A stretch of 64,000 bases of DNA. It comes from a virus. Each line of letters opens with the position of its first letter. Position 1 is the first letter of the stretch. The DNA lies in IMG/VR virus record IMGVR_UViG_3300045988_075126, positions 64,137 to 128,136 of that record. The stretch is one strand, 5' to 3'. Below the pieces are notes generated by a model. It searched no databases. It saw only the letters and a program-made list of their open reading frames with translations, and was not told where the DNA came from. The position numbers and the translations under genes are program-made. This document shows, piece after piece, positions 1 through 64,000 of this stretch.

Positions 1-142
1 TGAGGATGAAGATGAGTTTGTGAAGTGTGATAGATTGCCGTTCACTGAGGAATGGTGGCTTTTGCATCAACTAGTGTATCATCTTGGCTTGACTTGTACC
101 TATACAGGTCGTGGTTATATAATTGAAAAACTTAAAGATTAG
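1..142 (+). CDS. hypothetical protein, C-terminal fragment (gene starts left of window)
   Basis: Frame open from window edge to TAG 140-142 (..EEWWLLHQLVYHLGLTCTYTGRGYIIEKLKD*); next ATG 4 nt downstream. Confidence 0.4.
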   Translation, partial: EDEDEFVKCDRLPFTEEWWLLHQLVYHLGLTCTYTGRGYIIEKLKD

Positions 143-146
143 TAAA

Positions 147-923
147 ATGGAAGCGAATGATTATTTGAAGGCTATGCAAGCTATGGACGAATTGGATAGA
201 CTTGTAACCAGTGTTTATCCGGATAAGTTTAAGTTGGTCTGCAAGAAGCATGGAATAGATGAATGCGAGGCGATGAACATGTATTCGTACTTGCAAAAGA
301 TGCATAAAGGTCAGTCTTGGTTAGTTAGATACAAGCCATTGGAATATCTAGAGCGTGTATTAACTCTAGCCAGAGAAGCTTATGCGTCTTACATGAACAA
401 CGGCTTGATTCTGAGTATGGTCAATTTTGGCGATAAGTATACAAAAATACTTGTAATCTTTGAGAAAGATGGCGTGAGAAGCCAACAGGAATTTGACCTT
501 AGAGAGCAAAGAACATATGTTGATATAGCGGACTTTATTGGAAATGGTTACACCATCGTATCTGTTATCCGTCAGTCTGACAATGTTGACAGCGAACAGT
601 TTGTTGGAGAAAAGGATGAGCGAAGTCATAGTATTCCTATTTACGATGGTGATGTAATGCTTTGTTACGTGAACAAACCGGAATTTTGGAGTTCAGATTG
701 GCGTAATAGCGGACTTTATATTTGTGAGAGTGGCTCATATCATAGATTGCTATACACACCGAATAAGGGGTACGTAAGACATGGAGAGCCAGATGTAGAT
801 GAAGACTTCACCCTTGATATTGGGGAAGAATCCTTCAGTAGTTATGTTATGACTTTAGATCAGTCTTGGTATAAGTTGGGTAATGTTCATGCAGGTATAG
901 GTTTTTTGAAGGAGAAAGAATAG
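147..923 (+). CDS. hypothetical protein
   Basis: ORF track 123..923 (TTG); first ATG 147 (MEANDYLKAM..) 4 nt after upstream stop; no domain recognised. Confidence 0.65.
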   Translation: MEANDYLKAMQAMDELDRLVTSVYPDKFKLVCKKHGIDECEAMNMYSYLQKMHKGQSWLVRYKPLEYLERVLTLAREAYASYMNNGLILSMVNFGDKYTKILVIFEKDGVRSQQEFDLREQRTYVDIADFIGNGYTIVSVIRQSDNVDSEQFVGEKDERSHSIPIYDGDVMLCYVNKPEFWSSDWRNSGLYICESGSYHRLLYTPNKGYVRHGEPDVDEDFTLDIGEESFSSYVMTLDQSWYKLGNVHAGIGFLKEKE

Positions 924-924
924 A

Positions 925-950
925 AGGAGAGGAATATCATTTCCCCTCCT
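925..950. terminator. hairpin after ORF 147-923 (possible bidirectional terminator)
   Basis: AGGAGAGGAA/TTCCCCTCCT 10-bp stem with 1 mismatch, 6-nt loop, starts 2 nt after the stop; only a short U tail. Confidence 0.4.
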
Positions 951-1002
951 TTGCCTTAATCTCCAGCTCGATAGGCTTGCCGCAATGAGGGCAGATGATA
1001 GC
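937..1002 (-). pseudogene. relic of the 3' end of an XRE/zinc-ribbon regulator gene
   Basis: Minus-strand translation ICPHCGKPIELEIKAKEGK* preceded by an in-frame stop; matches C-terminus LVCPHCGKPMNVEINLKVH* of gene 15929-16201; shared DNA ATAGGCTTRCCRCAATGAGGGCAGA. Confidence 0.45.
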
Positions 1003-1043
1003 CGGAGATTATATAAAGTGAGTCACACAAAAACTGAAAAATT

Positions 1044-1754
1044 ATGGAAATTGATAAAAGTAAAGTGTATTATTCCGTGGAGGGATTTCCTTTTAAGATT
1101 GTAAAAATGACATCAAAGTTGACTTGTATTGTTTTTGCTTTCAAACAAGGATTTATGAAAGGAGTAAGAATAGACAAGATTAACAATGTTTCTTTTCTTA
1201 TAAATGGAAAAGGTTACTTTGATGTAACTACCATTGAGGAGTATTGTGATAAGTATAATTCAAAAGCGTACCAAATTTGGACTGGTATTTTATGCCGCAT
1301 AGGGGTATCTGGGTATAAAGATGTGAGTGTTTGTAAGGAGTGGTTATTGTTCTCTCGTTTTGAAGAATTTCATACCAGGTGGTATCAAGAAGGTTATGCA
1401 ATAGATAAAGATTTGCTTTCGGGTGATACTAAGATATATTCCCCTGATACTTGTACTTATATGCCAGGTTATTTGAACAATTCAATAACTCCCGAATTTA
1501 GTAAACGAGAATATGATTTTAAGAAATCTAATGGTATCTATTATTATGATATAGCTGATATAAAACAACGTATTTATAGTTCCACAAAGGATGGAATTAT
1601 TCACAAATACGCCATTTGTAGATGCATAAGGGTTAAAACGTATTATTCTTCGTGTTGGAAGTTTTTGCGTCCGGAAGCGAGAGAAAAGATAGAAAATATG
1701 TATCAGGTAGAACATTTAGAAAAGTATATAAAGGAACATTTAAAGGAGGATTAA
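1044..1754 (+). CDS. hypothetical protein (possible DNA-binding / homing-endonuclease-like)
   Basis: 236-codon ORF with ATG; ..VCKEWLLFSRFEEFHTRW..GYAIDKDLL..IYSPDTC resembles the C.EW..F..F..W / IDRID module of some phage DNA-binding proteins (recollection only). Confidence 0.6.
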   Translation: MEIDKSKVYYSVEGFPFKIVKMTSKLTCIVFAFKQGFMKGVRIDKINNVSFLINGKGYFDVTTIEEYCDKYNSKAYQIWTGILCRIGVSGYKDVSVCKEWLLFSRFEEFHTRWYQEGYAIDKDLLSGDTKIYSPDTCTYMPGYLNNSITPEFSKREYDFKKSNGIYYYDIADIKQRIYSSTKDGIIHKYAICRCIRVKTYYSSCWKFLRPEAREKIENMYQVEHLEKYIKEHLKED

Positions 1755-1762
1755 TCCTCCTT
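1743..1762. terminator. palindromic hairpin between convergent genes
   Basis: AAGGAGGAT-TA-ATCCTCCTT perfect inverted repeat overlapping the stop of 1044-1754 and facing the 3' end of minus gene 1822-2145. Confidence 0.45.
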
Positions 1763-1801
1763 TAAATTAATTCCCATATTAATAGGTTTGCCACAAAGAA
1801 G
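1751..1801 (-). pseudogene. second relic of XRE/zinc-ribbon 3' end
   Basis: Minus-strand LLCGKPINMGINLKED* lies just beyond the stop of 1822-2145; roughly three-quarters DNA identity over ~40 nt to 15931-15972. Confidence 0.4.
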
Positions 1802-1821
1802 CCAATTTAACTTGGTTGGCT

Positions 1822-2145
1822 CTATTTCGTCTTTGAAGAAATTTCCAGCTTGTCAACAATAGAACGAAGTTCTTGCAAGGAAGACGCTACAAATGTATCT
1901 CCATTTTCTGAGCGGACAAATGCACAGAAGTTAAACCTAGGCGAACACTCGCAGTAGATGTCTTCTGGGTCAACAAACAATTGCCAAGTTGGAATACCAA
2001 GAAGTTGTGCTATTTCTTCCAACCTCGCTTTTGTAGGGTTGCCATTGATAATGTTAGGGATACTTTGCTTGGTTATCCCTAACATCTTAGCAAAAGTAGT
2101 CTTTGTGATGCCTTTTTGCTTTAATATTTCTTCTAGTCTATACAT
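1822..2145 (-). CDS. XRE-family helix-turn-helix transcriptional regulator
   Basis: N-terminal LKQKGITKTTFAKMLGITKQSIPNIINGNPTKARLEEIAQLLGIPTWQLF is a classic Cro/CI-type HTH; divergent from early genes. Confidence 0.75.
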   Translation of the reverse strand: MYRLEEILKQKGITKTTFAKMLGITKQSIPNIINGNPTKARLEEIAQLLGIPTWQLFVDPEDIYCECSPRFNFCAFVRSENGDTFVASSLQELRSIVDKLEISSKTK

Positions 2146-2186
2146 ATTATATATATATTAAATGATTGTACGAACTTATTCGTTTG

Positions 2187-2194
2187 CAAAGGTA
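2187..2194 (-). promoter_or_regulatory. -7 box (TACCTTTG on minus strand) for gene 1822-2145
   Basis: Plus strand CAAAGGTA; 42 nt upstream of ATG 2145; no clear -33 TTTG. Confidence 0.45.
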
Positions 2195-2309
2195 CGATTA
2201 AATTACGAAAGTAAGAAGAGAATATTACTAATAAATGTGAATAAATATGGTGGTTTGAATATATTCGTACTAACAAAGGTTAAATATAAGAAGATTTTCA
2301 TACTTTCTC

Positions 2310-2340
2310 TTGGTAATATGAGAAGATATTCGTACCTTTG
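2310..2340 (+). promoter_or_regulatory. Bacteroides-type promoter (-33 TTG / -7 TACCTTTG)
   Basis: TTG 2310-2312, 20-nt spacer, TACCTTTG 2333-2340; followed by leader element and gene 2429. Confidence 0.6.
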
Positions 2341-2396
2341 CAATGTCTTTAAGAGATAAAGGCTTTAAAGTTTAACTATTAATTGCTGTTATGCAG

Positions 2397-2420
2397 CCGA
2401 GTCGGCACTCGTAAAACGGT
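2397..2420 (+). promoter_or_regulatory. conserved leader element, type B (hairpin CGAGU-CGGC-ACUCG + UAAAACGGU)
   Basis: Identical 24-mer at 16466-16489; ATG 8 nt downstream; preceded by small hairpin GCUG..CAGC. Confidence 0.6.
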
Positions 2421-2428
2421 TTGAGGAT

Positions 2429-2767
2429 ATGACTACTTCAATTAAGAACAAGATGAGAAAGGTAATGCAGTTGGCACATAGAGCCTATCAGTTGAAATCA
2501 AGTTCAATGTCTTGGGTTGAGTGCTTGAAACAGGCTTGGCAGGTCGTAAAGCTTGAGGCAGCGATGAAGACCAAGGTGGTAGAGTTCTTCTTTATGAAGA
2601 TGAATGGTGAGGTAAGACAAGCCTTTGGTACGCTCATCCAGAGTCACATTGACTACACTCCAAATGGTACTGGTCATGCAGCATCAAGAGATTGCATCCG
2701 CTATTGGGATGAAGAAAAGGGCGCATGGAGACAATTCAAGGCTTACAACTTTTTGCGAGTTGCATAA
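2429..2767 (+). CDS. hypothetical protein (paralog of 16715-17050)
   Basis: 112 aa; about two-thirds identical by eye to 16715-17050 (MSW.ECLKQAWQV.KL, VVEF.F.KMNGE.RQAFGTL, SHIDYTPNG). Confidence 0.8.
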   Translation: MTTSIKNKMRKVMQLAHRAYQLKSSSMSWVECLKQAWQVVKLEAAMKTKVVEFFFMKMNGEVRQAFGTLIQSHIDYTPNGTGHAASRDCIRYWDEEKGAWRQFKAYNFLRVA

Positions 2768-2862
2768 AGATATATACACGTTCTAAGGTGTTTGGCGAGG
2801 CTTTAATAGGGGTGAGCCTTTAATCACCCCTTTAGTTTAGGACTTTTAAATTAAAATCGAAT

Positions 2863-3075
2863 ATGTTACATTCTGAGATTGTTAGTGAGTTGAAGAACAT
2901 TGGTGTACAAGTAAAACCATATAATGTTCAAGATGGCTTTATGGATATGTTCGTAAATGGTGAGGTTTACGATATGTTTGTGAAGTTTGTAAAAGAGAAC
3001 AACTTAGAAGTGATATATGATAACATTCATCATTGGGATATTTTCACATGGTGTGATGCTACAATTTGGTTTTAA
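2863..3075 (+). CDS. hypothetical protein
   Basis: ORF track; ATG start; tight same-strand packing; no domain recognised by eye. Confidence 0.6.
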   Translation: MLHSEIVSELKNIGVQVKPYNVQDGFMDMFVNGEVYDMFVKFVKENNLEVIYDNIHHWDIFTWCDATIWF

Positions 3076-3095
3076 TCACAAATAGAGTATAAGAT

Positions 3096-3344
3096 ATGGA
3101 GACAATTGCTAAGTGTTTGAAAGAAGTGTTCTACAAAGGGCATCATATTACCAAGGTGGAGGACGTATTCGGTCAGGTATTCGTTCGCATTGATAATGTA
3201 GTTGAACCGGACTATGCTAGCATAGCAGAGGCGAAACGTGTAATCAATGGTAAAGCCCCAAAGTGGTTTAATGATGGTTATATGTGGGACGAAGCCAGCA
3301 AGAAAGTTGTAAAAGACCCTAACGCTTTCCGATGGGAGGAGTAA
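3096..3344 (+). CDS. hypothetical protein
   Basis: ORF track; ATG start; tight same-strand packing; no domain recognised by eye. Confidence 0.6.
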   Translation: METIAKCLKEVFYKGHHITKVEDVFGQVFVRIDNVVEPDYASIAEAKRVINGKAPKWFNDGYMWDEASKKVVKDPNAFRWEE

Positions 3345-3643
3345 GAAAACATAAGGTAAAGAACTTAAAACAATTGGTTATGGAAAAGTTTATTGATGGC
3401 AGTTATGTATTCGAGAAAACAAATGAGTTTCCGGATGGCTACGAAATTTGGGCGATTGGCCGAAGAAATTTCGAGCACAAAGGCTACGTACCATTGTGTG
3501 AGGTCGATGAGAACTATAACGTAAAAAGAGATACCTTGAAGGCTTTGAAAGTAAAGGATGAAGCATTTGCTTTGGCTTTACTCTATGAAGCCGTTAAACG
3601 AGGAGTTAACAAGAAGAAGTATAACAGAATGATTAATGCATAA
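3332..3643 (+). CDS. hypothetical protein
   Basis: ORF track; ATG 3332 overlaps upstream gene by 13 nt, alternative in-frame ATG 3380; no domain recognised. Confidence 0.55.
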   Translation: MGGVRKHKVKNLKQLVMEKFIDGSYVFEKTNEFPDGYEIWAIGRRNFEHKGYVPLCEVDENYNVKRDTLKALKVKDEAFALALLYEAVKRGVNKKKYNRMINA

Positions 3644-3647
3644 GAAA

Positions 3648-3944
3648 ATGGATGAGAATTTTCTGAATGTGCTCTATATCGAGCACACGGATAAAATAGG
3701 CGTTTTAAAGGACGATAAGGACGAAAGGGTATCGATTATCCTTGGGACGGACAAAACGCTTGTAGAACGCAAGAGAGACGGCAAAACGTACCTTCTTGTA
3801 CCATTGACAAAGAACCACACCTTTGTCTGCAAGGGTAATTGCATTGATGTGGATGGTAAGCGTATCAAGAGTGAAATCTTCTTTCGTAAGGATGGTACGC
3901 AGTGGATTGAGATCGATAAAGAAACGTTATCTAAGGTAGCGTAA
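3648..3944 (+). CDS. hypothetical protein (paralog of 17445-17744)
   Basis: ORF track 3636..3944; second ATG 3648 gives MDENFLNVLYIEH.. matching paralog MDKNLKDALYVEH..; shared KIGVL, GTD.TLV, TYLL.PLT.NH.F.CKG, VDGKR, IFFRKD. Confidence 0.75.
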   Translation: MDENFLNVLYIEHTDKIGVLKDDKDERVSIILGTDKTLVERKRDGKTYLLVPLTKNHTFVCKGNCIDVDGKRIKSEIFFRKDGTQWIEIDKETLSKVA

Positions 3945-3962
3945 TAAAAGGAGGTTTAAGCT

Positions 3963-4220
3963 ATGAAAGTATATGTAGTAATTTCTTCGTACCAACACGG
4001 ATTGGGTGAAGCTGTTGAGGTTGATGCAGAAGTCTTCGATACCAGAGATAAGGCTAGAAAGGCTATAAGACACAAAGGAATGAACACTTTGGAGAATTAC
4101 AAGCGAGTTTTGAATTGCGATGATTATCTATACAATATCTCAGATTCTTTCTTCCATATCTCAGACAGCGAAGGAGAAACGTGGGACAATTTCGACATCG
4201 TAGAACAAGAATTAAAATAA
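3963..4220 (+). CDS. hypothetical protein
   Basis: ORF track; ATG start; tight same-strand packing; no domain recognised by eye. Confidence 0.6.
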   Translation: MKVYVVISSYQHGLGEAVEVDAEVFDTRDKARKAIRHKGMNTLENYKRVLNCDDYLYNISDSFFHISDSEGETWDNFDIVEQELK

Positions 4221-4227
4221 TAAAGCT

Positions 4228-4476
4228 ATGAAGATTGATGTTATCAAAAATATTATAGAAGATGCGAAGGAGTCTGGTTGCCTTGTGACAATTACACTTG
4301 TAAATGGGCAGGTATCGCATGTAAACTTCAGTAAGCAAATAAAGACGTTTACTGCTACAGATGATGTAATCTTGGACGAAGAGGGACATCTTGTGATAAT
4401 ACTTGGTACGGATGGAAGTAGAGATTACATTGATAGCGATTCCGTCATTCGCATATTTAGTAAAGAAGGTGTTTAA
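4228..4476 (+). CDS. hypothetical protein
   Basis: ORF track; 82 aa, same length as and weakly similar to the next ORF (possible tandem paralogs, ..YID..S..). Confidence 0.6.
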   Translation: MKIDVIKNIIEDAKESGCLVTITLVNGQVSHVNFSKQIKTFTATDDVILDEEGHLVIILGTDGSRDYIDSDSVIRIFSKEGV

Positions 4477-4495
4477 CAATTGATTAGATAAGAAT

Positions 4496-4744
4496 ATGGA
4501 TGCAGGTCATGTGAATGTGATATTAGGCGAAGCCGAGGACAAAGGTCTTAGAGGAAATATCAACTTGGTAGGTGGAGCAAAAATAAGTTTCGACTTCAAT
4601 GGTATTGGTATTGAAACATCTTTCAATTGCAATACAAAGAACAGAACACTTATGATTGGGAGTGGAAGTGCAGTAGTGTTTACACGTAAATATATTGATT
4701 GTAGCTCTATCCAGTATATTGAAGTGTTTGAACGTACAAAATAA
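4496..4744 (+). CDS. hypothetical protein
   Basis: ORF track; 82 aa; weak similarity to 4228-4476. Confidence 0.6.
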   Translation: MDAGHVNVILGEAEDKGLRGNINLVGGAKISFDFNGIGIETSFNCNTKNRTLMIGSGSAVVFTRKYIDCSSIQYIEVFERTK

Positions 4745-4761
4745 TTATAGGAGACAAGAAT

Positions 4762-5046
4762 ATGAATATACTAGACTATTATGAGGTTGTCACCTCAAAG
4801 ATTTTCAAGTTGGAAAGCATGAACGAGGGGCTTGTATTGATAGCACCGGAGCAGGAGGTAGATGGAGTCCGTTCCTTGATGGTGGGACTATATGTGCCAG
4901 AGCATGAACGATACAAGATGTATACTTTCCGTTCCTCTATGAACGAGGGTGAACTTGGCGACAAGTACAAGGCGATGGTCGGCACGATGGATGTGCTTAA
5001 ACCGGATTGGGACAGAATTAGAAAGAAAAGACGGAAGAGGATTTAA
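4762..5046 (+). CDS. hypothetical protein
   Basis: ORF track; ATG start; last gene of the rightward block, converges on 5043-5231. Confidence 0.6.
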   Translation: MNILDYYEVVTSKIFKLESMNEGLVLIAPEQEVDGVRSLMVGLYVPEHERYKMYTFRSSMNEGELGDKYKAMVGTMDVLKPDWDRIRKKRRKRI

Positions 5047-5231
5047 CCTCTTACCGCCTTAAGGATGCATTCGTTGATGAAGTCACTCTTGTTTCCATCT
5101 AAAGAATTGAGGATGTCGAGTGTTTCTTCTGTGGCAGAAAAGAACATACGTTTAGCGCATTTCTTCTTGCGTCCACAGCCTTCTCTTGCACCTCCCCATG
5201 ACTTGGCTGTCTTTTCTTCGTTTGTGTCCAT
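5043..5231 (-). CDS. putative ribbon-helix-helix-type DNA-binding protein
   Basis: 62 aa; basic N-terminus GGAREGCGRKKK then FFSATEETLDILNSL..KSDFINECILKAV, compatible with RHH/CopG-like fold (weak); own promoter 5472-5503. Confidence 0.5.
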   Translation of the reverse strand: MDTNEEKTAKSWGGAREGCGRKKKCAKRMFFSATEETLDILNSLDGNKSDFINECILKAVRG

Positions 5232-5241
5232 ACGTTAAAAA

Positions 5242-5273
5242 TTTGGTGGTTTGAAATAAATTTCGTACCTTTG
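5242..5273 (+). promoter_or_regulatory. Bacteroides-type promoter, antisense to leader of 5043-5231
   Basis: TTTG 5242-5245, 20-nt spacer, TACCTTTG 5266-5273; points rightwards from 11 nt beyond the minus-gene ATG. Confidence 0.55.
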
Positions 5274-5283
5274 CAACGAAATC

Positions 5284-5321
5284 CCAAGGTGGGAGGCGGT
5301 GGGCAGCACCACCTCCCTTGG
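5284..5321. promoter_or_regulatory. GC-rich leader hairpin
   Basis: GGGAGG/CCTCCC + GGTG/CACC + CCAA/TTGG stems; most GC-rich local structure in an AT-rich spacer; present in both sense and antisense transcripts. Confidence 0.5.
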
Positions 5322-5471
5322 AGTTAGAATAATCTAATCGTGAATGATAAGATTTCTATTTTCCAAATCTTCAATGAAACTTTGAGAACGTTCATAAGAC
5401 TTTGGGATTTCATTTTACCTACTCTTTCAGGTTTTCGGCATCCCCTTTGTAATCTCTCTTTGATTACACTG

Positions 5472-5503
5472 CAAAGATACGAAAAATATTTGAAATATGC
5501 AAA
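5472..5503 (-). promoter_or_regulatory. Bacteroides-type promoter for 5043-5231
   Basis: Reverse complement TTTGCATATTTCAAATATTTTTCGTATCTTTGCA: -33 TTTG (5500-5503), 20-nt spacer, -7 TATCTTTG (5472-5479). Confidence 0.6.
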
Positions 5504-5551
5504 CTATTTCAAGATTATTTTAAGAAAACATGAAAATAAATTAGAGTTTTC

Positions 5552-5582
5552 TTGCATTTTTCAAAGGTTTTTGCTACCTTTG
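5552..5582 (+). promoter_or_regulatory. Bacteroides-type promoter for 5611-6015
   Basis: TTG 5552-5554, 20-nt spacer, TACCTTTG 5575-5582; 28 nt before ATG 5611. Confidence 0.6.
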
Positions 5583-5610
5583 CAGATGTAAACAATAAAA
5601 CAATGAGCTT

Positions 5611-6015
5611 ATGAAAGTATTATCAATTCGCCAGCCGTATGCTTGGTTAATCGCTATCGGCTGCAAGACCATTGAAAACAGAACCTGGAATAGAAAGTTC
5701 CGTGGTCGTTTCCTTATTCATGCTAGCCAAGCCAAACCCGAAAAACTTGACGGATGGCAGGAGAGCGCAATGAAGAAATATTGCCAAGAGCATGGTATTG
5801 TTATTCCGGACTTCAAAGACTTGCCAACGTCAGCCATTATCGGCAGCGTAGAGTTGGATGATATTCAATTCCATGAGGCTTATCCGGATGCGTTTGCTGA
5901 AGATTTTCAGTATCACTGGTTCTTGAAGAATGCTAAATTGTTCGATGAGCCGATTAGAAACGTCAAAGGCAAGTTGTTCCTCTGGGATTATGAGTACAAT
6001 GAAGCTGAAAAGTAA
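5611..6015 (+). CDS. ASCH (ASC-1 homology, PUA-like) domain protein
   Basis: N-terminus MKVLSIRQPYAWLIAIGCKTIENRTWNRKFRGRFLIHAS matches the SI.QPWA.LI..G.KT.E.R.W signature of ASCH domains. Confidence 0.7.
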   Translation: MKVLSIRQPYAWLIAIGCKTIENRTWNRKFRGRFLIHASQAKPEKLDGWQESAMKKYCQEHGIVIPDFKDLPTSAIIGSVELDDIQFHEAYPDAFAEDFQYHWFLKNAKLFDEPIRNVKGKLFLWDYEYNEAEK

Positions 6016-6130
6016 AATAACAATACTTCTGTAATAAAAATACAAGTCGTTGAAAATTAGAGCAAAAGTATTTGTTATTCTCTAGAGTAGATAAGAATCA
6101 AATGTAAATATATTATTAAACGTTTAGATC

Positions 6131-6604
6131 ATGAAGAAGGTCTTATATTTTATTTCTTTTGTTGTGCTTTTGTTGACTAGTTGTACATCAAAGGAAAACA
6201 AAGCAGATGCCCTTATTAAGGCAAGAGGGTTTGAATGCGCCAATGTAGAGAAGTTAGAGGAATTTCAATGCAATCCTGCTTCTACCGAAATGATTATGGT
6301 TGCTTATAATAGTTTGTGGCGCAACGACTCGTTGTCTAGGAATATGCATTTGTCTAGTAGTAATATCAATTATGTTTGTAATGAGATACAAAGACAAGAG
6401 CAAAATGCAAAAAATCTGTTGGAAAAAGCTGATGAGATTGGCATGATTAATAATCATACAGAATTATGTGGTTATTATGTTGTTATCTCTCCCGATAAGA
6501 TTAATGGTGCGTATATAGACAAAAATAGAAAATGTACAAGGTATGAGGTCTTCTTTGATAAAGATGTCGAACGCATCATAGGAATACATCCAATTCGTAA
6601 ATAA
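6131..6604 (+). CDS. putative lipoprotein
   Basis: MKKVLYFISFVVLLLTSC: signal peptide ending in lipobox-like LLTSC. Confidence 0.65.
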   Translation: MKKVLYFISFVVLLLTSCTSKENKADALIKARGFECANVEKLEEFQCNPASTEMIMVAYNSLWRNDSLSRNMHLSSSNINYVCNEIQRQEQNAKNLLEKADEIGMINNHTELCGYYVVISPDKINGAYIDKNRKCTRYEVFFDKDVERIIGIHPIRK

Positions 6605-6664
6605 ACGAATTAACAGGTTTAGTGTTGTAAAGTTAGTATATTGACAATTTAAATAAATGTGATT

Positions 6665-7384
6665 ATGAAGAAGAAATTAATAATTGCCATCATCGCAGCT
6701 ATCGTTGTGATAGGTGGCGGCATTGGTGGTTATGTGTACCATTCTAACCAAGTGAAGGCAGAGAAGCTAGCTGATTACAAAAAGGCATTGCAGGGTTTTT
6801 ATGAAGGTGAAAGAGACATGACCTATGGAATTGACTTTATCCTTACTGATTATTTAGCTAATTGGAGTGGAGCGATACATAATCAAAAAGCATTGGACAA
6901 GACAAACAAAGTGGTTGATTGTGAATCTTTTAATGATGCACTTTCAATGAGATATACATTTTATACAAGATTTGGTGCTTTCAACACTATTGATAGTGCC
7001 TATATAGCTTTAGGTAAATATTTAGAAACTATAAAAAACAATGCGAAAGAAGAAAATTCTGATGTAGTAAAACTTTGCGAAAAGCAGTATGAGGAGTTGA
7101 GTAATGCAATTACTATGGCAAAAGACCCAAATGGTTCTTATATGGAATTTTCTATGCAGAAAGGAAATTGTTTTCAAAAATTATATAGTACAGACCGAAT
7201 ATTGGCATCAAAAGGGAATGTTATAAAAAAAGATTTAGGAAGTCTGAATATGGCAGTTCATGGAGAGCTTTTTCTAGTAGATAGAAATTTAAAGACCAAG
7301 GAAGGTTATAAGGAGTATAGTAAAAGAGAGGGGATGCTTATGGATATTTCCTGGAGATTACAAAATGTTGATTACGATGATTAG
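6665..7384 (+). CDS. membrane-anchored protein
   Basis: ORF track 6659 (GTG); ATG 6665; N-terminal KKKLIIAIIAAIVVIGGGIGGYVY transmembrane/signal anchor. Confidence 0.6.
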   Translation: MKKKLIIAIIAAIVVIGGGIGGYVYHSNQVKAEKLADYKKALQGFYEGERDMTYGIDFILTDYLANWSGAIHNQKALDKTNKVVDCESFNDALSMRYTFYTRFGAFNTIDSAYIALGKYLETIKNNAKEENSDVVKLCEKQYEELSNAITMAKDPNGSYMEFSMQKGNCFQKLYSTDRILASKGNVIKKDLGSLNMAVHGELFLVDRNLKTKEGYKEYSKREGMLMDISWRLQNVDYDD

Positions 7385-7423
7385 ATAGTTTTTATATAGA
7401 AGAAAAATAAGTAAACAAGACCT

Positions 7424-7457
7424 AGCCTTCTGCATGTGAATGTGGAAGGCTTTTTTT
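7424..7457 (+). terminator. intrinsic terminator
   Basis: AGCCTTC/GAAGGCT 7-bp stem, 14-nt loop, followed by T7 run. Confidence 0.7.
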
Positions 7458-7564
7458 GTGTCTAGACCTTATTCTTTGCACTTAAAGCTTTTGTGAAATC
7501 ACACCTTTTAATTCATTCGTTATTCCTTTGATTATTAGCTAATTTTGCCAATAAAAAGTAAAAT

Positions 7565-10500
7565 ATGGCAGAACTAGAATTTAACCTCCGAGCGAATTTC
7601 TCCCAAATCAAGGAAGCCAAGGAAGAGCTTGAAAGATTGCGTGGTGAATTGTTGAAGACTTCGAGAGCGACAGATAAATCTGTGGTTCAAGACCTCACGG
7701 ATAAATATGCTGAACAAAAGCGTAAAGTAACCGAATTAAGCGAAGCAATGGGTCGTTATGCTATGGTAACGAGCAGCGATTATGCAAAGAAAATGCAATC
7801 TTTGACACGGGAAGTATATGCTTTTGAATTGCAAGCCGACTCGTCCAGGCGAAAGATAGAGAAGCTTTCCAATGAGATAGCGAAGATGGAAAGCAAAATG
7901 CGCAGAGGTGGTCTTGATGTAGGAACAAGCGCAATTCTTTCTGATAACATATCATCCGGCTATGCCTCGTTGAAAGACGAAAAGGCTAGACTGGAGAATC
8001 TTACTGGATTAGGCAAGCAAGCGAGACAAGAGTTACAGAATATGCAAACGGAATATGCTAAGTATTCGGGTTCTGTGTCTCCTGCTAAGGATATGACCAA
8101 TCAAATGACAAATGCATTTGCCCAAATGATTGCTGAAATGAAGCAAGCTCCTACAGTCGGTGAAGGTATTTCCTCATTGTTTGGTCGTTTGAATGGTGAC
8201 GCAAGACAACTAGCTATGAGTTTAGTTGGTGGTCTGGGCTTTGAACAATTGGCTGAGCACATCTTTAACGTTCGCTCTCAATTCCAACAATTGGAGATTT
8301 CTTTTACAACAATGTTGGGTAGTGAGCAAAAGGCTGGTGCGCTTATGGATGAACTTATCCAAACTGCTGCTCGCACACCTTTCAACATGACAGACGTTAC
8401 TGAAGGCGCAAAACAACTCTTAGCATATGGAATACAAGCCAATGAAGTAAATGACACCTTGGTACATTTGGGTGATATAGCTTCTGGCCTTAATATTCCT
8501 TTGTCGCAGCTTGTTTATTTGTACGGCACGACCATTTCGCAAGGAAGAATGTTTACAATTGATTTGCGTCAATTCATGGGTCGAGGCATTCCGATGGCCG
8601 AGACCTTGGGGCAAATTATGGGTAAGACCGTATCCCAAGTGCAAGAGGCTGTAACGAAAGGTGAAGTCGGTGCAGATCTTGTGAAAGAAGCGATTGTGAA
8701 GATGTCAAGCGAGGGCAGCAAATTCGGAGGCTTGATGAACAAGCAAGCCGAAACCCTTCAAGGTCGTTGGTCGAACATAGAAGATACGATAGACCAAGCA
8801 ATCAACTCTATAGGACAAAAGACACAAGGAATCTTTGGAACAGGTCTTGACTTAATATCTTCTCTGATAGAGAATTGGGAAACTTTGGTTAAAGTTATTG
8901 GTTCAGCGGCTGTTATGGTCGGAACTTACAAAGCTGGCTTGATGGCAGCGGCAAGCATTCAGAAGGTTCAGAATGCTATGACAATGGCATCAATCACAGA
9001 GGAACTTGATTCTAAGTTAGGAGAGGCAAGAGACCAAGAAAACAACTTCCGTTCCTTAAATGGTAAAGACACCAAGCAGTATCGGGCAAATAGATACAAG
9101 GCTTTAGGTGATGCTATTGCCGATACGTCAAACATTGGTGATGATAAGACAGAGGAAATCGTTTCAAAGCAAATTGAGATGGCGAGGAACGAGGGTCTTA
9201 TCACCGAGCAGATGGCTCAACAACTCCAAACAAAGCGAGATTTATTGGTTGCCCAGCAAAAGGCTGCTGATAATGAGCGCATGGAGTATGAGAACGCAAA
9301 GCGGACAAAAGAAATAGAAGAGGAAGCCGCACGACAAAAGAGAGCCGATGCGGAAATGGCTGCTGAAATTAACGCAAAGGCTGCAAAGAAAGCCACTATA
9401 GACGAGGCTAATAATACTCCTTTGGGTAAGGCTATTCTTAACACAAATGCTATAGAGGAAAAGAAAAAACTGGCAGAAGCAAGCATCGAATTTGCCAAAG
9501 AAGAGGCAAGGGAACAACATGGAATTGTAGAGGAAATCGGTGCTCAAATCAAGAAGCAAGAAGAACTTGTAGCCGCAAAAAAGGAGCAGGTAAAGTCTTC
9601 ATACCAAGATGTGATTGATTTGGGCGGTTATGATGATGGCTTTGGTGATGATTTGAAATTACGAGACCAAGCAGTAAATCAATATGTGGCTGAGCAGCAA
9701 AAGTTGAACGACCTCAAACAGAAGAGTTACGAGGCTTCTCAAAAGGCATATCTCGCAGACCAAAAAGTATTGGGTATGCAAGAAGACCTTAAAGGTGTAA
9801 CCCAAGAGCTTAATCAAGCTATAGAGGAGGAAAACCGAATCTATGGAGAAACTGGCTCTAATGCGGACGAGATAAACAAGCTGGTGAATGAGGGGGTTGC
9901 GGCAAAAGAGGGCGATACGGCTGCGGTTAATGCAAATACTACTGCCAAACAAGGGAATACGACATCTGAGAATGCGAACTCTGCGGCACGAAACGCTAAT
10001 GCCGGAGCTACTACAAGACAAACTGCATCAAATGCAGCAAACACAACCACAGAGAATGTTAATTCAGCGGCTACCGGAGCGAATACGACTTCTCAAAACG
10101 TGAATACAAGTGCGAAGCAACGCAATTCCTTTGTTACAAGCATGATGTCAGTTGGTACAAAGGCTGCGACCTTGGCTCAATCGGCTTTTTCGTGGGCAAC
10201 CAATGCGTTGACAACGAGCTTGCGTAGTCTTTGGGCTACTATGGTTTCTAATCCATTGACTTCTGTCATTACTTTAGTGAGCACAGCTATTTCTGTATTC
10301 TCTTTGTTTGGTGACGAAACGGAAGATGTTGCGACCAAGACTGCAAACATGGGGAATAAAGCATCTGAGGCAAGTGCTAAGGTTCGTTCCTTGTTTGCTA
10401 TCTTGGGGGCCGGCAAGGATGCGGAAAACCACAAAGAGACAATAGATGCATTGAAAAGCGCATACGAAGAGTATGGCGTAAAGCTCGATGAAACAATTAT

Positions 10501-13500
10501 GAAGTCCGAAAACGAAGCTTCAAAGGTACAAGAGCTGATGAAGCATAAGGAAGATTTGATAGGCGTTATCGAAGAGCAAACTATTGCCATGGAACATCAA
10601 AATGCCGTACAGCAAGCGTATGACGATTATAATACCAGTAAGAATTCCGCAAAGATGGATTTTCAGGAGGCAACTAAAGGCGTGCTTACAAGTGATCAAG
10701 CTGCGTTTGCCACCATTGCGGTAAAGGATGAAGATTTAGATAAACTTATCGAATTAAGCAAGAAATATAAGGAAGTTAGAGACAATTCGGAAGAAATGTA
10801 CAAACTCAACCAGCAGTATGCTTCTGTCATGGATAAGGTTTCCGAAGGTGTAATGAGATATTATAAAAACCTTCATCTTTCTGATGAACAAATAAGAAGT
10901 ATAACGGGAGCAACAAATGAATACATTTCTACTATTACCCATTCAAAGGAAGCGTTAAATGAGAGGGTTAAATCTGAGAACAAAGCTAAAGTTGCAGCGG
11001 AGAATGCTAGTAAAGAGGTAAGAAAGCTTTCAGATAGTACAAAGGAGAATGCCGAACGTAACAGGTTGGCGAAAAAGTCATTTAAGGAAATGGCTGTTGA
11101 AATGGATGAAATCCGAAAGATTTGTGAAAGAACTTATCATATGAAAATCAAGGTGGACTATGACGATAAGTCATTGCCCGCTTGGATTAAGAATATGTCT
11201 CAGAGCCAAAGGGCAGGAAGTGCAAGAGCAAGATTGGCATGGTTGAAAACCCATAAGCCGGGAGATACAACAAAGAAGTTTGGTGGAACTAATAAGAATT
11301 ATTGGACTATTTATAATGAAAGCCGAGGGCTTCAATACAAGGGGGAAAAGGTAGAGAGTACACCAACCGAGACTGAGGCTCAGAGAAAGAAACGTCTCGC
11401 TGCTGAAGCTAAGAAAAAACGTGAAGCGGAACGTGCGGCAACTAAGGCAGAGCGTGAAGCAAATCAAAAGGAAACGATGGCTGGTAATAAGCGCAAGGCA
11501 GAGGAGGACTATGCTAAGTCTATTTCTTCCTATTCGGAGAAAGCCAGTGATGAGTTGTCAAAGCGAAGAACGGAATTGATTAAGAATGAGACCGAAAAGG
11601 AGATTGCTCAAATTAATATGTCTTCAGACAAGGAGAAAAAGGCTATAGAGGATTCGATTGACAAACTCGTTGAGGCTAAGAAGAAGAAAGACCAGATTGT
11701 TTGGGTAAATTCGGGAAAAGGTCGTAAAGCCAGCATGTGGAAACAGGGTAAGTCCGATGCGGAATACCGCAAAGAGGTATTGGGCACACAAATGGTTGAC
11801 GACAAGGGTAATCATCTTGGGAAGACCATTGGACAGAACTCTGAAGACCAAATTGCCTTGATTGAGAAACAGAGGCAATTAAAGCTGAAGGAAATCCAGC
11901 AAGCGGAGATAAAGGACATGTTGGATTTCATGAAGCAATACGGCAGCTTAGAACAACAACGTTATGCTATTGTAAAAGAATACACGGACAAGATAGACCT
12001 TGCAAGAGAAAAGGGAGATACTTTTGGTGCAGCGAACGCTGAAATGGAGATGAACGACCAGTTGAAGAAGTTGAATTTTTCGGATTTCAAGGATTCTATC
12101 AATTGGGATGTTGTCTTTCAGGATATGAACCGATTGAGTATTCCTTATCTTGAAGACCTTCGCAAGAAGATGAAGGAGTTGCTTGGTTCGGGTACGTTGG
12201 AAATTGATGACATGAAAACCGTATCTGACCAAATCTACAAGATTGATGATGCGATTTCCGAGCAGAAGGATAGATGGGGATTGGTTAATGATGCAGTCCG
12301 TGAACACCGTAGGCTTATTGATGAGGCGAAGGATGCGCAAGACCGATTGGCACAAGCTAGAAAGGTGGAGTTTGATGCCAAGGCTGACAACATGAGCCAA
12401 AGGAGAAAAATCCAAGGTGTGTTTGCGGAAAGTGGGATTAATATAGATACCAGTAATATTACTTCTGCCAATAAGGACAGACTAATGGGTTCTACCAAAA
12501 ATCTCAGTGTAAGCCAAACGGAGAAGTTACGTAAGCTTTTTGATGATTTGGCGGTTTCAGAGGTTAAGGTTGGAAAGGCAACAAAGGAAGTCGGAAAGGC
12601 GCAGGAAGAAGCCAAGGTAAAGCAGGATGCCGCAAAGAAGAGCTTGCACGATACTATCGAGGAATGGGCTGAGGGTTTGAGTAAAATCCAAGAGAAACTA
12701 AAAGACCTTCCTGGGTTAGTCGATGCTTTGGGTCTCGGAAACACAGGCTTTGGTAAAGCTGTGAATAACGGAATGGATGCATTGAACAGTGGAACACAAG
12801 CCTTTTCTGATTTTGCAAGCGGAAACTACATAGGCGCAGCTATGAATGGAATAAAAACCATTGGTTCGTTGGGCAAGATGTTCGGTATTGGTGGAGGTAA
12901 TGGTGCAGAAGTTGCGAAGAAAACTGAAGAGCTGACCGAGAGCAATGACAGATTGATGTATTCCATTGATAAGTTAAAAGAGTCTATTGACAAATCTTCC
13001 GGTTATACAGCCGTCAGCAACTATAATGCTGCTTACGATGCTCAAAAGCAGGTTAACACCCAAACGATGGATATTCTCAAAACACAAATGGGGTATCATG
13101 GTGCACACCATTCAAATGCTTATTATTGGAATCTTTCTGCACAAGATTATGCGGCAATCAATAAGACTTTGGCACAGCAATCGGCAGTCAGAGGCGGTTA
13201 TACCAATTCTTCGATAAACAAGGTTAATTCCTTGGAGGATATATACAAGCTCACTCCAGAGCAGATGGCTGACATTCGTACACATAATGCGGATGTATGG
13301 AAGAACATGACCGACCAAGGCAAGTATGATAAGACGGAATATTGGGAGCAATATACAGAACTGGCGGGAAAACTAGAGGAGTTGACGGAGCAAATCAATG
13401 AGAATTTGACTCAAACAACCTTTGATTCGATGAAGAGTGACTTCATAAACAATCTTATGGATATGAGCAAGTCTGCAAAGGATTTTTCTAATGACTTCAC

Positions 13501-14098
13501 TACAATGCTCAGCCAGTCGATGCTCAACTTCGCTTTGGGAGACCTTATGAATAAAAAGCTTAAGCCTCTTTATGAGAGCTGGGCAAACAAGATGAAGGAG
13601 AATGGAGGAAGGCAGCTCACGCCAACCGAATTGAATAATCTTAAAGAAGAGTATGATAAGATAGTTCAAGAGGGTTTGGCTATTCGTGATAATATTGCTG
13701 ATATTACGGGTTACAAGCAATCTTACGAGCAGTCCGCTTCTTCCGGTTCTTTTGAATCAATGAGCCAAGATACAGGAGAAGAGTTGAATGGTCGTTTCAC
13801 AGCGGTACAAATTGCTACAGAGGGAACGTATGAGGAAACAAAGCTCATAAATACCAAGTTGGATGCTATTGCGGCTCGTGATGGTGGCACAGAGGGTAGC
13901 TTATTAACGGCTAGCGTGAATACCATTATGGGTAATGTAGGTAATATATGGGTTGCCGTTGATGAGGGAAGAACCATTCTTGCACAAAGCTTGATGTACT
14001 TGCAGTCGATAGATGAGCGACAAGAAAGCTGGAATAAGCATATTTTACTGATGAGCCGTAATCTTGACACTATCAAAAACAAGGTGGATAGGTTGTAA
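7565..14098 (+). CDS. tail tape measure protein
   Basis: 2177 aa, coiled-coil rich; tape-measure core LEISFTTMLGSEQKAGALMDELIQTAARTPF..GAKQLLAYGI..LGDIASGLNIPLSQLVYLYGTT..GRMFTIDLRQFMGRGIP; hydrophobic segments near residue 870. Confidence 0.9.
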   Translation: MAELEFNLRANFSQIKEAKEELERLRGELLKTSRATDKSVVQDLTDKYAEQKRKVTELSEAMGRYAMVTSSDYAKKMQSLTREVYAFELQADSSRRKIEKLSNEIAKMESKMRRGGLDVGTSAILSDNISSGYASLKDEKARLENLTGLGKQARQELQNMQTEYAKYSGSVSPAKDMTNQMTNAFAQMIAEMKQAPTVGEGISSLFGRLNGDARQLAMSLVGGLGFEQLAEHIFNVRSQFQQLEISFTTMLGSEQKAGALMDELIQTAARTPFNMTDVTEGAKQLLAYGIQANEVNDTLVHLGDIASGLNIPLSQLVYLYGTTISQGRMFTIDLRQFMGRGIPMAETLGQIMGKTVSQVQEAVTKGEVGADLVKEAIVKMSSEGSKFGGLMNKQAETLQGRWSNIEDTIDQAINSIGQKTQGIFGTGLDLISSLIENWETLVKVIGSAAVMVGTYKAGLMAAASIQKVQNAMTMASITEELDSKLGEARDQENNFRSLNGKDTKQYRANRYKALGDAIADTSNIGDDKTEEIVSKQIEMARNEGLITEQMAQQLQTKRDLLVAQQKAADNERMEYENAKRTKEIEEEAARQKRADAEMAAEINAKAAKKATIDEANNTPLGKAILNTNAIEEKKKLAEASIEFAKEEAREQHGIVEEIGAQIKKQEELVAAKKEQVKSSYQDVIDLGGYDDGFGDDLKLRDQAVNQYVAEQQKLNDLKQKSYEASQKAYLADQKVLGMQEDLKGVTQELNQAIEEENRIYGETGSNADEINKLVNEGVAAKEGDTAAVNANTTAKQGNTTSENANSAARNANAGATTRQTASNAANTTTENVNSAATGANTTSQNVNTSAKQRNSFVTSMMSVGTKAATLAQSAFSWATNALTTSLRSLWATMVSNPLTSVITLVSTAISVFSLFGDETEDVATKTANMGNKASEASAKVRSLFAILGAGKDAENHKETIDALKSAYEEYGVKLDETIMKSENEASKVQELMKHKEDLIGVIEEQTIAMEHQNAVQQAYDDYNTSKNSAKMDFQEATKGVLTSDQAAFATIAVKDEDLDKLIELSKKYKEVRDNSEEMYKLNQQYASVMDKVSEGVMRYYKNLHLSDEQIRSITGATNEYISTITHSKEALNERVKSENKAKVAAENASKEVRKLSDSTKENAERNRLAKKSFKEMAVEMDEIRKICERTYHMKIKVDYDDKSLPAWIKNMSQSQRAGSARARLAWLKTHKPGDTTKKFGGTNKNYWTIYNESRGLQYKGEKVESTPTETEAQRKKRLAAEAKKKREAERAATKAEREANQKETMAGNKRKAEEDYAKSISSYSEKASDELSKRRTELIKNETEKEIAQINMSSDKEKKAIEDSIDKLVEAKKKKDQIVWVNSGKGRKASMWKQGKSDAEYRKEVLGTQMVDDKGNHLGKTIGQNSEDQIALIEKQRQLKLKEIQQAEIKDMLDFMKQYGSLEQQRYAIVKEYTDKIDLAREKGDTFGAANAEMEMNDQLKKLNFSDFKDSINWDVVFQDMNRLSIPYLEDLRKKMKELLGSGTLEIDDMKTVSDQIYKIDDAISEQKDRWGLVNDAVREHRRLIDEAKDAQDRLAQARKVEFDAKADNMSQRRKIQGVFAESGINIDTSNITSANKDRLMGSTKNLSVSQTEKLRKLFDDLAVSEVKVGKATKEVGKAQEEAKVKQDAAKKSLHDTIEEWAEGLSKIQEKLKDLPGLVDALGLGNTGFGKAVNNGMDALNSGTQAFSDFASGNYIGAAMNGIKTIGSLGKMFGIGGGNGAEVAKKTEELTESNDRLMYSIDKLKESIDKSSGYTAVSNYNAAYDAQKQVNTQTMDILKTQMGYHGAHHSNAYYWNLSAQDYAAINKTLAQQSAVRGGYTNSSINKVNSLEDIYKLTPEQMADIRTHNADVWKNMTDQGKYDKTEYWEQYTELAGKLEELTEQINENLTQTTFDSMKSDFINNLMDMSKSAKDFSNDFTTMLSQSMLNFALGDLMNKKLKPLYESWANKMKENGGRQLTPTELNNLKEEYDKIVQEGLAIRDNIADITGYKQSYEQSASSGSFESMSQDTGEELNGRFTAVQIATEGTYEETKLINTKLDAIAARDGGTEGSLLTASVNTIMGNVGNIWVAVDEGRTILAQSLMYLQSIDERQESWNKHILLMSRNLDTIKNKVDRL

Positions 14099-14731
14099 TA
14101 CAAAAGGTGTGGAGAAATGCAACTAAGCGCAGGTATGCGTCCAGATGCAAGTCTTCACACCTTGAAAGTAGCCGAGGGAAAAATTTCCCCGAGGGTTCAT
14201 TTCCTAAATTTGTGAAATGAAGAAGTAAGAAGATGCTCGCTTGATAAAATTATCAAATGAGGGGTTAAGCATCATTTACCCCCATTGAAAGCAAATGGTA
14301 AGGTTTTTCACAAAGTTGTGAAAAATGGATGCAGGGCAAATCTCTATAAAATGTATTCATAGTAAGGGTATCAAATTTACCAAAAAGTGGTAAAAATAGG
14401 CAAAGATACAAAAATCCTATTAGTCTATATTATTTATCAGTAAGTATGGGTGTCGCAAATCACGACACCTCATTTGGCTATATGAATGTAGGTTTTAGAC
14501 AAAATTGGCAAAAACCTAAGAGTCCAGTAAAAACAGGAGTGACCTAATAGGAACTTTTCCCCCATTTGGGTGAAAACCATCGGGCTTGTTTTCTAGCTTG
14601 TTGAATGATTGGTGTTGTCTTCAAAGGTTCAATAGGACAGAATATCCGTCCTATTTATCCTTTGAAATGCAACCACAAATCACATTTGGATTGTGGAACG
14701 AACGCAAATCTGCTTTGGTTGCATCCTACAT
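14099..14731. other. 633-nt non-coding, hairpin/palindrome-rich region
   Basis: No ORF of 60 aa or more on either strand in 14104-14585. Stems at 14104-14163, 14241-14256, 14261-14282, 14304-14325, 14376-14394, 14449-14469, 14632-14654, 14667-14724. Confidence 0.6.
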
Positions 14732-15313
14732 TTATGGATTCTCTATTAAACTTTTTCTATCTATTGGTGGAACAAAAACTTTCTTTTCTTCCTTTTCTTC
14801 ACCAATTGCAAGAATATAATGCTTAGGATATGTTAGGCAATGAAACGTTACACGTTTTCTTCCATAATCCCATTCTGCCTTAACCACAAACTTATCATTC
14901 CTAAAGAAAAAGCTATTATTCTGGGTGAGTATGAAATCCTCCTTTAACTTCTTCTTAATAACATTGGTATTGATTTCTGTCAGCTCATATTTACTAGGTG
15001 ATATAGGAACATAAAGCATCTTCTTGGAATCTACATTCTTGTCATCTTCATATATAGCATCCTGCATCATTAAAAAGAAACTTCTATCAATACGCCCTAC
15101 ATACCTATCCATCACGGCATAACCTATAGTTCCATAGACATTTGCCAACGTTACGGTATCACCATCCATTTCAGATACATCATGTGTCTCTATATACTGC
15201 CCAAATGTCTGAAATCCTTTCTTGGGAACTACAGGCATCGCCTTGATATATTCTTGTGCCTTAGATGGCAATGCAAGCATTATTATTACGGCAACTAACA
15301 AATCTTTCTTCAT
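14732..15313 (-). CDS. secreted protein (signal peptide)
   Basis: MKKDLLVAVIIMLALPSKAQE: cleavable signal peptide; first gene product downstream of GIY-YIG in a minus-strand cassette. Confidence 0.6.
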   Translation of the reverse strand: MKKDLLVAVIIMLALPSKAQEYIKAMPVVPKKGFQTFGQYIETHDVSEMDGDTVTLANVYGTIGYAVMDRYVGRIDRSFFLMMQDAIYEDDKNVDSKKMLYVPISPSKYELTEINTNVIKKKLKEDFILTQNNSFFFRNDKFVVKAEWDYGRKRVTFHCLTYPKHYILAIGEEKEEKKVFVPPIDRKSLIENP

Positions 15314-15356
15314 AATCTAATTGTTTTAATTATCAATACTTGAGAGGAACGCTCAC

Positions 15357-15923
15357 CTAATTACTTTCCAGCTTGTCAAGCAAAGCCCTAGCCTCAGCGA
15401 TGGACGATGCGGAATACAACTCACCACCTTGTTTTATTAGGGCGATGAAATTATTGGCATGCCTATCCTCTACAAAACGAACAGTTCTGTTTTCCTCTAA
15501 CAAAGAAGACAAACTGACTCCTAACTTCTCGCTTGCAGCTTTTAGCTCATTGTACTTTAATTTTTTGTCACTAACATAATCCGTATTAAGAGGTGGTCGC
15601 AAGATTCTTATAAAGTCATCTTCATAAGCAGCATCGTTGCTCTCATTTAATGCGTATATACCAAACGAATTATATTTGTTAAATGCCTTTTGAACAAGAG
15701 GCAAACAATGATATTTACCTTTCATTCCCCAATAATGTTGTTGTACACGTTTTCTTAGATTAGATGACACACCAACATAAAAGGAATACCCAGAACCAAA
15801 AACTATTAAATATACACCATAATGCTTTGTACGATTTGGCTCATAAGGCATTAGTAACGTAAATTTACCATTTTGGTAATCAGCTAACTTACGGAAGCCC
15901 GATAACATTATATTTATTTCCAT
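15357..15923 (-). CDS. GIY-YIG family nuclease (homing-endonuclease-like)
   Basis: ORF track to 15932 (TTG); ATG 15923; YGVYLIVFGSGYSFYVGVSSNLRKRVQQH = GIY..YIG..R motif block. Confidence 0.6.
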   Translation of the reverse strand: MEINIMLSGFRKLADYQNGKFTLLMPYEPNRTKHYGVYLIVFGSGYSFYVGVSSNLRKRVQQHYWGMKGKYHCLPLVQKAFNKYNSFGIYALNESNDAAYEDDFIRILRPPLNTDYVSDKKLKYNELKAASEKLGVSLSSLLEENRTVRFVEDRHANNFIALIKQGGELYSASSIAEARALLDKLESN

Positions 15924-15928
15924 AAGAG

Positions 15929-16201
15929 TCAATGCACTTTTAAATTGATTTCTACATTCATAGGCTTACCACAATGAGGGCAGACTAAAGAAGTGCCCTG
16001 CTGGTCGTTTTCGAAGAACGAACAAATACTTATCTGCATAGCATCTGCAAGCCTTTGAAGTGTTTCAACTGTAGGGTTGGCACTATTCACTATTCGAGAC
16101 ATAGAAGACTGTTTTACCTCACGCCCCTCTATCTCCTGCATTTTGGCTCTTAATGATTCCAGAGTCCATCCATTATCTTTTATCGTTTTCTTTATATTCA
16201 T
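15929..16201 (-). CDS. XRE-family HTH regulator with C-terminal zinc ribbon
   Basis: ORF track to 16246, but the -7 box at 16236-16243 puts the start at ATG 16201 (MNIKKTIKDNGWTLESL..); HTH ..SSMSRIVNSANPTVETLQRLADAM..; C-terminal CPHCGKP. Confidence 0.7.
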   Translation of the reverse strand: MNIKKTIKDNGWTLESLRAKMQEIEGREVKQSSMSRIVNSANPTVETLQRLADAMQISICSFFENDQQGTSLVCPHCGKPMNVEINLKVH

Positions 16202-16235
16202 ATATACATTACTTATATGTGTTATTAATTTGGTG

Positions 16236-16266
16236 CAAAGATACAAAAAGTTATTGAAACAACAAA
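16236..16266 (-). promoter_or_regulatory. Bacteroides-type promoter for 15929-16201
   Basis: Reverse complement: TTTG (16263-16266), 19-nt spacer, TATCTTTG (16236-16243). Confidence 0.6.
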
Positions 16267-16375
16267 GAAAATAAGCAAAAATATGATTTTAAAGTGTTTT
16301 TTTTGTGAATATATATGAATTTCAAGCGTTATTTGTTAAGAAACATCAAAATATCGCATAAAAGTGATATTTTAT

Positions 16376-16406
16376 TTTGTTATATCACATAAAAGCGTTA
16401 TCTTTG
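16376..16406 (+). promoter_or_regulatory. Bacteroides-type promoter for the 16.5-17.7 kb operon
   Basis: TTTG 16376-16379, 19-nt spacer, TATCTTTG 16399-16406; leader TCGTGATTAAGAAACAAAGG resembles leaders at 20724 and 41784. Confidence 0.6.
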
Positions 16407-16465
16407 CATCGTGATTAAGAAACAAAGGTCACAATAACATTATTAATTTAGTTGAGGTTGCACCT

Positions 16466-16489
16466 CCGAGTCGGCACTCGTAAAACGGT
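16466..16489 (+). promoter_or_regulatory. conserved leader element, type B
   Basis: CCGAGTCGGCACTCGTAAAACGGT identical to 2397-2420; ATG 16498 is 8 nt downstream; preceded by hairpin GAGGT..ACCTC. Confidence 0.6.
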
Positions 16490-16497
16490 ATAGCAAT

Positions 16498-16680
16498 ATG
16501 ACTACTTCAATGATAAGAAGAAACTTGATTCAGAAGTTCGTTATGATAGAGTTCGTAAGCAACAGGATAAACACCCAAAAGGACGTTGATAGAATGTTGA
16601 ATATGATAACAATAAAGCTCAATATGAACAACGATGAGGCTAAGAGCTTCTTGCGTGAGAGCATCGGACTTGCAAAGTAA
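16498..16680 (+). CDS. hypothetical protein
   Basis: 60-aa ORF, ATG 8 nt after the leader element. Confidence 0.55.
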   Translation: MTTSMIRRNLIQKFVMIEFVSNRINTQKDVDRMLNMITIKLNMNNDEAKSFLRESIGLAK

Positions 16681-16714
16681 GTAATTTAAGTTTAACGTTT
16701 AAAATTGAAAGATT

Positions 16715-17050
16715 ATGGCTACTACATTTAAGAATATGATGAGAGAAGTGATGAATATGGCACACAGAGCCTTTCAGCTTAAAGGTGCTTATATGAGTTG
16801 GGCAGAATGCTTGAAGCAAGCTTGGCAGGTTATCAAGCTGAAGGCTCGCATGAAGAAGCAGGTCGTTGAGTTCTATTTTCAGAAAATGAATGGTGAGATT
16901 CGTCAGGCTTTCGGCACTTTGATGGAGAGTCATATTGACTACACTCCAAACGGCAAGGGTTACGCTTGCAAGGACTGCACAAAGTATTGGGATGAAGTTA
17001 AGGGCGAGTGGAGACAATTCAAGAACTACAACTTGATTAGAGTTGCTTAA
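16715..17050 (+). CDS. hypothetical protein (paralog of 2429-2767)
   Basis: 111 aa; see 2429-2767. Confidence 0.8.
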   Translation: MATTFKNMMREVMNMAHRAFQLKGAYMSWAECLKQAWQVIKLKARMKKQVVEFYFQKMNGEIRQAFGTLMESHIDYTPNGKGYACKDCTKYWDEVKGEWRQFKNYNLIRVA

Positions 17051-17083
17051 CAAGGTTATTAAGGATTTAAAAAGAAACTAGAT

Positions 17084-17383
17084 ATGAGTGCAAAGATTAT
17101 CGTGATGCAAGGCAACATGGTTGCAACCATCGAAGAGACGAACAAGGACGCATTTATCAAGCGTGGAGAGTATAAAGAGACCGAGCTGGACAAACGCAAG
17201 CGTGAGGTCGATTTCCTGATTACAAGCATCGCAAACCGCTACGAAGTGACATTCAATCACAAGGTAGAGCTGAAGGAAAGCCGAAGCATCAAGAAAAGCG
17301 AGTATTTCGATAACATCTACTACGTTACCGAGAATGCATTGAATAAGCTGAAAAAGCAATACTCATACGAGTGTGATTTGTAA
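17084..17383 (+). CDS. hypothetical protein
   Basis: ORF track; ATG start; charged, likely coiled coil; no domain recognised. Confidence 0.6.
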   Translation: MSAKIIVMQGNMVATIEETNKDAFIKRGEYKETELDKRKREVDFLITSIANRYEVTFNHKVELKESRSIKKSEYFDNIYYVTENALNKLKKQYSYECDL

Positions 17384-17390
17384 TAGATTT

Positions 17391-17414
17391 CGTGAGGCAC
17401 ACGCTAAACTGCAC
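17391..17414 (+). promoter_or_regulatory. conserved leader element, type A variant (CGUGAGGCACACG + CUAAACUGCAC)
   Basis: Intercistronic; stem CGTG/CACG; same architecture as 21060-21082. Confidence 0.5.
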
Positions 17415-17444
17415 CGGACTTTGAACATTAAATATTTAAGAGAT

Positions 17445-17744
17445 ATGGATAAGAATTTGAAGGATGCTCTTTACGTTGAGCATGATGGCAAGATTGGCGT
17501 TTTAAGCTCAGATGAGCGCAAGGTGGTATCACAGGTTATCGGTACGGATTTGACGCTTGTGTACGACAAGAAAGAGGGTGATACATACCTTTTGATACCA
17601 TTGACCCGAAACCACAAGTTCGAGTGCAAAGGTAGCCACATTATCGTGGATGGAAAGCGGTTCGATTCTGACATCTTTTTCCGCAAGGATGCTTGCCAAT
17701 GGATTCAGATGCAATCTAAAGAAATGCTATCAATGGTAGCGTAA
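17445..17744 (+). CDS. hypothetical protein (paralog of 3648-3944)
   Basis: ORF track 17373..17744, but paralog alignment supports ATG 17445 (MDKNLKDALYVEHDGKIGVL..). Confidence 0.75.
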   Translation: MDKNLKDALYVEHDGKIGVLSSDERKVVSQVIGTDLTLVYDKKEGDTYLLIPLTRNHKFECKGSHIIVDGKRFDSDIFFRKDACQWIQMQSKEMLSMVA

Positions 17745-17754
17745 CAATATATAA

Positions 17755-17780
17755 GGTGAGGCACACCGAAACAACTGCAC
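17755..17780 (+). promoter_or_regulatory. conserved leader element, type A variant (GGUGAGGCACACC + GAAACAACUGCAC)
   Basis: Stem GGTG/CACC, loop AGGCA; followed by 4-codon mini-ORF ATG 17791 and a 25-aa ORF 17818-17895. Confidence 0.5.
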
Positions 17781-17931
17781 ATTATCTTTGATGTTTAACA
17801 ATTAAATTCCGTGAGCAATGGAAAGAAGAAGTAATGTGCAGCATCGTGCCACAATGGTTGGTCGTGCTGGCGAGGACAGAAGTCCTCCAAAGTAAAACAA
17901 ACGTTAATGTTTTAAACAAAACACTAAAGCG

Positions 17932-17963
17932 TTTGCAAGTTAAAGAAAATAGCATTAACTTTG
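17932..17963 (+). promoter_or_regulatory. extended phage promoter (CACTAAA..TTTGCA..-7 TAACTTTG)
   Basis: TTTG 17932-17935, 20-nt spacer, TAACTTTG 17956-17963; upstream ACACTAAAGCG shared with promoters at 26231 and 34902. Confidence 0.6.
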
Positions 17964-18104
17964 CAGCCGAAATAACAAGGTTGTGAAGTAAGGCGCACGA
18001 CTGACTGACATTTGAACAATTTTACAAAATAAATATTTTCATTAGCTCCAAGCGTGGAGCTTCGTCATTCCGTTCATCGCCTTACATAAGTGGACGGTTG
18101 ACAC

Positions 18105-18152
18105 AAGCCCTGTCCGCTCTTACCACATTAGCGGATGGGGCTTTTCGTTTCC
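18105..18152 (+). terminator. intrinsic-terminator-like hairpin inside the antirepressor leader
   Basis: AAGCCC-TG-TCCGCT loop(11) AGCGGA-TG-GGGCTT, then TTCGTTTCC; about 140 nt after the predicted TSS and 44 nt before ATG 18196. Confidence 0.5.
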
Positions 18153-18195
18153 ACCACAGCCAAATATAATTATTAACAATTTAAATTTTAGGTAA

Positions 18196-19074
18196 ATGAC
18201 ATTAGAATTTAACAAAACTGATGTAAATGTAGAGGCTTTACCAGTAGTCTCAGAGTTCCTTAACAATGAAAAGAGAGGTATTGAAGTTGTAGAGATTATC
18301 GAGCATGACGGCAAACAAGCCGTGAACGCAAGGGAGCTGCACCAAAAGTTGGGCAGTAAGCAAGACTTTTCAACATGGATTAAAAATCGCATAGAAAAGT
18401 ATGGATTCGTTGAAAATCAAGATTTTGAAGTTTTCCACAAAATTATGGAAAACTCAAATGGTGGTCGAAGTCGTATTGAGTATGCCTTATCTTTGGATAT
18501 GGCAAAGGAGTTGTGTATGATTGAGAACAATGAGCAAGGTAGATTGTTCCGTAAGTACTTCATCGAAGTCGAGAAAGCTGCCAGAGTCAAGTACGAGCAG
18601 GAGAAGCTGGACAAGAAGGCTTCCGATTCCTTTGACATCAAGCTGAAGTGGTTGAACTTTCTTCCTGGTTATCTGAACCTCAGCGATGTTTCCAAATTGG
18701 CGATGGCTAAGAAAATTGCTGAACCATTAGGGTTGCCGACACCTGATTATGTGAGCGCACCGAATGGTGCAAAGCATTCCGCTACGGAGTTATTGAAATC
18801 TCATGGTGTAGGCTTGTCTGCTCGAAAGTTCAATGAGTTGGCGGTAAAGGCAGGATTATTGAAACTAAAAGAGCGCAAGGGTACGAACAAGGTACACAAG
18901 TATTGTGAGATTACCAAGAAAGGATTGGCTTATGGTGAGAACGACATCAACGAGAAGAATATGAATCAAACACAACCACATTGGTATGATTCTAAATTTG
19001 GGGAGGTATTGGAAATCATCGGCTACAAGTCTTCCAGGCAAGTAGATATGTTTGCAAGCGGTGAGACACACTAA
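18196..19074 (+). CDS. phage antirepressor (AntA/AntB-type N-terminal domain)
   Basis: AVNARELHQKLGSKQDFSTWIKNRIEKYGFVENQDFEV.. and LSLDMAKELCMIENNEQGRLFRKYFIEVEK match the AntA/AntB antirepressor signature. Confidence 0.7.
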   Translation: MTLEFNKTDVNVEALPVVSEFLNNEKRGIEVVEIIEHDGKQAVNARELHQKLGSKQDFSTWIKNRIEKYGFVENQDFEVFHKIMENSNGGRSRIEYALSLDMAKELCMIENNEQGRLFRKYFIEVEKAARVKYEQEKLDKKASDSFDIKLKWLNFLPGYLNLSDVSKLAMAKKIAEPLGLPTPDYVSAPNGAKHSATELLKSHGVGLSARKFNELAVKAGLLKLKERKGTNKVHKYCEITKKGLAYGENDINEKNMNQTQPHWYDSKFGEVLEIIGYKSSRQVDMFASGETH

Positions 19075-19106
19075 GACAACTGTAGTAATATTGATATATA
19101 ATCGAG

Positions 19107-19144
19107 AAGGAGGGGAATGCGTGATGCACTCTCCTCTTTTTTTT
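19107..19144 (+). terminator. intrinsic terminator
   Basis: Imperfect AAGGAGGGGA / TCTCCTCTT stem followed by T8 run. Confidence 0.5.
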
Positions 19145-19203
19145 ATGGTGATAGTTTTTGTTTTTCACAATATAGATAAGTGTTGTTAAACTGAGTGCTA
19201 ATT

Positions 19204-19234
19204 TTTGGTAGAGTGGAATATAATAGCTATCTTT
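19204..19234 (+). promoter_or_regulatory. Bacteroides-type promoter for thyX
   Basis: TTTG 19204-19207, 19-nt spacer, TATCTTTG 19227-19234; lies inside the 5' end of track ORF 19233.. Confidence 0.55.
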
Positions 19235-19262
19235 GTGGTCGAATATTAAAACTTATAAGGAT

Positions 19263-20159
19263 ATGAAGATATTAGAACCGAAATACGAAATCCTATCCCA
19301 AGGTGAGGGTATGGATGGAGTTTACAAGCAGATAGAGCTATGTGGTCGCACTTGCTATGCGTCAACTATGAAGATAGACAAAGACAGCGCAAAGCCTTTC
19401 GTTGAGCGTATGATGAACTCAACGCACTATGCTGTGTTGGAGCATGGAACAATCTATCTCCATGTTGCTTACGATAACGAGTTCTTTGTACCGGAGTCTT
19501 TATTGGTCAAGCACTATCGTGAGAACAAGTATTCCAAGGTGATGCAGATAGGTAACGATTACTATATTACGACCAACTACAGAGTGATAGTAGAGAATGA
19601 ATGGTTTGATGATTTGGACTATATCTGCGAGCCTACGGAATGGCATGAGAAGCGAATAACCGTCCGCTTTACTACTCAGATTGCGGTAAGTAGAGAGGCT
19701 AACAGACATCGTGTAGATTCCGTAGCGGAACAAAGCACCCGATATTGCAACTATAGTAAAGATAAGTTCGGAGGAGAGATTGCTATCAACAAGCCAAAGT
19801 GGGTTAGCGAAGATTATGCGGTTAATCCATCGTCTTTTGATGGTGGAACATTTGTTGACCTATCAAAGAACATCGGTAGTTATGAGCATTGGAGTCCGGT
19901 AGAAAAATGGTGGTTTGCCAATAGAGTATGTGAAATGATGTATTTGTCTTTGGTTAAGGATGATGGTTTAAAGCCACAAGATGCGAGAACTATTCTTCCT
20001 CTTGATACCAACACGGAGTTGATTCATACCGCATTCGTGAGTGATTGGCTTCATTTCTTCGATTTGCGATCAAAAGGAACTACTGGAAAGCCTCATCCAG
20101 ATATTGAGGTCTTGGCAACCCCATTGATGAATGAGTTCAAGGAACGAGGTTTGATTTAA
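19263..20159 (+). CDS. thyX: flavin-dependent thymidylate synthase ThyX
   Basis: ThyX signature RHRxxSxxxxSxR present as RHRVDSVAEQSTR; start moved to ATG 19263 (MKILEPKYEIL..) downstream of the promoter. Confidence 0.85.
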   Translation: MKILEPKYEILSQGEGMDGVYKQIELCGRTCYASTMKIDKDSAKPFVERMMNSTHYAVLEHGTIYLHVAYDNEFFVPESLLVKHYRENKYSKVMQIGNDYYITTNYRVIVENEWFDDLDYICEPTEWHEKRITVRFTTQIAVSREANRHRVDSVAEQSTRYCNYSKDKFGGEIAINKPKWVSEDYAVNPSSFDGGTFVDLSKNIGSYEHWSPVEKWWFANRVCEMMYLSLVKDDGLKPQDARTILPLDTNTELIHTAFVSDWLHFFDLRSKGTTGKPHPDIEVLATPLMNEFKERGLI

Positions 20160-20165
20160 TCGCTT

Positions 20166-20636
20166 ATGAAGAAGAAAGCCAAGCAAATAGCCAATGTGAT
20201 GAGCAATGACTCTTTGGAGGTTGTTGCTCAGATGATTGTTGATGAGGCTAAAGGTGTGCGCTATGAAGTGTATGCTGATGGCTCTAGTAAGAACAACAAG
20301 TGTGGTTGCGGTTGGCTTGTGCTTCATAAGGGAGCGATTATCAATAGTGGGAAATATACATTTATCACAGCCAAAGTGAACGATTCGGTGAGAGCCGAAA
20401 TAAGGGCGGTCATTCAAGCATTGGGTGATTGCCCTCCTTTGTGTTCTGTTGATGTATATGTGGATTGCCAAGTGGCTATAGAGAGAATACAGGCTTGCAA
20501 GTTAGGAGACTTACAGCCTATATATAATAAGGTAGCGAAAGGCAAGGTGATAAGATACCATTGGGTTAAGGCTCATAGAGGTAATATGTATAACGAAATG
20601 GTGGATTCTTTGGCTTTTTCTGCTACAGAAAGTTAA
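20166..20636 (+). CDS. RNase H (RNase HI-like)
   Basis: VYADGSS.., ..SVRAEIRAVIQAL.., VDVYVDCQ.., ..HWVKAHRGNMYNEMVDSLA fit the D-E-D-D RNase HI motif order. Confidence 0.7.
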   Translation: MKKKAKQIANVMSNDSLEVVAQMIVDEAKGVRYEVYADGSSKNNKCGCGWLVLHKGAIINSGKYTFITAKVNDSVRAEIRAVIQALGDCPPLCSVDVYVDCQVAIERIQACKLGDLQPIYNKVAKGKVIRYHWVKAHRGNMYNEMVDSLAFSATES

Positions 20637-20661
20637 TTTTGTGCCTACATATATAATAAGC

Positions 20662-20783
20662 GTTAAAATATAAAAGAAATACATTAAATAATTTGCATAT
20701 TTCAATAATTCTTTGTATCTTTGCATCGTAATTAAGAAACAAGGTTACTAATTTTAAAAGGTGAGACACACCGTAAAAACTGT
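20662..20783 (+). repeat. 122-bp promoter/leader cassette, copy 1 (partner 41722-41843)
   Basis: Ungapped alignment by eye: 9 mismatches in 122 nt (about 93 percent); covers upstream box, -33, -7, leader and hairpin. Confidence 0.85.
20692..20723 (+). promoter_or_regulatory. extended phage promoter (CATTAAA..TTTGCA..-7 TATCTTTG)
   Basis: TTTG 20692-20695, 20-nt spacer, TATCTTTG 20716-20723. Confidence 0.65.
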
Positions 20784-20784
20784 G
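20760..20784 (+). promoter_or_regulatory. conserved leader element, type A (GGUGAGACACACC + GUAAAAACUGU)
   Basis: Stem GGTG/CACC, loop AGACA; ATG 20792 is 8 nt after ACTGT. Confidence 0.65.
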
Positions 20785-20791
20785 ATTCGTT

Positions 20792-21013
20792 ATGAATACT
20801 AGATTGAGTAAGAAAGAGACAATGGTTTATGGCAACATCGGAGTGATGGCTGACGTAATCGGAGGTAATAAGTACTTCACTTTTGCAGATTTGTATGATT
20901 TCGATTTGGATAATACCAAGGATGAGTTGAAAGAAATATTAAATTCTTTGACCGAAAAGGGTTATCTGAAGAGTTTTAATGATTTCGATAAAACTTATCG
21001 AGTTTTGAAGTAA
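20792..21013 (+). CDS. hypothetical protein
   Basis: 73-aa ORF directly after promoter and leader element. Confidence 0.6.
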   Translation: MNTRLSKKETMVYGNIGVMADVIGGNKYFTFADLYDFDLDNTKDELKEILNSLTEKGYLKSFNDFDKTYRVLK

Positions 21014-21021
21014 GAACAATA

Positions 21022-21042
21022 AAGGGGATATAAAATCCCCTT
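21022..21042 (+). terminator. hairpin (weak terminator)
   Basis: AAGGGGAT/ATCCCCTT 8-bp stem, 5-nt loop; poor U tail. Confidence 0.4.
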
Positions 21043-21059
21043 ACATTATAAATTTAGAA

Positions 21060-21082
21060 CGTGAGACACACGTAAAACTGTA
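21060..21082 (+). promoter_or_regulatory. conserved leader element, type A variant (CGUGAGACACACG + UAAAACUGU)
   Basis: First stem pair changed G-C to C-G relative to 20760; ATG 21091 is 9 nt after ACTGT. Confidence 0.6.
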
Positions 21083-21090
21083 TTGAAAAA

Positions 21091-21174
21091 ATGAAAAAGG
21101 TATTCACGATTGAGAATGCATTAACGCTTTTGTTTGCTCTTGAAATAGTATCATTAATATTTTTTCTAGGATAG
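21091..21174 (+). CDS. 27-aa hydrophobic mini-ORF (possible leader peptide)
   Basis: MKKVFTIENALTLLFALEIVSLIFFLG*; correct spacing from the leader element; below ORF-track cutoff. Confidence 0.25.
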   Translation: MKKVFTIENALTLLFALEIVSLIFFLG

Positions 21175-21179
21175 GGCTT

Positions 21180-21398
21180 ATGCAGATTAAGTTTGGTAAG
21201 ATAAAGTTTACTGCGGCTAAGTCTGAAAAAGGATGCCGTTTTGATGCTTGCTACAAAGGTGAGCATGTGGCTTTTGAGAGTGAAGATATGTCTTTGTATG
21301 ATGATGTCTTTTCTGCTAATAATAGAAGAGCAAAGGCTGCAAAGAGGGTGATTTACGAGAATATAAAGCACAAGTATTATGAATGTCATAGAGATTAG
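21180..21398 (+). CDS. hypothetical protein
   Basis: ORF track; ATG start; tight same-strand packing; no domain recognised by eye. Confidence 0.55.
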   Translation: MQIKFGKIKFTAAKSEKGCRFDACYKGEHVAFESEDMSLYDDVFSANNRRAKAAKRVIYENIKHKYYECHRD

Positions 21399-21813
21399 CG
21401 ACTTTAACGCTGCTGATGAATTTGTTGTTGAGGCAATGATGCATGATGGCAAATTCAAGGTAATAGGCAAGGTTATCACGGATAATAATCTTCTGAATGA
21501 TGATGATTTGGAAACCATCTGGGATTATGCCAACTGGGAGACGAACGGCTATGAAAAGATGGTTGTCTCTAATGGAGTGTACAAAGGCTTGAAAGCATTC
21601 AGCGATGGGCGTTTGTTCTATGTTATCACAGATGATGAGACTGGAGTGGTAAACGACAATATCATGGTACGTAAGCATTACGATGTCAACAATGGCTATT
21701 ATATTAAGTCTTCAAGGTTACACAAGGAGCTATCCAAGGATTTGTGGTGCTTCGGTAGCCGTGAGACTATTGAGAACGAATATAAGTCTAACCCATTTAT
21801 TTGTGGTAAGTGA
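21379..21813 (+). CDS. hypothetical protein
   Basis: ORF track; ATG start; 20-nt overlap with upstream ORF. Confidence 0.6.
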   Translation: MNVIEISDFNAADEFVVEAMMHDGKFKVIGKVITDNNLLNDDDLETIWDYANWETNGYEKMVVSNGVYKGLKAFSDGRLFYVITDDETGVVNDNIMVRKHYDVNNGYYIKSSRLHKELSKDLWCFGSRETIENEYKSNPFICGK

Positions 21814-22067
21814 TGGCAAAAAAGATTAATCATGTTAAGCCTTCATTTATTGAAGGCGGTGAAGTCTGGCATGATATTGATAAGTTCCCGATGCTAGACC
21901 ATACAATTCTAGTAGAGTTGCAGGTAAAAGGCTCAGACGGATTGATTTACCGGACGCAAGATGTATGTGTTGAGCGTGCGGATAGGTTCGTACCTACGAT
22001 GTCTTTTGTTCCTAAGCGTTGGGCGTACGCAATAGACTTAGCTCAATGTAAGCAACTTGAAGGATAA
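21813..22067 (+). CDS. hypothetical protein
   Basis: ORF track 21810 (GTG); ATG 21813 overlaps upstream stop (TGATG). Confidence 0.6.
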   Translation: MAKKINHVKPSFIEGGEVWHDIDKFPMLDHTILVELQVKGSDGLIYRTQDVCVERADRFVPTMSFVPKRWAYAIDLAQCKQLEG

Positions 22068-22096
22068 AAACAAAATACAAAATTAAGAATTAGCAT

Positions 22097-22447
22097 ATGG
22101 AAGAATCAAGAGGTGTTTACACATTACCTGTCTTGTATAATGAACAAAGTGGTAGAAATGAAGGTGTATGTGTTAGAAGTGAACTTGGAGTAGTTGTTGC
22201 AATTGACAATGAAGATGAGTTTAAAGGTGTTTTTTCAAAGGATGGTGAGATTGATGTATTCAAGCAGTTACTATCACAAGAAGTGTATCGTTTCAACACA
22301 GAACACCATGCATTCCCAACTGAACCTTTGATTTCTTACAAGATGGATGGCGACATTATCTTTGATTTCGTTGAAGTAACAATCGGAAAGATGTATGGCG
22401 GTTATGTTTATATCGTGCATTACAACTTTGCAAGCACGGCATCATAA
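22097..22447 (+). CDS. hypothetical protein
   Basis: ORF track; ATG start; tight same-strand packing; no domain recognised by eye. Confidence 0.6.
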   Translation: MEESRGVYTLPVLYNEQSGRNEGVCVRSELGVVVAIDNEDEFKGVFSKDGEIDVFKQLLSQEVYRFNTEHHAFPTEPLISYKMDGDIIFDFVEVTIGKMYGGYVYIVHYNFASTAS

Positions 22448-22462
22448 TAAACAAGTTTGATT

Positions 22463-22597
22463 ATGACAATAGTAAGAGAAAGATTAAAAATTGTGGCTCA
22501 GATTGAGGTGCTGGAAGATATTGCTATTGATTATAGGGGAAAGACTATAGATAACATCATCCAACAGCTAGAAGCGAGGTTGACTGCGTTGAAGTAA
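22463..22597 (+). CDS. hypothetical small protein (44 aa)
   Basis: MTIVRERLKIVAQIEVLEDIAIDYRGKTIDNIIQQLEARLTALK*; fills the gap between neighbouring ORFs; below track cutoff. Confidence 0.4.
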   Translation: MTIVRERLKIVAQIEVLEDIAIDYRGKTIDNIIQQLEARLTALK

Positions 22598-22621
22598 GTT
22601 CAAGTTTGAAATTAAAAGTCT

Positions 22622-22978
22622 ATGAGTGGAGGACGTTTTGATTATGCTCAGTATAGGATTGCTGACATATATACAAAGATAGAAGATTATGTTGATGGTC
22701 ATCCGTTGGATGAGGAAGACGAAAGATGCTTTCTCGAAGACCGATGGTTAGAAGAGGATGAAGACAAGTATGTTAGAAAACATCATCATACGATGCCTAA
22801 TAGATATGGCTTATCTAAAAAGACTATCAAGGAATTCAAAAAGGGTATTGAACTTCTGAAGAAAGCTCAGGTTTATGCCCAAAGAATTGATTGGCTTCTT
22901 TCCGGTGATGATGGAGAAGATAATTTCCATCTACGTTTGAAAGAGGATTTGGCAAATTTAAAAAGTAAGAAAGGATAG
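22622..22978 (+). CDS. hypothetical protein
   Basis: ORF track; ATG start; acidic, no domain recognised. Confidence 0.6.
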   Translation: MSGGRFDYAQYRIADIYTKIEDYVDGHPLDEEDERCFLEDRWLEEDEDKYVRKHHHTMPNRYGLSKKTIKEFKKGIELLKKAQVYAQRIDWLLSGDDGEDNFHLRLKEDLANLKSKKG

Positions 22979-22981
22979 ATT

Positions 22982-23479
22982 ATGAGTTGGAATTATCGCT
23001 TAGATACACCTATGATGCAATTAGCTGAAGAGGTGAACAAGAAATATGATACTGATGCAGGTAAGATGCTTCTTTGCACTTATCTCTTCATGGTATCAAG
23101 TGAAGAGGTCAAGGATAAGAAGGCATTCTTCGATTGGGTAGAAGAATTGAGTAAGTCTAGCAAGTGTGATGCGGTAAGGGAGTACGTGAAAATCAACGGA
23201 AAAGCCGATTGGCTGCATGGTGGATTCAGTAAGCCGATTTACCGACACTATAAGGGCAATTTCTATGAGTACCTTGGTGAGGTTACTGATAGCGAGACTT
23301 CTGAAGCTAAGGTTGCATATCAAGCAGTGTGCGGACAGCATGAGGTTTGGGTACGACCAAAGGAAATGTTCTTTGGAAATGTTGAGGTTGATGGTAAGTC
23401 AGTTCCTCGATTTGATAAGGTAGATTTAAAAGACTTAGAGAAACAAACCGAGAAGAGCAATGGACAGAAAAAAGATTAA
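22982..23479 (+). CDS. hypothetical protein with DUF1653-like C-terminal domain
   Basis: IYRHYKGNFYEYLGEVTDSETSEAKVAYQAVCGQHEVWVRPKEMF resembles the Y.HYKG..Y......HSET....V.Y......WVRP..MF pattern of DUF1653. Confidence 0.55.
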   Translation: MSWNYRLDTPMMQLAEEVNKKYDTDAGKMLLCTYLFMVSSEEVKDKKAFFDWVEELSKSSKCDAVREYVKINGKADWLHGGFSKPIYRHYKGNFYEYLGEVTDSETSEAKVAYQAVCGQHEVWVRPKEMFFGNVEVDGKSVPRFDKVDLKDLEKQTEKSNGQKKD

Positions 23480-23786
23480 GAGCTTGTTAGGTCTAGCAAT
23501 CTTGCGAGTGAATGAAGTCGTACCAGATTTCGAAGACTTGGATAAGGTTCTTCCTTTGCTAGAACAAGCATATGATGAAGCGGATAAGTCGGATTGGATT
23601 TCTGTAAAGGAGCGTTTGCCGGAGTTTGAAGAAGAAGTTCTTGTTACTAATGAAGAGAATAAGGAAATTTGGTTTTGTCATCGAAGTAATAACCCGTCAG
23701 TAATAACCGCAGAGTATAAGTTTTGTAATTACATGTTGATGCCAGTAACGCATTGGCAAGATATTAAAAAGTTGGATAATGGCTAA
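23460..23786 (+). CDS. hypothetical protein (DUF551-like)
   Basis: WISVKERLPEFEEEVLV resembles the WISV.D.LPE core of phage DUF551 proteins (weak). Confidence 0.5.
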   Translation: MDRKKIKSLLGLAILRVNEVVPDFEDLDKVLPLLEQAYDEADKSDWISVKERLPEFEEEVLVTNEENKEIWFCHRSNNPSVITAEYKFCNYMLMPVTHWQDIKKLDNG

Positions 23787-24312
23787 TAAACAGACGATAA
23801 AACCAAAGGTAGTTCCCTTTGAGATAGCCAAGTTTCTGAAGGAGGTTGGCTATGATGAGAAGATAGCCGAATTTTGGGCTTATGCCAGCCCTTGGACAGC
23901 AAAGGGTGGTGTTCGTAAGGGTGGAAAATATAGTGAGCATTATGGCAGTTATATTGCTTACTCAAATTCCGAGTGGGAGAAATCCAATATTGAGTTTTCT
24001 GCTGCCTTAAAGTTGAATAGTAAGCATCCGGCAATATCCGCTCCAAGCTATGATATGGTGTTAGATTGGCTTTTAGAGCATTTCGGTTACTATATTTGTG
24101 TTGCAAACATTTCGAAAGGTAAGTTTTGTTGGCAAACTACATCATGGTGTGTAGAGGAAGGCTTGTGTCATACGGATGGTAAGGAATATTCCAGTAGATA
24201 CGAGGCAATGGATGCCGCTTTCAAGAGTATCTTAAAGGCTCGCATTGAGAATAAAGATAACGAGGTAATCAAAAGACTTTCGGAGGAAATACAAGATGGA
24301 AAGACTTTATGA
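23779..24312 (+). CDS. hypothetical protein
   Basis: ORF track; ATG start; tight same-strand packing; no domain recognised by eye. Confidence 0.6.
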   Translation: MANKQTIKPKVVPFEIAKFLKEVGYDEKIAEFWAYASPWTAKGGVRKGGKYSEHYGSYIAYSNSEWEKSNIEFSAALKLNSKHPAISAPSYDMVLDWLLEHFGYYICVANISKGKFCWQTTSWCVEEGLCHTDGKEYSSRYEAMDAAFKSILKARIENKDNEVIKRLSEEIQDGKTL

Positions 24313-24631
24313 TACTTTTGTACACGCAATAATGATGAAGTTAGAAGCTCGTTTATGTTCTGAACTCGAATGTGTTTATAAGAATATAACAAACAAAATT
24401 GTTGAGAAGAAAGGTAAACTCACCAACGAAGACGTAATTGAGTTTCAGAAAAAACTACAGGAGGTGTACGACACGGATGCTGATATTCGTGAACAGATTA
24501 TTGGTATTAAAGATTCCAAGAAGTGCATCTTAACTAAAGAAGCATGTGAAGAGTTAATAAAGAGACTTAGCGTGATTAATATAAAAGAAGATGAACAAGC
24601 AAAGAATGATAGAGTGGGTATCCACTTGTGA
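24296..24631 (+). CDS. hypothetical protein
   Basis: ORF track; ATG start; overlaps neighbours by 17 and 41 nt. Confidence 0.55.
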   Translation: MERLYDTFVHAIMMKLEARLCSELECVYKNITNKIVEKKGKLTNEDVIEFQKKLQEVYDTDADIREQIIGIKDSKKCILTKEACEELIKRLSVINIKEDEQAKNDRVGIHL

Positions 24632-24965
24632 TACAGGTATCTCTTCAATGACTATGTGGAGTGCATTGATGGGTGTAAAGCGAAAGAAAGATTTGAATAT
24701 TCCTAAAGACAATAGTGACTTCCGTAGATGCTATGACATGGTAGAATACGGACACGTAACCTTGGATGAGCTACAGGTTGTAAAGAAGCAATATTCTTGG
24801 TTTGCTCCTTTTGTTGATAACTGGAAGGAATTGTCTCTTTTGTTTGAAGAAGAGCTGGCAAACGCTTGTATATGCGTATTCGTCAGCTATGTGAAGAGTC
24901 AGATGCTATCCGGTATGAGAAAAAGGGAGAACTTTATTATGAGAGGAATTTTTGGTATAATATAA
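24591..24965 (+). CDS. hypothetical protein
   Basis: ORF track; ATG start; no domain recognised. Confidence 0.55.
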   Translation: MNKQRMIEWVSTCDTGISSMTMWSALMGVKRKKDLNIPKDNSDFRRCYDMVEYGHVTLDELQVVKKQYSWFAPFVDNWKELSLLFEEELANACICVFVSYVKSQMLSGMRKRENFIMRGIFGII

Positions 24966-24984
24966 CACAATAATCAAATTAAGA

Positions 24985-25809
24985 ATGAAGAAAATTATCT
25001 TAATGTTTTGTTTTGCGATACTCGGCATGAGTGCGCTTACAAGTTGTCATTCGGTTTCTCCCGATGCAGACGAAGAAGCCGTAATCGTAAAGAAGCCTTG
25101 GTTTATTGGGCATGGAGGTGTTGAACAGCAAGCAGTGCAGACTGGTCTCACTTGGTGTTGGTGGTCAACGAGTGGTTATTACTTCAAGATTGTTCCAGTC
25201 CGTCATGAGATTACCTTAGATGATTTGTTTAGTGACGATAACACGCCACTTGACTTCCATACTGTAATCATTACTCAGATTGAGCAAGGCAAGTCCCCAA
25301 TTCTTTTGCAGAATTATGGAGAGAAATGGTTTGATACTAATCTCAACAATTATTTCTGCAATCTGGTTCGAGACCATATTTCTCAGCATTCCCCATTTGA
25401 CTTGATGTCGAATCGGCAAGTGCTTAATCAGATTGACACCAAGATACGCAAGCAGATGCAGGACTATGTGAATGCTCTATCAAAGAAAAAGCAGATGCCT
25501 ATCATCATAAAGGAGGTTATCATTGGTAAAGCTACACCAAACAAGGAACAGCTTAATGAAATGAACCGCACGGCAAAGGTCGTGCAAGCCAAGCAGACAC
25601 AAGAACGTGAATATGAAGTGCAGATAGCAAGAGAAAAGGCTGAGCGACAAAAGGCAAAGGCAGATAAGGCATATATGGAAGAAATGAACCTTTCCGCTGG
25701 TCAGTTTATCAACCTTAAGTGGATTGAAACAGTAGCAAATAAGCAAGGAGCAAATATTGATGTTATGGTTGGCCCTGCTGAAAGCATGTGGAATATAAGA
25801 CGCAATTAA
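24985..25809 (+). CDS. SPFH/band-7 (prohibitin/HflKC-like) lipoprotein
   Basis: Lipoprotein signal MKKIILMFCFAILGMSALTSC; body and C-terminal charged helix (QAKQTQEREYEVQIAREKAERQKAKADKA) fit the SPFH architecture. Confidence 0.55.
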   Translation: MKKIILMFCFAILGMSALTSCHSVSPDADEEAVIVKKPWFIGHGGVEQQAVQTGLTWCWWSTSGYYFKIVPVRHEITLDDLFSDDNTPLDFHTVIITQIEQGKSPILLQNYGEKWFDTNLNNYFCNLVRDHISQHSPFDLMSNRQVLNQIDTKIRKQMQDYVNALSKKKQMPIIIKEVIIGKATPNKEQLNEMNRTAKVVQAKQTQEREYEVQIAREKAERQKAKADKAYMEEMNLSAGQFINLKWIETVANKQGANIDVMVGPAESMWNIRRN

Positions 25810-25835
25810 TTAATTTATAAATCAAGTAAACAGAA

Positions 25836-26189
25836 ATGAATAAAGACAAATTAAAGGTCAGTTTTGAGATTGATCGTTACAAGGTGATTGGTATGCTCTC
25901 ACGAAATTGTGAGAATGCTGAAGAGTACAATGAGATTATGGGTATTCTTGAAGACAAGAATGAGTTTGTGCGTGATGCGAATGGTAACGAGGAGCTTGCA
26001 AGCCGCATTTGCAATTATGCTTTAGACTCTATCTTGGTTGAGAATCCAGATTTGGCTCTCCGTAAGCGTTTGGATAAGGAACAGAAAGGCGAGGATGCTC
26101 CTGATGTTTCAAATGTTATCGAAATTAAAGGTGATGACGCAAAGAAACTTGTAGAAACCCTTTGCGGTATTCTCCGCAAGGATAAGTGA
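25836..26189 (+). CDS. hypothetical protein
   Basis: ORF track; ATG start; no domain recognised. Confidence 0.6.
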   Translation: MNKDKLKVSFEIDRYKVIGMLSRNCENAEEYNEIMGILEDKNEFVRDANGNEELASRICNYALDSILVENPDLALRKRLDKEQKGEDAPDVSNVIEIKGDDAKKLVETLCGILRKDK

Positions 26190-26230
26190 TGTGAAATTCA
26201 TCAAAAGAATATAAATAAACACTAAAACAC

Positions 26231-26261
26231 TTGCAGGTATAAGAAAAAATGCTTATCTTTG
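26231..26261 (+). promoter_or_regulatory. extended phage promoter driving the tRNA array
   Basis: ACACTAAAACACTTGCAGG; TTG 26231-26233, 20-nt spacer, TATCTTTG 26254-26261; about 140-nt leader ending in hairpin AGGGT-GAGAG-ACCCT (26389-26403). Confidence 0.6.
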
Positions 26262-26406
26262 CATCGTGTTTGAAACAGATGGTCTTCAGAGAGGTCGCTT
26301 CTACCATAATAAGTCAAGACTTAGGAGTTTACGGCATGGTTTATAGATTACCCAGCCCAGCTAGACTATAACAAGGAAACTCTTATTAGGGTGAGAGACC
26401 CTAGAT

Positions 26407-26479
26407 GCTGCATTAGACAAGTGGTTAAGTCGCCAGCTTTTCACGCTGGTATTCAAAGGTTCGAATCCTTTATGCAGTA
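26407..26479 (+). tRNA. tRNA-Glu (anticodon TTC)
   Basis: Hand-folded cloverleaf: acceptor GCTGCAT/ATGCAGT, anticodon stem CCAGC/GCTGG, loop TTTTCAC, T arm AAAGG-TTCGAAT-CCTTT; 73 nt. Confidence 0.8.
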
Positions 26480-26485
26480 CTAAAT

Positions 26486-26556
26486 TGCCCTATGGTGTAA
26501 TGGCAACACTACAGGTTTTGGTTCTGTCATTAGTGGTTCGAATCCACTTGGGGCAA
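26486..26556 (+). tRNA. tRNA-Gln (anticodon TTG)
   Basis: Acceptor TGCCCTA/TGGGGCA (U1-A72), D arm GTGT-AATGGCA-ACAC, anticodon stem ACAGG/TCTGT, loop TTTTGGT, T arm AGTGG-TTCGAAT-CCACT; 71 nt. Confidence 0.8.
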
Positions 26557-26586
26557 CGAGGAGGAATAGGAGTATGTTCCACAAAT

Positions 26587-26671
26587 GGTGCGATATTCAA
26601 GCGGTTAAAGAAGATTGACTGTAAATCAATTCCCATAGCGGGTTCGGTGAGTTCGAATCTCCCTTGCACCA
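26587..26671 (+). tRNA. tRNA-Tyr (anticodon GTA), class II
   Basis: Acceptor GGTGCGA/TTGCACC, anticodon stem ATTGA/TCAAT, loop CTGTAAA, long variable arm (CCC..GGG), T loop TTCGAAT; 85 nt. Confidence 0.7.
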
Positions 26672-26693
26672 CAAGTACTTTTGTCATATTACA

Positions 26694-26766
26694 AGGAATG
26701 TAGCTCAGTAGTAGAGCACTTGGCTTGGTAACCAAGGGGGCGTTGGTGCAAATCCAACCATTCCTT
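26694..26766 (+). tRNA. non-canonical tRNA with 8-nt anticodon loop CTTGGTAA (Thr-GGT-like or Pro-TGG-like)
   Basis: Acceptor AGGAATG/CATTCCT, D arm GCTC-AGTAGTA-GAGC, anticodon stem CTTGG/CCAAG enclosing 8 nt, T arm GTTGG-TGCAAAT-CCAAC (G at position 55); 73 nt. Confidence 0.55.
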
Positions 26767-26769
26767 TAC

Positions 26770-26841
26770 GCTTTCGTAGCTCAGTGGCAGAGCATAGGAT
26801 TTTTAATCCTAGGGTCGAAGGTTCGAATCCTTCCGTTGGCA
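26770..26841 (+). tRNA. tRNA-Lys (anticodon TTT)
   Basis: D arm GCTC-AGTGGC-AGAGC, anticodon stem TAGGA/TCCTA, loop TTTTTAA, T arm GAAGG-TTCGAAT-CCTTC; acceptor stem has two U-U mismatches. Confidence 0.6.
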
Positions 26842-27023
26842 CAATGATACACAAGAAGAGAGCCGTGATGTTTGTCCTATTGGAATCTCGGACATCTTTC
26901 AACGGGTAAACGTAGGAAGCAGATGGGACGAATAAAGTTGCGAATAAGTCTATGAACTAGGGAGACAAGCGGAATGGTTCTCTTTTGTGTTTCGTTTGAT
27001 GGTTTTACGAAAATTAGAAGAAT

Positions 27024-27293
27024 ATGAAAAGTCCGCTAAGAATGGCAGTCGCTTTAGAGAAGAATAATAAAGTATATCCGAAAGATGTACGGAAGTTCTT
27101 GATGGGATTGTACGCCACGCTGCATTTGACAGATAACGCAACGGCTAAAGATATGGAAAAGGTGGTTTATTATGCTTTTCGGAATGGCTATCTGCTAGGT
27201 GTTAAGTCTGAAGGTGGTGATGACCAAAAAGCGTATGACAGACTGCCGGATTTGGGAGTAGAAGAAGATATTGGTGATGATTTAAGAAGATAG
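27024..27293 (+). CDS. hypothetical protein
   Basis: ORF track; ATG start; followed by a strong terminator. Confidence 0.55.
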   Translation: MKSPLRMAVALEKNNKVYPKDVRKFLMGLYATLHLTDNATAKDMEKVVYYAFRNGYLLGVKSEGGDDQKAYDRLPDLGVEEDIGDDLRR

Positions 27294-27327
27294 TTGATAA
27301 AATTGGTAATTAGTTAGTAAAGTTTTT

Positions 27328-27361
27328 AGGCTTTGGTGTGTGAACATCGAAGCCTTTTTTA
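27328..27361 (+). terminator. intrinsic terminator
   Basis: AGGCTTTG/CGAAGCCT 8-bp stem followed by T6+. Confidence 0.7.
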
Positions 27362-27453
27362 TATATAATAAGGTATATAAAGAGGGTAATTGTTAATAAA
27401 GTGCATATATCAGTTACCGTAAGTTAAATATATAAAGAAAAACATTAAAATGC

Positions 27454-27484
27454 TTGCATGTTTCAAAACTTATTTGTATCTTTG
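27454..27484 (+). promoter_or_regulatory. extended phage promoter (CATTAAA..TTGCA..-7 TATCTTTG) for the amidoligase operon
   Basis: TTG 27454-27456, 20-nt spacer, TATCTTTG 27477-27484; same subfamily as 20692 and 41752. Confidence 0.65.
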
Positions 27485-27540
27485 CATCGTCAATCAAGAT
27501 AAGTTGGTTGATTTGCCGAGTGACAAGTTTCACTCAATAA

Positions 27541-27583
27541 GGTGAGAGCGACACCAAGGGGTAAGACCCGAAACAACTAGCAC
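27541..27583 (+). promoter_or_regulatory. conserved leader element, expanded type A (GGUGAGAGCGACACC + GGGGUAAGACCC + GAAACAACUAGCAC)
   Basis: Same GGTG/CACC stem with longer loop, an extra hairpin inserted, and an A-rich box; ATG 27592 is 8 nt after CAC. Confidence 0.55.
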
Positions 27584-27591
27584 AATTGATT

Positions 27592-28521
27592 ATGTCTAAG
27601 CAGACTGGTTTTTCATTCGCAAGTTCAAAGAAGTCATTAATTGAGACTATTGACGAAATAAAGAAGTCAAAGATGCCTCGCAACGAAAAGATTGTTGCAT
27701 TGAAGGCTTGCGGTCTTCGTGAGAAAGAAATCTCCGATATGTTGAAGGTCTATGTACCTAGCGGCTCTACTTCAACGAGATTTGTTTATACATTCGGTGT
27801 TGAGATTGAATGTGTTCATGCCGAGCGCAATGCCTTGATAGAGGCAGGTCGTCAGAATGGTGTTGATATTCATTCTGAGGGTTATAACCACACCGATAAT
27901 AAGAGCTATTTCAAGATTGTTAGTGATTCTTCTGTTGGTGGTGATGTTGACCCTAACGAGGTTGTTAGTCCGGTATTGAATGGCAATACAAATGGTATGG
28001 CAACTTTGAAGAAGGCTATTAAGTCTTTGGATGCTGTAGGTGCAAGAGTTAATTCTACTTGTGGTCTTCACGTTCATATTGGGGCAGCAAAGTTGACAGG
28101 TGAGCAGTATGTTAACGTTTTCAAGAATTATCAGAAACTTGAAAGATTGATTGATAGTTTCATGGCTCCTTCAAGAAGAGGTAATTGCCGTTGGGCAGCC
28201 AGCTTGCTTGACAAGGATTTCTCTAATTGCCACGGCAATTACGATATTAGACGTAATGTATTTCATGGAGATAGATATTACAAGGTCAATGCAGAGAGCT
28301 ATGCACGTCACAAGACTATCGAATTTCGCCAGCATCAAGGTTCAACCAATTATAAGAAGATTGAAATGTGGGTTAAGTTCTGTGCAAAGCTTGTCGGTTG
28401 GTCTCGCAACAATGTCTTCACTAGTGAGGTTATGAATATCGAAGATATACCTTTCTTGAATAAAGAAGAGAAGGCTTTCTTCCAGAGCCGTAAGGATGCA
28501 TTTGCAGCCAATAATAATTAA
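27592..28521 (+). CDS. amidoligase-family (glutamine-synthetase-like, Amidoligase_2) enzyme
   Basis: FGVEIECV.., FKIVSDSSV....EVVSPVL.., STCGLHVHIG.., HKTIEFRQHQGSTNYKKIEMWVKF match the conserved blocks of the putative amidoligase enzyme family; ATG 27592 preferred over TTG 27586. Confidence 0.7.
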   Translation: MSKQTGFSFASSKKSLIETIDEIKKSKMPRNEKIVALKACGLREKEISDMLKVYVPSGSTSTRFVYTFGVEIECVHAERNALIEAGRQNGVDIHSEGYNHTDNKSYFKIVSDSSVGGDVDPNEVVSPVLNGNTNGMATLKKAIKSLDAVGARVNSTCGLHVHIGAAKLTGEQYVNVFKNYQKLERLIDSFMAPSRRGNCRWAASLLDKDFSNCHGNYDIRRNVFHGDRYYKVNAESYARHKTIEFRQHQGSTNYKKIEMWVKFCAKLVGWSRNNVFTSEVMNIEDIPFLNKEEKAFFQSRKDAFAANNN

Positions 28522-28529
28522 TTAATGTA

Positions 28530-28553
28530 GTCCTAGGGCTTTTACCCTAGGAC
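28530..28553 (+). promoter_or_regulatory. intercistronic 9-bp hairpin
   Basis: GTCCTAGGG/CCCTAGGAC, 6-nt loop, no U tail; between the amidoligase and amidotransferase genes. Confidence 0.4.
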
Positions 28554-28598
28554 ACAAATAAACCAAAGTATTATTAAGAAAAAAGAAAGGGTAAAGAT

Positions 28599-29132
28599 AT
28601 GTGTGTTGTTATTGTATGTCCGAAAGGTGTTGCTTTGCCATCCGTAGATGAGCTGAAGGCTGCATATATGAGAAATCCAGATGGTTGTGGGTTCGTGAGC
28701 GAGTCTGACCATTACAAGAGTTTGCATTTCTCTACATTTATCCGTAGATTGATGAAGCGAGATATAAATGAAAATGTAATCATACATTTTAGATTTGCTA
28801 CTCATGGTTCTGTTTGTGTCAAGAATTGCCATCCATTCTATAAGGCAGGTTATTGGTTTGCACATAATGGAGTGCTCCCGATTTGCTCCGAGCATGATAA
28901 AACGGATAGTCAGATTTGCTTTGAGCGTTTCATTTATCCTACTATCAAGAAATATGGTTGGGGTTCTAATGAACATATGAAAGAAATGAATAAATGGACA
29001 GCTCATGGTTCTAAGTTTGCAATGTTGCATAATGGTGAGATTGTGAAGTCCGGTAAATTCATAGAGCGTGATGGACGGTTTTATTCTAATTTGAATCATT
29101 TGGGTTATATGCGAAATGTTATAAACTTTTAG
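28599..29132 (+). CDS. class-II (Ntn) glutamine amidotransferase-like protein
   Basis: N-terminal Met-Cys (MCVVIV..), NPDGCGF, HFRFATHGS....NCHPF, AHNGVL = order of class-II GATase / YafJ-type Ntn motifs. Confidence 0.7.
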   Translation: MCVVIVCPKGVALPSVDELKAAYMRNPDGCGFVSESDHYKSLHFSTFIRRLMKRDINENVIIHFRFATHGSVCVKNCHPFYKAGYWFAHNGVLPICSEHDKTDSQICFERFIYPTIKKYGWGSNEHMKEMNKWTAHGSKFAMLHNGEIVKSGKFIERDGRFYSNLNHLGYMRNVINF

Positions 29133-29288
29133 ATGATTAATGTTTAGGTTCTTTTTATTCGACAAGCGTCAGATGTCCGTGAGGATGTTTGGCGTTTTTT
29201 CGTTATATGCGAGTTTAATTTTGTATTACCACTAGTTATACGATTTCATAATAAAATAGCCTTAAATCGCTTGTAAATGCCATTATTG

Positions 29289-29310
29289 CTCACTTTTAGG
29301 CAAAAGTGAG
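29289..29310. promoter_or_regulatory. 9-bp inverted repeat upstream of the head-operon promoter
   Basis: CTCACTTTT-AGGC-AAAAGTGAG; centre about 55 nt upstream of the -7 box at 29353. Confidence 0.45.
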
Positions 29311-29352
29311 ATACTTGCAAATAGATTAGTGTATTAATTATTCTTTTCGTAT

Positions 29353-29360
29353 TATCTTTG
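29353..29360 (+). promoter_or_regulatory. -7 box TATCTTTG of the head (late) operon
   Basis: 28 nt before ATG 29389; no good -33 TTTG at the standard spacing, suggesting activator dependence. Confidence 0.5.
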
Positions 29361-29388
29361 CACTAGTTTTAACAAATATATCGAAAGA

Positions 29389-30246
29389 ATGAAAGAGAAA
29401 ATTTTCCAGTTACTAAAACAAGAGTATAAGTCTCTTGGGTTAGGTGATGAAGTTCTTCAGGCACATGCCGAAATGCTTGATAAGATGGGGCTTGTTACTG
29501 ATGACAACATCGAGACAGTGGTTGCTAGTCAAAAGGATTTTTTGGAGTCCTTGCAAAAGGACAATGACCGCAGAGTTACCGATGCCAAGAAAAAGTTCGA
29601 GGAGGCGCAGAAGGCTAAAGAAGATGCTGAACGCAAGGCTGCTGAAGAGGAAGCTAAGAAGAAAGCTGAAGAAGAAGCCAAGAAAGCCGCTGAGGAAGCC
29701 GAAAAGAAACGCTTGGAGGAATTGGCAAAGAAAAACGAAATGCCGGACTATCTCAAAAAATACTTTGAAGAGCAGGCAGCAGAGAAGAAAGCTTCTGAGG
29801 AAGCAAGAACCAAGGAACGTGAAGAGTTCAAGAAACTCGTAGAGACCTTGACTCAAAAGAACACCGACCAAACCAAAGTCTACAACGAACAGATGGAGGC
29901 GCAAAGCAAGACCATCAAGGAATTGCAGGATACCATCCAAAAGCAAGCTGAGGAGGCTAAGGCTAAGGAAGAGGCTGCTGCTAAGGCAAAGGCAAAAGCA
30001 GACCACGATGCGAAGATTTTATCGAAGGCTAAGGAGTTGGGCATTCCCGAAAGTCGTATTAACGAGGGTTTCACTTTGAGCGATGATGCCACAGATGAGA
30101 CCATCGAAACATACCTCTCTAAGGTAGCGAACAACTACAAGGCGTTGCAACAACCACAATTCGGGGGCAGCTATCGTGCTAGCGAGGGTGAGCCAACAAA
30201 GGAGGACGTTGACAATGTAGCCGCATCATTAGTTCAGTCACTTTAA
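29389..30246 (+). CDS. scaffolding protein (Nu3-like by position)
   Basis: 285 aa, E/K/A-rich coiled coil (AEEEAKKKAEEEAKKAAEEAEKK..); immediately upstream of D-like and gpE-like genes. Confidence 0.55.
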   Translation: MKEKIFQLLKQEYKSLGLGDEVLQAHAEMLDKMGLVTDDNIETVVASQKDFLESLQKDNDRRVTDAKKKFEEAQKAKEDAERKAAEEEAKKKAEEEAKKAAEEAEKKRLEELAKKNEMPDYLKKYFEEQAAEKKASEEARTKEREEFKKLVETLTQKNTDQTKVYNEQMEAQSKTIKELQDTIQKQAEEAKAKEEAAAKAKAKADHDAKILSKAKELGIPESRINEGFTLSDDATDETIETYLSKVANNYKALQQPQFGGSYRASEGEPTKEDVDNVAASLVQSL

Positions 30247-30258
30247 AAATTGAAAAAC

Positions 30259-30711
30259 ATGAATCAGGAATTGAAGACTACGAAAAAGCAAATTGTCTTT
30301 GGTGAGGATTCCGTCATCATCCAGAAATGGGAAGGCGACATCAAGGGCGGTCGTGCTTTGGATTGGACAGGCGTAAAAGATGAAGTTCTTTACGCAGGTC
30401 GTGTTATCGTGACAGATGGTAAGGGAACTTACAAGCCATTGCCTATCGAAACTGGCAATTATAAGGAATTGGGCACTACTAGTGACCCATTGGAACATTA
30501 CAAGTATGCAGGTGTTCTCTATCGTTCCATTCTGAACGGTGAGCCAGCGGCAATTATGACTGCTGGACAAGTAAACAAGGTAGCAGCTAAGGCTGCAAAT
30601 GGTGCAGACTATCCGGATGCATTCCTTACAGCTATGCCAAAGATTGCTTTGGTTAGCGATGAGGATGCTAACAAGTTCGATGAGTCTGATGCAACTATGG
30701 ACAAAGACTAA
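30259..30711 (+). CDS. head decoration protein candidate (gpD position)
   Basis: ORF track 30250 (TTG); ATG 30259; sits between scaffold and gpE-like capsid gene as in lambda; no motif recognised. Confidence 0.4.
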   Translation: MNQELKTTKKQIVFGEDSVIIQKWEGDIKGGRALDWTGVKDEVLYAGRVIVTDGKGTYKPLPIETGNYKELGTTSDPLEHYKYAGVLYRSILNGEPAAIMTAGQVNKVAAKAANGADYPDAFLTAMPKIALVSDEDANKFDESDATMDKD

Positions 30712-30728
30712 AAGGAGGAGGATAACAG

Positions 30729-31817
30729 ATGGAAAAATCACTTTATTTTCAGTTGGTCAATAAATACTTCCCACAACTTGTTGCAAGTGTAGTAGAGAAG
30801 TTGAACGGCAAGTATCAGACCACATTGACCTATATGTACCGAGACCACTTGACTAATACCTATAGTCAAGACGGACGATGGGCATCAATTACTGCGGAAT
30901 ACACACGAGTTGCTGCTGACGTTGTATCAATGGATGCGGAACTTCCATTGAAGAGCCGTGACAAGGTATCAACCGCTGAGGGTCAAATCCCAAAGGTTGG
31001 TATGAAACTCTACATGTCAGAGAAGCAGCTTAAGGATTTGGACAACATGATTGCGCAACGTTTGCCTCAGCCACAGATTTTGCGTAACTTGTTTGCAGAC
31101 CTTCCTCGTTGTATTCAGGCGGTTTACGAGCGTATTGAAGATATGTTCCTCAGTGAGTTGTCAACAGGTGTAGCTTTGGCTACCCGTTCAGGTGGTACTG
31201 GTGTTCGAGTTGATGTTGGCTTTGCCGAGAAGAACAAGTTCGGTCATGGCACTAAGGCTTGGGACGCAGAGGATGCAACCCCACTTGACGACATCCAATT
31301 GGTTTACGACAAGGCGATGGAAGACCAAAATACCATCACTACTTGTTATCTTGACGATTACACAATCAAGTTGCTTGGTAAGAACAAGCAGGTTCGTGCT
31401 CAGTTTGCCTTCAATCAAGGCATTGCGATTAATAGTGATAGCAATATTCCTATTTTGAGCTTAGAGCAAATTGCTTCTATCTTCAAGAACAAGTGGCAGA
31501 CTAACTTGGTACGTGTAGCCCGTACGATCAAGACCGAGATTAACGGCAAGAAGGGAACACACAACCCTTGGGCTAAGGGTCACATGACCTTTACTTGCTA
31601 TGACAATCTTGGTGATTTGTTCTGGACTAACGTAGCCGAAGCTACAAGACCAGTTGCAGGTGTAACTTATCAGTCAGCCGATGAGTATATCTTGGCTAGC
31701 CGTTATTCTACCAACGACCCACTCCGTGAGTTCACCAGCTCACAGGCAATGGTTGTTCCTATCTTGAATAACGTTGATGCCATTTACTCTTTGGACTCAA
31801 CACAAGCAGTAGGTTAG
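30729..31817 (+). CDS. major capsid protein (lambda gpE-like family)
   Basis: 362 aa; C-terminus ..YSTNDPLREFTSSQAMVVPILNNVDAIYSLD parallels lambda gpE ..TTGDPAREFTMIQSAPLMLLADPDEFVSV; position after scaffold. Confidence 0.85.
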   Translation: MEKSLYFQLVNKYFPQLVASVVEKLNGKYQTTLTYMYRDHLTNTYSQDGRWASITAEYTRVAADVVSMDAELPLKSRDKVSTAEGQIPKVGMKLYMSEKQLKDLDNMIAQRLPQPQILRNLFADLPRCIQAVYERIEDMFLSELSTGVALATRSGGTGVRVDVGFAEKNKFGHGTKAWDAEDATPLDDIQLVYDKAMEDQNTITTCYLDDYTIKLLGKNKQVRAQFAFNQGIAINSDSNIPILSLEQIASIFKNKWQTNLVRVARTIKTEINGKKGTHNPWAKGHMTFTCYDNLGDLFWTNVAEATRPVAGVTYQSADEYILASRYSTNDPLREFTSSQAMVVPILNNVDAIYSLDSTQAVG

Positions 31818-31821
31818 GCTT

Positions 31822-32280
31822 ATGAGAGGTGAGGTAATTAGTCCGTTCCGTGACAAGTTCCATTTTAACACCATCTATGAAGTTGGTGCAATCTTGGACT
31901 TTGACGAAGAACGTATGAACTCCCTTATCGAACGTAAGCTTTGCAAGATGTTGGAGGTGCAGGGCAGTAATAGTTCTGCATCTCCAAAAGACGATAAGGA
32001 AATTAAAGATGCTCCTAAGAAGGAAGTCTTGAATGATGGAAAAGAAAATCCTGTAAAGGAAGAAGAAAAGAAACCAGAAGAGACACCTAAGAAGGAAGTC
32101 TTGAAGGAAAAGAAGGAGAGTAAGCCTAAAAAGGAGAAAACTCCAAAAAAGGATGCTGCCGAGTCGACCGAAGAGACTTCTGAAAAGGAGAATGTAGATG
32201 AGGAACTTGATGAAAAAGCAAAGAGCGAGCAGGATGCTGCAAAGAAAATCGCTGAGGCTATGAGTCAGGCTCAGAAATAA
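31822..32280 (+). CDS. hypothetical head-associated protein with K/E-rich disordered tail
   Basis: Small folded N-terminus then PKKEVL repeats and KKEKTPKK-type low complexity. Confidence 0.55.
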   Translation: MRGEVISPFRDKFHFNTIYEVGAILDFDEERMNSLIERKLCKMLEVQGSNSSASPKDDKEIKDAPKKEVLNDGKENPVKEEEKKPEETPKKEVLKEKKESKPKKEKTPKKDAAESTEETSEKENVDEELDEKAKSEQDAAKKIAEAMSQAQK

Positions 32281-32289
32281 TGATGTCAC

Positions 32290-32625
32290 ATGAAGATAAG
32301 AGAATACATTTCACAGAAGTTGCGTGCTTGGAATATTACCGATGCCCAGTTGGAAGATGTTTCGTCAGGTATAGACCTTGACGAAGAATATACGTCTGAC
32401 AACTCGCAAGTCGTAGGCAAGGCGATGATTTCCGTAATCGAGGAGCTTATGCTTGCCCCATATATGAGCAATGTGAACGAAAATGGATTCTCTGTCTCTT
32501 GGGACTACTCTAGGATAGGGCAATACTATATGTGGCTTTGCCGAAAATATGGTGTTGCTCCGGATGATGAAGTGGTGGCAGCTTTAGGGCTTTCCACTAT
32601 CACGGATAAGTCTGATATTTGGTAA
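32290..32625 (+). CDS. hypothetical protein (head-tail joining candidate by position)
   Basis: ORF track; between capsid and tail genes. Confidence 0.55.
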   Translation: MKIREYISQKLRAWNITDAQLEDVSSGIDLDEEYTSDNSQVVGKAMISVIEELMLAPYMSNVNENGFSVSWDYSRIGQYYMWLCRKYGVAPDDEVVAALGLSTITDKSDIW

Positions 32626-32636
32626 ATGTCTAGGTT

Positions 32637-32951
32637 ATGTTATATTCCCCTCACATATTAAAGAAGAAGTTCGTGAATAAGGTTGTCAACAAGTACAACG
32701 AGGTCATTAGCTCTTCTGAGGAATGGAAAGAAATGGGGCGTTGTCGGTGCGATGACAACTCTACCGAGCATTTCACTACCGATAATGGTAGCATATATAC
32801 ACCGAAATATCACATTGTTTGTGACAAGTGCCAGATTTCCGAAGGTGATGAAGTCAAGGTTTATTCCGATGATGGAAGCTACCGAGGAGGTGGAAAGGTC
32901 TATAATGCCCCTAAGTGCAATTATCTTGGTTATATGAGTATCTATGTCTGA
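32637..32951 (+). CDS. hypothetical protein (head-tail joining candidate by position)
   Basis: ORF track; the alternative frame 32683..32937 is rejected. Confidence 0.5.
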   Translation: MLYSPHILKKKFVNKVVNKYNEVISSSEEWKEMGRCRCDDNSTEHFTTDNGSIYTPKYHIVCDKCQISEGDEVKVYSDDGSYRGGGKVYNAPKCNYLGYMSIYV

Positions 32952-33234
32952 TGTTATAAAAGATGAGATAAACGCTTTTTTTGCGCAGGGAGAAAGGGAA
33001 GTAGATGAATTCCTTGATAGGTTAGGTAAAACAGCCGTTGAACTTGATAAGGCTAACGGAAACTACCGTAACCGCACAGGTAATCTCAGAAGGTCAAACT
33101 ATAGTAATGTACATGACCATACCTTAACCCTTGGAAACAAAGCCGAATATGCGTCTGATGTTTCCTCTAGAGGATATGATGTTATAGATTCGGGTATTCA
33201 ATATATCAAGAAAGAAATCGAGGATATGCAATGA
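32944..33234 (+). CDS. hypothetical protein (head-tail joining candidate by position)
   Basis: ORF track; 8-nt overlap upstream, ATGA overlap downstream. Confidence 0.55.
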   Translation: MSDVIKDEINAFFAQGEREVDEFLDRLGKTAVELDKANGNYRNRTGNLRRSNYSNVHDHTLTLGNKAEYASDVSSRGYDVIDSGIQYIKKEIEDMQ

Positions 33235-33659
33235 TAACAGAAATAGATGCTGGTCATGTAATCTATGATGACTTGGAGTTGATGGGATTGGAACGTAGAC
33301 TGAAAGGACATCTGAAAAAGGGTGGACTTGATGGGGAAAAGCCTATGGTCGGTGAGAAGATTCCCGATGATGGTTTGATAGTCATTATTCCTAAGCGTAT
33401 GAGTGCAGACAAGACCTATTTCAATGATTGTACTATAGAGGTAAACATATTGCTCAAAGATATAGAGGGCGAGGCTAATCCTCAATTGAACGAGCTTTTA
33501 AAAAAGACTATTGAAACCTTGTCCGACAAGGATGTTGGTAAGGTTGAGGAAGTATGGTATCGTTATTCTATCCGCTCCCACGGCATAGAGCAAGAGAGTA
33601 GGTTGAGTTGCCATTACGCAAACATTACTATAGATTTTGAAACATTAAACGTAAGATAA
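33231..33659 (+). CDS. hypothetical protein (tail completion candidate by position)
   Basis: ORF track; directly precedes the major tail gene. Confidence 0.55.
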   Translation: MITEIDAGHVIYDDLELMGLERRLKGHLKKGGLDGEKPMVGEKIPDDGLIVIIPKRMSADKTYFNDCTIEVNILLKDIEGEANPQLNELLKKTIETLSDKDVGKVEEVWYRYSIRSHGIEQESRLSCHYANITIDFETLNVR

Positions 33660-33660
33660 G

Positions 33661-34218
33661 ATGAAACCATTTATTGGAATCAAGAGAATTTGGTATGGTG
33701 CTCCTCTTACCGAGGCTAATACACCTGCTAAGTTGGCTACATGGTTGAAAACCGCTTCAGAGGTCTTGAACAGCCATGAGGGAACATGGGGATATTCTCA
33801 GGATGACCCTAGTGTTACTGAGTACAAGAACGAGCTGAACGGACAGGTTTACTATCGTGACAAGACTGATGAGGGTGCTAAGACAATTACATTCTCTATT
33901 GGTGTATTCTCATGGAAGAACAAGGTAGACTTGCAGGGTGGTAAGATGTACAAGGCAACCGGAGAAGAGACTACAACGGAGGCAGAAGCAGTAGGTTGGT
34001 CTTCTAGCCAAGATTTGGCTAATATCAACAAGTGCATCGTTGCTCAGACCAAGACCGGAAACTACATTGTCTTCTCAAATGCAGCTATCGTAGCCAAGGG
34101 TGACCAGCAGGACAAGAATATCACTTTGGGTATTTCTGCCGTTGCTATGGAAAGCGAGACCGATGGTGTTGCTGGCGAGTACCAATGGGAAGGCTCTGCG
34201 GTAGTAGAACAGGGATAA
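33661..34218 (+). CDS. major tail protein candidate
   Basis: 185 aa; positioned immediately before the G/GT-type chaperone pair. Confidence 0.5.
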   Translation: MKPFIGIKRIWYGAPLTEANTPAKLATWLKTASEVLNSHEGTWGYSQDDPSVTEYKNELNGQVYYRDKTDEGAKTITFSIGVFSWKNKVDLQGGKMYKATGEETTTEAEAVGWSSSQDLANINKCIVAQTKTGNYIVFSNAAIVAKGDQQDKNITLGISAVAMESETDGVAGEYQWEGSAVVEQG

Positions 34219-34285
34219 GACATAGGCAATAAATGATCGAGGGGGATGGTGTTAATGCCGTTCCCCTTTTTTAATATTAAGAACC

Positions 34286-34669
34286 ATGAGTAAGGCAAGT
34301 AAATTAGTTGCGGATGCAATTCTTGGAGAGGATACCGTAACGATAATCGTGAATGGAAAGGCTTATTATATTTCACCACCTACAATTATAAAATTGGTCA
34401 AGGCGGCTAAATACCTTGATAGTTTTGAGGAGGGCAAGACCTTAGCGGAAGTCTTAGGTATGCTTAAGAATTTGGATGATACTTGCAAGGCGTTGTCTGT
34501 ATTCATACAAGGCGATGAATCCATTAGTGATGAATTGTCTAAAGGAACGCTTGAAGAGATTGTCTACGGCTTACAAACGGCTTATTCCTTAATCTCTATA
34601 AAGGATTTTCAGACGCTATCAATTTTGGCGAAGAGTGCGGCAAGGATGATAGCAAAACCACGACCATAG
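34286..34669 (+). CDS. tail assembly chaperone (gpG-like)
   Basis: 127 aa; followed by an overlapping -1 frame open from 34519 to 34860. Confidence 0.6.
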   Translation: MSKASKLVADAILGEDTVTIIVNGKAYYISPPTIIKLVKAAKYLDSFEEGKTLAEVLGMLKNLDDTCKALSVFIQGDESISDELSKGTLEEIVYGLQTAYSLISIKDFQTLSILAKSAARMIAKPRP

Positions 34670-34860
34670 GTAACGATACACTCTTAGGTCAGATTGCATC
34701 TTTTATGGATAGTCTGCATTTATCGTACCAAGAAGTCGTGAAAGAAATACCTTATAGGAACTTATTGTTGATGGCAAAAGACAAACAAAGAGTAGCATAT
34801 GGTGATGTAATGTATGAGGTAACGGAAGAAGAGTTTGGAATGAACTTCAAAAAAGGATAA
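34286..34860 (+). CDS. tail assembly chaperone frameshift product (gpGT-like, -1 PRF)
   Basis: -1 frame continues ..GNDTLLGQIASFMDSLHLSYQEVVKEIPYRNLLLMAKDKQRVAYGDVMYEVTEEEFGMNFKKG*; candidate slip site GCA-AAA-C at 34652-34658. Confidence 0.45.
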
Positions 34861-34901
34861 GTTTAAAATAATGCAAATAAAGTATTAAAAGCACTAAAAC
34901 G

Positions 34902-34933
34902 TTTGCAGGTTAGGGAAATATTATTTATCTTTG
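34902..34933 (+). promoter_or_regulatory. extended phage promoter (GCACTAAAACGTTTGCAGG .. -7 TATCTTTG)
   Basis: TTTG 34902-34905, 20-nt spacer, TATCTTTG 34926-34933. Confidence 0.65.
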
Positions 34934-34939
34934 CAAGCG

Positions 34940-35078
34940 CAGAACAAAAAAGGATAAAATGGCGATTTAAGAAATTAATAAGATATTAGAGACACGAAAC
35001 CCGATGGACTATACCGAAAGGCAGTCCGAGTCACAATTCCTTTGACTTTGCAATCGGTAGTTTCGTGTTTTTGTTTTT
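34940..35078 (+). ncRNA. promoter-proximal structured RNA ending in an intrinsic terminator (sRNA or attenuator leader)
   Basis: Closing stems ACACGAAAC/GTTTCGTGT (34992-35000/35060-35068) and CCGAT/ATCGG enclose hairpins GGACT..AGTCC and AGTCA..TGACT; followed by TTTTTGTTTTT. Confidence 0.5.
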
Positions 35079-35085
35079 AAATAAG

Positions 35086-35388
35086 ATGCAAGACGTAAGG
35101 TTAATATTCGAGATATTGGTTTCCATGTTGCTTTGCGTTTGTCTCATATTGCTTGCTGTAAGTAGATATAGGCAAAAGAAAAAGCGTGAAGAACCGGAGC
35201 GAAAGGAAATGGATTTGATAGACTTCTTTTCTTTGGGAGGAGTTGCCTATTATTGGAACAAAGGTGGTAAGCAGCAGAAATGCTACACATATGAAGAATT
35301 TCTGAAAATCAAGGCTGACTACGTGGAGCTTTGGTTGAATCAGAATAGATATATTTTTAACTCTCAATTAGATTGCGATGATATATAA
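35086..35388 (+). CDS. small membrane protein
   Basis: ORF track 35065 (GTG lies inside the terminator stem); ATG 35086 gives MQDVRLIFEILVSMLLCVCLILLAVSRYRQKKK.. (one TM helix). Confidence 0.55.
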   Translation: MQDVRLIFEILVSMLLCVCLILLAVSRYRQKKKREEPERKEMDLIDFFSLGGVAYYWNKGGKQQKCYTYEEFLKIKADYVELWLNQNRYIFNSQLDCDDI

Positions 35389-35608
35389 AGTATTTGTTTT
35401 GTTGCCGACAATAGTTGTATCAGATGGTATTGTAGGTATAGCTTGGCTAGGAAAGGTGTTTAGCTGGAGATATGGAAAGAACAAGAAAAAGAGCAAGAAT
35501 GTGTCCTTAATGATAGGTTATAACACAGGAATGTCTCTTAAGTCGAAAATAGACGATAACGCTGCGGATGATTATTTAAGACGCATTGCCGAAGAAAATA
35601 GAATCTAA
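35378..35608 (+). CDS. small membrane protein
   Basis: MIYKVFVLLPTIVVSDGIVGIAWLGKVF.. hydrophobic N-terminus; followed by terminator. Confidence 0.55.
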   Translation: MIYKVFVLLPTIVVSDGIVGIAWLGKVFSWRYGKNKKKSKNVSLMIGYNTGMSLKSKIDDNAADDYLRRIAEENRI

Positions 35609-35612
35609 ATCC

Positions 35613-35632
35613 AAGGGTTAGAGACCCTTTTT
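35613..35632 (+). terminator. intrinsic terminator
   Basis: AAGGGT-TAGAG-ACCCTT followed by TTTT; a second weaker hairpin plus T-run follows at about 35634-35665. Confidence 0.65.
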
Positions 35633-35701
35633 ACAACCATATTACTTGTGGTTATTTTTATACATCGGTTTTTATTAACGATTGTTTTTTATGGTAGATA
35701 A

Positions 35702-36810
35702 ATGTATAAAAACGAGCACAAGTTCCCTTATAGATGGACTAAAAAAGATGCTAAATTCACAAAGGACAAAGGTAAGGTAATGTCCTGCTTTTGTTGCGGA
35801 GGAGGCAGTTCCTTTGGATATAAGCTAGCTGGCTATGATGTGGTAGCCTCTAACGAGATAGACCCAAAGGTTATGAAGATGTACTTGAAGAATCACGAAG
35901 TCAAGTATTCTTTCAATTGTGATATTCGTGAGTTGATTGCCAATATCAATATGGGGGGGGGCGTATTATGAAAGAAGAGCTTCATAATTTGGATATACTG
36001 GATGCTAGTTTTCCTTGTTCGGTATTCAGTATTGCAGGTGACCGCCAAAAGGCTTGGGGAAAGGAAAAAGTATTCCGAGAAGGTCAGAAGGCGCAAAGGC
36101 TTGACGATTTGGCTTTCTACTCAATCGGCCTCGCTAAAGAACTAAAGCCAAAGGTAGTGGTTTTTGAGAATGTTCAAGGTTTATTACAAGGTGAAGCCAT
36201 CGAGTACGTAAAGGAGATTTATAGACAGATGGATGATGCCGGATATATCTTGCAGCATTGGCTTCTCAATGCACGTAACATGGGTGTTCCTCAAAACAGA
36301 CCTAGGGTGTTCTTTATTGGGTTACGTAAAGACCTTTGCGAGCCGTTTATGGTTCAAAAGGATTTGTTCGAGCGAGTGCCTAAGATTGATATGGACTTCA
36401 ACGAGAAAGAAATTGTCTTGGATGAGTTCTCTGACTATAATGGAAGACAGATTCCTAAAGGAATGTTGAAGTATTGGGAGCATAGAAATGAAAAAGACAA
36501 TTCAATCGGTGATATTGTCAAGCGGATGGATAATCGTCTTTCTATGTTCAATAACATGTTTCTCAAAAAGAACAAGGTATGCAATACCATATCAGCAATG
36601 GAGGATAGACTTGTCTATTATGATAATCCAAGTTATCTTTCTGCACATGATACGATTTTAGCATCAACATTTCCGATGGATTATGACTTTAATGGCATGA
36701 AACCTTGGTTTGCTTGCGGAATGTGTGTTCCTCCTGTTATGATGGCTAATGTAGCTACAAGAATCTGGGATTGTTGGTTATCAAAGATTAAAAAGGAGGA
36801 ATGCGCATGA
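35702..36810 (+). CDS. dcm: DNA (cytosine-5)-methyltransferase, split by a frameshift at a G9 tract
   Basis: ORF1 35702-35971 carries motif I (FCCGGGSSFGY). ORF2 35968-36810 carries motif IV (FPC), ENV (VFENV), QNRPRVFFIG and GMCVPP. The frames join if G9 (35953-35961) becomes G10. Confidence 0.85.
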
Positions 36811-37544
36811 TAACAGCAAGTATGACTTCGGGTGAGATGCGTAGAGTACGAAACTTAGATGAAACAAGAATCTATGAGTTTCAGATGCGAAAAGCTAATG
36901 AGCTTAAACGTGAAATGAAAAGACAGAAAGTTAGGCAAATAACAAAGACCTTTGAGTTTGCTACACCAAATGCCGATTATTTCATAGTGGTAGGTGTAAA
37001 ACATGGTGATGTCTTTGCTTCCGGCGTATTCATTTATCTGAAGGAGACTAACGAGTATATTCCTATGAGCAGAAATGAAGGATATAGCGAGGATTGTTTT
37101 GCTATGAGCGTTCATTTTATGAAGAGGTTTGCTGAAAGGTTTTTGAAAAAGGATTTACCGATAGCAAAGATATTACAAAAGATATATACATCGTTTACAG
37201 GTGCGATTCAGCTTTATGGCGATGACAAGACTAAAAGGGTGGTGTTTGCTATTCCTGAAGGTCTGATACTCACCGAGTATGATCAAGATAAGCATATTAT
37301 ACACTACAAAACCTTTGTAAGCATGGATATGCTAAAGAAGACACAGATGCAAAGTTATGAGAAGATTAGTGCATTTCTTATGGAATCATGTGAGCAAATA
37401 GCCAAAGCAAGAAAAATAGGAAATGATGAAAAGCTTGGCGTTGTGTACAGAAGGTTTTATGATGATATTGATTTATTAGATACATCGGAGGCGCAATCTA
37501 TATATTCAAGTTTCTTTGAAAAAGGAGGTAACAATGAAAGATAA
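36801..37544 (+). CDS. hypothetical protein
   Basis: 247-aa ORF within the methyltransferase island; no domain recognised. Confidence 0.6.
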   Translation: MRMITASMTSGEMRRVRNLDETRIYEFQMRKANELKREMKRQKVRQITKTFEFATPNADYFIVVGVKHGDVFASGVFIYLKETNEYIPMSRNEGYSEDCFAMSVHFMKRFAERFLKKDLPIAKILQKIYTSFTGAIQLYGDDKTKRVVFAIPEGLILTEYDQDKHIIHYKTFVSMDMLKKTQMQSYEKISAFLMESCEQIAKARKIGNDEKLGVVYRRFYDDIDLLDTSEAQSIYSSFFEKGGNNER

Positions 37545-38037
37545 ATGTGTTGCTAGATTCCTAGGTGATATAAGACCTGTAAAGGGTTACGAAAGATATT
37601 GTGTTAGCAAGCAGGGGCATGTTTTTACTATTGGGAGAACGTCTCAATTAAAGGAAATCGCCCCATGTAAGACACCAAAAGGTTATCTGAAGGTATGGCT
37701 TTACAAGAACGGAAAACGCAAAATGTTCTATATCCATCGTTTGGTAGCTCAGGCTTTCTTGGAGAATCCAGATGCGTTGCCGATGGTGAATCATAAGGAT
37801 TTCGACAAGACGAATAACGATGTAGACAACTTGGAGTATTGCACTGCAAGATACAATATGGTTTATTCGGCTATAGCAAAGAAGACTTCATCTGTATACT
37901 TGGGCGTGACGTGGAATAAGAACAACAGAAAATGGCAAGCTCAGTACCAGATAGGTAAGAAGAAAATTTATATCGGATGCTTTGGGACGCAAGAAGAAGC
38001 TCACGAAGCTTATGTTAACGCTATTAAAGAGATTTGA
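37534..38037 (+). CDS. HNH homing endonuclease with AP2 DNA-binding domain
   Basis: HRLVAQAFLENP...VNHKDFDKTNNDVDNLEYCT (HNH_3-type) followed by YLGVTWNKNNRKWQAQYQIGKKKIYIGCFGTQEEAHEAY (AP2); ATG 37534. Confidence 0.85.
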   Translation: MKDKCVARFLGDIRPVKGYERYCVSKQGHVFTIGRTSQLKEIAPCKTPKGYLKVWLYKNGKRKMFYIHRLVAQAFLENPDALPMVNHKDFDKTNNDVDNLEYCTARYNMVYSAIAKKTSSVYLGVTWNKNNRKWQAQYQIGKKKIYIGCFGTQEEAHEAYVNAIKEI

Positions 38038-38038
38038 T

Positions 38039-38752
38039 ATGCTAGAATTAAACAGAATATACAATTCCGACTGTATAGAAGGAATGAAACAAATAGAGAG
38101 TGGGGAGGTGGATTTGATTGTTACTGACCCTCCGTATTGCATTGCCTACAAGACTGGGTGGAGAGCTGACGACCATCGTTTCTCTAAGGAAATACTCAAT
38201 GATGATAATGAGCAATTGATTATTGATTATATGAGCGAATGCTACCGGATTTTAAAGGATGATAGTGCTGCTTATATTTTCTGTAGTGCCAAGACCTTAG
38301 ACTTTTTTATGCAACAAGCGAGGAATGCAGGGTTTACCATTAAGAATGTGCTCATTTGGCGAAAGAACAACCATACGGCTGGAGATTTAGAGGCGCAATA
38401 TGGTCAATGTTACGAGCCAATCCTGTACTTGAATAAAGGCAGACGAACCATAAATGGGAAGCGTTTGGAGGATGTATGGGACTTTGATAGAGTTCCATCA
38501 GATAAATTGGTACATCAGAACGAGAAACCAATCCCTTTGCTAATGCAATGCATCTTGAAATCATCAAATGAAGGCGACTTGGTGTTTGATGGCTTTATGG
38601 GCAGCGCAAGTACGGCTCTTGCTTGTTTGCGTACCAACAGAAAGTTCCTTGGCTTTGAATTGGATAAGGATTATTTCAATGTGGCACAAAGAAGAATTAA
38701 GGAAGAAATGTTAAATCAAAAAGATATGTTTGGATATGCTGGAGTTAAATAG
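38039..38752 (+). CDS. DNA methyltransferase, beta class (N6-adenine or N4-cytosine)
   Basis: DLIVTDPPY near the N-terminus and FDGFMGSASTALAC (FxGxG) near the C-terminus; ATG 38039 (MLELNRIY..). Confidence 0.85.
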   Translation: MLELNRIYNSDCIEGMKQIESGEVDLIVTDPPYCIAYKTGWRADDHRFSKEILNDDNEQLIIDYMSECYRILKDDSAAYIFCSAKTLDFFMQQARNAGFTIKNVLIWRKNNHTAGDLEAQYGQCYEPILYLNKGRRTINGKRLEDVWDFDRVPSDKLVHQNEKPIPLLMQCILKSSNEGDLVFDGFMGSASTALACLRTNRKFLGFELDKDYFNVAQRRIKEEMLNQKDMFGYAGVK

Positions 38753-39452
38753 AATTTATCAAGGTGATTGTCGAAAGCTTCTAAAGCTATTAGACGATGA
38801 ATGTATAGACCTAGTATGCTCAGATGTAGCTTATCCGGTACAAGCTAGAGGTGGGCGTAGTAACATGAGCGGATATTGGACAGATTTACAAACAAGAAAA
38901 GGTAAGATATTCAAGAGTAACGACATAGATATTTCTGAATATATAAACGAATTATATCGTGTTCTAAAAGATAAGTCACACTGTTATCTTATGTGTAATG
39001 ATTATAATCTGATGCGCTTTCTTGATGTGATTGGAAAAAGTGATTTTCATTTCACAAAGTGTTTGATATGGGATAAATGCTCTAAGGTGTGTGGAACTTA
39101 TTATATGAATCAAAAGGAGTATATCATTATGCTTCGTAAAGGAGGTGGTAAACCTATCAATGAGTTTGGTACATCTGATATTCTGAGCGTTCCTATTCCT
39201 ACAAACAAACGTAAGGATAAGGATGGGTTGATTAATCAGACTGAAAAACCAGTAAAGTTGATGGAGATACTAATCAGAAACTCGACAAATGTTGATGATG
39301 TTGTTCTAGACCCATTCATGGGGAGCGGTACAACGGCAAGGGCTTGTGTTAATCTTGATAGAAAGTATATAGGTTTTGAGATAGACCAGCGACAAGTCGA
39401 TTTTGCCAATAACGAATTAAAGAACATGAGTAGGCAGTTAAGTCTGTTTTGA
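38736..39452 (+). CDS. DNA methyltransferase-like, beta class, atypical catalytic motif
   Basis: Same N-terminus MLELNRIY; DLVCSDVAYP in place of DPPY; C-terminal LDPFMGSGTTARAC (FxGxG). Confidence 0.7.
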   Translation: MLELNRIYQGDCRKLLKLLDDECIDLVCSDVAYPVQARGGRSNMSGYWTDLQTRKGKIFKSNDIDISEYINELYRVLKDKSHCYLMCNDYNLMRFLDVIGKSDFHFTKCLIWDKCSKVCGTYYMNQKEYIIMLRKGGGKPINEFGTSDILSVPIPTNKRKDKDGLINQTEKPVKLMEILIRNSTNVDDVVLDPFMGSGTTARACVNLDRKYIGFEIDQRQVDFANNELKNMSRQLSLF

Positions 39453-39456
39453 AACT

Positions 39457-39681
39457 ATGGATATGTGCAAGGTGTTTTGTTGCAATCCTGTTGTAAGAAA
39501 TGGGAATAAAGAAACAACGGATGCTCTTATAAGAGCCATGAGAGACGAAGCCTTAAAACGTGGGTTGGTACGTGATGAATTGATAGGTTTTTGCAACCGA
39601 TTCTTGAGAGAAGGCGAAATCAAAGCTTGTATAGAGCATTTGCTAGACAATTTTAAACGTTATTTTTGGAGGTATTATTGA
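39457..39681 (+). CDS. hypothetical protein
   Basis: 74-aa ORF ending 1 nt before the Mom-like gene; Cys-rich N-terminus MDMCKVFCC. Confidence 0.55.
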   Translation: MDMCKVFCCNPVVRNGNKETTDALIRAMRDEALKRGLVRDELIGFCNRFLREGEIKACIEHLLDNFKRYFWRYY

Positions 39682-39682
39682 T

Positions 39683-40312
39683 ATGAGAAGAAGAAAGTTG
39701 AACAAGTCTCCAGTGCTAGGCTTCTGCGGATTTGTTATCGGTTACGAGTGCAAGGAAAAGGGAATAAAGCTGATGGAGTGCGATAAGGCGCAAGCAGATG
39801 CGATCATAGTTCCTCATCACTTTTCACACAAGGTAACGAAGAATAGTTGCTTGAATCTTTTGGTATTGTACAAAGGCAAGATTAGGGGTGCTATGCAAAT
39901 AGGGTATGGAATCCGACCGCACATCAAGACTGAAAAGGGCGAAGTGTTAGATTACCATCAAGTGAGGGAATTTGACAGAATGTGGTTGTCTGATGATATG
40001 CCAAAGTTTAGCGAGACGATTTGTCTTTCTCTCTTGCACAAGTATATTAGGGCAACACATAAGGAAATCAAGTACCTTATATCTTATGCCGATACGTCCA
40101 TAGGTAACAAGGGAACTATATATAAAGCTGCAAACTATGAGCATATTGATACCATTAAGGCAGATTTCTATGTATTACCAAGTGGTGAGCGTGTGCATCC
40201 GGTAACTATGTGGCATCGGCACAAGACAAGAGTATGGGAGGTTCTAACGGAACTATACCCAGGAATAAAAAAGGCAGAAGGGTTTCAACTTAAATTTCTG
40301 AAGAAGTTATGA
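39683..40312 (+). CDS. Mom-family (GNAT-like) DNA-modification protein candidate
   Basis: ..IIVPHHFSHKV.. and ..KYLISYADTSIGNKGTIYKAANYEH.. resemble the HHYSH and (I/V)SYADT..GH.G.IYQA.N(F/W) blocks I recall for Mom-like proteins; embedded among MTases. Confidence 0.5.
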   Translation: MRRRKLNKSPVLGFCGFVIGYECKEKGIKLMECDKAQADAIIVPHHFSHKVTKNSCLNLLVLYKGKIRGAMQIGYGIRPHIKTEKGEVLDYHQVREFDRMWLSDDMPKFSETICLSLLHKYIRATHKEIKYLISYADTSIGNKGTIYKAANYEHIDTIKADFYVLPSGERVHPVTMWHRHKTRVWEVLTELYPGIKKAEGFQLKFLKKL

Positions 40313-40515
40313 AGAAAAGAAATAAAAATATTCCTTGTCCTTTGCATCCAGATCCTGAGCATTGGGTTAGAAAAGGAGATACTTGGAAAGCAAAGGTAAC
40401 TTATGAAAGTGAAGAAGATGCTTGGGAGTTTCTGAATCAGAATTCGAAGTTAAAGGAATCCGGCTGTCATCCTTACTTATGCAAAGTCTGCTCTAAGTGG
40501 CATATTGGTAGGTAA
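40309..40515 (+). CDS. small Cys/His-rich (zinc-finger-like) protein
   Basis: CPLHPDPEH ... CHPYLCKVCSKWH; ATGA overlap with the Mom-like gene. Confidence 0.55.
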   Translation: MKKRNKNIPCPLHPDPEHWVRKGDTWKAKVTYESEEDAWEFLNQNSKLKESGCHPYLCKVCSKWHIGR

Positions 40516-40529
40516 TATAATTAACGATT

Positions 40530-40916
40530 ATGAAAAAAGAAGATAGGCTTAAAATATATCGCAAATACGATGGGCATTGTGCTTATTGCGGTAAGAGTAT
40601 AGAGTATAAGGATATGCAGGTTGACCATCTTGTTCCGAAGAATCGAGGTTGTTACTCTCGGTGGAGTGACAAGGAGGGAAGGTTTGTCGTTTTTCATGGC
40701 GATGACTGCATGGAGAACTATATGCCATCTTGCAGGTCTTGTAATCTTCGTAAGCGCGATATGAGTTTGGAACAATTTCGCTCAGAGATTACAAGACAGG
40801 CTAAAGGATTGCTTAATGGTAAGGCTTCTTTCCAAGTAAAGATGTCGCTCGCTTATGGTTTAATAGAAGAGCACTTTGATAAACAAATAGAGTTCCACTT
40901 TGAGAAATTTAAATAG
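40530..40916 (+). CDS. HNH endonuclease
   Basis: HCAYCGKSI....VDHLVPKNRG ... NYMPSCRSCNLRK = CxxC..DH..P...N..C..CN HNH layout. Confidence 0.8.
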   Translation: MKKEDRLKIYRKYDGHCAYCGKSIEYKDMQVDHLVPKNRGCYSRWSDKEGRFVVFHGDDCMENYMPSCRSCNLRKRDMSLEQFRSEITRQAKGLLNGKASFQVKMSLAYGLIEEHFDKQIEFHFEKFK

Positions 40917-40924
40917 TAAGGAAT

Positions 40925-41209
40925 ATGAAGAAGTTTAAGAAGTCGATAGAGATTAGCACAGAGAATATTTCAGACGTTCTTCAAGTGCCTATTGTTACGA
41001 GTGTATATAAGACTAAGCTTTTTAAAAACGCATGCATTGATGGTCGTAGCGAGCCTTATGATACTATAGCAGTGATGCATGTTAAAGTTGAAGGTTTTGA
41101 GAACGATTTTATTATAGACCAAGGCGATATTCTCGCTCTTGATATTTGTGATACTTGGTATGCTTTTTCAAAAGCAGGTTGGAAGAAACATAAAAACGAT
41201 GAGGTATGA
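40925..41209 (+). CDS. hypothetical protein
   Basis: ORF track; ATG start; ATGA overlap with the next ORF. Confidence 0.6.
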   Translation: MKKFKKSIEISTENISDVLQVPIVTSVYKTKLFKNACIDGRSEPYDTIAVMHVKVEGFENDFIIDQGDILALDICDTWYAFSKAGWKKHKNDEV

Positions 41210-41610
41210 AGAAAGGATATTACGAATACGACCCTGTTATCTATCCAAGGAGGTTGTGTGTCGCTATTGGTATGAACCAAGAGGACGCTAACAAGTGTTT
41301 TGAAGGTAGAAATGGCGGGTTTTTGAGGGTTGATTTCTCTAATACTGACGCAATGACCTTCGATAACGTTAGGGAAAAAGCGAATAAGAAGTTTTGTATA
41401 TTAATTAATTTTGCAAGCAAGAATACTATGAGGATGGGAGTTTGTTGCCATGAAGCTTCTCACGCCTGCGATGCCATCGAGGGTGCTATTGATATGGAGC
41501 ACGGAGGCGAGCCTTCTGCCTATCTGATAGGTTGGATTGCGTCTTGCATCAACAAGGCTCGTTTGGGAATTGGCAATTTCGTTGAAATTAAAGATAAGGA
41601 AGAAAAGTAG
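41206..41610 (+). CDS. small HExxH (zincin-like) protein, paralog of 46266-46631
   Basis: ..GVCCHEASHACDAIEGAIDMEHGGEPSAYLIGWIASCINKA aligns with ..GTLAHEIFHCVCFIMEKVGICLCHESDEAYAYLIGFITNKV. Confidence 0.6.
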   Translation: MKKGYYEYDPVIYPRRLCVAIGMNQEDANKCFEGRNGGFLRVDFSNTDAMTFDNVREKANKKFCILINFASKNTMRMGVCCHEASHACDAIEGAIDMEHGGEPSAYLIGWIASCINKARLGIGNFVEIKDKEEK

Positions 41611-41639
41611 CCCAAAGACAAAATACCCTTGGGTGTTTG

Positions 41640-41679
41640 CCCCATCACTATATATAATAATGTAGTGGTGGGGGTTTTT
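41640..41679 (+). terminator. intrinsic terminator
   Basis: CCCCATCACTA/TAGTGGTGGGG 11-bp stem (one G-U) then GTTTTT; a smaller CCCAA..TTGGG hairpin precedes it. Confidence 0.7.
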
Positions 41680-41721
41680 ATGTTAACGTCAGCAAATTAT
41701 TTGTTAGCAGTATTATAGTGT

Positions 41722-41843
41722 GTTAAAAGATAAAAGAAATACATTAAATAATTTGCATGTTTCAAATATTCTTTGTATCTTTGCAATGTAATTAAGAAAC
41801 AAGGTTACTAATTTGAAAAGGTGAGACACACCACAAAAACTGT
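41722..41843 (+). repeat. 122-bp promoter/leader cassette, copy 2 (partner 20662-20783)
   Basis: See copy 1; constant offset 21060 nt. Confidence 0.85.
41752..41783 (+). promoter_or_regulatory. extended phage promoter (CATTAAA..TTTGCA..-7 TATCTTTG)
   Basis: TTTG 41752-41755, 20-nt spacer, TATCTTTG 41776-41783. Confidence 0.65.
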
Positions 41844-41844
41844 A
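41820..41844 (+). promoter_or_regulatory. conserved leader element, type A
   Basis: GGTGAGACACACCACAAAAACTGTA; ATG 41853 is 9 nt after ACTGT. Confidence 0.65.
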
Positions 41845-41852
41845 ATAAGAAA

Positions 41853-42227
41853 ATGAAAAAGTTTTTTGAAAACTTATCTGAAAAGATTAATGATGCGGCT
41901 TTTGAGGCGCAGCTTGATGATTTTACTTGCGAGTTTGATGCTATTAACAAACCTGCTGAAATCGTGGTGTCCGTTAAGAGTAGAAAGGTTATCCATTCAG
42001 ATGGAAATATTTCTTCTTATCCAAATTACAATGTAGATAAGATTAATATCTATGATGATGACGGAGAAGACGTTTCTTCAAAATATCCTTTGTTCTGCCA
42101 AAGAGTTAAGGATTGCGTGCCTTCTTATAAAGATGTAGAGAAAGACTTGATGGAGGCAAATATGAGCGACACTGAGCTTTATTTTGGCTCAGAAGCTAAT
42201 TATTTGCGTTATAAATATGGCAACTAA
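41853..42227 (+). CDS. hypothetical protein
   Basis: First ORF of the 41.9-51.6 kb array; ATG after the leader element. Confidence 0.6.
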   Translation: MKKFFENLSEKINDAAFEAQLDDFTCEFDAINKPAEIVVSVKSRKVIHSDGNISSYPNYNVDKINIYDDDGEDVSSKYPLFCQRVKDCVPSYKDVEKDLMEANMSDTELYFGSEANYLRYKYGN

Positions 42228-42238
42228 ACAATTAGGTT

Positions 42239-42364
42239 ATGGAGTACGAAAATAAATTTGTTGGACTTTCATCTGTAACTAGCAACGACCTTAAACTATT
42301 AAGGTATGAACTAGAGTATGGATGGAAATTGGCTCTTATGCCAAATGATGTGTGGTACAACTAA
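42239..42364 (+). CDS. hypothetical small protein (41 aa)
   Basis: MEYENKFVGLSSVTSNDLKLLRYELEYGWKLALMPNDVWYN*; fills an inter-ORF gap. Confidence 0.35.
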   Translation: MEYENKFVGLSSVTSNDLKLLRYELEYGWKLALMPNDVWYN

Positions 42365-42385
42365 TTACTTTTAAAATTTCAAATT

Positions 42386-42625
42386 ATGGCATATTATAAA
42401 GTTAGTGTAGATGTATCGGATTTATTCGATGATATGCTCGTCCATGCACAGAAGAGCTTTCTTATTGACAAGTTTTGCTCTTTAGCAACAGACCAGCAGA
42501 TAGAGGTTGTAAGCGAAATGCTGGAGAACCTTAATGGCGACCAAGTAGCTAAAGTTATAGAAGACGCTTTCGATAACTTGCATGAGCAAGGTCAAGAGCA
42601 AGTAATCAACTATGTGAACGAATAA
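42386..42625 (+). CDS. hypothetical protein
   Basis: ORF track; ATG start; tight same-strand packing; no domain recognised by eye. Confidence 0.6.
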   Translation: MAYYKVSVDVSDLFDDMLVHAQKSFLIDKFCSLATDQQIEVVSEMLENLNGDQVAKVIEDAFDNLHEQGQEQVINYVNE

Positions 42626-42629
42626 GGCT

Positions 42630-42830
42630 ATGATGTCCGATAAACAATATAGAGTTGCTCGCAAGGGTGTTGTTGAGCAACTTAAATTAGCTCAGAGACT
42701 TCATTGCAAGCACATGGAGCAGAAGTATAAAGTGGCTTTGGAGAAGTTAGAGAAACGCTTCTTAAAGCCGGATGCCGTGGGCTGCTTCGATTTGGGCGCA
42801 AGGGTATCAAATAGTTATTATCATCTTTAA
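42630..42830 (+). CDS. hypothetical protein
   Basis: ORF track; ATG start; tight same-strand packing; no domain recognised by eye. Confidence 0.55.
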   Translation: MMSDKQYRVARKGVVEQLKLAQRLHCKHMEQKYKVALEKLEKRFLKPDAVGCFDLGARVSNSYYHL

Positions 42831-43124
42831 ATGGTTAAGGTTATGGGAGCAAAAGTAGAAGTAAAGACAATTCCTTTGCATGGATTGTTCATCTATCGCA
42901 AGCAGGTTTGGCGTTCACTTGGTAAGTTGAGAGCAGAAAGCCATTCTACATCGGCACAGAAAGTATATATGAATGAGCATAATACCGAAGTGTATACCGA
43001 GAATGCCGATTTTATTGATGGATTGAAAGTCACTCCTTATAATGGGGAGTTACCAAAAATATCAAAATACGCTAATTGTAGTATGAGTCACTACCAATAT
43101 TGTTTAAACCAAAAGTCGATTTAA
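42831..43124 (+). CDS. hypothetical protein
   Basis: ORF track; ATG immediately after the upstream stop. Confidence 0.55.
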   Translation: MVKVMGAKVEVKTIPLHGLFIYRKQVWRSLGKLRAESHSTSAQKVYMNEHNTEVYTENADFIDGLKVTPYNGELPKISKYANCSMSHYQYCLNQKSI

Positions 43125-43126
43125 TT

Positions 43127-44131
43127 ATGGATGCAAAGATTAATATAGCAAAAATTTTGAAGGATAAGCCACAAGGAACCAAGTTGTACTCTTCTGCTTG
43201 TGGTAAATGTGAGTTGAAAGAGGCAGACGATAAAAGTTTCAAAGTATCTTTCTATAGTTCGAAGTTTGGCTTTATGAATGGTGGAGAAGGTACTTTTGAT
43301 AAAAATGGCAACTTGTATGATGATGGAGAGTGTATTATTTTCCCATCAAAGGAAATGCGTAACTGGTATAAATTTGATTGGAAAAAAGGTGATGTTCTTG
43401 TAGGGGTAGGACAAAGAGTCATCTTTGAAAAATTCATAGATGAAAATTATACTAAATTTCAAGGTAAATATAGCCTAAGTACTTATGAGGATAGAACATT
43501 AGTAATTGATAGAAGTTATTATACTAGTAACTTTAGTAAAATAAATGCCAGTGGCAATGTTGAAAATTATTTTGAAGATCTCGAAGAGAAGTTGGGTGGT
43601 AAACTCAATCGTCAGACCCTTGAAGTAGAGAAGGCTCTACCAGAGTTCAAGGATGGGGATATAGTTTTTGCTGAGTCTCATATGCTTGGCATAAATACAA
43701 GCTCAATGATTGCTATCTTTAGAAAAGAGAAAGAAATTGATAAGTATAAATTTAGTCCAGCTTTATGTGAGTCTAACGAACATGACACATACCTTAGAGA
43801 AGGCCCTGTAGTATTATCTCCATCCGATATTAAGATATTTCGCTATGCCACTGACTCAGAAAAGCAGCAGTTATTTGACGCACTCGCAAAGGAAAATAAA
43901 GATTGGGATAGCGAGCATAAAATGATTGTGGACTTGAAGCCAAAGGTTGAGCTGAAACCATTCGACAAAGTGTTGGTTAGAGATAATAAAGACCAAAAAT
44001 GGAAAGCGAGTTTCTTCGGCTATAAAGACGAAAACCACTTTATGTGTGAGAATGGTTGTGCTTGGTTTCACTGCATTCCTTACGAAGGAAACGAGCACTT
44101 GTTAGGTACGACTAAAGATGTGGAGGGTTAG
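43127..44131 (+). CDS. hypothetical protein (334 aa)
   Basis: ORF track 43100 (TTG); ATG 43127; three loosely repeated (K)GD(V/I)(L/V) / FDKVLVRD segments suggest repeated small beta domains. Confidence 0.6.
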   Translation: MDAKINIAKILKDKPQGTKLYSSACGKCELKEADDKSFKVSFYSSKFGFMNGGEGTFDKNGNLYDDGECIIFPSKEMRNWYKFDWKKGDVLVGVGQRVIFEKFIDENYTKFQGKYSLSTYEDRTLVIDRSYYTSNFSKINASGNVENYFEDLEEKLGGKLNRQTLEVEKALPEFKDGDIVFAESHMLGINTSSMIAIFRKEKEIDKYKFSPALCESNEHDTYLREGPVVLSPSDIKIFRYATDSEKQQLFDALAKENKDWDSEHKMIVDLKPKVELKPFDKVLVRDNKDQKWKASFFGYKDENHFMCENGCAWFHCIPYEGNEHLLGTTKDVEG

Positions 44132-44133
44132 GT

Positions 44134-44325
44134 ATGATGGATGATAATATCGCAAATAATATAATATTATCTTCAGGCATATCTCTTAAAGAAGCATTTG
44201 ATAATGAAGCTCGTGCCTATAAAAGTAATGACCAAGAAATAGAGCGTCTTTGCTATCATAGTGGCAAGGAAAGCCGTAGAACAAGGAGAATGTTAGAACT
44301 AAGGAAAAGAAAGGGTAGATTATGA
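44134..44325 (+). CDS. hypothetical protein
   Basis: ORF track; ATG start; ATGA overlap downstream. Confidence 0.55.
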   Translation: MMDDNIANNIILSSGISLKEAFDNEARAYKSNDQEIERLCYHSGKESRRTRRMLELRKRKGRL

Positions 44326-44696
44326 TAGACGATAAAGAAATTGATATTGCAGCAAGGGCACAAGTACTTAGCAAGCATTTCAACGAAACTGCATATTTTC
44401 AGCTTAGAAGTATTGAAGATTTTACGGATGGTGCTCACTGGGTTATCAATGAGGAGTTTTTGAAGGACTCGGTTCATCCTGCCAGCGAAGTTCCACGTAA
44501 TGACAACGGAAAGGTTCTTGCGTTCTCAAAAGTGAATAGTAATATTAAGCTCTACGATATGAACGCCATGTTAAATGAAACTGGTTGTGACACATATCAA
44601 GAAATGTGGGAAATTATAGTTAGAGCATATACTTTTACTGATTGGGTATTCGTGGAAGACTTACTTGATTTAATCAAGAAAGGAGGCAAACAATGA
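44322..44696 (+). CDS. hypothetical protein
   Basis: ORF track; ATG start; ATGA overlaps on both sides. Confidence 0.6.
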   Translation: MIDDKEIDIAARAQVLSKHFNETAYFQLRSIEDFTDGAHWVINEEFLKDSVHPASEVPRNDNGKVLAFSKVNSNIKLYDMNAMLNETGCDTYQEMWEIIVRAYTFTDWVFVEDLLDLIKKGGKQ

Positions 44697-44830
44697 TATA
44701 TCGTGATATTGATGGTTACTACCTTTATCAAATGTCGCCAAAGTTTCCTGATAATTTTGTAGTCAATACAACAACTTCTCCAAAGGAATATGGTCAGAAA
44801 CTTTTAAATAGAAAGCGAGGTAGAAAATGA
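44693..44830 (+). CDS. hypothetical small protein (45 aa)
   Basis: MIYRDIDGYYLYQMSPKFPDNF..; ATGA overlaps on both sides. Confidence 0.4.
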   Translation: MIYRDIDGYYLYQMSPKFPDNFVVNTTTSPKEYGQKLLNRKRGRK

Positions 44831-45162
44831 AAGAGTTTAAAGATTTGGTTGTTGGTGATGATGTACTAATTACAAGTAGGTATTACAGACGTATCGCCAA
44901 GGTTGATAAAGTGACAAAGACTCAAATTATTGCTAATAACGCTAGATTTAGAAGAGATTCGGGCTGGCAATGTGGTAGCGATAGCTGGGATAGGAAAAGT
45001 ATATCTGTTCCTACAGAAAAGGAAATATCAGATGTTAAAGAAGAGAATCTTCGTAAGGCTCTCATCTACGCTATCAGTTCTTTTGATTTCAAACGCTTAT
45101 CAACAGATGAGTTAAAACAAGTGTACAATATTGTAAAAGGCAAAGAAAGTGAAAGAGCTTAA
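44827..45162 (+). CDS. hypothetical protein
   Basis: ORF track; ATG start; tight packing. Confidence 0.6.
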   Translation: MKEFKDLVVGDDVLITSRYYRRIAKVDKVTKTQIIANNARFRRDSGWQCGSDSWDRKSISVPTEKEISDVKEENLRKALIYAISSFDFKRLSTDELKQVYNIVKGKESERA

Positions 45163-45337
45163 AGTTGGAGAAAAGACCAAATGTGTCGTCACTATTGAAG
45201 CTGTTAGATGTGGTACATGCGAGGAATGTTTCTTTTATGATGAATATTATCACTGTGCTAATGAAAAAAAATTCGAATGTTTGGGTAAGTATCGCTCAGA
45301 TGGAGAGAATGTAATCTTTAAATTGGTAAAGAAGTAA
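45149..45337 (+). CDS. hypothetical Cys-rich protein
   Basis: GTG start only (no in-frame ATG); ..CGTCEECFFYDEYYHCANEKKFEC.. Confidence 0.45.
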   Translation: MKELKVGEKTKCVVTIEAVRCGTCEECFFYDEYYHCANEKKFECLGKYRSDGENVIFKLVKK

Positions 45338-45341
45338 GCGT

Positions 45342-45464
45342 ATGAGTTACGAATCAAGAAGTAGATGTAAGGAAAGACAGATAACACCTTGTGGAATTTG
45401 TCCTTTAATGTTTAAGTGTCCTTATGATGAAGATAAGGACAAATATAATAATCTTAAAAAGTAA
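45342..45464 (+). CDS. hypothetical small Cys-rich protein (40 aa)
   Basis: Starts at a TAAGCGTATG junction; ..RCKERQITPCGICPLMFKCPY.. Confidence 0.4.
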   Translation: MSYESRSRCKERQITPCGICPLMFKCPYDEDKDKYNNLKK

Positions 45465-45469
45465 AGCGT

Positions 45470-45676
45470 ATGGCAGCAAGATATAATTTTAGAAAAACCA
45501 TTTTACGCAGATTGGAAATCTGTTGGAATGTGCTCACGCATAAGACTTTTATAGCTTATACAACTGATGATATAGGTGATAAATGGAGTCTTATAAATAA
45601 TATAGAAAGTCTTGAACAATTTGGTCAATGGCTTGTAAGTGGTGGGTATAAGAAGAGCAGTAACTATAAAAAGTAA
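45470..45676 (+). CDS. hypothetical protein
   Basis: Starts at a TAAAGCGTATG junction. Confidence 0.55.
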   Translation: MAARYNFRKTILRRLEICWNVLTHKTFIAYTTDDIGDKWSLINNIESLEQFGQWLVSGGYKKSSNYKK

Positions 45677-45681
45677 AGCGT

Positions 45682-45909
45682 ATGAAAACAATAAGATTAG
45701 TAGTAGAACTTATTAACGTTCCTGACGAATGTACAGCCGAGAAATTTAGAACAATACTAGAGGATGGTGAATTTCCTTCTTGTATTGCTGATAACTTTGG
45801 TATCGTAGCTGCTAATATGGCAGATAAGAATATTGAAGATTTAGACAATTTTCAGTTCACCATTTATCCATTTCCTGAAGATGAAGAGGATGAGTTTTAT
45901 GAACTTTAG
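45682..45909 (+). CDS. hypothetical protein
   Basis: Starts at a TAAAGCGTATG junction; acidic. Confidence 0.55.
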   Translation: MKTIRLVVELINVPDECTAEKFRTILEDGEFPSCIADNFGIVAANMADKNIEDLDNFQFTIYPFPEDEEDEFYEL

Positions 45910-45947
45910 TAATTAACCATCCCTTATGGGATATAAATATAAGTAAT

Positions 45948-46091
45948 ATGAAACATATTAAGTTTACAATAGATATAACATTGCCACCAGATGAAAAGTT
46001 TCTTACTAAGGAAGATTTCATGGCGGCAGTATATACTTGTTATGGAAACATTAAAGATGTTCTTCCTTTAGCAATAGTAAAGATTGATTAA
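45948..46091 (+). CDS. hypothetical small protein (47 aa)
   Basis: MKHIKFTIDITLPPDEKFLTKEDF..; followed by 9-bp hairpin ACCCTCTCC..GGAGAGGGT (46099-46124). Confidence 0.35.
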   Translation: MKHIKFTIDITLPPDEKFLTKEDFMAAVYTCYGNIKDVLPLAIVKID

Positions 46092-46137
46092 CTAACCACC
46101 CTCTCCTGTAAAAGGGAGAGGGTAAAAAGAAGAGAAT

Positions 46138-46269
46138 ATGGATGCAAGTAAAATAACATTAAGTAGCTATATTGCATATCTCAAAGGTATGTATAAACGA
46201 TATGGCAATATAAGTATTACACAACTAAAGCATATAGAAAGAAACAGAAAAAAGGAGGATAAGCGATGA
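46138..46269 (+). CDS. hypothetical small protein (43 aa)
   Basis: ATGA overlap with 46266-46631. Confidence 0.35.
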   Translation: MDASKITLSSYIAYLKGMYKRYGNISITQLKHIERNRKKEDKR

Positions 46270-46631
46270 ACAAAGTAATACCGATAGACATCTATAACAT
46301 TGATATGCTTTTCGTGGTAGGTGAAAAAGAAGAATTGAAGTCATCGCTGGAAGAGCATCTGAGCAATGATGATGCGAATAAAGCATATAACGAAATGTGG
46401 AAGGATATTGACGAAGGAAGTATTGGACGGTCAGCCTTACTTAGTAGTGGTCAGGTTGCTTTATGGGTTTCTGATGCAAATGACAAAGGGACATTGGCAC
46501 ATGAGATATTCCATTGTGTGTGCTTCATAATGGAAAAGGTAGGCATCTGCCTATGCCACGAAAGTGATGAAGCCTATGCCTACCTAATTGGATTCATCAC
46601 CAATAAGGTGAATGATGCACTTAAAGAGTAG
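46266..46631 (+). CDS. small HExxH (zincin-like) protein, paralog of 41206-41610
   Basis: LAHEIFHCVCF.. plus downstream E..AYLIG block shared with 41206-41610. Confidence 0.6.
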   Translation: MNKVIPIDIYNIDMLFVVGEKEELKSSLEEHLSNDDANKAYNEMWKDIDEGSIGRSALLSSGQVALWVSDANDKGTLAHEIFHCVCFIMEKVGICLCHESDEAYAYLIGFITNKVNDALKE

Positions 46632-46643
46632 GAGGATTAGAAT

Positions 46644-46757
46644 ATGAAGAAAAGAAAGATAAGCAAGTGGCGCATTAAGCGTGGAGTAAACTTCCATGAT
46701 GAAATGCGCAAAGGTAAGTATGGGTGGAATGAAGCCGCCCATCTAGGTTGGTTTTAA
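46644..46757 (+). CDS. hypothetical small basic protein (37 aa)
   Basis: Preceded by GGAGGATTAGAAT; MKKRKISKWRIKRG.. Confidence 0.35.
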   Translation: MKKRKISKWRIKRGVNFHDEMRKGKYGWNEAAHLGWF

Positions 46758-46768
46758 TTAATGAGAAT

Positions 46769-47095
46769 ATGGCAAAGATTATTTATTTAGGTACAAATGG
46801 TTGTTCCGGACACTACCCTATTGGTATTGATGAGTCTCTGAATGAGGACGAATACAAAAAATGGTGTGAATGTGACAATGAAGCTTGGATAGACAATATC
46901 CGAAGTAATCCTGGTCGCCACTTGGTTAAACATCATGGAGAAGTTTACACCAACTATGGCGTTCCATTCTCGGTAGATGAAGACAGAGTTGGCGACCATA
47001 CCGAATTATTTTGGAAAGGCATTCATACGGAAGAAGAAATCATAAACTTCATAAAGAGTAATCCGTTTTTATCAAAGCAATTTAATTTAAAGTAA
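46769..47095 (+). CDS. hypothetical protein
   Basis: ORF track 46748 (TTG); ATG 46769 (MAKIIYLGTNG..). Confidence 0.55.
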   Translation: MAKIIYLGTNGCSGHYPIGIDESLNEDEYKKWCECDNEAWIDNIRSNPGRHLVKHHGEVYTNYGVPFSVDEDRVGDHTELFWKGIHTEEEIINFIKSNPFLSKQFNLK

Positions 47096-47096
47096 G

Positions 47097-47249
47097 ATGA
47101 GCAAAGAAAAAGCAATTGAAAACATAAAAGAAGCACTTAAATATACTGCAAAAACATCACTAATTGGAACTTCGCCAGCAGAAGTAGCATCTGCTGTTTC
47201 TTGGGCAGAAATTTTATTATTAAGAGCACTTAAAGAGTTGGAGGACTAG
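47097..47249 (+). CDS. hypothetical small protein (50 aa)
   Basis: MSKEKAIENIKEALKYTAKTS..RALKELED*; its 3' end repeats the 3' end of 46266-46631. Confidence 0.4.
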   Translation: MSKEKAIENIKEALKYTAKTSLIGTSPAEVASAVSWAEILLLRALKELED

Positions 47250-47252
47250 AAT

Positions 47253-47408
47253 ATGACAAAATTTAAGGTAGTTAGATATTGGGACACATATCCCGATAGA
47301 GTTGTGGCAACTTGTGATACACAGGAAGAGGCAGAAAAGATATGTAAAGAATATCTTAAAAAACGCAAGCCTATGTACGACTATTTAGTAAGAAAGGAGA
47401 ATGAGTAA
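47253..47408 (+). CDS. hypothetical small protein (51 aa)
   Basis: Preceded by GGAGGACTAGAAT; TAATG overlap downstream. Confidence 0.4.
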   Translation: MTKFKVVRYWDTYPDRVVATCDTQEEAEKICKEYLKKRKPMYDYLVRKENE

Positions 47409-47575
47409 TGACTAGAGAAGAGTTAAAAGATAATTACGGAAATGACATCTGTGAATTATGCTGCAAAGAGTATTTTACAAACCGTGCATATCCTGAATCA
47501 CTTTGTGAGGGTAAGTATTGCGAGGAGGCAGAAGATAGTTTCGCAGATGAACATAATATAGAGTTGGAGGATTGA
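47408..47575 (+). CDS. hypothetical Cys-rich protein (55 aa), paralogous to the N-terminus of 47578-47937
   Basis: ICELCCKEYF..LCEGKYCEEAEDSFADEHNIELED* versus ICEYCRKHII..FCKGWVCEKSYCKEAQDGYAAVNKIELED. Confidence 0.45.
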   Translation: MTREELKDNYGNDICELCCKEYFTNRAYPESLCEGKYCEEAEDSFADEHNIELED

Positions 47576-47577
47576 GC

Positions 47578-47937
47578 ATGAACAGGAAAGAATTACAAAA
47601 CAAATTCGGTATTTCTATCTGTGAGTATTGTCGTAAGCACATCATTTCTGAATATAATTTTTGCAAAGGATGGGTTTGCGAGAAGAGTTATTGTAAGGAG
47701 GCACAAGATGGCTACGCAGCAGTAAACAAAATAGAGTTGGAGGATTTGAATATAAAGAAAGTGGAACCTATTAAGGGACTATCAGAAAGTACTTATAATT
47801 ACCTCGTATCTCATTGTAAACGTAAGATAGAACAATGTAAATATAGCCCATCTTTGCTTCTTATCTATAATGAGCACAGAATCTTTTTGGAGTTGTTAGA
47901 ACATGTTGGACGTGATTTTATAGAGAAGGAGAAATAG
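47578..47937 (+). CDS. hypothetical Cys-rich protein
   Basis: ORF track 47572 (TTG); ATG 47578. Confidence 0.55.
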   Translation: MNRKELQNKFGISICEYCRKHIISEYNFCKGWVCEKSYCKEAQDGYAAVNKIELEDLNIKKVEPIKGLSESTYNYLVSHCKRKIEQCKYSPSLLLIYNEHRIFLELLEHVGRDFIEKEK

Positions 47938-47939
47938 TT

Positions 47940-48143
47940 ATGGCATGGGTAGTAAAGAATAAAGATGGCTCTGAAACAATTTATGAAGTAAAGCCATATA
48001 AATACAACGATGAGTGGGTATCACGGAAAGATAGTTGGGAAAGACCCTATCAACACTTTGGTATTCCGCAAGGTAGCATCAAGAAACTCATCGGAAGAGA
48101 GTTATCTTGGGATGATGAACCTGTCGAACTTAAAGAAGAATAG
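47940..48143 (+). CDS. hypothetical protein (tandem paralog of 48146-48433)
   Basis: MAWVVKNKDGSETIYEVKPYKY..GSIKKLIGRELSWDDEPVELK versus MARTWLAVDKDGSEKIFNVKPFRG..GTIVKLIGRNLTWKDECVEFK. Confidence 0.6.
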   Translation: MAWVVKNKDGSETIYEVKPYKYNDEWVSRKDSWERPYQHFGIPQGSIKKLIGRELSWDDEPVELKEE

Positions 48144-48145
48144 TT

Positions 48146-48433
48146 ATGGCAAGAACATGGTTAGCAGTGGATAAAGACGGTTCGGAGAAGATCTTCAATG
48201 TAAAACCGTTCAGAGGCAATACACAAAAAGATAGAAATCATATATGGGGTACAACATACGTTGGTGAAAACTACGAAAAGTGGTATCCTAAACATGATGG
48301 TCGCAATGAAGATACAGGTGATGCTTATTATAAAGGGCGTTCAATAGAATTGCCTAAAGGTACAATCGTAAAGCTTATTGGGCGGAATTTAACATGGAAG
48401 GATGAATGTGTTGAATTTAAAAAGAATAAGTAA
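48146..48433 (+). CDS. hypothetical protein (tandem paralog of 47940-48143)
   Basis: See 47940-48143; both start at a TAGTTATGGCA junction. Confidence 0.6.
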   Translation: MARTWLAVDKDGSEKIFNVKPFRGNTQKDRNHIWGTTYVGENYEKWYPKHDGRNEDTGDAYYKGRSIELPKGTIVKLIGRNLTWKDECVEFKKNK

Positions 48434-48470
48434 GGTTTGAAATTTATGTTAAAAAGAAGAATTATAGCTT

Positions 48471-48854
48471 ATGAAAAGAGAAATCAAGTTCAAGGCAAAA
48501 CGTCTTGACGGAAAAGGATGGGTTGAAGGTAGCCTAATCAAAAGTACTACTGGGATAAAGGAAAGAGCCTACATAGTAGATAACTTTAGCAGTATGAGTG
48601 ATTATAGTGTTATTGGTATTGACCCTTCTACAGTCTGCCAGTACACAGGACTGAAAGACTGCAAGGGTAGAGAAGTTTGGGAAGGAGATATAGCGGAGTG
48701 TGAGATATATGACTTATATAAGGGGTTCATCAAGGTAAAAGCAGTAATCGAATATATGTACGGTGCATTTGTTGCTATTATTGATGGAATACCTTATTCT
48801 TTATACTTTAAGTATATTAAGGTTATTGGCAACAAATTCGATAAGGATAAGTAG
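48471..48854 (+). CDS. YopX-like protein
   Basis: MKREIKFKAKRLDGKGWVEG.. and ..VCQYTGLKDCKGREVWEGDI fit the IKFRAW....W..G / QYTGL.DKNG..I.EGDI pattern of YopX proteins. Confidence 0.6.
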   Translation: MKREIKFKAKRLDGKGWVEGSLIKSTTGIKERAYIVDNFSSMSDYSVIGIDPSTVCQYTGLKDCKGREVWEGDIAECEIYDLYKGFIKVKAVIEYMYGAFVAIIDGIPYSLYFKYIKVIGNKFDKDK

Positions 48855-48863
48855 GATAAAACT

Positions 48864-48995
48864 ATGGTAGATGTAAGTAATCAGCATTGGAACGAAGATG
48901 GGAGCATTACTATTATATTGAATAGTATTGAAGAAGTCGAAGAGTTCGTTGAGTGTGTTAATATATGGAATAAAATGTGTGAAGATGAAGAATAA
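48864..48995 (+). CDS. hypothetical small acidic protein (43 aa)
   Basis: Below track cutoff; fills a gap; overlaps the next ORF by 11 nt. Confidence 0.35.
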   Translation: MVDVSNQHWNEDGSITIILNSIEEVEEFVECVNIWNKMCEDEE

Positions 48996-49218
48996 GATTT
49001 TAAGCTTAGTCAAGTCAGCCGTTTGGTTCGTCTTGTGTTTGCTTGTAGGTGCATTGATTTTTGAGGGCGTTCGCTCGTTGGCTAACAGCAATGAACCTGC
49101 AAAGAAAATTGGTATGTCAGTATTCACTGAGGAAGGACACGATTATCTGGTTGTGGACACGAAACATGGAGTTTGCGTTATTCACGCTGAGAGCTGTCCT
49201 TGTCATAAAAAGAAGTAG
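48985..49218 (+). CDS. small membrane protein
   Basis: ORF track 48928 (TTG); ATG 48985 gives MKNKILSLVKSAVWFVLCLLVGALIFEGV.. (one TM helix). Confidence 0.5.
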   Translation: MKNKILSLVKSAVWFVLCLLVGALIFEGVRSLANSNEPAKKIGMSVFTEEGHDYLVVDTKHGVCVIHAESCPCHKKK

Positions 49219-49221
49219 CGT

Positions 49222-49458
49222 ATGAAGAAGGAGATATTTGACTTCTCGGAGGCTCTGAGAAGAATGAAGGAAGGGAAGAAAGTGAGAAGAATCGGCTGGG
49301 GTATAGTTGACAAACTATGGATAGATAAAGATAAAAATATCAACATTTTCTATAAAGCAACAACACATTCTTCGGAAGGTTTCATTCATATTTTTCCAAG
49401 TTGTTGGAGTTATTTCACTTGCGAAGATATTCTCGCAACATACTGGGAGGAGGTGTAA
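49222..49458 (+). CDS. DUF2829-like protein (family that includes Thoeris anti-defence Tad2)
   Basis: FDFSEALRRMKEGKKVRRIGWG.. and C-terminal ..CEDILATYWEEV resemble the F.EAL.A.K.GKKV.R.GW ... DLLA.DWE. pattern of DUF2829. Confidence 0.5.
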   Translation: MKKEIFDFSEALRRMKEGKKVRRIGWGIVDKLWIDKDKNINIFYKATTHSSEGFIHIFPSCWSYFTCEDILATYWEEV

Positions 49459-49460
49459 GG

Positions 49461-49715
49461 ATGAAGAAGAAAGAAAAGCTAACGGCATATTGGGATAAGA
49501 AAGAGAACTGTATTGGTGCTTATCACCCTTTAGGGTTTATGACCCAAACAGATGCTTATTATCTCTTCGATAAGGTCTTTACTAAAGATTTTGTCAAAGA
49601 AATAACTGATAGAGGGTATGATGTAAGAACGATGAAGTTTGAAATCTCTCCCAAGCTGCCAAATTATGAGCGATTCAATGACTTATCAAAAAAGTATTAC
49701 GGAAAAGAGAAATAG
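49461..49715 (+). CDS. hypothetical protein
   Basis: ORF track 49401 (TTG); ATG 49461 (MKKKEKLTAYW..). Confidence 0.55.
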   Translation: MKKKEKLTAYWDKKENCIGAYHPLGFMTQTDAYYLFDKVFTKDFVKEITDRGYDVRTMKFEISPKLPNYERFNDLSKKYYGKEK

Positions 49716-49718
49716 CGT

Positions 49719-49886
49719 ATGAAAAAACAAATAGTCTTAGACGAACAGGATATTAAAGAGTTCCACGAGGATGCGGAGCATCTACGTTGGCTACATGAAA
49801 GAATGGTGCGCAAGTATGATGAAAATCCAAACTTTGATTACATGCACCGCTTTGCCAAAATAATTAATAAGTTGGAGCAACTATAG
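49719..49886 (+). CDS. hypothetical small protein (55 aa)
   Basis: Starts at a TAGCGTATG junction and ends at the next one. Confidence 0.45.
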   Translation: MKKQIVLDEQDIKEFHEDAEHLRWLHERMVRKYDENPNFDYMHRFAKIINKLEQL

Positions 49887-49889
49887 CGT

Positions 49890-50096
49890 ATGAAGATTAG
49901 ATTAGCAAAGAAGATAATGAATGCAGACACTTATGCTGATTATCCAAGCAAACACCCTTCTCCCTATTGGAAAACGAAGTTTAAAGAAGCTTATAACGAA
50001 TATGGTTGCTTTATGTTCTGTGAAGATTCGAGCAAGTGTAAATACCGCAATAAGTTCAACCACCGAATTAGAAAGGCGATAAGTTTAACAAAATAA
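49890..50096 (+). CDS. hypothetical protein
   Basis: Starts at a TAGCGTATG junction. Confidence 0.55.
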   Translation: MKIRLAKKIMNADTYADYPSKHPSPYWKTKFKEAYNEYGCFMFCEDSSKCKYRNKFNHRIRKAISLTK

Positions 50097-50103
50097 GTAG
50101 CTT

Positions 50104-50271
50104 ATGGGAATAACGAAAAAATTAAGAGATGAAATTTGGAGTAACGTTCCTAGATTTCTTACCAAAGAAGAAGCTATGGAGTTATGCAAGATAATAAATA
50201 AGTTATATAATAAAGTTTATGGATATGAAAATAAAGAATTTACCAAAGAAGATTTATCTCAACATCAGTAG
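50104..50271 (+). CDS. hypothetical small protein (55 aa)
   Basis: Starts at variant junction TAAGTAGCTTATG; overlaps the next ORF by 53 nt, so uncertain. Confidence 0.3.
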   Translation: MGITKKLRDEIWSNVPRFLTKEEAMELCKIINKLYNKVYGYENKEFTKEDLSQHQ

Positions 50272-50596
50272 CAACAAGGATGAGGTAGATTACAATGAAT
50301 TAGATGGTGTAACGTTCAGTACAGAGAAGATTAACGCTACCGATTGCGATACAGAAAACGTTCCTTACGTGAACGCAGCATCGTTATGGCACGACCTAAA
50401 GGAAGAGAAGCCACCATTAAAAAAGTGGGTAATGTTCCGATATAGTGGTGGCGGTGTAAACCCTACTGCTCTTCACTACGGAGCAATGAGTGATGATGTA
50501 TGGATTGTCACTAGAGGTGACGGCACACAACGTATAGAAACTATGTACGAATGCTACGATAAGATAGAGTGGTTTGACTTTGATGAACTAAAATAG
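50219..50596 (+). CDS. hypothetical protein
   Basis: ORF track; ATG start. Confidence 0.55.
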   Translation: MDMKIKNLPKKIYLNISSNKDEVDYNELDGVTFSTEKINATDCDTENVPYVNAASLWHDLKEEKPPLKKWVMFRYSGGGVNPTALHYGAMSDDVWIVTRGDGTQRIETMYECYDKIEWFDFDELK

Positions 50597-50604
50597 TATA
50601 GCGT

Positions 50605-50838
50605 ATGGCAAATAAAGAATTTTTTAATGCGTATTGTGGAAAACCAGTTCTTTATAAAGGTAAGGACATTGGCGCATACGTGGCAGGTTATCTTGAAGAT
50701 AAGTATATCATCTTAGGTTTTGATGATTATACAGGCTGCGTTCAGTGCTTCACATCTAAAGTGTATAAAACGCTTGGTGGAATATACAATTCATACCGAT
50801 TCGCAAAGTTGAAGTATTTAAAAATAAAAAAGAGTTAA
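50605..50838 (+). CDS. hypothetical protein
   Basis: Starts at a TAGTATAGCGTATG junction. Confidence 0.55.
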   Translation: MANKEFFNAYCGKPVLYKGKDIGAYVAGYLEDKYIILGFDDYTGCVQCFTSKVYKTLGGIYNSYRFAKLKYLKIKKS

Positions 50839-50842
50839 GTGT

Positions 50843-51184
50843 ATGGAAAAAGATAACTATTTTTTTAAGCTTTTATTTGTTCTTTTTATAATAGGAGTTG
50901 TTGTTTATGCGGCTATTGATGATAGTTCTCATAAAGGCAAAACTTTTTGGTATGAAGTAATAGATAAGCGAGAGTCTGTAGGAAGTCACTTCTCAATTAT
51001 TAATAAAGGAGTGAGGACAGATTATAATATAGTATTTAAACGAATTGATAACGGAAAGCTCTTTCCATGTAAAGATGTAGAGTATGGAGATTATATTCAA
51101 TATCAGTTAAATCGAAAATACTATATAACAGAGGAAGATATGCAAAAGCTCTCAGGTGTTTATAATAGGGATTTCTATAAGTAA
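50843..51184 (+). CDS. small membrane protein
   Basis: Starts at variant junction TAAGTGTATG; FFKLLFVLFIIGVVVYAAI TM helix. Confidence 0.55.
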   Translation: MEKDNYFFKLLFVLFIIGVVVYAAIDDSSHKGKTFWYEVIDKRESVGSHFSIINKGVRTDYNIVFKRIDNGKLFPCKDVEYGDYIQYQLNRKYYITEEDMQKLSGVYNRDFYK

Positions 51185-51198
51185 TAAAAAGCGAGAAT

Positions 51199-51570
51199 AT
51201 GGAAAAATATAAGTATACGAACAAAGAGGAAAGACCCATCCCCAAATATAGGAATGGTGATATTGCTTGGTATATAGATGGTTGGTTTGAACATCCGCAA
51301 CGCTGTATTATAAAGGGATGCTGCAACGTTTCTTGGTTCGAGGGGAACGAATTTAATCCTTCAGGTTGGTGGATAGATTATAAATACAAACCCGACTATT
51401 GTGAACGAACTAAACAGCATACAATTAGAGAGGAATCACTTTTTGATACCGAGCAAGAGGCTTTAATTGCATTATTCGAGGAGTTTAAAGATGAAGTAAA
51501 ACGTAAATTAGACCTTTTTGGCAAAGAAGCAAATAGACTAGGCATAAAACAGCAATTGATGTTGCAATAA
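51199..51570 (+). CDS. hypothetical protein
   Basis: Last plus-strand ORF before the convergent terminator. Confidence 0.6.
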   Translation: MEKYKYTNKEERPIPKYRNGDIAWYIDGWFEHPQRCIIKGCCNVSWFEGNEFNPSGWWIDYKYKPDYCERTKQHTIREESLFDTEQEALIALFEEFKDEVKRKLDLFGKEANRLGIKQQLMLQ

Positions 51571-51580
51571 TAAGAAAGGG

Positions 51581-51603
51581 TAGGGGAATCTATTCTTCCC
51601 CTA
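51581..51603. terminator. bidirectional terminator hairpin between convergent blocks
   Basis: TAGGGGAA-TCTATTC-TTCCCCTA 8-bp stem; overlaps the stop region of minus gene 51590-52027. Confidence 0.55.
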
Positions 51604-52027
51604 TCTCTTTTAAACCCAAATCTATTAATAGCTTATCCAATATCTCATTCACGTCATTACGGAAACTTCGGTAAGTAACATAATAGAAACTGATATTCTT
51701 GTAATCATGGCTCACATTAGAACATGTACACCCCAAAACCTTAGCGATTTTCTCTCTTAGCCCTCTTCTCATCTTAGAACCGCCAAGGGCACTAGGAGAA
51801 TAAAGATAAAGAATAACAAAGATAAATTGCTTGCGTACCATTGTGGAATTTCGTCCGGCATGATAGCTCATAAACTTATCGTAAATATTGCCTACTTGCG
51901 ATAAATCTTGCATCAATGGAATGGAAAGACTTATTTCTTCCTTGGATAAGATGGCCTTAGTTTCTCTAATCCATTTTATGCGTTCCATGATTTTCTTTAG
52001 ATTCATTTCAATGTCTGGTTCTTTCAT
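51590..52027 (-). CDS. hypothetical protein
   Basis: ORF track; ATG start; last gene of the leftward operon. Confidence 0.6.
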   Translation of the reverse strand: MKEPDIEMNLKKIMERIKWIRETKAILSKEEISLSIPLMQDLSQVGNIYDKFMSYHAGRNSTMVRKQFIFVILYLYSPSALGGSKMRRGLREKIAKVLGCTCSNVSHDYKNISFYYVTYRSFRNDVNEILDKLLIDLGLKEIGEE

Positions 52028-52039
52028 TCTTTTCCGTTT

Positions 52040-52186
52040 TTAGTTCAACATTTCATAGACGAAGTTAACCTCGTCTGCATCTATTTGTTTTCTAAACATT
52101 TCTATGTCGAAAACTACCAACGAGCAGTGCTCAAACGAACTCTGCCCATTGATAACTTTTTCAATTCTTTTAATCTTGTATTTCAT
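52040..52186 (-). CDS. hypothetical small protein (48 aa)
   Basis: MKYKIKRIEKVINGQSSFEHCSLVVFDIEMF..; ATGA overlap with the upstream gene. Confidence 0.4.
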   Translation of the reverse strand: MKYKIKRIEKVINGQSSFEHCSLVVFDIEMFRKQIDADEVNFVYEMLN

Positions 52187-52707
52187 TTTATTTCTATTAG
52201 AGTTAAAATGCAATATCCCAACAAGTCTTTATAGCTGTCAAGAATAGGCTCTTCTTTAGCATCCTCGTTCAAAGTAAGCAAAGAGCAAATACGATTAATT
52301 TTCTCTTGCAAATGACCGAATGCATACGGATAACCATCCTTAGAGAAACATTCCGAGAAAGCGTTTCCATACCGCTTATTCTTGGTTTTGAAAAGCTCGA
52401 TTTGCGACCCGATGATGTCGTTATAATCAGAGACAATATACCAAGAGAGCGTAAGCAAGGCTTCCATCGCCATTACGCTGATATGATTTCGTAAGGTTTC
52501 TTTATCTTCAGAAGATGCACGAATCTCATACATAAGACGAAGGAAATTGGCTGCGCTTGAAAATAATCCGAGCTTTCCGAAGTCCTCCCTTAGAGATGAA
52601 ACGAAAGTGGCATTATCCTTGCATTCAATCATGTCTGCCAAATGTCTAATCTCAAAGATATACTTGTTAGCATATTCGCAACACCCATTGTTATTTTGCT
52701 CCACCAT
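52183..52707 (-). CDS. all-alpha nucleotide-metabolism-like protein (DUF1599/MazG-like, tentative)
   Basis: ORF track to 52725 (GTG); ATG 52707; ..FKTKNKRYGNAF.. and helical repeats recall DUF1599-type domains; adjacent to dUTPase. Confidence 0.35.
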   Translation of the reverse strand: MVEQNNNGCCEYANKYIFEIRHLADMIECKDNATFVSSLREDFGKLGLFSSAANFLRLMYEIRASSEDKETLRNHISVMAMEALLTLSWYIVSDYNDIIGSQIELFKTKNKRYGNAFSECFSKDGYPYAFGHLQEKINRICSLLTLNEDAKEEPILDSYKDLLGYCILTLIEIK

Positions 52708-53278
52708 GTCCGTATCCTCCTCCACGATTATTTTCCATATTCAACTCTCCAAGTATGCATTCTGGATTTTCTACCTTGCGGAATGCACCCTGACAAATAC
52801 GAGTACCTTTCTTGACTACGAATACATAATAGTCGTAATCTGAATCAAGTTTAAATTTGCTATCTTCTGTCGGCATATAACGGTCGGAATTAACTCTATA
52901 AAGCGCACCAATATCGTCCCTGTAGTCTTCATCAACCAAACCTAGACAAATATCAATATCCGCTCTAACATTAGTCATGTAGCCAATTTGTGTTTCATCC
53001 TTGCCGATGAAAGCCACATCTACAAGCATACCTTTATCCGTAAAACCGGAACGTGAACGAATATCCAAACCAACATCTTTAGGAAGTTCTACACCTAAAT
53101 GCAGGTTTATGTGACCTCTACCCATTTTCACCCAAGGCATGTTCAAAACTACATCTTGTGGGCAGTAAAAATCAACTGCCGCAGCATTACCTTCCTTGTA
53201 AGGAACATTACCACCTCGCAAGTCAAGTACATAAGCCTTGCCTTGTGCAACTAACTTTTTTGTTAATTCCTTATCCAT
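52691..53278 (-). CDS. dut: dUTPase (trimeric type, with insertions)
   Basis: Motif order AAVDFY, IRSRSG, GLVDEDYRDDIG, TRICQ, C-terminal RGGGYGHGG matches dUTPase motifs 1-5. Confidence 0.7.
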   Translation of the reverse strand: MDKELTKKLVAQGKAYVLDLRGGNVPYKEGNAAAVDFYCPQDVVLNMPWVKMGRGHINLHLGVELPKDVGLDIRSRSGFTDKGMLVDVAFIGKDETQIGYMTNVRADIDICLGLVDEDYRDDIGALYRVNSDRYMPTEDSKFKLDSDYDYYVFVVKKGTRICQGAFRKVENPECILGELNMENNRGGGYGHGGAK

Positions 53279-53471
53279 TATATATAAAGCCTAAATCGTT
53301 TAAAGTTCTACAATTCTTAACCAGTCCTTTCGCCCATAAATTGCGTAACTCAGGTAATGGGTCTTTCCCATACCTATTCTTTATGGTTGCCAAAGTCAAG
53401 ATTTCCGGTTTAATATGTTTATCTCTTTTCTGTTGCCTTAGTTCCTTCAGAATAGTCTCCAAGTTCTCCAT
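53271..53471 (-). CDS. hypothetical protein
   Basis: ORF track; ATG start; overlaps neighbours. Confidence 0.5.
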   Translation of the reverse strand: MENLETILKELRQQKRDKHIKPEILTLATIKNRYGKDPLPELRNLWAKGLVKNCRTLNDLGFIYNG

Positions 53472-53901
53472 TGACGAAATTCTCCATTGTTATATTGTCA
53501 ATCCCAAATTTATCAGCCAGATCATCGTTCCCAATAATCAGCCAATTAGATTTGTCTTTGAGAAACTCTATACTCTCGGTGCCTTTTGCAGCATCAACAA
53601 AAGTATCATCAATATTATCAGTAGAGCGATATGGAACTACCGCCTTATCAGCATACATAGCAATTTCGTAAGTAATAACCGATAGCATTTTTGCGAATGT
53701 TATATCGCTTGAATACATTACTTGGTTCTTGTCATATCCTAAGATGTTGACACGGACTATATTATCATCTGCTTGCAACGCTCTAAAGAAATCGTGCTTA
53801 AGCTGAAAATCCGTAATATCTACAGGATGCTCATTACCCGATGGAATACTTATAATATCCAACAGGCTTACAAAAATAACTTTTTTATTCTCCGTCTTCA
53901 T
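53419..53901 (-). CDS. hypothetical protein
   Basis: ORF track; ATG start; no domain recognised. Confidence 0.6.
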   Translation of the reverse strand: MKTENKKVIFVSLLDIISIPSGNEHPVDITDFQLKHDFFRALQADDNIVRVNILGYDKNQVMYSSDITFAKMLSVITYEIAMYADKAVVPYRSTDNIDDTFVDAAKGTESIEFLKDKSNWLIIGNDDLADKFGIDNITMENFVNGELGDYSEGTKATEKR

Positions 53902-54145
53902 CTGTTAATAATTTATCTATTGTTTTTTCTAATTCGTCTAATCTTAGAGTATAATCCTCTTTGTAAACACATGTCAATGTAGAAATAAAGAACTTGTCAT
54001 TATCTGTTCTCAATTCAATCTCCATATATTCCTCATAATAGCTATCGTATTTAATCGCTAACGAAAAGGAGTTCATGTAATCAGGATTGAATCTTCTCTG
54101 CAAGGATTGTGCTCTTGTAAAAGCATCTTTAAATTCATCCGTCAT
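53885..54145 (-). CDS. hypothetical protein
   Basis: ORF track; ATG start; ATGA-type overlap. Confidence 0.6.
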   Translation of the reverse strand: MTDEFKDAFTRAQSLQRRFNPDYMNSFSLAIKYDSYYEEYMEIELRTDNDKFFISTLTCVYKEDYTLRLDELEKTIDKLLTDEDGE

Positions 54146-54528
54146 GGCTTAATATTTTGTGTAAACATTTCTCTGTTCTTTGCCATCGCATCGTGGAAGC
54201 CAATATCGTATCTGTCGGTTTGCTCCAGCTCATAGTTCCGCTTTATGAGTTCACTTGTCTGATACGAACTCTTTGCTAGCTGAAGTTTAAAATAGATAAA
54301 CTCAACGAACATTAACATAAAGCAAAGGATAAAACCGATAATCACCGCTACCTTTGTGTTCTCTTTACAGAACTTAACAATACACTTGGCAAGCCAGCAT
54401 GTTGTACTAACTATGCCAACAAGTACAAGGTATGGAATTCGTATCAGAACCTTGCATAACATACCCATAGTACTCTTCATATAAGATACGAAATCCGTAC
54501 TTGTAAAAATTAACTTTAACTTATTCAT
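54142..54528 (-). CDS. membrane protein
   Basis: Two or three hydrophobic helices (VLIRIPYLVLVGIVSTTCWLA, VAVIIGFILCFMLMFVEFIYF). Confidence 0.6.
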   Translation of the reverse strand: MNKLKLIFTSTDFVSYMKSTMGMLCKVLIRIPYLVLVGIVSTTCWLAKCIVKFCKENTKVAVIIGFILCFMLMFVEFIYFKLQLAKSSYQTSELIKRNYELEQTDRYDIGFHDAMAKNREMFTQNIKP

Positions 54529-54536
54529 ATTTTAGC

Positions 54537-55016
54537 CTATTTAATGTTTACCAAAAGTCTCTTATTAACGAACCACAACAAATCAATACCATTCATCATG
54601 CAATATCCGCAAAGCATGCCAATCAAGATTATAATCTTCTTGAACACTCGGTAATGTGTCATTTCAATCTTCAGCATAGACATCATTAAGTCTTCAAAGG
54701 AACGGTCTCTCATTGAATCTGGGTCTAGCCTCAACGATTTGACATTCATCTTGTACTTATTGGCCATTGAGAATAATGTAATAGCAAACTCTGCTAATTT
54801 GTCCTCTAGAGTTCCGGCAACGAGTTTAGAATATATTTCTATCGTGCCACGTCCGTTATCATTTTCATATTCCCAACGTTTGGCATTGAAACGACCTTCG
54901 TATTTGCGCATTTCTACAATAGCGTCAATTACGTTGAATGTTTCTGCTCTTTGGGTCTGGCTAGCAACATCAAAGTTGCAAGCCTCTATAATCTGTTCTA
55001 TTTCTGCTATCTCCAT
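54537..55016 (-). CDS. hypothetical protein
   Basis: ORF track; ATG start; helical; possibly NTP-pyrophosphohydrolase-like, but I cannot support this. Confidence 0.55.
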   Translation of the reverse strand: MEIAEIEQIIEACNFDVASQTQRAETFNVIDAIVEMRKYEGRFNAKRWEYENDNGRGTIEIYSKLVAGTLEDKLAEFAITLFSMANKYKMNVKSLRLDPDSMRDRSFEDLMMSMLKIEMTHYRVFKKIIILIGMLCGYCMMNGIDLLWFVNKRLLVNIK

Positions 55017-55017
55017 T

Positions 55018-55311
55018 TTACACTATTGAATCTAAGTCAAAATCATTAGACGGAATGAAAGCTACATGGTCTTTCTCCCTTGTCATCGTTTTCTCTCCTG
55101 TTCGCACGCAATTAATTTGCTTGGGATTTTTATGTCGTACCACAAATGTTCCAAAGCTACGTATCATAACACGGTCTCTGTTGCGCAACGACTGCTTGGT
55201 GAGGTCTATGAAATAATTCACAATGGCTTGAACATCATCCTTGCGGAACTTTTTGCCATTTACATCTCTAAGGTTCTTAATGATTGCCTTGACAATTTCT
55301 TCTTTCTTCAT
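55018..55311 (-). CDS. HU/IHF-family DNA-binding protein
   Basis: ..VMIRSFGTFVVRHKNPKQINCVRTGEKTMTREKDHVAFIPS.. = F.GFG.F..R....R..RNP.TGE...I signature. Confidence 0.7.
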   Translation of the reverse strand: MKKEEIVKAIIKNLRDVNGKKFRKDDVQAIVNYFIDLTKQSLRNRDRVMIRSFGTFVVRHKNPKQINCVRTGEKTMTREKDHVAFIPSNDFDLDSIV

Positions 55312-56017
55312 ATTCTCTAAGTTTTTTGTTCCCTAAACTTCTAATCAAGTCGTATGGGTCTATACCATATTTCTTAACGAAACATTCTCTTAGCTTGCAT
55401 ATAGCCTTGAAATCGGCATTTGTTGTATTCTTGACTATCATATAAGCCGAGTCTAACCTTGCGTCTTCTTTTGGGGCTTTAACTCGAAAAAGCTTGTTGC
55501 CTTTATCGTCTTCGATAAGTTCTATGTAGACTTCTTGGCCTTTAGCTTTCTTTGTTGCAGCCCATTCTTCATATGTGATAGCATTTTGTTTGATAGCCTC
55601 ATCTTCTTTAGCCTCCTTTTCTTTCTGCATATTTGCTTCCATTGCATTAACGGCATCCATCCGTTGAAAGCAGAAAGTGTACAAGCTCTTGGTAATTACT
55701 TGCGGATTTGGCTTTTTGTAGAATTTTTCGAACTTTCCGGCAATAAACATCTTGAAGAAAGTAATCAGTTCGTTCAGATTAAGGAAATAATACTCATCCT
55801 TTATGGCATTTGCAGTCATTATCTTGATATTGTCAGTAACCTCATTATTTACAAAGCCACAGATTCCATATACATCTGAAACCCATGCTACAAGCCATGT
55901 TATTGCACTTCCTTCTCCATAACACAGATCAAGATAGGTTAGTGTCGGTGCGTTGCTCTTAAAAGCTTTTCCGATAGACATCTTACTACCTACTTGGCTT
56001 GATGGAGAGAAAGACAT
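55277..56017 (-). CDS. hypothetical replication-module protein
   Basis: ORF track to 56179 would overlap the upstream gene by 137 nt; ATG 56017 (MSFSPSSQVG..) lies 25 nt after its stop; start uncertain. Confidence 0.5.
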   Translation of the reverse strand: MSFSPSSQVGSKMSIGKAFKSNAPTLTYLDLCYGEGSAITWLVAWVSDVYGICGFVNNEVTDNIKIMTANAIKDEYYFLNLNELITFFKMFIAGKFEKFYKKPNPQVITKSLYTFCFQRMDAVNAMEANMQKEKEAKEDEAIKQNAITYEEWAATKKAKGQEVYIELIEDDKGNKLFRVKAPKEDARLDSAYMIVKNTTNADFKAICKLRECFVKKYGIDPYDLIRSLGNKKLREYEERRNCQGNH

Positions 56018-56042
56018 TAGAACATCATCGAATGTTCCATAC

Positions 56043-56738
56043 TCATTGAATATTCGTTGCTTTTCTCTGTTGATTGAGACGCTGCACGAGGTCGGCTGAC
56101 TCTTGATAATAGCCTTGCTCTGCGTCTTTATTAGTTCCTTGCTTTCTGTCATCATAATTTCCTTCCAATACTTTAACAAAATTATTTGGTTTCATAATCC
56201 AATCAAAACTTGCCATCCATCCATGACTTCCATTAAGAAATCCAGAAGAGGCTGCTTTATCTATTACAAGTTTCATCTGCTCACTCCCGTATTCTTTAAG
56301 CCGTGAATTAATCATTGACTTTCTCTTCGATGTCAGGGCATGAACTAGAGGCATTCCTCTTCCAGCGATAACCTTATTGAAATATTCGCAAACCTTCTTT
56401 GCTTTATCATCCACTTGTGTTACACTAGGGACGTTATTTAGTGTTATACGTTCAGACTCTTTCTTATGCGGCTTAGGTTCTTCGCCTTCAGCAAATTCTA
56501 TATTGTCTTCATGCTTCCAAATGAAGACTTTTCCGTTTCCAACTGAAAGCATCTGTTTCTCAAATAACCCCTCAATAGCTTTCTTGGTTTTTGCTACCGA
56601 CATACCTATCTTATCCGATAGTTCCTTGTTGCTCCCATACACATATCCGTCTTTATCAGCATTAAATGACAGACGGACGAAAGCGACCAATTCATCTGTA
56701 TCCAAGCTACATGCTTTTTCGTCTAATTTTACTACCAT
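56043..56738 (-). CDS. phage replisome organiser / replication initiator-like protein
   Basis: C-terminal ..SKRKSMINSRLKEYGSEQMKLVIDKAASSGFLNGSHGWMASFDWIMKPNNFVKVLEGNY resembles the conserved phage C-terminus of DnaD/organiser-type proteins. Confidence 0.55.
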   Translation of the reverse strand: MVVKLDEKACSLDTDELVAFVRLSFNADKDGYVYGSNKELSDKIGMSVAKTKKAIEGLFEKQMLSVGNGKVFIWKHEDNIEFAEGEEPKPHKKESERITLNNVPSVTQVDDKAKKVCEYFNKVIAGRGMPLVHALTSKRKSMINSRLKEYGSEQMKLVIDKAASSGFLNGSHGWMASFDWIMKPNNFVKVLEGNYDDRKQGTNKDAEQGYYQESADLVQRLNQQRKATNIQ

Positions 56739-56741
56739 ATC

Positions 56742-57914
56742 TTAAAAAAATGCATTTGTTAATTGTTTATTTCCACTCATTATTACCCACTTCCCTCTGC
56801 CGTTTTGGTCTAGCAATTTCAAGTCTTCAACTTTTCCGAATCTATCATAAGTACCGCAAAGGTCAACAAACCAAGGCTGTTTTCCTTTTGATAGTCTAAG
56901 AAGTCTTCCTACAACTTGATAGTATTGCGCTAAAGAGCGTGTTGGCTTTGCATACACTACAGTATCTAACTCCGGATAGTCAAAGCCTACGACCAAGATT
57001 TGGCTATTTACCAGTACCTTAGTCTGCCCATTGCGGAAACGCTCGATGATAGCCTCACGTTCTTTAGGTGGTGTCTCTCCGCAGACCATTTCGCAGTTAG
57101 GTATGGAATAGGTCAACATCTGAGCCTCTTTAACGAACTTGGTAAAAACCAAGATGCCTTTACGTTGTCCACCTCGTTTCGGATTAAGTAATCTATTGAC
57201 AACACTAACTAGCCATCCGTACAAATCTACACGTTCATATTCTTGCTTGACACTTTGGTCAGTGTAATCACGGCAAGTTGAATTGAGCTGCAAGTTTCCT
57301 TCGTTCCATTGTGGCGGTGGGCAAGAGTAATAGTTTGGCAGACAGATATATCCGTTCTTTGCCATATCCTCAACTTGAACATAGTAAATAAGCTCCTTGA
57401 AAATCTTGTCTCGACTTCTTGTCAGAAACTTCAGTATGCTACCATAGTTCTGATAGGAATACAAGCGGAAAGGTGTTGCGGTTAAGCCTATGACCTTACT
57501 CTTTAATTTATCAAGAAACTCCTTATACATACCGGATTCAGGTTTCACTAAATGAACCTCATCAATCAATATGTACTTGAAGTCAGTAAACAATTCGGGA
57601 TGTCCTTTTACACTACCAATTGTAGCAAAAGTAACATCGCTGATTTCCTTTGATTTAAAACTAGCGGAATAGATGCTGGCATTATCAAATCCATAAGAAC
57701 AATACTTCTTGTAGTTTTGTTCCAAAATTTCCTTAGTAGGAGAGAAAACAAGCACTTTATCCTTGAGTCTAGCAGCTATATCTGCCAAAATCAATGATTT
57801 GCCCGATGCTGTAGGGAGCACTTCCAGAGCGTTCCAGTTTTTCTTCTTATCCAAGAAAAACTCAACAGCCTTCTTGCTTGCCTCTTCTTGATATGGTCTT
57901 AATTTAAACTTCAT
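56742..57914 (-). CDS. superfamily-2 DEAD/DEAH-box helicase
   Basis: Walker A LPTASGKS, DEAH-like LIDEVH, motif III LTATP, C-terminal ..QVVGRLLR.. Confidence 0.8.
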   Translation of the reverse strand: MKFKLRPYQEEASKKAVEFFLDKKKNWNALEVLPTASGKSLILADIAARLKDKVLVFSPTKEILEQNYKKYCSYGFDNASIYSASFKSKEISDVTFATIGSVKGHPELFTDFKYILIDEVHLVKPESGMYKEFLDKLKSKVIGLTATPFRLYSYQNYGSILKFLTRSRDKIFKELIYYVQVEDMAKNGYICLPNYYSCPPPQWNEGNLQLNSTCRDYTDQSVKQEYERVDLYGWLVSVVNRLLNPKRGGQRKGILVFTKFVKEAQMLTYSIPNCEMVCGETPPKEREAIIERFRNGQTKVLVNSQILVVGFDYPELDTVVYAKPTRSLAQYYQVVGRLLRLSKGKQPWFVDLCGTYDRFGKVEDLKLLDQNGRGKWVIMSGNKQLTNAFF

Positions 57915-57973
57915 TTCACAAATAATATGAAATCACTTTTGTTACTATATAGGAATGCACAAGTCTTATGCAT
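57911..57973 (-). CDS. 20-aa leader mini-ORF coupled to the helicase gene
   Basis: MHKTCAFLYSNKSDFILFVK*; its TGA overlaps the helicase ATG (ATGA); starts 25 nt after the leader element. Confidence 0.3.
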   Translation of the reverse strand: MHKTCAFLYSNKSDFILFVK

Positions 57974-57997
57974 AACAAAAGCCTTTAGAGAAGACCT

Positions 57998-58022
57998 TAC
58001 AGTTTTTATGGTGTGTCTCACC
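57998..58022 (-). promoter_or_regulatory. conserved leader element, type A
   Basis: Minus strand GGTGAGACACACCATAAAAACTGTA, identical to 62441-62465. Confidence 0.65.
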
Positions 58023-58032
58023 AAGACGATTG

Positions 58033-58064
58033 CAAAGGTACGAAGAATAATTTGATAATGCAAA
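58033..58064 (-). promoter_or_regulatory. extended phage promoter for the helicase operon
   Basis: Reverse complement CACTAAATTATTTGCATTATCAAATTATTCTTCGTACCTTTGCA: -33 TTTG (58061-58064), 20-nt spacer, -7 TACCTTTG (58033-58040). Confidence 0.65.
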
Positions 58065-58106
58065 TAATTTAGTGTTTATTATTAATGCGGTAACATTATT
58101 TAAACC

Positions 58107-58634
58107 TTATTGATTATCTTTTTCTTCATTCATTTTCAGAATTAGAGCCGCATAGTATTTATAGAGTTCCTGTAATTCAAACACAGACCAATTCTTTGCT
58201 TGATGTTTCATTACCTCCAATAAATCAACTTGTTGCTCTCCGAGCCGCTTTACTTCTTCCATATCTAAAGGAACATGAGGATGCTTTTGCAAATAAGCCA
58301 ATCTTCCAAGCTTCATTACTAAATTCTTTCTATAACCGATAAGATGGTCAGAAGAGAATCTGTTACATCGTTTGCATTCCGCATTCTGATTACGTGTATC
58401 AAAGCGCAAGCTCATATGAGTTCGTCCGCAATAATGCCCATTGTCTGCTTGGTCGATTGGTAATATTCGTCCACAACTGATGCATCTGAAGTACTTATAG
58501 TGAAACTCCCTAGAGTCTCTCATGCGGATATAAACCGACATAAGTCTATCTAGCTTATCAACCCACTTTTGCTTCTCGCTCCTTTGGCGTTTAGGCTTCT
58601 TTCCTCCTTTGTTGAATCTATCATAATATCCCAT
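58107..58634 (-). CDS. ninG: NinG/Rap-like recombination endonuclease
   Basis: ..FRCISCGRILPIDQADNGHYCGRTHMSLRFDTRNQNAECKRCNRF.. matches the Cys/His pattern of lambda NinG-family proteins. Confidence 0.6.
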   Translation of the reverse strand: MGYYDRFNKGGKKPKRQRSEKQKWVDKLDRLMSVYIRMRDSREFHYKYFRCISCGRILPIDQADNGHYCGRTHMSLRFDTRNQNAECKRCNRFSSDHLIGYRKNLVMKLGRLAYLQKHPHVPLDMEEVKRLGEQQVDLLEVMKHQAKNWSVFELQELYKYYAALILKMNEEKDNQ

Positions 58635-58667
58635 AATCTTTATCCTTTATCAAACCAAAAGTCATAG

Positions 58668-58740
58668 TTGCTGCTGTGGGGGTCGAACCCACAACCTTTT
58701 TCCGATTTTGGCGGACGTTCTACCATTGAACTAAGCAGCA
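58668..58740 (-). tRNA. irregular tRNA (anticodon loop CCAAAAT; isotype unresolved)
   Basis: Acceptor TGCTGCT/AGCAGCA, D arm GTTC-AATGGTA-GAAC, T arm GTGGG-TTCGACC-CCCAC. The anticodon stem has only 4 clean bp (TCCG/CGGA) and the loop lacks U33. Confidence 0.5.
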
Positions 58741-58793
58741 CCACCCCATAGGGGGATTTCAAACTAATTAAATAATAAGAAAAATGAAAAGCC

Positions 58794-59252
58794 TTACTCC
58801 TTTGGTTTACCCATATGCAAGAATACATCCATGATTGATGTTTCCTTAAGACTTGTAATATTGTAATCAATCATAGTCTTACCCATAATCTCATCTACAT
58901 TCTTACGAGCCTTTTCAATGGTATCACCCTGCACAAGATAACGAACCTTGGTCTTCTTCTCCTTGCCAAATTTTTCGTCAAAAGTAATCATGTTAATACT
59001 GCAATCGTAGTATTTATCCTCACTATCTACTTCTGAAAGGAACAACTCGGAGAAACCAGCTTTCTTTATAGTGACAATCTCCATATCACCATTTGTGTAC
59101 ACCGCCATTTCTTCTGTAGTCTTAGCCTCGCATTCTGACCATGACAAGGCATCTACAACATATTGTTCAGTAGTCTTGGCGTTCGTTCCATCTTCTAGAG
59201 TCTTCTCATAACGAACACCTACAATAAAATACTTTCCTGTTAATGATTTCAT
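58794..59252 (-). CDS. hypothetical protein
   Basis: ORF track; ATG start; no domain I can name with confidence. Confidence 0.6.
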   Translation of the reverse strand: MKSLTGKYFIVGVRYEKTLEDGTNAKTTEQYVVDALSWSECEAKTTEEMAVYTNGDMEIVTIKKAGFSELFLSEVDSEDKYYDCSINMITFDEKFGKEKKTKVRYLVQGDTIEKARKNVDEIMGKTMIDYNITSLKETSIMDVFLHMGKPKE

Positions 59253-59301
59253 ATTCTTATATCTTAAATTACTGAATGTGGTATTTTTGTCACCTACATC
59301 C

Positions 59302-59778
59302 TTACAAAAACTCTTTATTTAATTCTGCTTGCCTCTCCACCTGCGTCTGCCATACCATATAAGCATGGTCTTGCGGAGTCGGTATGTATAATCCTCTTTC
59401 CATAGAGCAATGATGAAGCCATCGGTCTATACATAAAGACATTTCTTCTTTGTCAAGGTCTGGTATGTGCCTCCAATATTGAAAGGTCTTTCCTTGCTTA
59501 TTCTCACGCTCCCTAAGAAAAACATCCTTATTTACACGTTTGAACTCTTGTTCGATATAGTCCTTGGTATATCCCTCTTCTATAGCTACATAAGTGATTG
59601 TTACCCACAGATAAGCATTCTGTTGTATTGTCCTAGATTGTTGTCTTTCTTTAAGGTCAACAACAAAGAACTTCTCATTATAATAATCACCTTGTAGTTT
59701 CTTGGCTTTGGCTATCATTGCCTTAGTCCGTTCCTCGAACTTTTCAAGCTCGACAGGATTCAACATATTATATACCAT
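59302..59778 (-). CDS. ninB: NinB/Orf-like recombination mediator (tentative)
   Basis: ..QSRTIQQNAYLWVTITYVA.. resembles the R(S/T)..QN..LWA core of NinB-family proteins; sits in the recombination module. Confidence 0.45.
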   Translation of the reverse strand: MVYNMLNPVELEKFEERTKAMIAKAKKLQGDYYNEKFFVVDLKERQQSRTIQQNAYLWVTITYVAIEEGYTKDYIEQEFKRVNKDVFLRERENKQGKTFQYWRHIPDLDKEEMSLCIDRWLHHCSMERGLYIPTPQDHAYMVWQTQVERQAELNKEFL

Positions 59779-59826
59779 CTTTCTTTAATGAAAGGTGGAG
59801 AAAATTAATTCTCCACCATAATAAGT

Positions 59827-60279
59827 TTAAAATGGTGCATCAGATGCGCTATTGCCACTTGGCTGCGCTGGTGGCATTGGGGCTGCACCTGCGGCTGGAG
59901 CTTGTGGTGGAAAAGGATTGTTAGCGGCAGCTTGCATTCCACCTTGTGGCGCATTGTTCTGTGCTTCTATCTTTTGCATCTTGTAGCCTCGAACCGATGT
60001 GAACCAATCTGTTGTACCATCCTTCTTCGTTCCTTGATATGATTCAACGTCAAAGAATACTTCAGCAATATCCCCGACATTAAAACCATCCGGAACATGT
60101 ACATTCTTACCACTGAATTCAAAGATGATGCGCTTTTCGTAGCCACGTTCACCTGTCAAACCATCGAAACGTGTTGCATCAAGCATCAAACGTCTCTTTT
60201 CAAATGGTTCTTTACCTTGTCTCTGAATAGATTGAATGCCTTCGATAGCAACAATCTTACCCTTATAACTATTTGCCAT
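59827..60279 (-). CDS. single-stranded-DNA-binding protein-like (DUF3127-type OB fold with SSB-like tail)
   Basis: OB-like N-terminal 100 aa, G/Q/P/A-rich linker, C-terminal tip ..SDAPF analogous to the SSB D-D-D-I-P-F tip. Confidence 0.6.
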   Translation of the reverse strand: MANSYKGKIVAIEGIQSIQRQGKEPFEKRRLMLDATRFDGLTGERGYEKRIIFEFSGKNVHVPDGFNVGDIAEVFFDVESYQGTKKDGTTDWFTSVRGYKMQKIEAQNNAPQGGMQAAANNPFPPQAPAAGAAPMPPAQPSGNSASDAPF

Positions 60280-60307
60280 AACTTAAAATATTTAATAAAA
60301 CAATAAA

Positions 60308-61234
60308 TTATCCAACTCGTTTCAAGGTCAAACTAGGCTTTACCTTAGTTACCTTTTTGTACTTTTCCAATAGATGGTTGTAAGCCTCTTCATCATCCGC
60401 ATCAAAAGCCTTCGTGTCTAACGTAACTCTCTCAGAAGCGGACTTCAAAGAATAAGTGTAAATTGAAGTTTTATAAGAAGTGAGGTTGTCATTTGACATA
60501 CCATCAAAGATAGCTGCCTTCAACTCCTTCTCCTGTTCTTGCAATTTAGCAATGCGCTCTTGAACGTCCATGAGTGCGATTTCGTTATCTATAATATAAT
60601 AAGGTGTCTTTGCATCATCACAATACAAACGACCTTCTTTCTCGCATCGGAACAATTCTTTAACATCACTCGCTGGTCTTGGCTTGCCTAATGGGATGAG
60701 TTTACAGATTGTTCCACGCTTCTCGTCATCACGCAACCACATACAACATATACGTGTAACCTTCAGATGAGGATTCAATGTTTCGAAACCGAACTTATAC
60801 ATTGAGTTCTGCCAACGCACATACTCCTTATTAACGGAATAAGTACCCTTAATATCCCAAATCTCAACCTCATTGTCCGGTGCATCAACATTGTGCATCA
60901 CCAAGTCGATTGCACTTGCATGGTCTTCTCCGATACGAAGGACATATTCGCTGCCAATAATCTCATATCCTTTCTCTTTGATATAAGCAACAAAAGCCTT
61001 GACACTCTCTGAGGCTGGCTCTATACCCAATGAAGCAAACAACTCAACCTGCTCGTGGATAATAGTGCCTTTTTCGGCAGCTTTTTTCAATACTTTTTCG
61101 CTTACGTTAGAGTACATGTTGGGGAAGACATACTGATGAAGCATACCTGTAATACCACTCAATTCACGACCATCATAAAAGTACTGGTGTGTGGAGTCCT
61201 CATAAAGGACTCTGCTGTTATTCAATTGTATCAT
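60308..61234 (-). CDS. PD-(D/E)XK family exonuclease
   Basis: ..GTIIHEQVE.., ..ASAIDLVMH.., ..EIWDIKGT.. give the H/E ... D ... (D/E)xK order; overlaps the annealase gene (ATGA). Confidence 0.6.
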   Translation of the reverse strand: MIQLNNSRVLYEDSTHQYFYDGRELSGITGMLHQYVFPNMYSNVSEKVLKKAAEKGTIIHEQVELFASLGIEPASESVKAFVAYIKEKGYEIIGSEYVLRIGEDHASAIDLVMHNVDAPDNEVEIWDIKGTYSVNKEYVRWQNSMYKFGFETLNPHLKVTRICCMWLRDDEKRGTICKLIPLGKPRPASDVKELFRCEKEGRLYCDDAKTPYYIIDNEIALMDVQERIAKLQEQEKELKAAIFDGMSNDNLTSYKTSIYTYSLKSASERVTLDTKAFDADDEEAYNHLLEKYKKVTKVKPSLTLKRVG

Positions 61235-62139
61235 ACTAATCTTGATTTAAATTGTGTCAACTTAGCTAAGAACTCTGCATTCTTTTGATATTCTGGATAA
61301 GCATCATAAACTGCTTTTAAATTCTTCTTGCTCTGTGCGAGTTCCATCTTTCGTAATGCACATTTTCGTTTAAACTCTTCGGACTTCTGAAGGTCTGGAA
61401 ATCCGTTCCAAACTCTATCTACGTCCTCCCAAATCTGAGCCTGTTGCAATTGTGGATAAGCATACTGTTTTTGCTCATTAAGATTTTCATCTTTTTCTTC
61501 CTCGCTCTTTGGAGCTGGTTCGGAGCATCCATATACTTCTTTCTGCTTATTCATCCATTCAAGAACTTCTTGCTCGGTCATGCCACAATACCAACGTACA
61601 ATGTTATTCTCATCTTGAATGATGAGTTTTGTTATACATCTGTTAGTATAACCTACATATCCTACATGGAAAATTGTCTTCAACTTTCCGCTTTGAGAAT
61701 ATTCGGTATTTCGGTTGAGGTTGATGAATATCTTCTTGGGAGCAGTATACAATTCTCGACCGATACCTAAACAAGAGCATGCACGTTTGAAAGAATCACT
61801 TGCTTGACCTTTAACGGCTTCAGTGTTACTTGGTGTACCAACATCTTGTTTATCTATCCAACCGATACCTTCTTTATAAACGGAAACCGTACAAAAGAGG
61901 TTCTGACCAATAAGCTCATGCTTACGTTTCCAACCATAGATGCCGAACTTCTCATCTAATCGTCTCATGTCACATCTTGCGTCCTTATAAAGCAACAAGG
62001 AACACCAGTCCGGTGACTTCTGATTACCACCTTGACCGACACGGACTTCTATCTCATCCGCATCAAGGAGGCGAAACTCATAATCCTTAATTTCTACGTT
62101 CTGCCCTTCTACAGGCTTCGCTGTCTCATTCTCTGCCAT
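61231..62139 (-). CDS. Rad52-like single-strand annealing protein
   Basis: ORF track to 62178 (TTG); ATG 62139; ..EAVKGQASDSFKRACSCLGIGRELY.. is the Rad52/Sak-type signature. Confidence 0.6.
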   Translation of the reverse strand: MAENETAKPVEGQNVEIKDYEFRLLDADEIEVRVGQGGNQKSPDWCSLLLYKDARCDMRRLDEKFGIYGWKRKHELIGQNLFCTVSVYKEGIGWIDKQDVGTPSNTEAVKGQASDSFKRACSCLGIGRELYTAPKKIFINLNRNTEYSQSGKLKTIFHVGYVGYTNRCITKLIIQDENNIVRWYCGMTEQEVLEWMNKQKEVYGCSEPAPKSEEEKDENLNEQKQYAYPQLQQAQIWEDVDRVWNGFPDLQKSEEFKRKCALRKMELAQSKKNLKAVYDAYPEYQKNAEFLAKLTQFKSRLV

Positions 62140-62150
62140 AGTCGTATATT

Positions 62151-62432
62151 TTAAATAATCATTTTCTTTATCTGACAAGAAACAACAAGTTCATTGATTT
62201 CTTTGAGAGAATAATATCTAGGTGAGTTTTTACTTTCACCTACATATTCTTTCATTAACCTATTCTTGACCCATTTGTCAATCATCTGTTTTTCGAATCC
62301 TTTTGATGCAAGATAGCATTCGGCATCCTTTCTGCGTATCTTGTCGGAACGCAAGCCCATTTCGAATTGGGCATCCATCCGTCCCGCTTGAAATGCGACT
62401 GATACTAATTGCTTAATCTCGCTTAATGACAT
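62151..62432 (-). CDS. hypothetical early protein (first gene of the leftward operon)
   Basis: ATG 9 nt after the leader element; 93 aa. Confidence 0.6.
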   Translation of the reverse strand: MSLSEIKQLVSVAFQAGRMDAQFEMGLRSDKIRRKDAECYLASKGFEKQMIDKWVKNRLMKEYVGESKNSPRYYSLKEINELVVSCQIKKMII

Positions 62433-62440
62433 ATTCTTTC

Positions 62441-62465
62441 TACAGTTTTTATGGTGTGTCTCACC
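62441..62465 (-). promoter_or_regulatory. conserved leader element, type A
   Basis: Minus strand GGTGAGACACACCATAAAAACTGTA; ATG 62432 is 9 nt after ACTGT. Confidence 0.65.
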
Positions 62466-62471
62466 TTTTTA

Positions 62472-62483
62472 TGTAATATTACA
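62472..62483. promoter_or_regulatory. perfect 12-bp palindrome TGTAATATTACA (operator candidate)
   Basis: Lies in the switch region; related half-sites AAGTTAC (62506, 62656) and TGTTTAC (62545, 62642). Confidence 0.4.
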
Positions 62484-62501
62484 AAAAATATATTAAATTT
62501 C

Positions 62502-62532
62502 TTGCAAGTTACGATATTTTTATGTATATTTG
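62502..62532 (+). promoter_or_regulatory. Bacteroides-type promoter for the repressor gene
   Basis: TTG 62502-62504, 20-nt spacer, TATATTTG 62525-62532. Confidence 0.6.
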
Positions 62533-62556
62533 CAACATATTTAATGTTTACGAGTG

Positions 62557-62588
62557 CAAAGATAAGAAAAGTATCGCAAATATGCAAA
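62557..62588 (-). promoter_or_regulatory. extended phage promoter for the leftward early operon
   Basis: Reverse complement CACTAATTTATTTGCATATTTGCGATACTTTTCTTATCTTTGCA: -33 TTTG (62585-62588), 20-nt spacer, -7 TATCTTTG (62557-62564). Confidence 0.65.
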
Positions 62589-62694
62589 TAAATTAGTGTT
62601 TAAATATACTATATTAACCTTTATTATCTTTAAACTCTAAATGTTTACATAAATTAAGTTACACATGCGCTTACTGCGTATTAAATTTTAGGTT

Positions 62695-63825
62695 ATGAAT
62701 AGTGCATACGAAAGACTGAAGGCTGTAATCACTGCTTTGGGTTACACTTCAAATGAAAAATTCGAGGAGACCGTAGGCTTAGGACATGGCTTCGTAAGCC
62801 GTATAACTAATCGTGTATCTTCCAAAAGCTTGCAAGCTATAACGAGAAAATTTCCGCAGGTAAATCCAAGTTATATTAGGACAGGAATGGGGGAAATGTT
62901 CATCTCTTCACCTATAAAGGTAAGCGAAAACGAAAACGCAAAGACTAGACTGCGTGAGTATCTTAAATATAAAGGAATTACCAAACGTGAATTTTGCGAC
63001 AAAGCCGATGTGGCCTCTAACTTTCCAATCATAGGGAAAAATGGTGTGTTCACGGCAAGGGTATCTTATAGAGTAAATTCTAAATTCCCAGATCTTAATA
63101 TGGATTGGCTAGCTAATGGAGCTGGTGAAATGTTGCAGCCGGAGGCTAATATTGAAAAATTCAACAACTACAAAAGCAGAATTGCGCCATTCTGTACGGA
63201 GATGGGAATTAGTACTACATTCTTCTTGCGGAAATGTAAGAGCTATACCAGTGCAATTAACAGGTTGCCGGATATGCCTAGCGAGACTTTCTTGAAGAAT
63301 ATCTCTTTGGCTTACCCTCAGCTAAATTTGAATTGGCTTAAGACTGGAGAAGGAAAGATGTTTAATGACGACATCAAGTCGAATATCAATTCAAGCGTCA
63401 GCTTTGTTCCTCTTGTTCCACAGATGGCTTATGCAGGTTATCTCAGCGGATATGCAGATGATGTATATATATCATCGCTCCCTACAATCCCTATTGTAAA
63501 GGAAGATAAAGAAAAGTACGTAGCATTCGAGGTAAGCGGTGATTCTATGGATGATGGCTCGTCTAGAGCTTATCAGAATGGAGACATCGTTATATGTAAA
63601 GTCTGCCCTGACTACATGGTCAAGAGCAATGGACTTCATATAGACGGAAAGGAATATATCATAGTTCATAAAGAAGGTATTCTGTTGAAGCGTATCATTG
63701 ACTTGGATATGAATAATGGAAAGCTTATATTGCGTTCCTTTAATCCTACCTATCGTGATTTAGAGTTGGATTTAGTAGATGTGAAGCAGCTCTTAGTTGT
63801 GGAATATCAGCAGAAAAGGAAATGA
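62695..63825 (+). CDS. CI/LexA-like repressor: three tandem CI-type HTH repeats + S24 peptidase domain
   Basis: Repeats end ..NPSYIRTGMGEMF, ..NMDWLANGAGEML, ..NLNWLKTGEGKMF; C-terminal FEVSGDSMDDG (Ser) and ..ILLKRI (Lys) = S24 autoprotease dyad. Confidence 0.75.
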   Translation: MNSAYERLKAVITALGYTSNEKFEETVGLGHGFVSRITNRVSSKSLQAITRKFPQVNPSYIRTGMGEMFISSPIKVSENENAKTRLREYLKYKGITKREFCDKADVASNFPIIGKNGVFTARVSYRVNSKFPDLNMDWLANGAGEMLQPEANIEKFNNYKSRIAPFCTEMGISTTFFLRKCKSYTSAINRLPDMPSETFLKNISLAYPQLNLNWLKTGEGKMFNDDIKSNINSSVSFVPLVPQMAYAGYLSGYADDVYISSLPTIPIVKEDKEKYVAFEVSGDSMDDGSSRAYQNGDIVICKVCPDYMVKSNGLHIDGKEYIIVHKEGILLKRIIDLDMNNGKLILRSFNPTYRDLELDLVDVKQLLVVEYQQKRK

Positions 63826-63864
63826 TAATGTAAAGTATATTTGTATGTTCTGTGGAGTAGGCTT

Positions 63865-63893
63865 GCAAAAAATGTCGCAAAATTGCCGCAAAA
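63865..63893. repeat. three phased GCAAAA repeats
   Basis: GCAAAAAA (63865), GCAAAA (63877), GCAAAA (63888): 12- and 11-nt spacing, just upstream of the tRNA-like fragment. Confidence 0.4.
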
Positions 63894-63942
63894 TGATTAT
63901 TCACCTGTAGTGTAAGCTACTATTGCTTAGATATTTATTGAT

Positions 63943-63999
63943 ATTCCGAGCAACAGCCTTCTAAGCTGTGGGTCTTGGGTTCGAACCCCAACGGAATCA
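63943..63999 (+). tRNA. tRNA-Arg(TCT)-like fragment lacking a D arm (possible att core)
   Basis: Anticodon arm ACAGC-CTTCTAA-GCTGT, variable GGGTC, T arm TTGGG-TTCGAAC-CCCAA, 3' acceptor CGGAATC. Upstream ATTCCG pairs with CGGAAT but only 4 nt (AGCA) replace the D arm. The window ends here. Confidence 0.5.
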
Positions 64000-64000
64000 C

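Follow-up and report, generated by a model that had tools for sequence, protein, structure and literature searches.

A recurrent leader element in a temperate Bacteroidales phage, probably a very small mRNA pseudoknot set close to start codons

Twelve sense-strand copies of a short element

The window analysed here is a 64,000-nucleotide stretch of a virus genome (IMG/VR record IMGVR_UViG_3300045988_075126, positions 64,137 to 128,136), that of a temperate Bacteroidales gut phage. It carries 12 copies of a short element, every one of them sense to the genes. The focal copy lies on the plus strand at 20760-20783 (38.9 bits with the covariance model described below). It starts 36 nt after a -7 box (20716-20723) and is followed, after an 8-nt spacer, by the ATG at 20792 of a 73-aa ORF. 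Named after the pseudoknot that we propose below, its parts are GGUG (20760-63, 5' strand of stem S1), AG (20764-65, loop L1), ACA (20766-68, 5' strand of stem S2), CACC (20769-72, 3' strand of S1), the A-rich GUAAAAAC (20773-80, loop L3) and UGU (20781-83, 3' strand of S2). Past the ORF (20792-21013) come a GGGGAU/AUCCCC hairpin and then an intercistronic copy, CGUGAGACACACG-UAAAAC-UGU, at 21060-21081 (plus strand, 36.4 bits), 9 nt before ATG 21091.

The original prediction described ten copies, all of which were verified in position and sequence; those at 1017-1037 and 19060-19083 are added here. As predicted, the motif exceeds its shuffled expectation. SGTGAGRCACACS has 7 exact matches and 10 matches with at most two mismatches, against 2.1 ± 1.5 in dinucleotide shuffles, of which 0/100 reached 10, and the 24-mer CCGAGTCGGCACTCGTAAAACGGT was found twice where 0 were expected. 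A covariance model trained on 21 copies recovered 11 copies in the window at 23.6-43.2 bits, the next-best match scoring 13.9 bits; only the copy at 27541-27581 was missed. The AGAG-loop hairpins at 26389-26403 and 35613-35632, formerly counted as relatives, are unmatched by this model and form a different small hairpin family.

The ten copies first described are not all independent, because four sit within larger duplications: a 125-nt promoter-leader duplication (20662-20786) includes copies 20760 and 41820, and a 64-nt duplication, running into the ORF, includes copies 2397 and 16466. Among near-identical relatives (76-79), the element is invariant except for the first two L3 bases and a rare (<5%) loop variant of the 21060 copy, while the flanks vary.

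The copy at 41820-41843 (GGUGAGACACACC-ACAAAAAC-UGU, plus strand, 42.2 bits) also starts 36 nt after its -7 box (41776-83); it stands 9 nt from ATG 41853 and heads a long operon of small genes (41853-51570). On the minus strand, the early (recombination) operon, divergent from the S24 repressor gene, has a copy in its leader at 62442-62465 (43.2 bits). This copy starts 91 nt after the -7 box (62557-64), and 9 nt separate it from ATG 62432 of a 93-aa ORF. The other minus-strand copy (57999-58022, 38.5 bits) is at the mRNA 5' end of the helicase/replication operon, 10 nt after the -7 box (58033-40). Another 84 nt separate this copy from the helicase ATG (57914), which is overlapped (ATGA) by the stop of a 20-codon uORF starting at 57973. 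Orthologous 5'-terminal copies are present in the helicase leaders of eight other phages (L083, L166, L167, L170-L173 and L086).

The remaining copies are all on the plus strand. The intercistronic copy CGUGAGGCACACG-CUAAAC-UGC (17391-17412, 29.2 bits), in which a loop G pairs with a box C, starts 8 nt past the stop codon 17383, the next ATG (17445) being 32 nt off. An orphan copy, GGUGAGGCACACC-GAAACAAC-UGC (17755-17778, 37.1 bits), has only a 4-codon ORF behind it and lies upstream of a promoter (17956-63) and of a strong terminator (18097-18145, -20 kcal/mol). The new copy GGUGAGACACACU-AAGACAAC-UGU (19060-19083, 32.7 bits) overlaps the stop of an Ant-like ORF (18196-19074); a -7-like box, TATGTTTG (19047-54), lies 5 nt upstream, and a terminator (19092-19144) follows with no ORF after it, so that this copy could be a short stand-alone transcript. 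In the second new copy, AGUGAGUCACACA-AAAAC-UGA (1017-1037, 25.4 bits), the closing pair is A.A and a loop U pairs with a box A; ATG 1044 of a 236-aa ORF is 6 nt away.

A variant form, CGAGU-CGGC-ACUCG followed by UAAAAC and GGU, has a 5-bp S1, a 6-nt loop and an S2 of 2-3 pairs. It is found at 2398-2420 (23.6 bits), 57 nt after the -7 box 2333-40 and 8 nt before ATG 2429 of a WYL_2-like protein, and identically at 16467-16489 (25.0 bits), 60 nt after the -7 box 16399-16406 and 8 nt before ATG 16498 of a 60-aa ORF, which is followed by a WYL_2 paralog (16715-17050). A bridging form, CGAGUGGCACUCG-UAAAAC-UGU, exists in L081. The expanded variant at 27541-27581, with its pairing read from the sequence, has S1 GGUG/CACC, a 7-nt loop AGAGCGA and a hairpin, GGGGUAAGACCC, inserted in L3; UAGC would form the 3' strand of S2 against loop GCGA (A:U, G.A, C:G, G:C). 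Its tail is homologous to that of copy 17755, and it starts 56 nt after the -7 box 27477-84 and ends 10 nt before ATG 27592 of an amidoligase-like gene.

Pairing of the 3' box with the hairpin loop

The element had been described as a hairpin plus a linear AC(U/G)G(U/C) box. This description has to be replaced, since box and loop covary as a second helix: the element is probably a tiny pseudoknot of ~24 nt of RNA. On the alignment of copies, UGU of the 3' box pairs with ACA of the loop, making a predicted compact H-type pseudoknot. S1 has 4-5 bp (SGWG/CWCS), L1 is the 2-nt AG, S2 consists of 3 bp between the last three loop nucleotides (ACA) and the box UGU, and L3 is A-rich (6-10 nt, at least 50% A). 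The loop measures 5 nt except in two copies with 6 nt and one with 7 nt, and the 5' strand of S2 abuts the 3' strand of S1, with an L2 of 0. S2 would be stacked directly on S1 in a quasi-continuous 7-bp helix (ACACACC against GGUG + UGU), and the A-rich L3 would be placed to lie along the S1 minor groove.

Covariation was measured on 47 distinct sequences from at least nine phages. Standard pairs fill 98.2% of pair cells; the figure for shuffles is 86.3% (0/500), and slid controls reach 12-55%. At the outermost S1 pair, the counts are GC 24, CG 11, GU 5, AU 4 and UA 1, and at the third, UA 42, AU 4 and GC 1; these extend the compensatory stem changes first reported, to GC/CG/AU/UA/GU and UA/AU/GC, respectively. 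In S2, loop3:box5 is AU in 29, GU in 8, GC in 7, UA in 2 and other in 1, and loop4:box4 is CG in 45 and UA in 2. Four pairs show compensatory double changes, and both helices covary among homologous phages. In a wider tally, every box C faces a loop G (7 distinct), loop U is matched by a box A (in 4) or G (in 1) and never by the majority U, and loop4 U always has box4 A as its partner (3 distinct). G.U pairs, in 13 distinct cells, pair on the sense strand only; on the opposite strand they would be A.C, which places the structure on the sense strand. The original proposal of a structure in RNA or in non-template DNA is therefore retained as to the sense strand and disfavoured as to a non-template-DNA role of the box, which pairs as RNA.

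Pairing is not perfect. In S2, some changes go uncompensated (loop A opposite a UGG or UGA box, the AGACC loop, and CGG as the box of copies 2398/16467), and the claim that stem pairing is always kept fails for the outermost S1 pair, lost in some relatives (GGTG..CACA and ..CACG variants). Many copies are paralogous cassettes, so independent compensatory events are few, by our estimate ~2 per pair type. Since S1 alone is weak (-1 to -3.6 kcal/mol), extra stabilisation by tertiary contacts or by a partner is plausible for the fold that we infer in vivo. Copy 27541 keeps S1 and S2 despite a whole inserted hairpin, as expected if L3 is a loop. An extension of S1 through pairing of the flanking UUUA/UAAA was considered and dropped, its register being inconsistent between copies.

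Compact viral pseudoknots are known with an L1 of 1-2 nt, and A-rich loops are seen docked in the minor groove of S1 (PMC5449628). The compact frameshift pseudoknots of luteoviruses and retroviruses (BWYV/SRV-1 type) resemble the element in size, in their short G/C-rich S1 and very short S2, in an L1 of 1-2 nt that crosses the deep groove of S2, and in a long adenosine-rich loop in the S1 minor groove (PMC5449628). However, they are found within ORFs, where they stimulate -1 frameshifting from a site 6-8 nt past a slippery heptamer, whereas the element precedes start codons, in untranslated leaders and intercistronic gaps, at 12 copies per genome; no slippery site was evident at the inspected copies.

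The element matches no described RNA family in the Rfam searches, as first suspected. With Rfam 15 on the whole window, no match at the gathering score or at E<=10 overlapped any copy, and an 81-nt query around copy 41820 returned, at E<=10, only chance matches of at most 10.4 bits, without preQ1. The predicted fold, not in Rfam, would be one of the smallest pseudoknot motifs supported by covariation.

Start codons, promoters and phage distribution of the element

Eleven of the 12 copies are intergenic or in leaders, with a promoter, a leader or a stop codon upstream. Of 105 distinct contexts, 75 (71%) have the start codon of an ORF of 25 codons or more 6-11 nt beyond the box G, with a peak at 10 nt (35 contexts) and 9 nt (18). 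The 3' edge of the pseudoknot is thus 8-10 nt before the AUG in most copies, and the 8-9-nt spacer is kept in length and not conserved in sequence. AC[UG]G at -10 to -14 was seen only along with the hairpin. AGGAGG, found at -13 to -7 before other genes of the phage, occupies the same position as the element and is not found before element-bearing genes. Leader location, sense orientation and tight start-codon spacing all agree with the original prediction. Its count of an ATG in 8 of 10 copies also stands (first ATG 7-10 nt past the element end); only 7 of the 10 precede a real gene, because the ATG of copy 17755 opens only a 4-codon ORF. About a quarter of the contexts are not start-adjacent. 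Helicase-leader copies in nine phages (the window, L086, L083, L166, L167 and L170-L173) are at the mRNA 5' end, starting 3-15 nt after the -7 box and 60-85 nt before the AUG, and copies 17755 and 19060 have no real ORF behind them.

Seven copies of the window do follow a -7 box, as had been reported, at distances of 10, 36, 36, 56, 57, 60 and 91 nt and not uniformly at 30-60 nt; in ~40 contexts the distance is 35-37 nt. The leaders of 7 of ~15 strong promoters contain the element. These promoters serve recombination, replication and accessory operons, not structural operons; the repressor promoter lacks the element, as do P5575, P29353 and P34926, which drive structural operons. Short plain A-rich leaders precede genes 5611 and 29389, each the first of another operon. 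The genes downstream of the element encode a WYL_2-like protein, an amidoligase, a helicase, the 93-aa early protein and small proteins without assigned function. We propose that recombination, replication and accessory operons transcribed from host-type sigma-A promoters form a regulon marked by the element, which probably governs how a group of early and accessory operons is expressed.

Only a single clade of temperate Bacteroidales siphoviruses carries the element. This clade is abundant in viromes of the human gut: one of its proteins was found in 266 IMG/VR stretches, a 23-nt element pattern gave a large number of matches, and the helicase cluster has 3,471 member sequences. The element is present in nine related phages with at least 65% helicase identity and persists at only 65%. 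It is absent from L168, L169 and L085 (62-67%) and, with a hairpin-only model (R1) and a broader one (R2), from 79 prophage loci of GTDB species genomes at 46-60% helicase identity. A match in L165 (20.4 bits) is probably due to chance, having a 4-nt loop and no matching box, and TGTGAGCCACACA-UAAA-UGG, found in L088-L090 between a tRNA and a terminator, is probably not a real member. No close relatives of helicase P0022 were found in IMG/VR.

No RNA-binding partner of the element was found. A co-occurrence screen returned three proteins, of 160 aa (53419-53901), 86 aa and 159 aa, each encoded in 7-8 of the 8 loci that carry the element and in 0-1 of the 82 that lack it. They are probably clade markers, because they are acidic or unannotated (one with a weak pyrophosphatase match) and sited in the replication module. 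A 146-aa HTH_3 protein encoded beside elements in L081, L083, L166, L167 and L170-173 was rejected as a partner, since it has no homolog in the window or in the flanking loci L174, L175 and L182.

Possible modes of action

Three functional options had been put forward: a translation enhancer or insulator, a target of an RNA-binding regulator, and an antiterminator loading site. They are not separable from sequence alone, and we jointly favour the first two. Our reading, tentative and with somewhat less than an even chance of being right, is that the element is a translation-linked, cis-regulatory pseudoknot of mRNA leaders, placed where a Shine-Dalgarno helix would sit. Once folded, it would act at translation initiation. 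It may offer the 30S platform and ribosomal protein S1 a place to dock or stand by, the next A/U-rich 9 nt and the AUG staying single-stranded, or it may be the operator of a trans-acting phage regulator that would switch all leaders on or off together, as T4 RegA or gp32. The operator version is slightly preferred, because element-free first genes of the same phage are translated without it; genes 5611 and 29389 have plain leaders, and initiation as such can therefore do without the element. Some of the data count against any action on translation: a quarter of contexts are not start-adjacent, copies 17755 and 19060 lack a real ORF, and S2 has only 3 bp with uncompensated exceptions.

In phage T4, gene 32 has a leader pseudoknot, and RegA controls the translation of many early mRNAs. 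The gene 32 and RegA operators resemble the element as cis elements at or close to the initiation region of early phage mRNAs that give a single phage protein control over translation. They differ in that RegA sites are unstructured, while gene 32 has a single pseudoknot that acts autogenously. Among the window proteins scanned (~63 of ~120 ORFs), none was recognised as a homolog of RegA, gp32 or another RNA-binding protein, and a protein partner is here a putative one.

As for docking, the 3' edge of the pseudoknot is at the position where a Shine-Dalgarno/anti-Shine-Dalgarno helix would sit on the 30S platform. A Shine-Dalgarno sequence itself differs, being purine-rich, GGAGG-like and 5-9 nt before the AUG, whereas the box is ACUGU; Bacteroidetes generally do without it (PMC3155529). 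In E. coli tisB, S1-dependent standby translation needs a pseudoknot (PMC7708055). There, a 5' pseudoknot and an adjacent single-stranded stretch serve S1-dependent loading (PMC7708055), an arrangement like that of pseudoknot, A/U-rich 9 nt and AUG in the element. However, the tisB standby site is ~100 nt from a sequestered RBS with a Shine-Dalgarno sequence, and the element is 9-10 nt from the AUG without one. A more specific claim is doubtful, namely that the pseudoknot stands in for the Shine-Dalgarno helix by binding protein S1 or the platform cleft of the 30S subunit in Bacteroidota, where the anti-Shine-Dalgarno is sequestered.

Control during transcription, the leading rival, is unlikely. 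The element would then be a nut/put-like RNA signal, or the RNA half of an ops-like site, loading an elongation or antitermination factor or modifying the polymerase directly, so that the marked operons are read through terminators or shielded from Rho. It is always in the transcribed sense strand of promoter-proximal leaders, 3-18 or ~36 nt after the -7 box; helicase-leader copies need no adjacent AUG, and both copies without a real ORF precede strong intrinsic terminators (T18097-18145 for 17755, T19092-19144 for 19060). Bacteroides offers a precedent in the UpxY ops sites, with a leader RNA hairpin and a pause, and in class 2 opsX sites the start codon 9 nt downstream was interpreted as linked recruitment of factor and ribosome (PMC11685472). 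However, opsX relies on a pause and on DNA, either the non-template strand or the upstream duplex, that is read by a cognate NusG paralog, the gene of which lies immediately downstream; a pause or non-template-DNA signal likewise marks RfaH ops. The 3' box of the element acts as paired RNA, and its downstream genes are unrelated. Covariation in S2 is impossible to reconcile with a box held within the RNA-DNA hybrid: S2 forms only once the box has left RNA polymerase, and the box is therefore not a pause or non-template-DNA signal. The geometry of a pause site (Y-1/G+1, hairpin end at -8 to -12) is roughly compatible, and was rejected as the main model for the same reason. Lambdoid nut sites have a linear boxA followed by a 15-nt boxB hairpin with a GNRA-like pentaloop, at 2-3 sites per genome downstream of early promoters, read by an N-like ARM protein, whereas in the element the hairpin precedes the 3' strand, the loop AGNCA pairs with the tail, and no N-like protein was recognised. 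Its 12 sites per genome, some intercistronic, are far above known nut or put systems. Moreover, no NusG/KOW, N-like or Q-like protein was found with Pfam or PHROGs among ~63 of ~120 window ORFs scanned, internal terminators are few in element-bearing operons, and RNA-based antitermination leaves the 9-10-nt AUG spacing unexplained. This spacing is equally unaccounted for by a role in RNA stability, processing or titration, which we consider improbable. The pseudoknot would then shield the 5' ends of primary or processed transcripts from 5'-end-dependent decay, as the helicase-leader copies at the very mRNA 5' end in nine phages and the stalling of 5'-3' exonucleases by compact pseudoknots (PMC10321173) would suggest. 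Orphan 19060, whose -7-like box and terminator ~10-30 nt downstream predict a ~85-nt transcript, might make a small stable RNA, possibly titrating a leader-binding factor. Yet most copies lie ~40-95 nt inside the leader, behind another 5' hairpin, and a stabiliser would not require a sharp distance to the AUG.

Other readings have much lower probability. The element might have no function of its own and be carried with duplicated promoter-leader cassettes, its apparent covariation reflecting a few paralog lineages. The two duplications described above and the very uniform 35-37 nt from the -7 box in ~40 contexts fit this, and each compensatory type may stem from only one or two events. We nevertheless judge it very improbable, given contexts as different as 5'-terminal, ~36 nt, 56-91 nt and intercistronic without a promoter, a spacer kept in length alone, an element invariant amid varying flanks in the near-identical relatives, and persistence at 65% helicase identity. 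A shade less credible still is a site acting as DNA, either a stoperator-like oriented repressor operator or a boundary sequence for module exchange by a Rad52-type recombinase. The phage encodes a Rad52-like annealase and an exonuclease, and homology breakpoints between mosaic relatives often adjoin elements. The stoperators of mycobacteriophage L5 are many asymmetric intergenic sites of ~13 nt, in a single orientation relative to transcription. The likeness extends to multiple intergenic copies in one orientation in a temperate phage, but stoperators are repressor sites in duplex DNA without base-pair covariation. In the element, compensatory changes keep two helices while variants coexist in one genome, G.U pairs occur on the sense strand only, which a duplex-DNA site would not select for, and the AUG spacing is again unexplained. 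Least probable of all is a minimal ligand-sensing riboswitch of preQ1-I (RF00522) architecture, despite a common plan of a small H-type 5'-leader pseudoknot with a short P1, an A-rich 3' tail (L3) docking on P1 and a loop-tail P2 near the ribosome-binding region, just upstream of the start codon (PMC7038950). The preQ1-I loop is ~11-13 nt with an L2 and a conserved C pairing the ligand, whereas that of the element is 5-7 nt, mostly 5 without L2, and offers no obvious pocket. Its 12 copies precede diverse phage genes, none of them queuosine-linked, without overlapping a Shine-Dalgarno sequence, while preQ1-I controls genes of queuosine synthesis or transport; no Rfam PreQ1 match was obtained for the 81-nt query even at E<=10.

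How Bacteroidota choose mRNAs for translation is only partly understood, Shine-Dalgarno pairing being largely ignored in these abundant gut bacteria. A 24-nt module at a fixed 9-10 nt from the AUG, repeated 12 times in one phage, would make the question testable by simple reporters. If the pseudoknot did stand in for the Shine-Dalgarno helix, a phage-defined set of mRNAs would gain privileged, Shine-Dalgarno-independent and possibly switchable ribosome access, through a bacterial IRES-like module of 24 nt, movable before any gene. If a phage regulator binds the element, a post-transcriptional regulon of this temperate gut phage would be defined; if no partner is required, the element would be a small portable part for driving expression in engineered Bacteroides or Segatella.

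Copies and fold of the leader element

The element is a leader RNA of about 24 nt, in which a hairpin (helix S1) is followed by an A-rich loop (L3) and a 3′ box of the ACUGU type. All ten copies of the original prediction are present at their positions, and the motif count is above shuffled expectation: the 13-mer SGTGAGRCACACS occurs seven times exactly and 10 times at ≤2 mismatches, versus 2.1±1.5 in shuffles (0/100), and the CCGAGTCGGCACTCGTAAAACGGT form twice, versus 0 expected. A covariance model, R1, found two extra copies, 1017-1037, immediately 5′ of ORF 1044-1754, and 19060-19083, on the stop codon of an Ant-like ORF. With R2, a model trained on 21 distinct copies from five phages, 11 window copies score 23.6-43.2 bits and the best other match 13.9 bits (E-values of these models are rough, the calibration being shortened); the twelfth copy is an expanded form at 27541. 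Ten copies are on the + strand in the + block and two on the − strand in the − block, all on the local coding strand, and every match in relatives is also sense. All window copies except one are intergenic. Copies 2397/16466 and 20760/41820 sit within larger duplications, so that not all copies are independent.

The box had been read as separate from the hairpin. This did not hold: it pairs with the loop, and loop nucleotide 3 and box nucleotide 5 change together. Loop AGACA is found with box ACUGU, AGGCA with ACUGC or, by wobble, ACUGU, AGUCA with ACUGA, and AGGUA (loop nucleotide 4 C to U) with ACUAU (box G to A). Seven proposed pairs were scored in 47 distinct R2-aligned sequences from the window and 15 relatives, where both the conservation and the covariation expected of homologous phages were seen. 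Standard pairs amounted to 98.2%, versus 86.3±1.0% in column shuffles (0/500); controls with a slid 3′ partner gave 12-55%. As predicted, the stem changes while pairing is kept: S1 pair 1 is GC in 24 sequences, CG in 11, GU in 5, AU in 4, UA in 1 and other in 2, and pair 3 is UA in 42, AU in 4 and GC in 1. In helix S2, formed by ACA of the hairpin loop and UGU of the box, loop3:box5 is AU (29), GU (8), GC (7), UA (2) or other (1), loop4:box4 is CG (45) or UA (2), and loop5:box3 is AU (44) or other (3). Because R2 models S1 alone as paired, the S2 covariation was not built in by the search, and smaller sequence sets gave the same picture.

A second tally, made with a simple descriptor on every fetched locus, gives the same result: box C occurs with loop G only (7 distinct elements with 5 stem types), loop U never with the majority box U (box A in 4, G in 1), and loop4 U is accompanied by box4 A in every case (3 distinct elements). 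When IMG/VR was scanned with the pattern GGTGAGNCACACCNNAAAAACTG, which leaves both S2 partners free, A/U pairing was seen in 29 distinct sequences; the exceptions were an orthologous leader lineage carrying UGG (distinct sequences: four with loop A and one with loop G) and one sequence with UGA and loop A. One S2 pair is lost in the CGAGU copies (box CGG) and in one AGACC loop. Many copies are paralogous, and independent compensatory events are few, roughly two per pair type. G·U pairs in both helices would be A·C on the opposite strand, so the structure belongs to the sense strand, that is, to mRNA, in line with the first of the two options originally proposed (RNA or non-template DNA strand).

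From these patterns, the element quite probably forms a pseudoknot of the classical H type, with S1 of 4-5 bp, loop L1 = AG and S2 of 3 bp. In the proposed fold, S2 stacks directly on S1, giving a continuous strand ACACACC against GGUG and UGU, and L3 has 6-10 nt, at least half of them A, usually ending in AAC. S1 alone is marginal (−1 to −3.6 kcal/mol). Copy 27541 retains S1 and a 4-position S2 (A:U, G·A, C:G, G:C), with a whole extra hairpin within L3, an insertion that the loop can tolerate, and a tail homologous to copy 17755. The inserted hairpin (27558-27569) is one of a second small family, GGGK-(U)RAGAG/UAAGA-ACCC, also found before tRNA-Glu (26389-26403) and within a terminator (35613-35632). 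The latter two had been thought related to the element; the family is a separate one, unrelated to it.

Promoters, start codons and marked operons

The phage has about 15 strong promoters, of the host-type Bacteroides −33/−7 form (TTTG ... TAnnTTTG). Seven copies do follow a strong promoter, with the −7 box at 2333-40 (57 nt from box to element), 16399-406 (60 nt), 20716-23 (36 nt), 27477-84 (56 nt), 41776-83 (36 nt) and, on the − strand, 58033-40 (10 nt) and 62557-64 (91 nt); the last two distances depart from the predicted 30-60 nt. Taken over all loci, there are 105 distinct combinations of element and context; in 70 of them a −7 box lies no more than 70 nt from the element, at bimodal distances (3-18 nt and a sharp 35-37 nt). 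In 75 of the 105, the start codon of an ORF of 25 codons or more is found 6-11 nt past the box G, with peaks at 10 nt (35 contexts) and 9 nt (18 contexts); the 8-9 nt between element and start are A/U-rich and not conserved in sequence. AC[UG]G at −10 to −14 is confined to sites with the hairpin, and several other phage genes have AGGAGG at this position. In the 44000-50000 part of operon 41853-51570, many internal genes have canonical AGGAGG-like boxes at −13 to −7, despite rare Shine-Dalgarno (SD) pairing in Bacteroidota, and several share the pre-ATG motif AAAGTAAAGCGTATG or TAGCGTATG.

Directly 3′ of the −7 box, where the mRNA begins, a conserved box cGTRATTAAGAAACAAgGTYAC is present at 16407-16430, 20724-20746 and 41784-41806, and at promoters of the related loci L166, L167, L170 and L173. 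It possibly forms a small hairpin whose stem shows compensation (GUAAU/GUUAC versus GUGAU/GUCAC), and together with the pseudoknot 36 nt from the −7 box it makes a shared promoter-leader cassette.

Operons with the element are those for recombination, helicase/replication, an amidoligase/GATase pair and two WYL_2-paralog cassettes, and the long small-gene operon 41853-51570. It is missing from the structural-gene promoters 5575, 29353 and 34926 and from the repressor, Ant and tRNA promoters. Three copies depart from the rule of an adjoining AUG. The helicase-leader copy sits at the extreme mRNA 5′ end, 60-85 nt before the helicase AUG, a placement shared by eight further phages; the closing pair is G-C, C-G or A-U. 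Behind copy 17755 there is just a 4-codon ORF, and a strong terminator, 18097-18145, lies further downstream. Copy 19060, with a −7-like box 5 nt upstream and terminator 19092-19144 downstream, may yield a short independent RNA. The stretch 17956-18196, where promoter 17956-63 is followed by a 230-nt leader with the intrinsic terminator 18097-18145 (−20 kcal/mol) and then the Ant-like gene, looks like an attenuator.

Behind the two CGAGU-type copies are genes of two paralogous WYL_2 (Sm-like fold) proteins, 2429-2767 and 16715-17050 (+), with homologs also in the element-free relatives L085 and L169. These, and a Phage_ProQ_C_like protein (PF24203, 32 bits) at 44827-45162 (+), are possible nucleic-acid-binding factors.

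The phage and its relatives

The window (64 kb, G+C 38%) covers the greater part of an uncultured temperate Bacteroidales siphovirus genome, including a tape-measure gene (2177 aa), a tRNA array and an Ant-like gene. An S24-type repressor gene diverges from the early (recombination) operon, which encodes a Rad52-like annealase, exonuclease, NinB, a DUF3127 protein and NinG; a second early operon encodes helicase, an O/DnaD-like initiator and HU. GenBank phage matches are unannotated fecal contigs only, and the closest cultured relative is Bacteroides phage BS-TP2 (60% helicase identity). At least 266 IMG/VR stretches carry one of the phage's proteins, and 80 loci retrieved from there have 93-97% identity. 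One GTDB contig of the same phage was binned with Segatella copri, which hints weakly at this host.

Several other RNA features were observed. At the edge of the window, 63916-63999 (+), just past the S24 repressor gene (62695-63825), a sequence matching tRNA (35.6 bits) is possibly a phage tRNA or what is left of an attachment site. ARAGORN leaves array member 26693-26767 (+), which scores 62 bits as Rfam tRNA, undetermined (4-base anticodon 'tggt'). It also calls a tRNA-Phe whose anticodon, AAA, is unusual; this lies at 58667-58740 (−), within the early operon between NinG and a DUF4494 gene. DUF805b RNA (RF02914), a known Bacteroidetes cis-regulatory motif, here within a phage, matches at 5416-5448 (−; 42.7 bits versus a gathering score of 35.6), 24 nt 3′ of the strong minus-strand promoter TATCTTTG (5472-5479), and is followed by no convincing ORF, just a 62-aa TTG ORF.

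Relatives were retrieved protein-anchored, through graded helicase homologs. Loci L081, L083, L166, L167 and L170-L173 (65-82% helicase identity) carry 2-5 copies per locus of 17-21 kb; the element was not found in L168, L169 and L085 (62-67%), nor in 79 prophage loci of other Bacteroidales species (46-60%). It is therefore clade-restricted and not a general host signal, which fits a lineage-specific partner or a lineage-specific invention. In 76-79 near-identical relatives, the element is almost invariant within polymorphic flanks, varying in the first two L3 bases and in a rare (<5%) loop variant of copy 21060.

Compared with window 1-2850, locus L174 shows that relatives are mosaic, with homology breakpoints adjoining elements: it matches 1-146, beyond which it carries an element copy and the window a different gene. 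Recombination by the phage Rad52-type system may use shared leader cassettes as points of exchange. Three less closely related Bacteroides prophages (L088 3286, L089 1689, L090 9092) share a conserved TGTGAGCCACACA-UAAA-UGG between a tRNA-like 3′ end and a terminator, with loop/tail pairing possible (AGCCA with UGG); the likeness may come from a remote kinship with the element or from chance.

Level of action and likeness to known systems

What the sequences show is a covarying structure of two helices on the sense strand, present in many copies, that keeps a fixed distance to most of its start codons and marks a subset of operons. On sequence grounds, we tentatively favour action at translation initiation, at somewhat under an even chance, because the 9-10-nt spacing over an unconserved spacer is hard to explain otherwise, because the 3′ edge of the fold would sit at the place of an SD/anti-SD helix, because the host phylum largely lacks SD use (PMC3155529), and because structured RNAs, a pseudoknot among them, can serve S1-dependent ribosome loading (PMC7708055). 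Antitermination is rather unlikely. It would account for the 5′-terminal and orphan copies and has a Bacteroides precedent in the opsX sites of UpxY, some of them 9 nt from the start codon (PMC11685472). However, as paired RNA the box is neither a pause site nor a signal in non-template DNA, internal terminators are few in marked operons, and no NusG-like, N-like or Q-like protein was found among the ~63 window ORFs (about half) scanned against protein families.

A role as 5′ stabiliser or decoy, improbable in our view, would suit the helicase leaders and copy 19060 but leaves the spacing unexplained. Hitch-hiking is very improbable, a DNA-level reading still less credible, and a mini-riboswitch the least credible. 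As to how translation initiation might be affected, first cistrons without the element exist in the same phage, and for this reason class-specific regulation, with the element either a switchable fold or the operator through which a trans-acting factor works, seems likelier than a constitutive enhancer.

Closest in architecture are the preQ1-I aptamer (PMC7038950) and the compact, A-rich-loop frameshift pseudoknots of luteoviruses and retroviruses (PMC5449628). In function, the nearest analogies are the standby pseudoknot of tisB, Bacteroides opsX and the translational operators of T4. The element lacks what defines these families (covariance model match, ligand loop, slippery site, DNA-level signal and, for opsX, a NusG paralog among the scanned ORFs). 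It thus appears to be a new motif of an already known general kind, the cis-regulatory leader pseudoknot. It is unusual in its very small size, its 12 copies per genome, its restriction to one abundant gut-phage clade, and its fixed SD-like placement within an SD-poor phylum.
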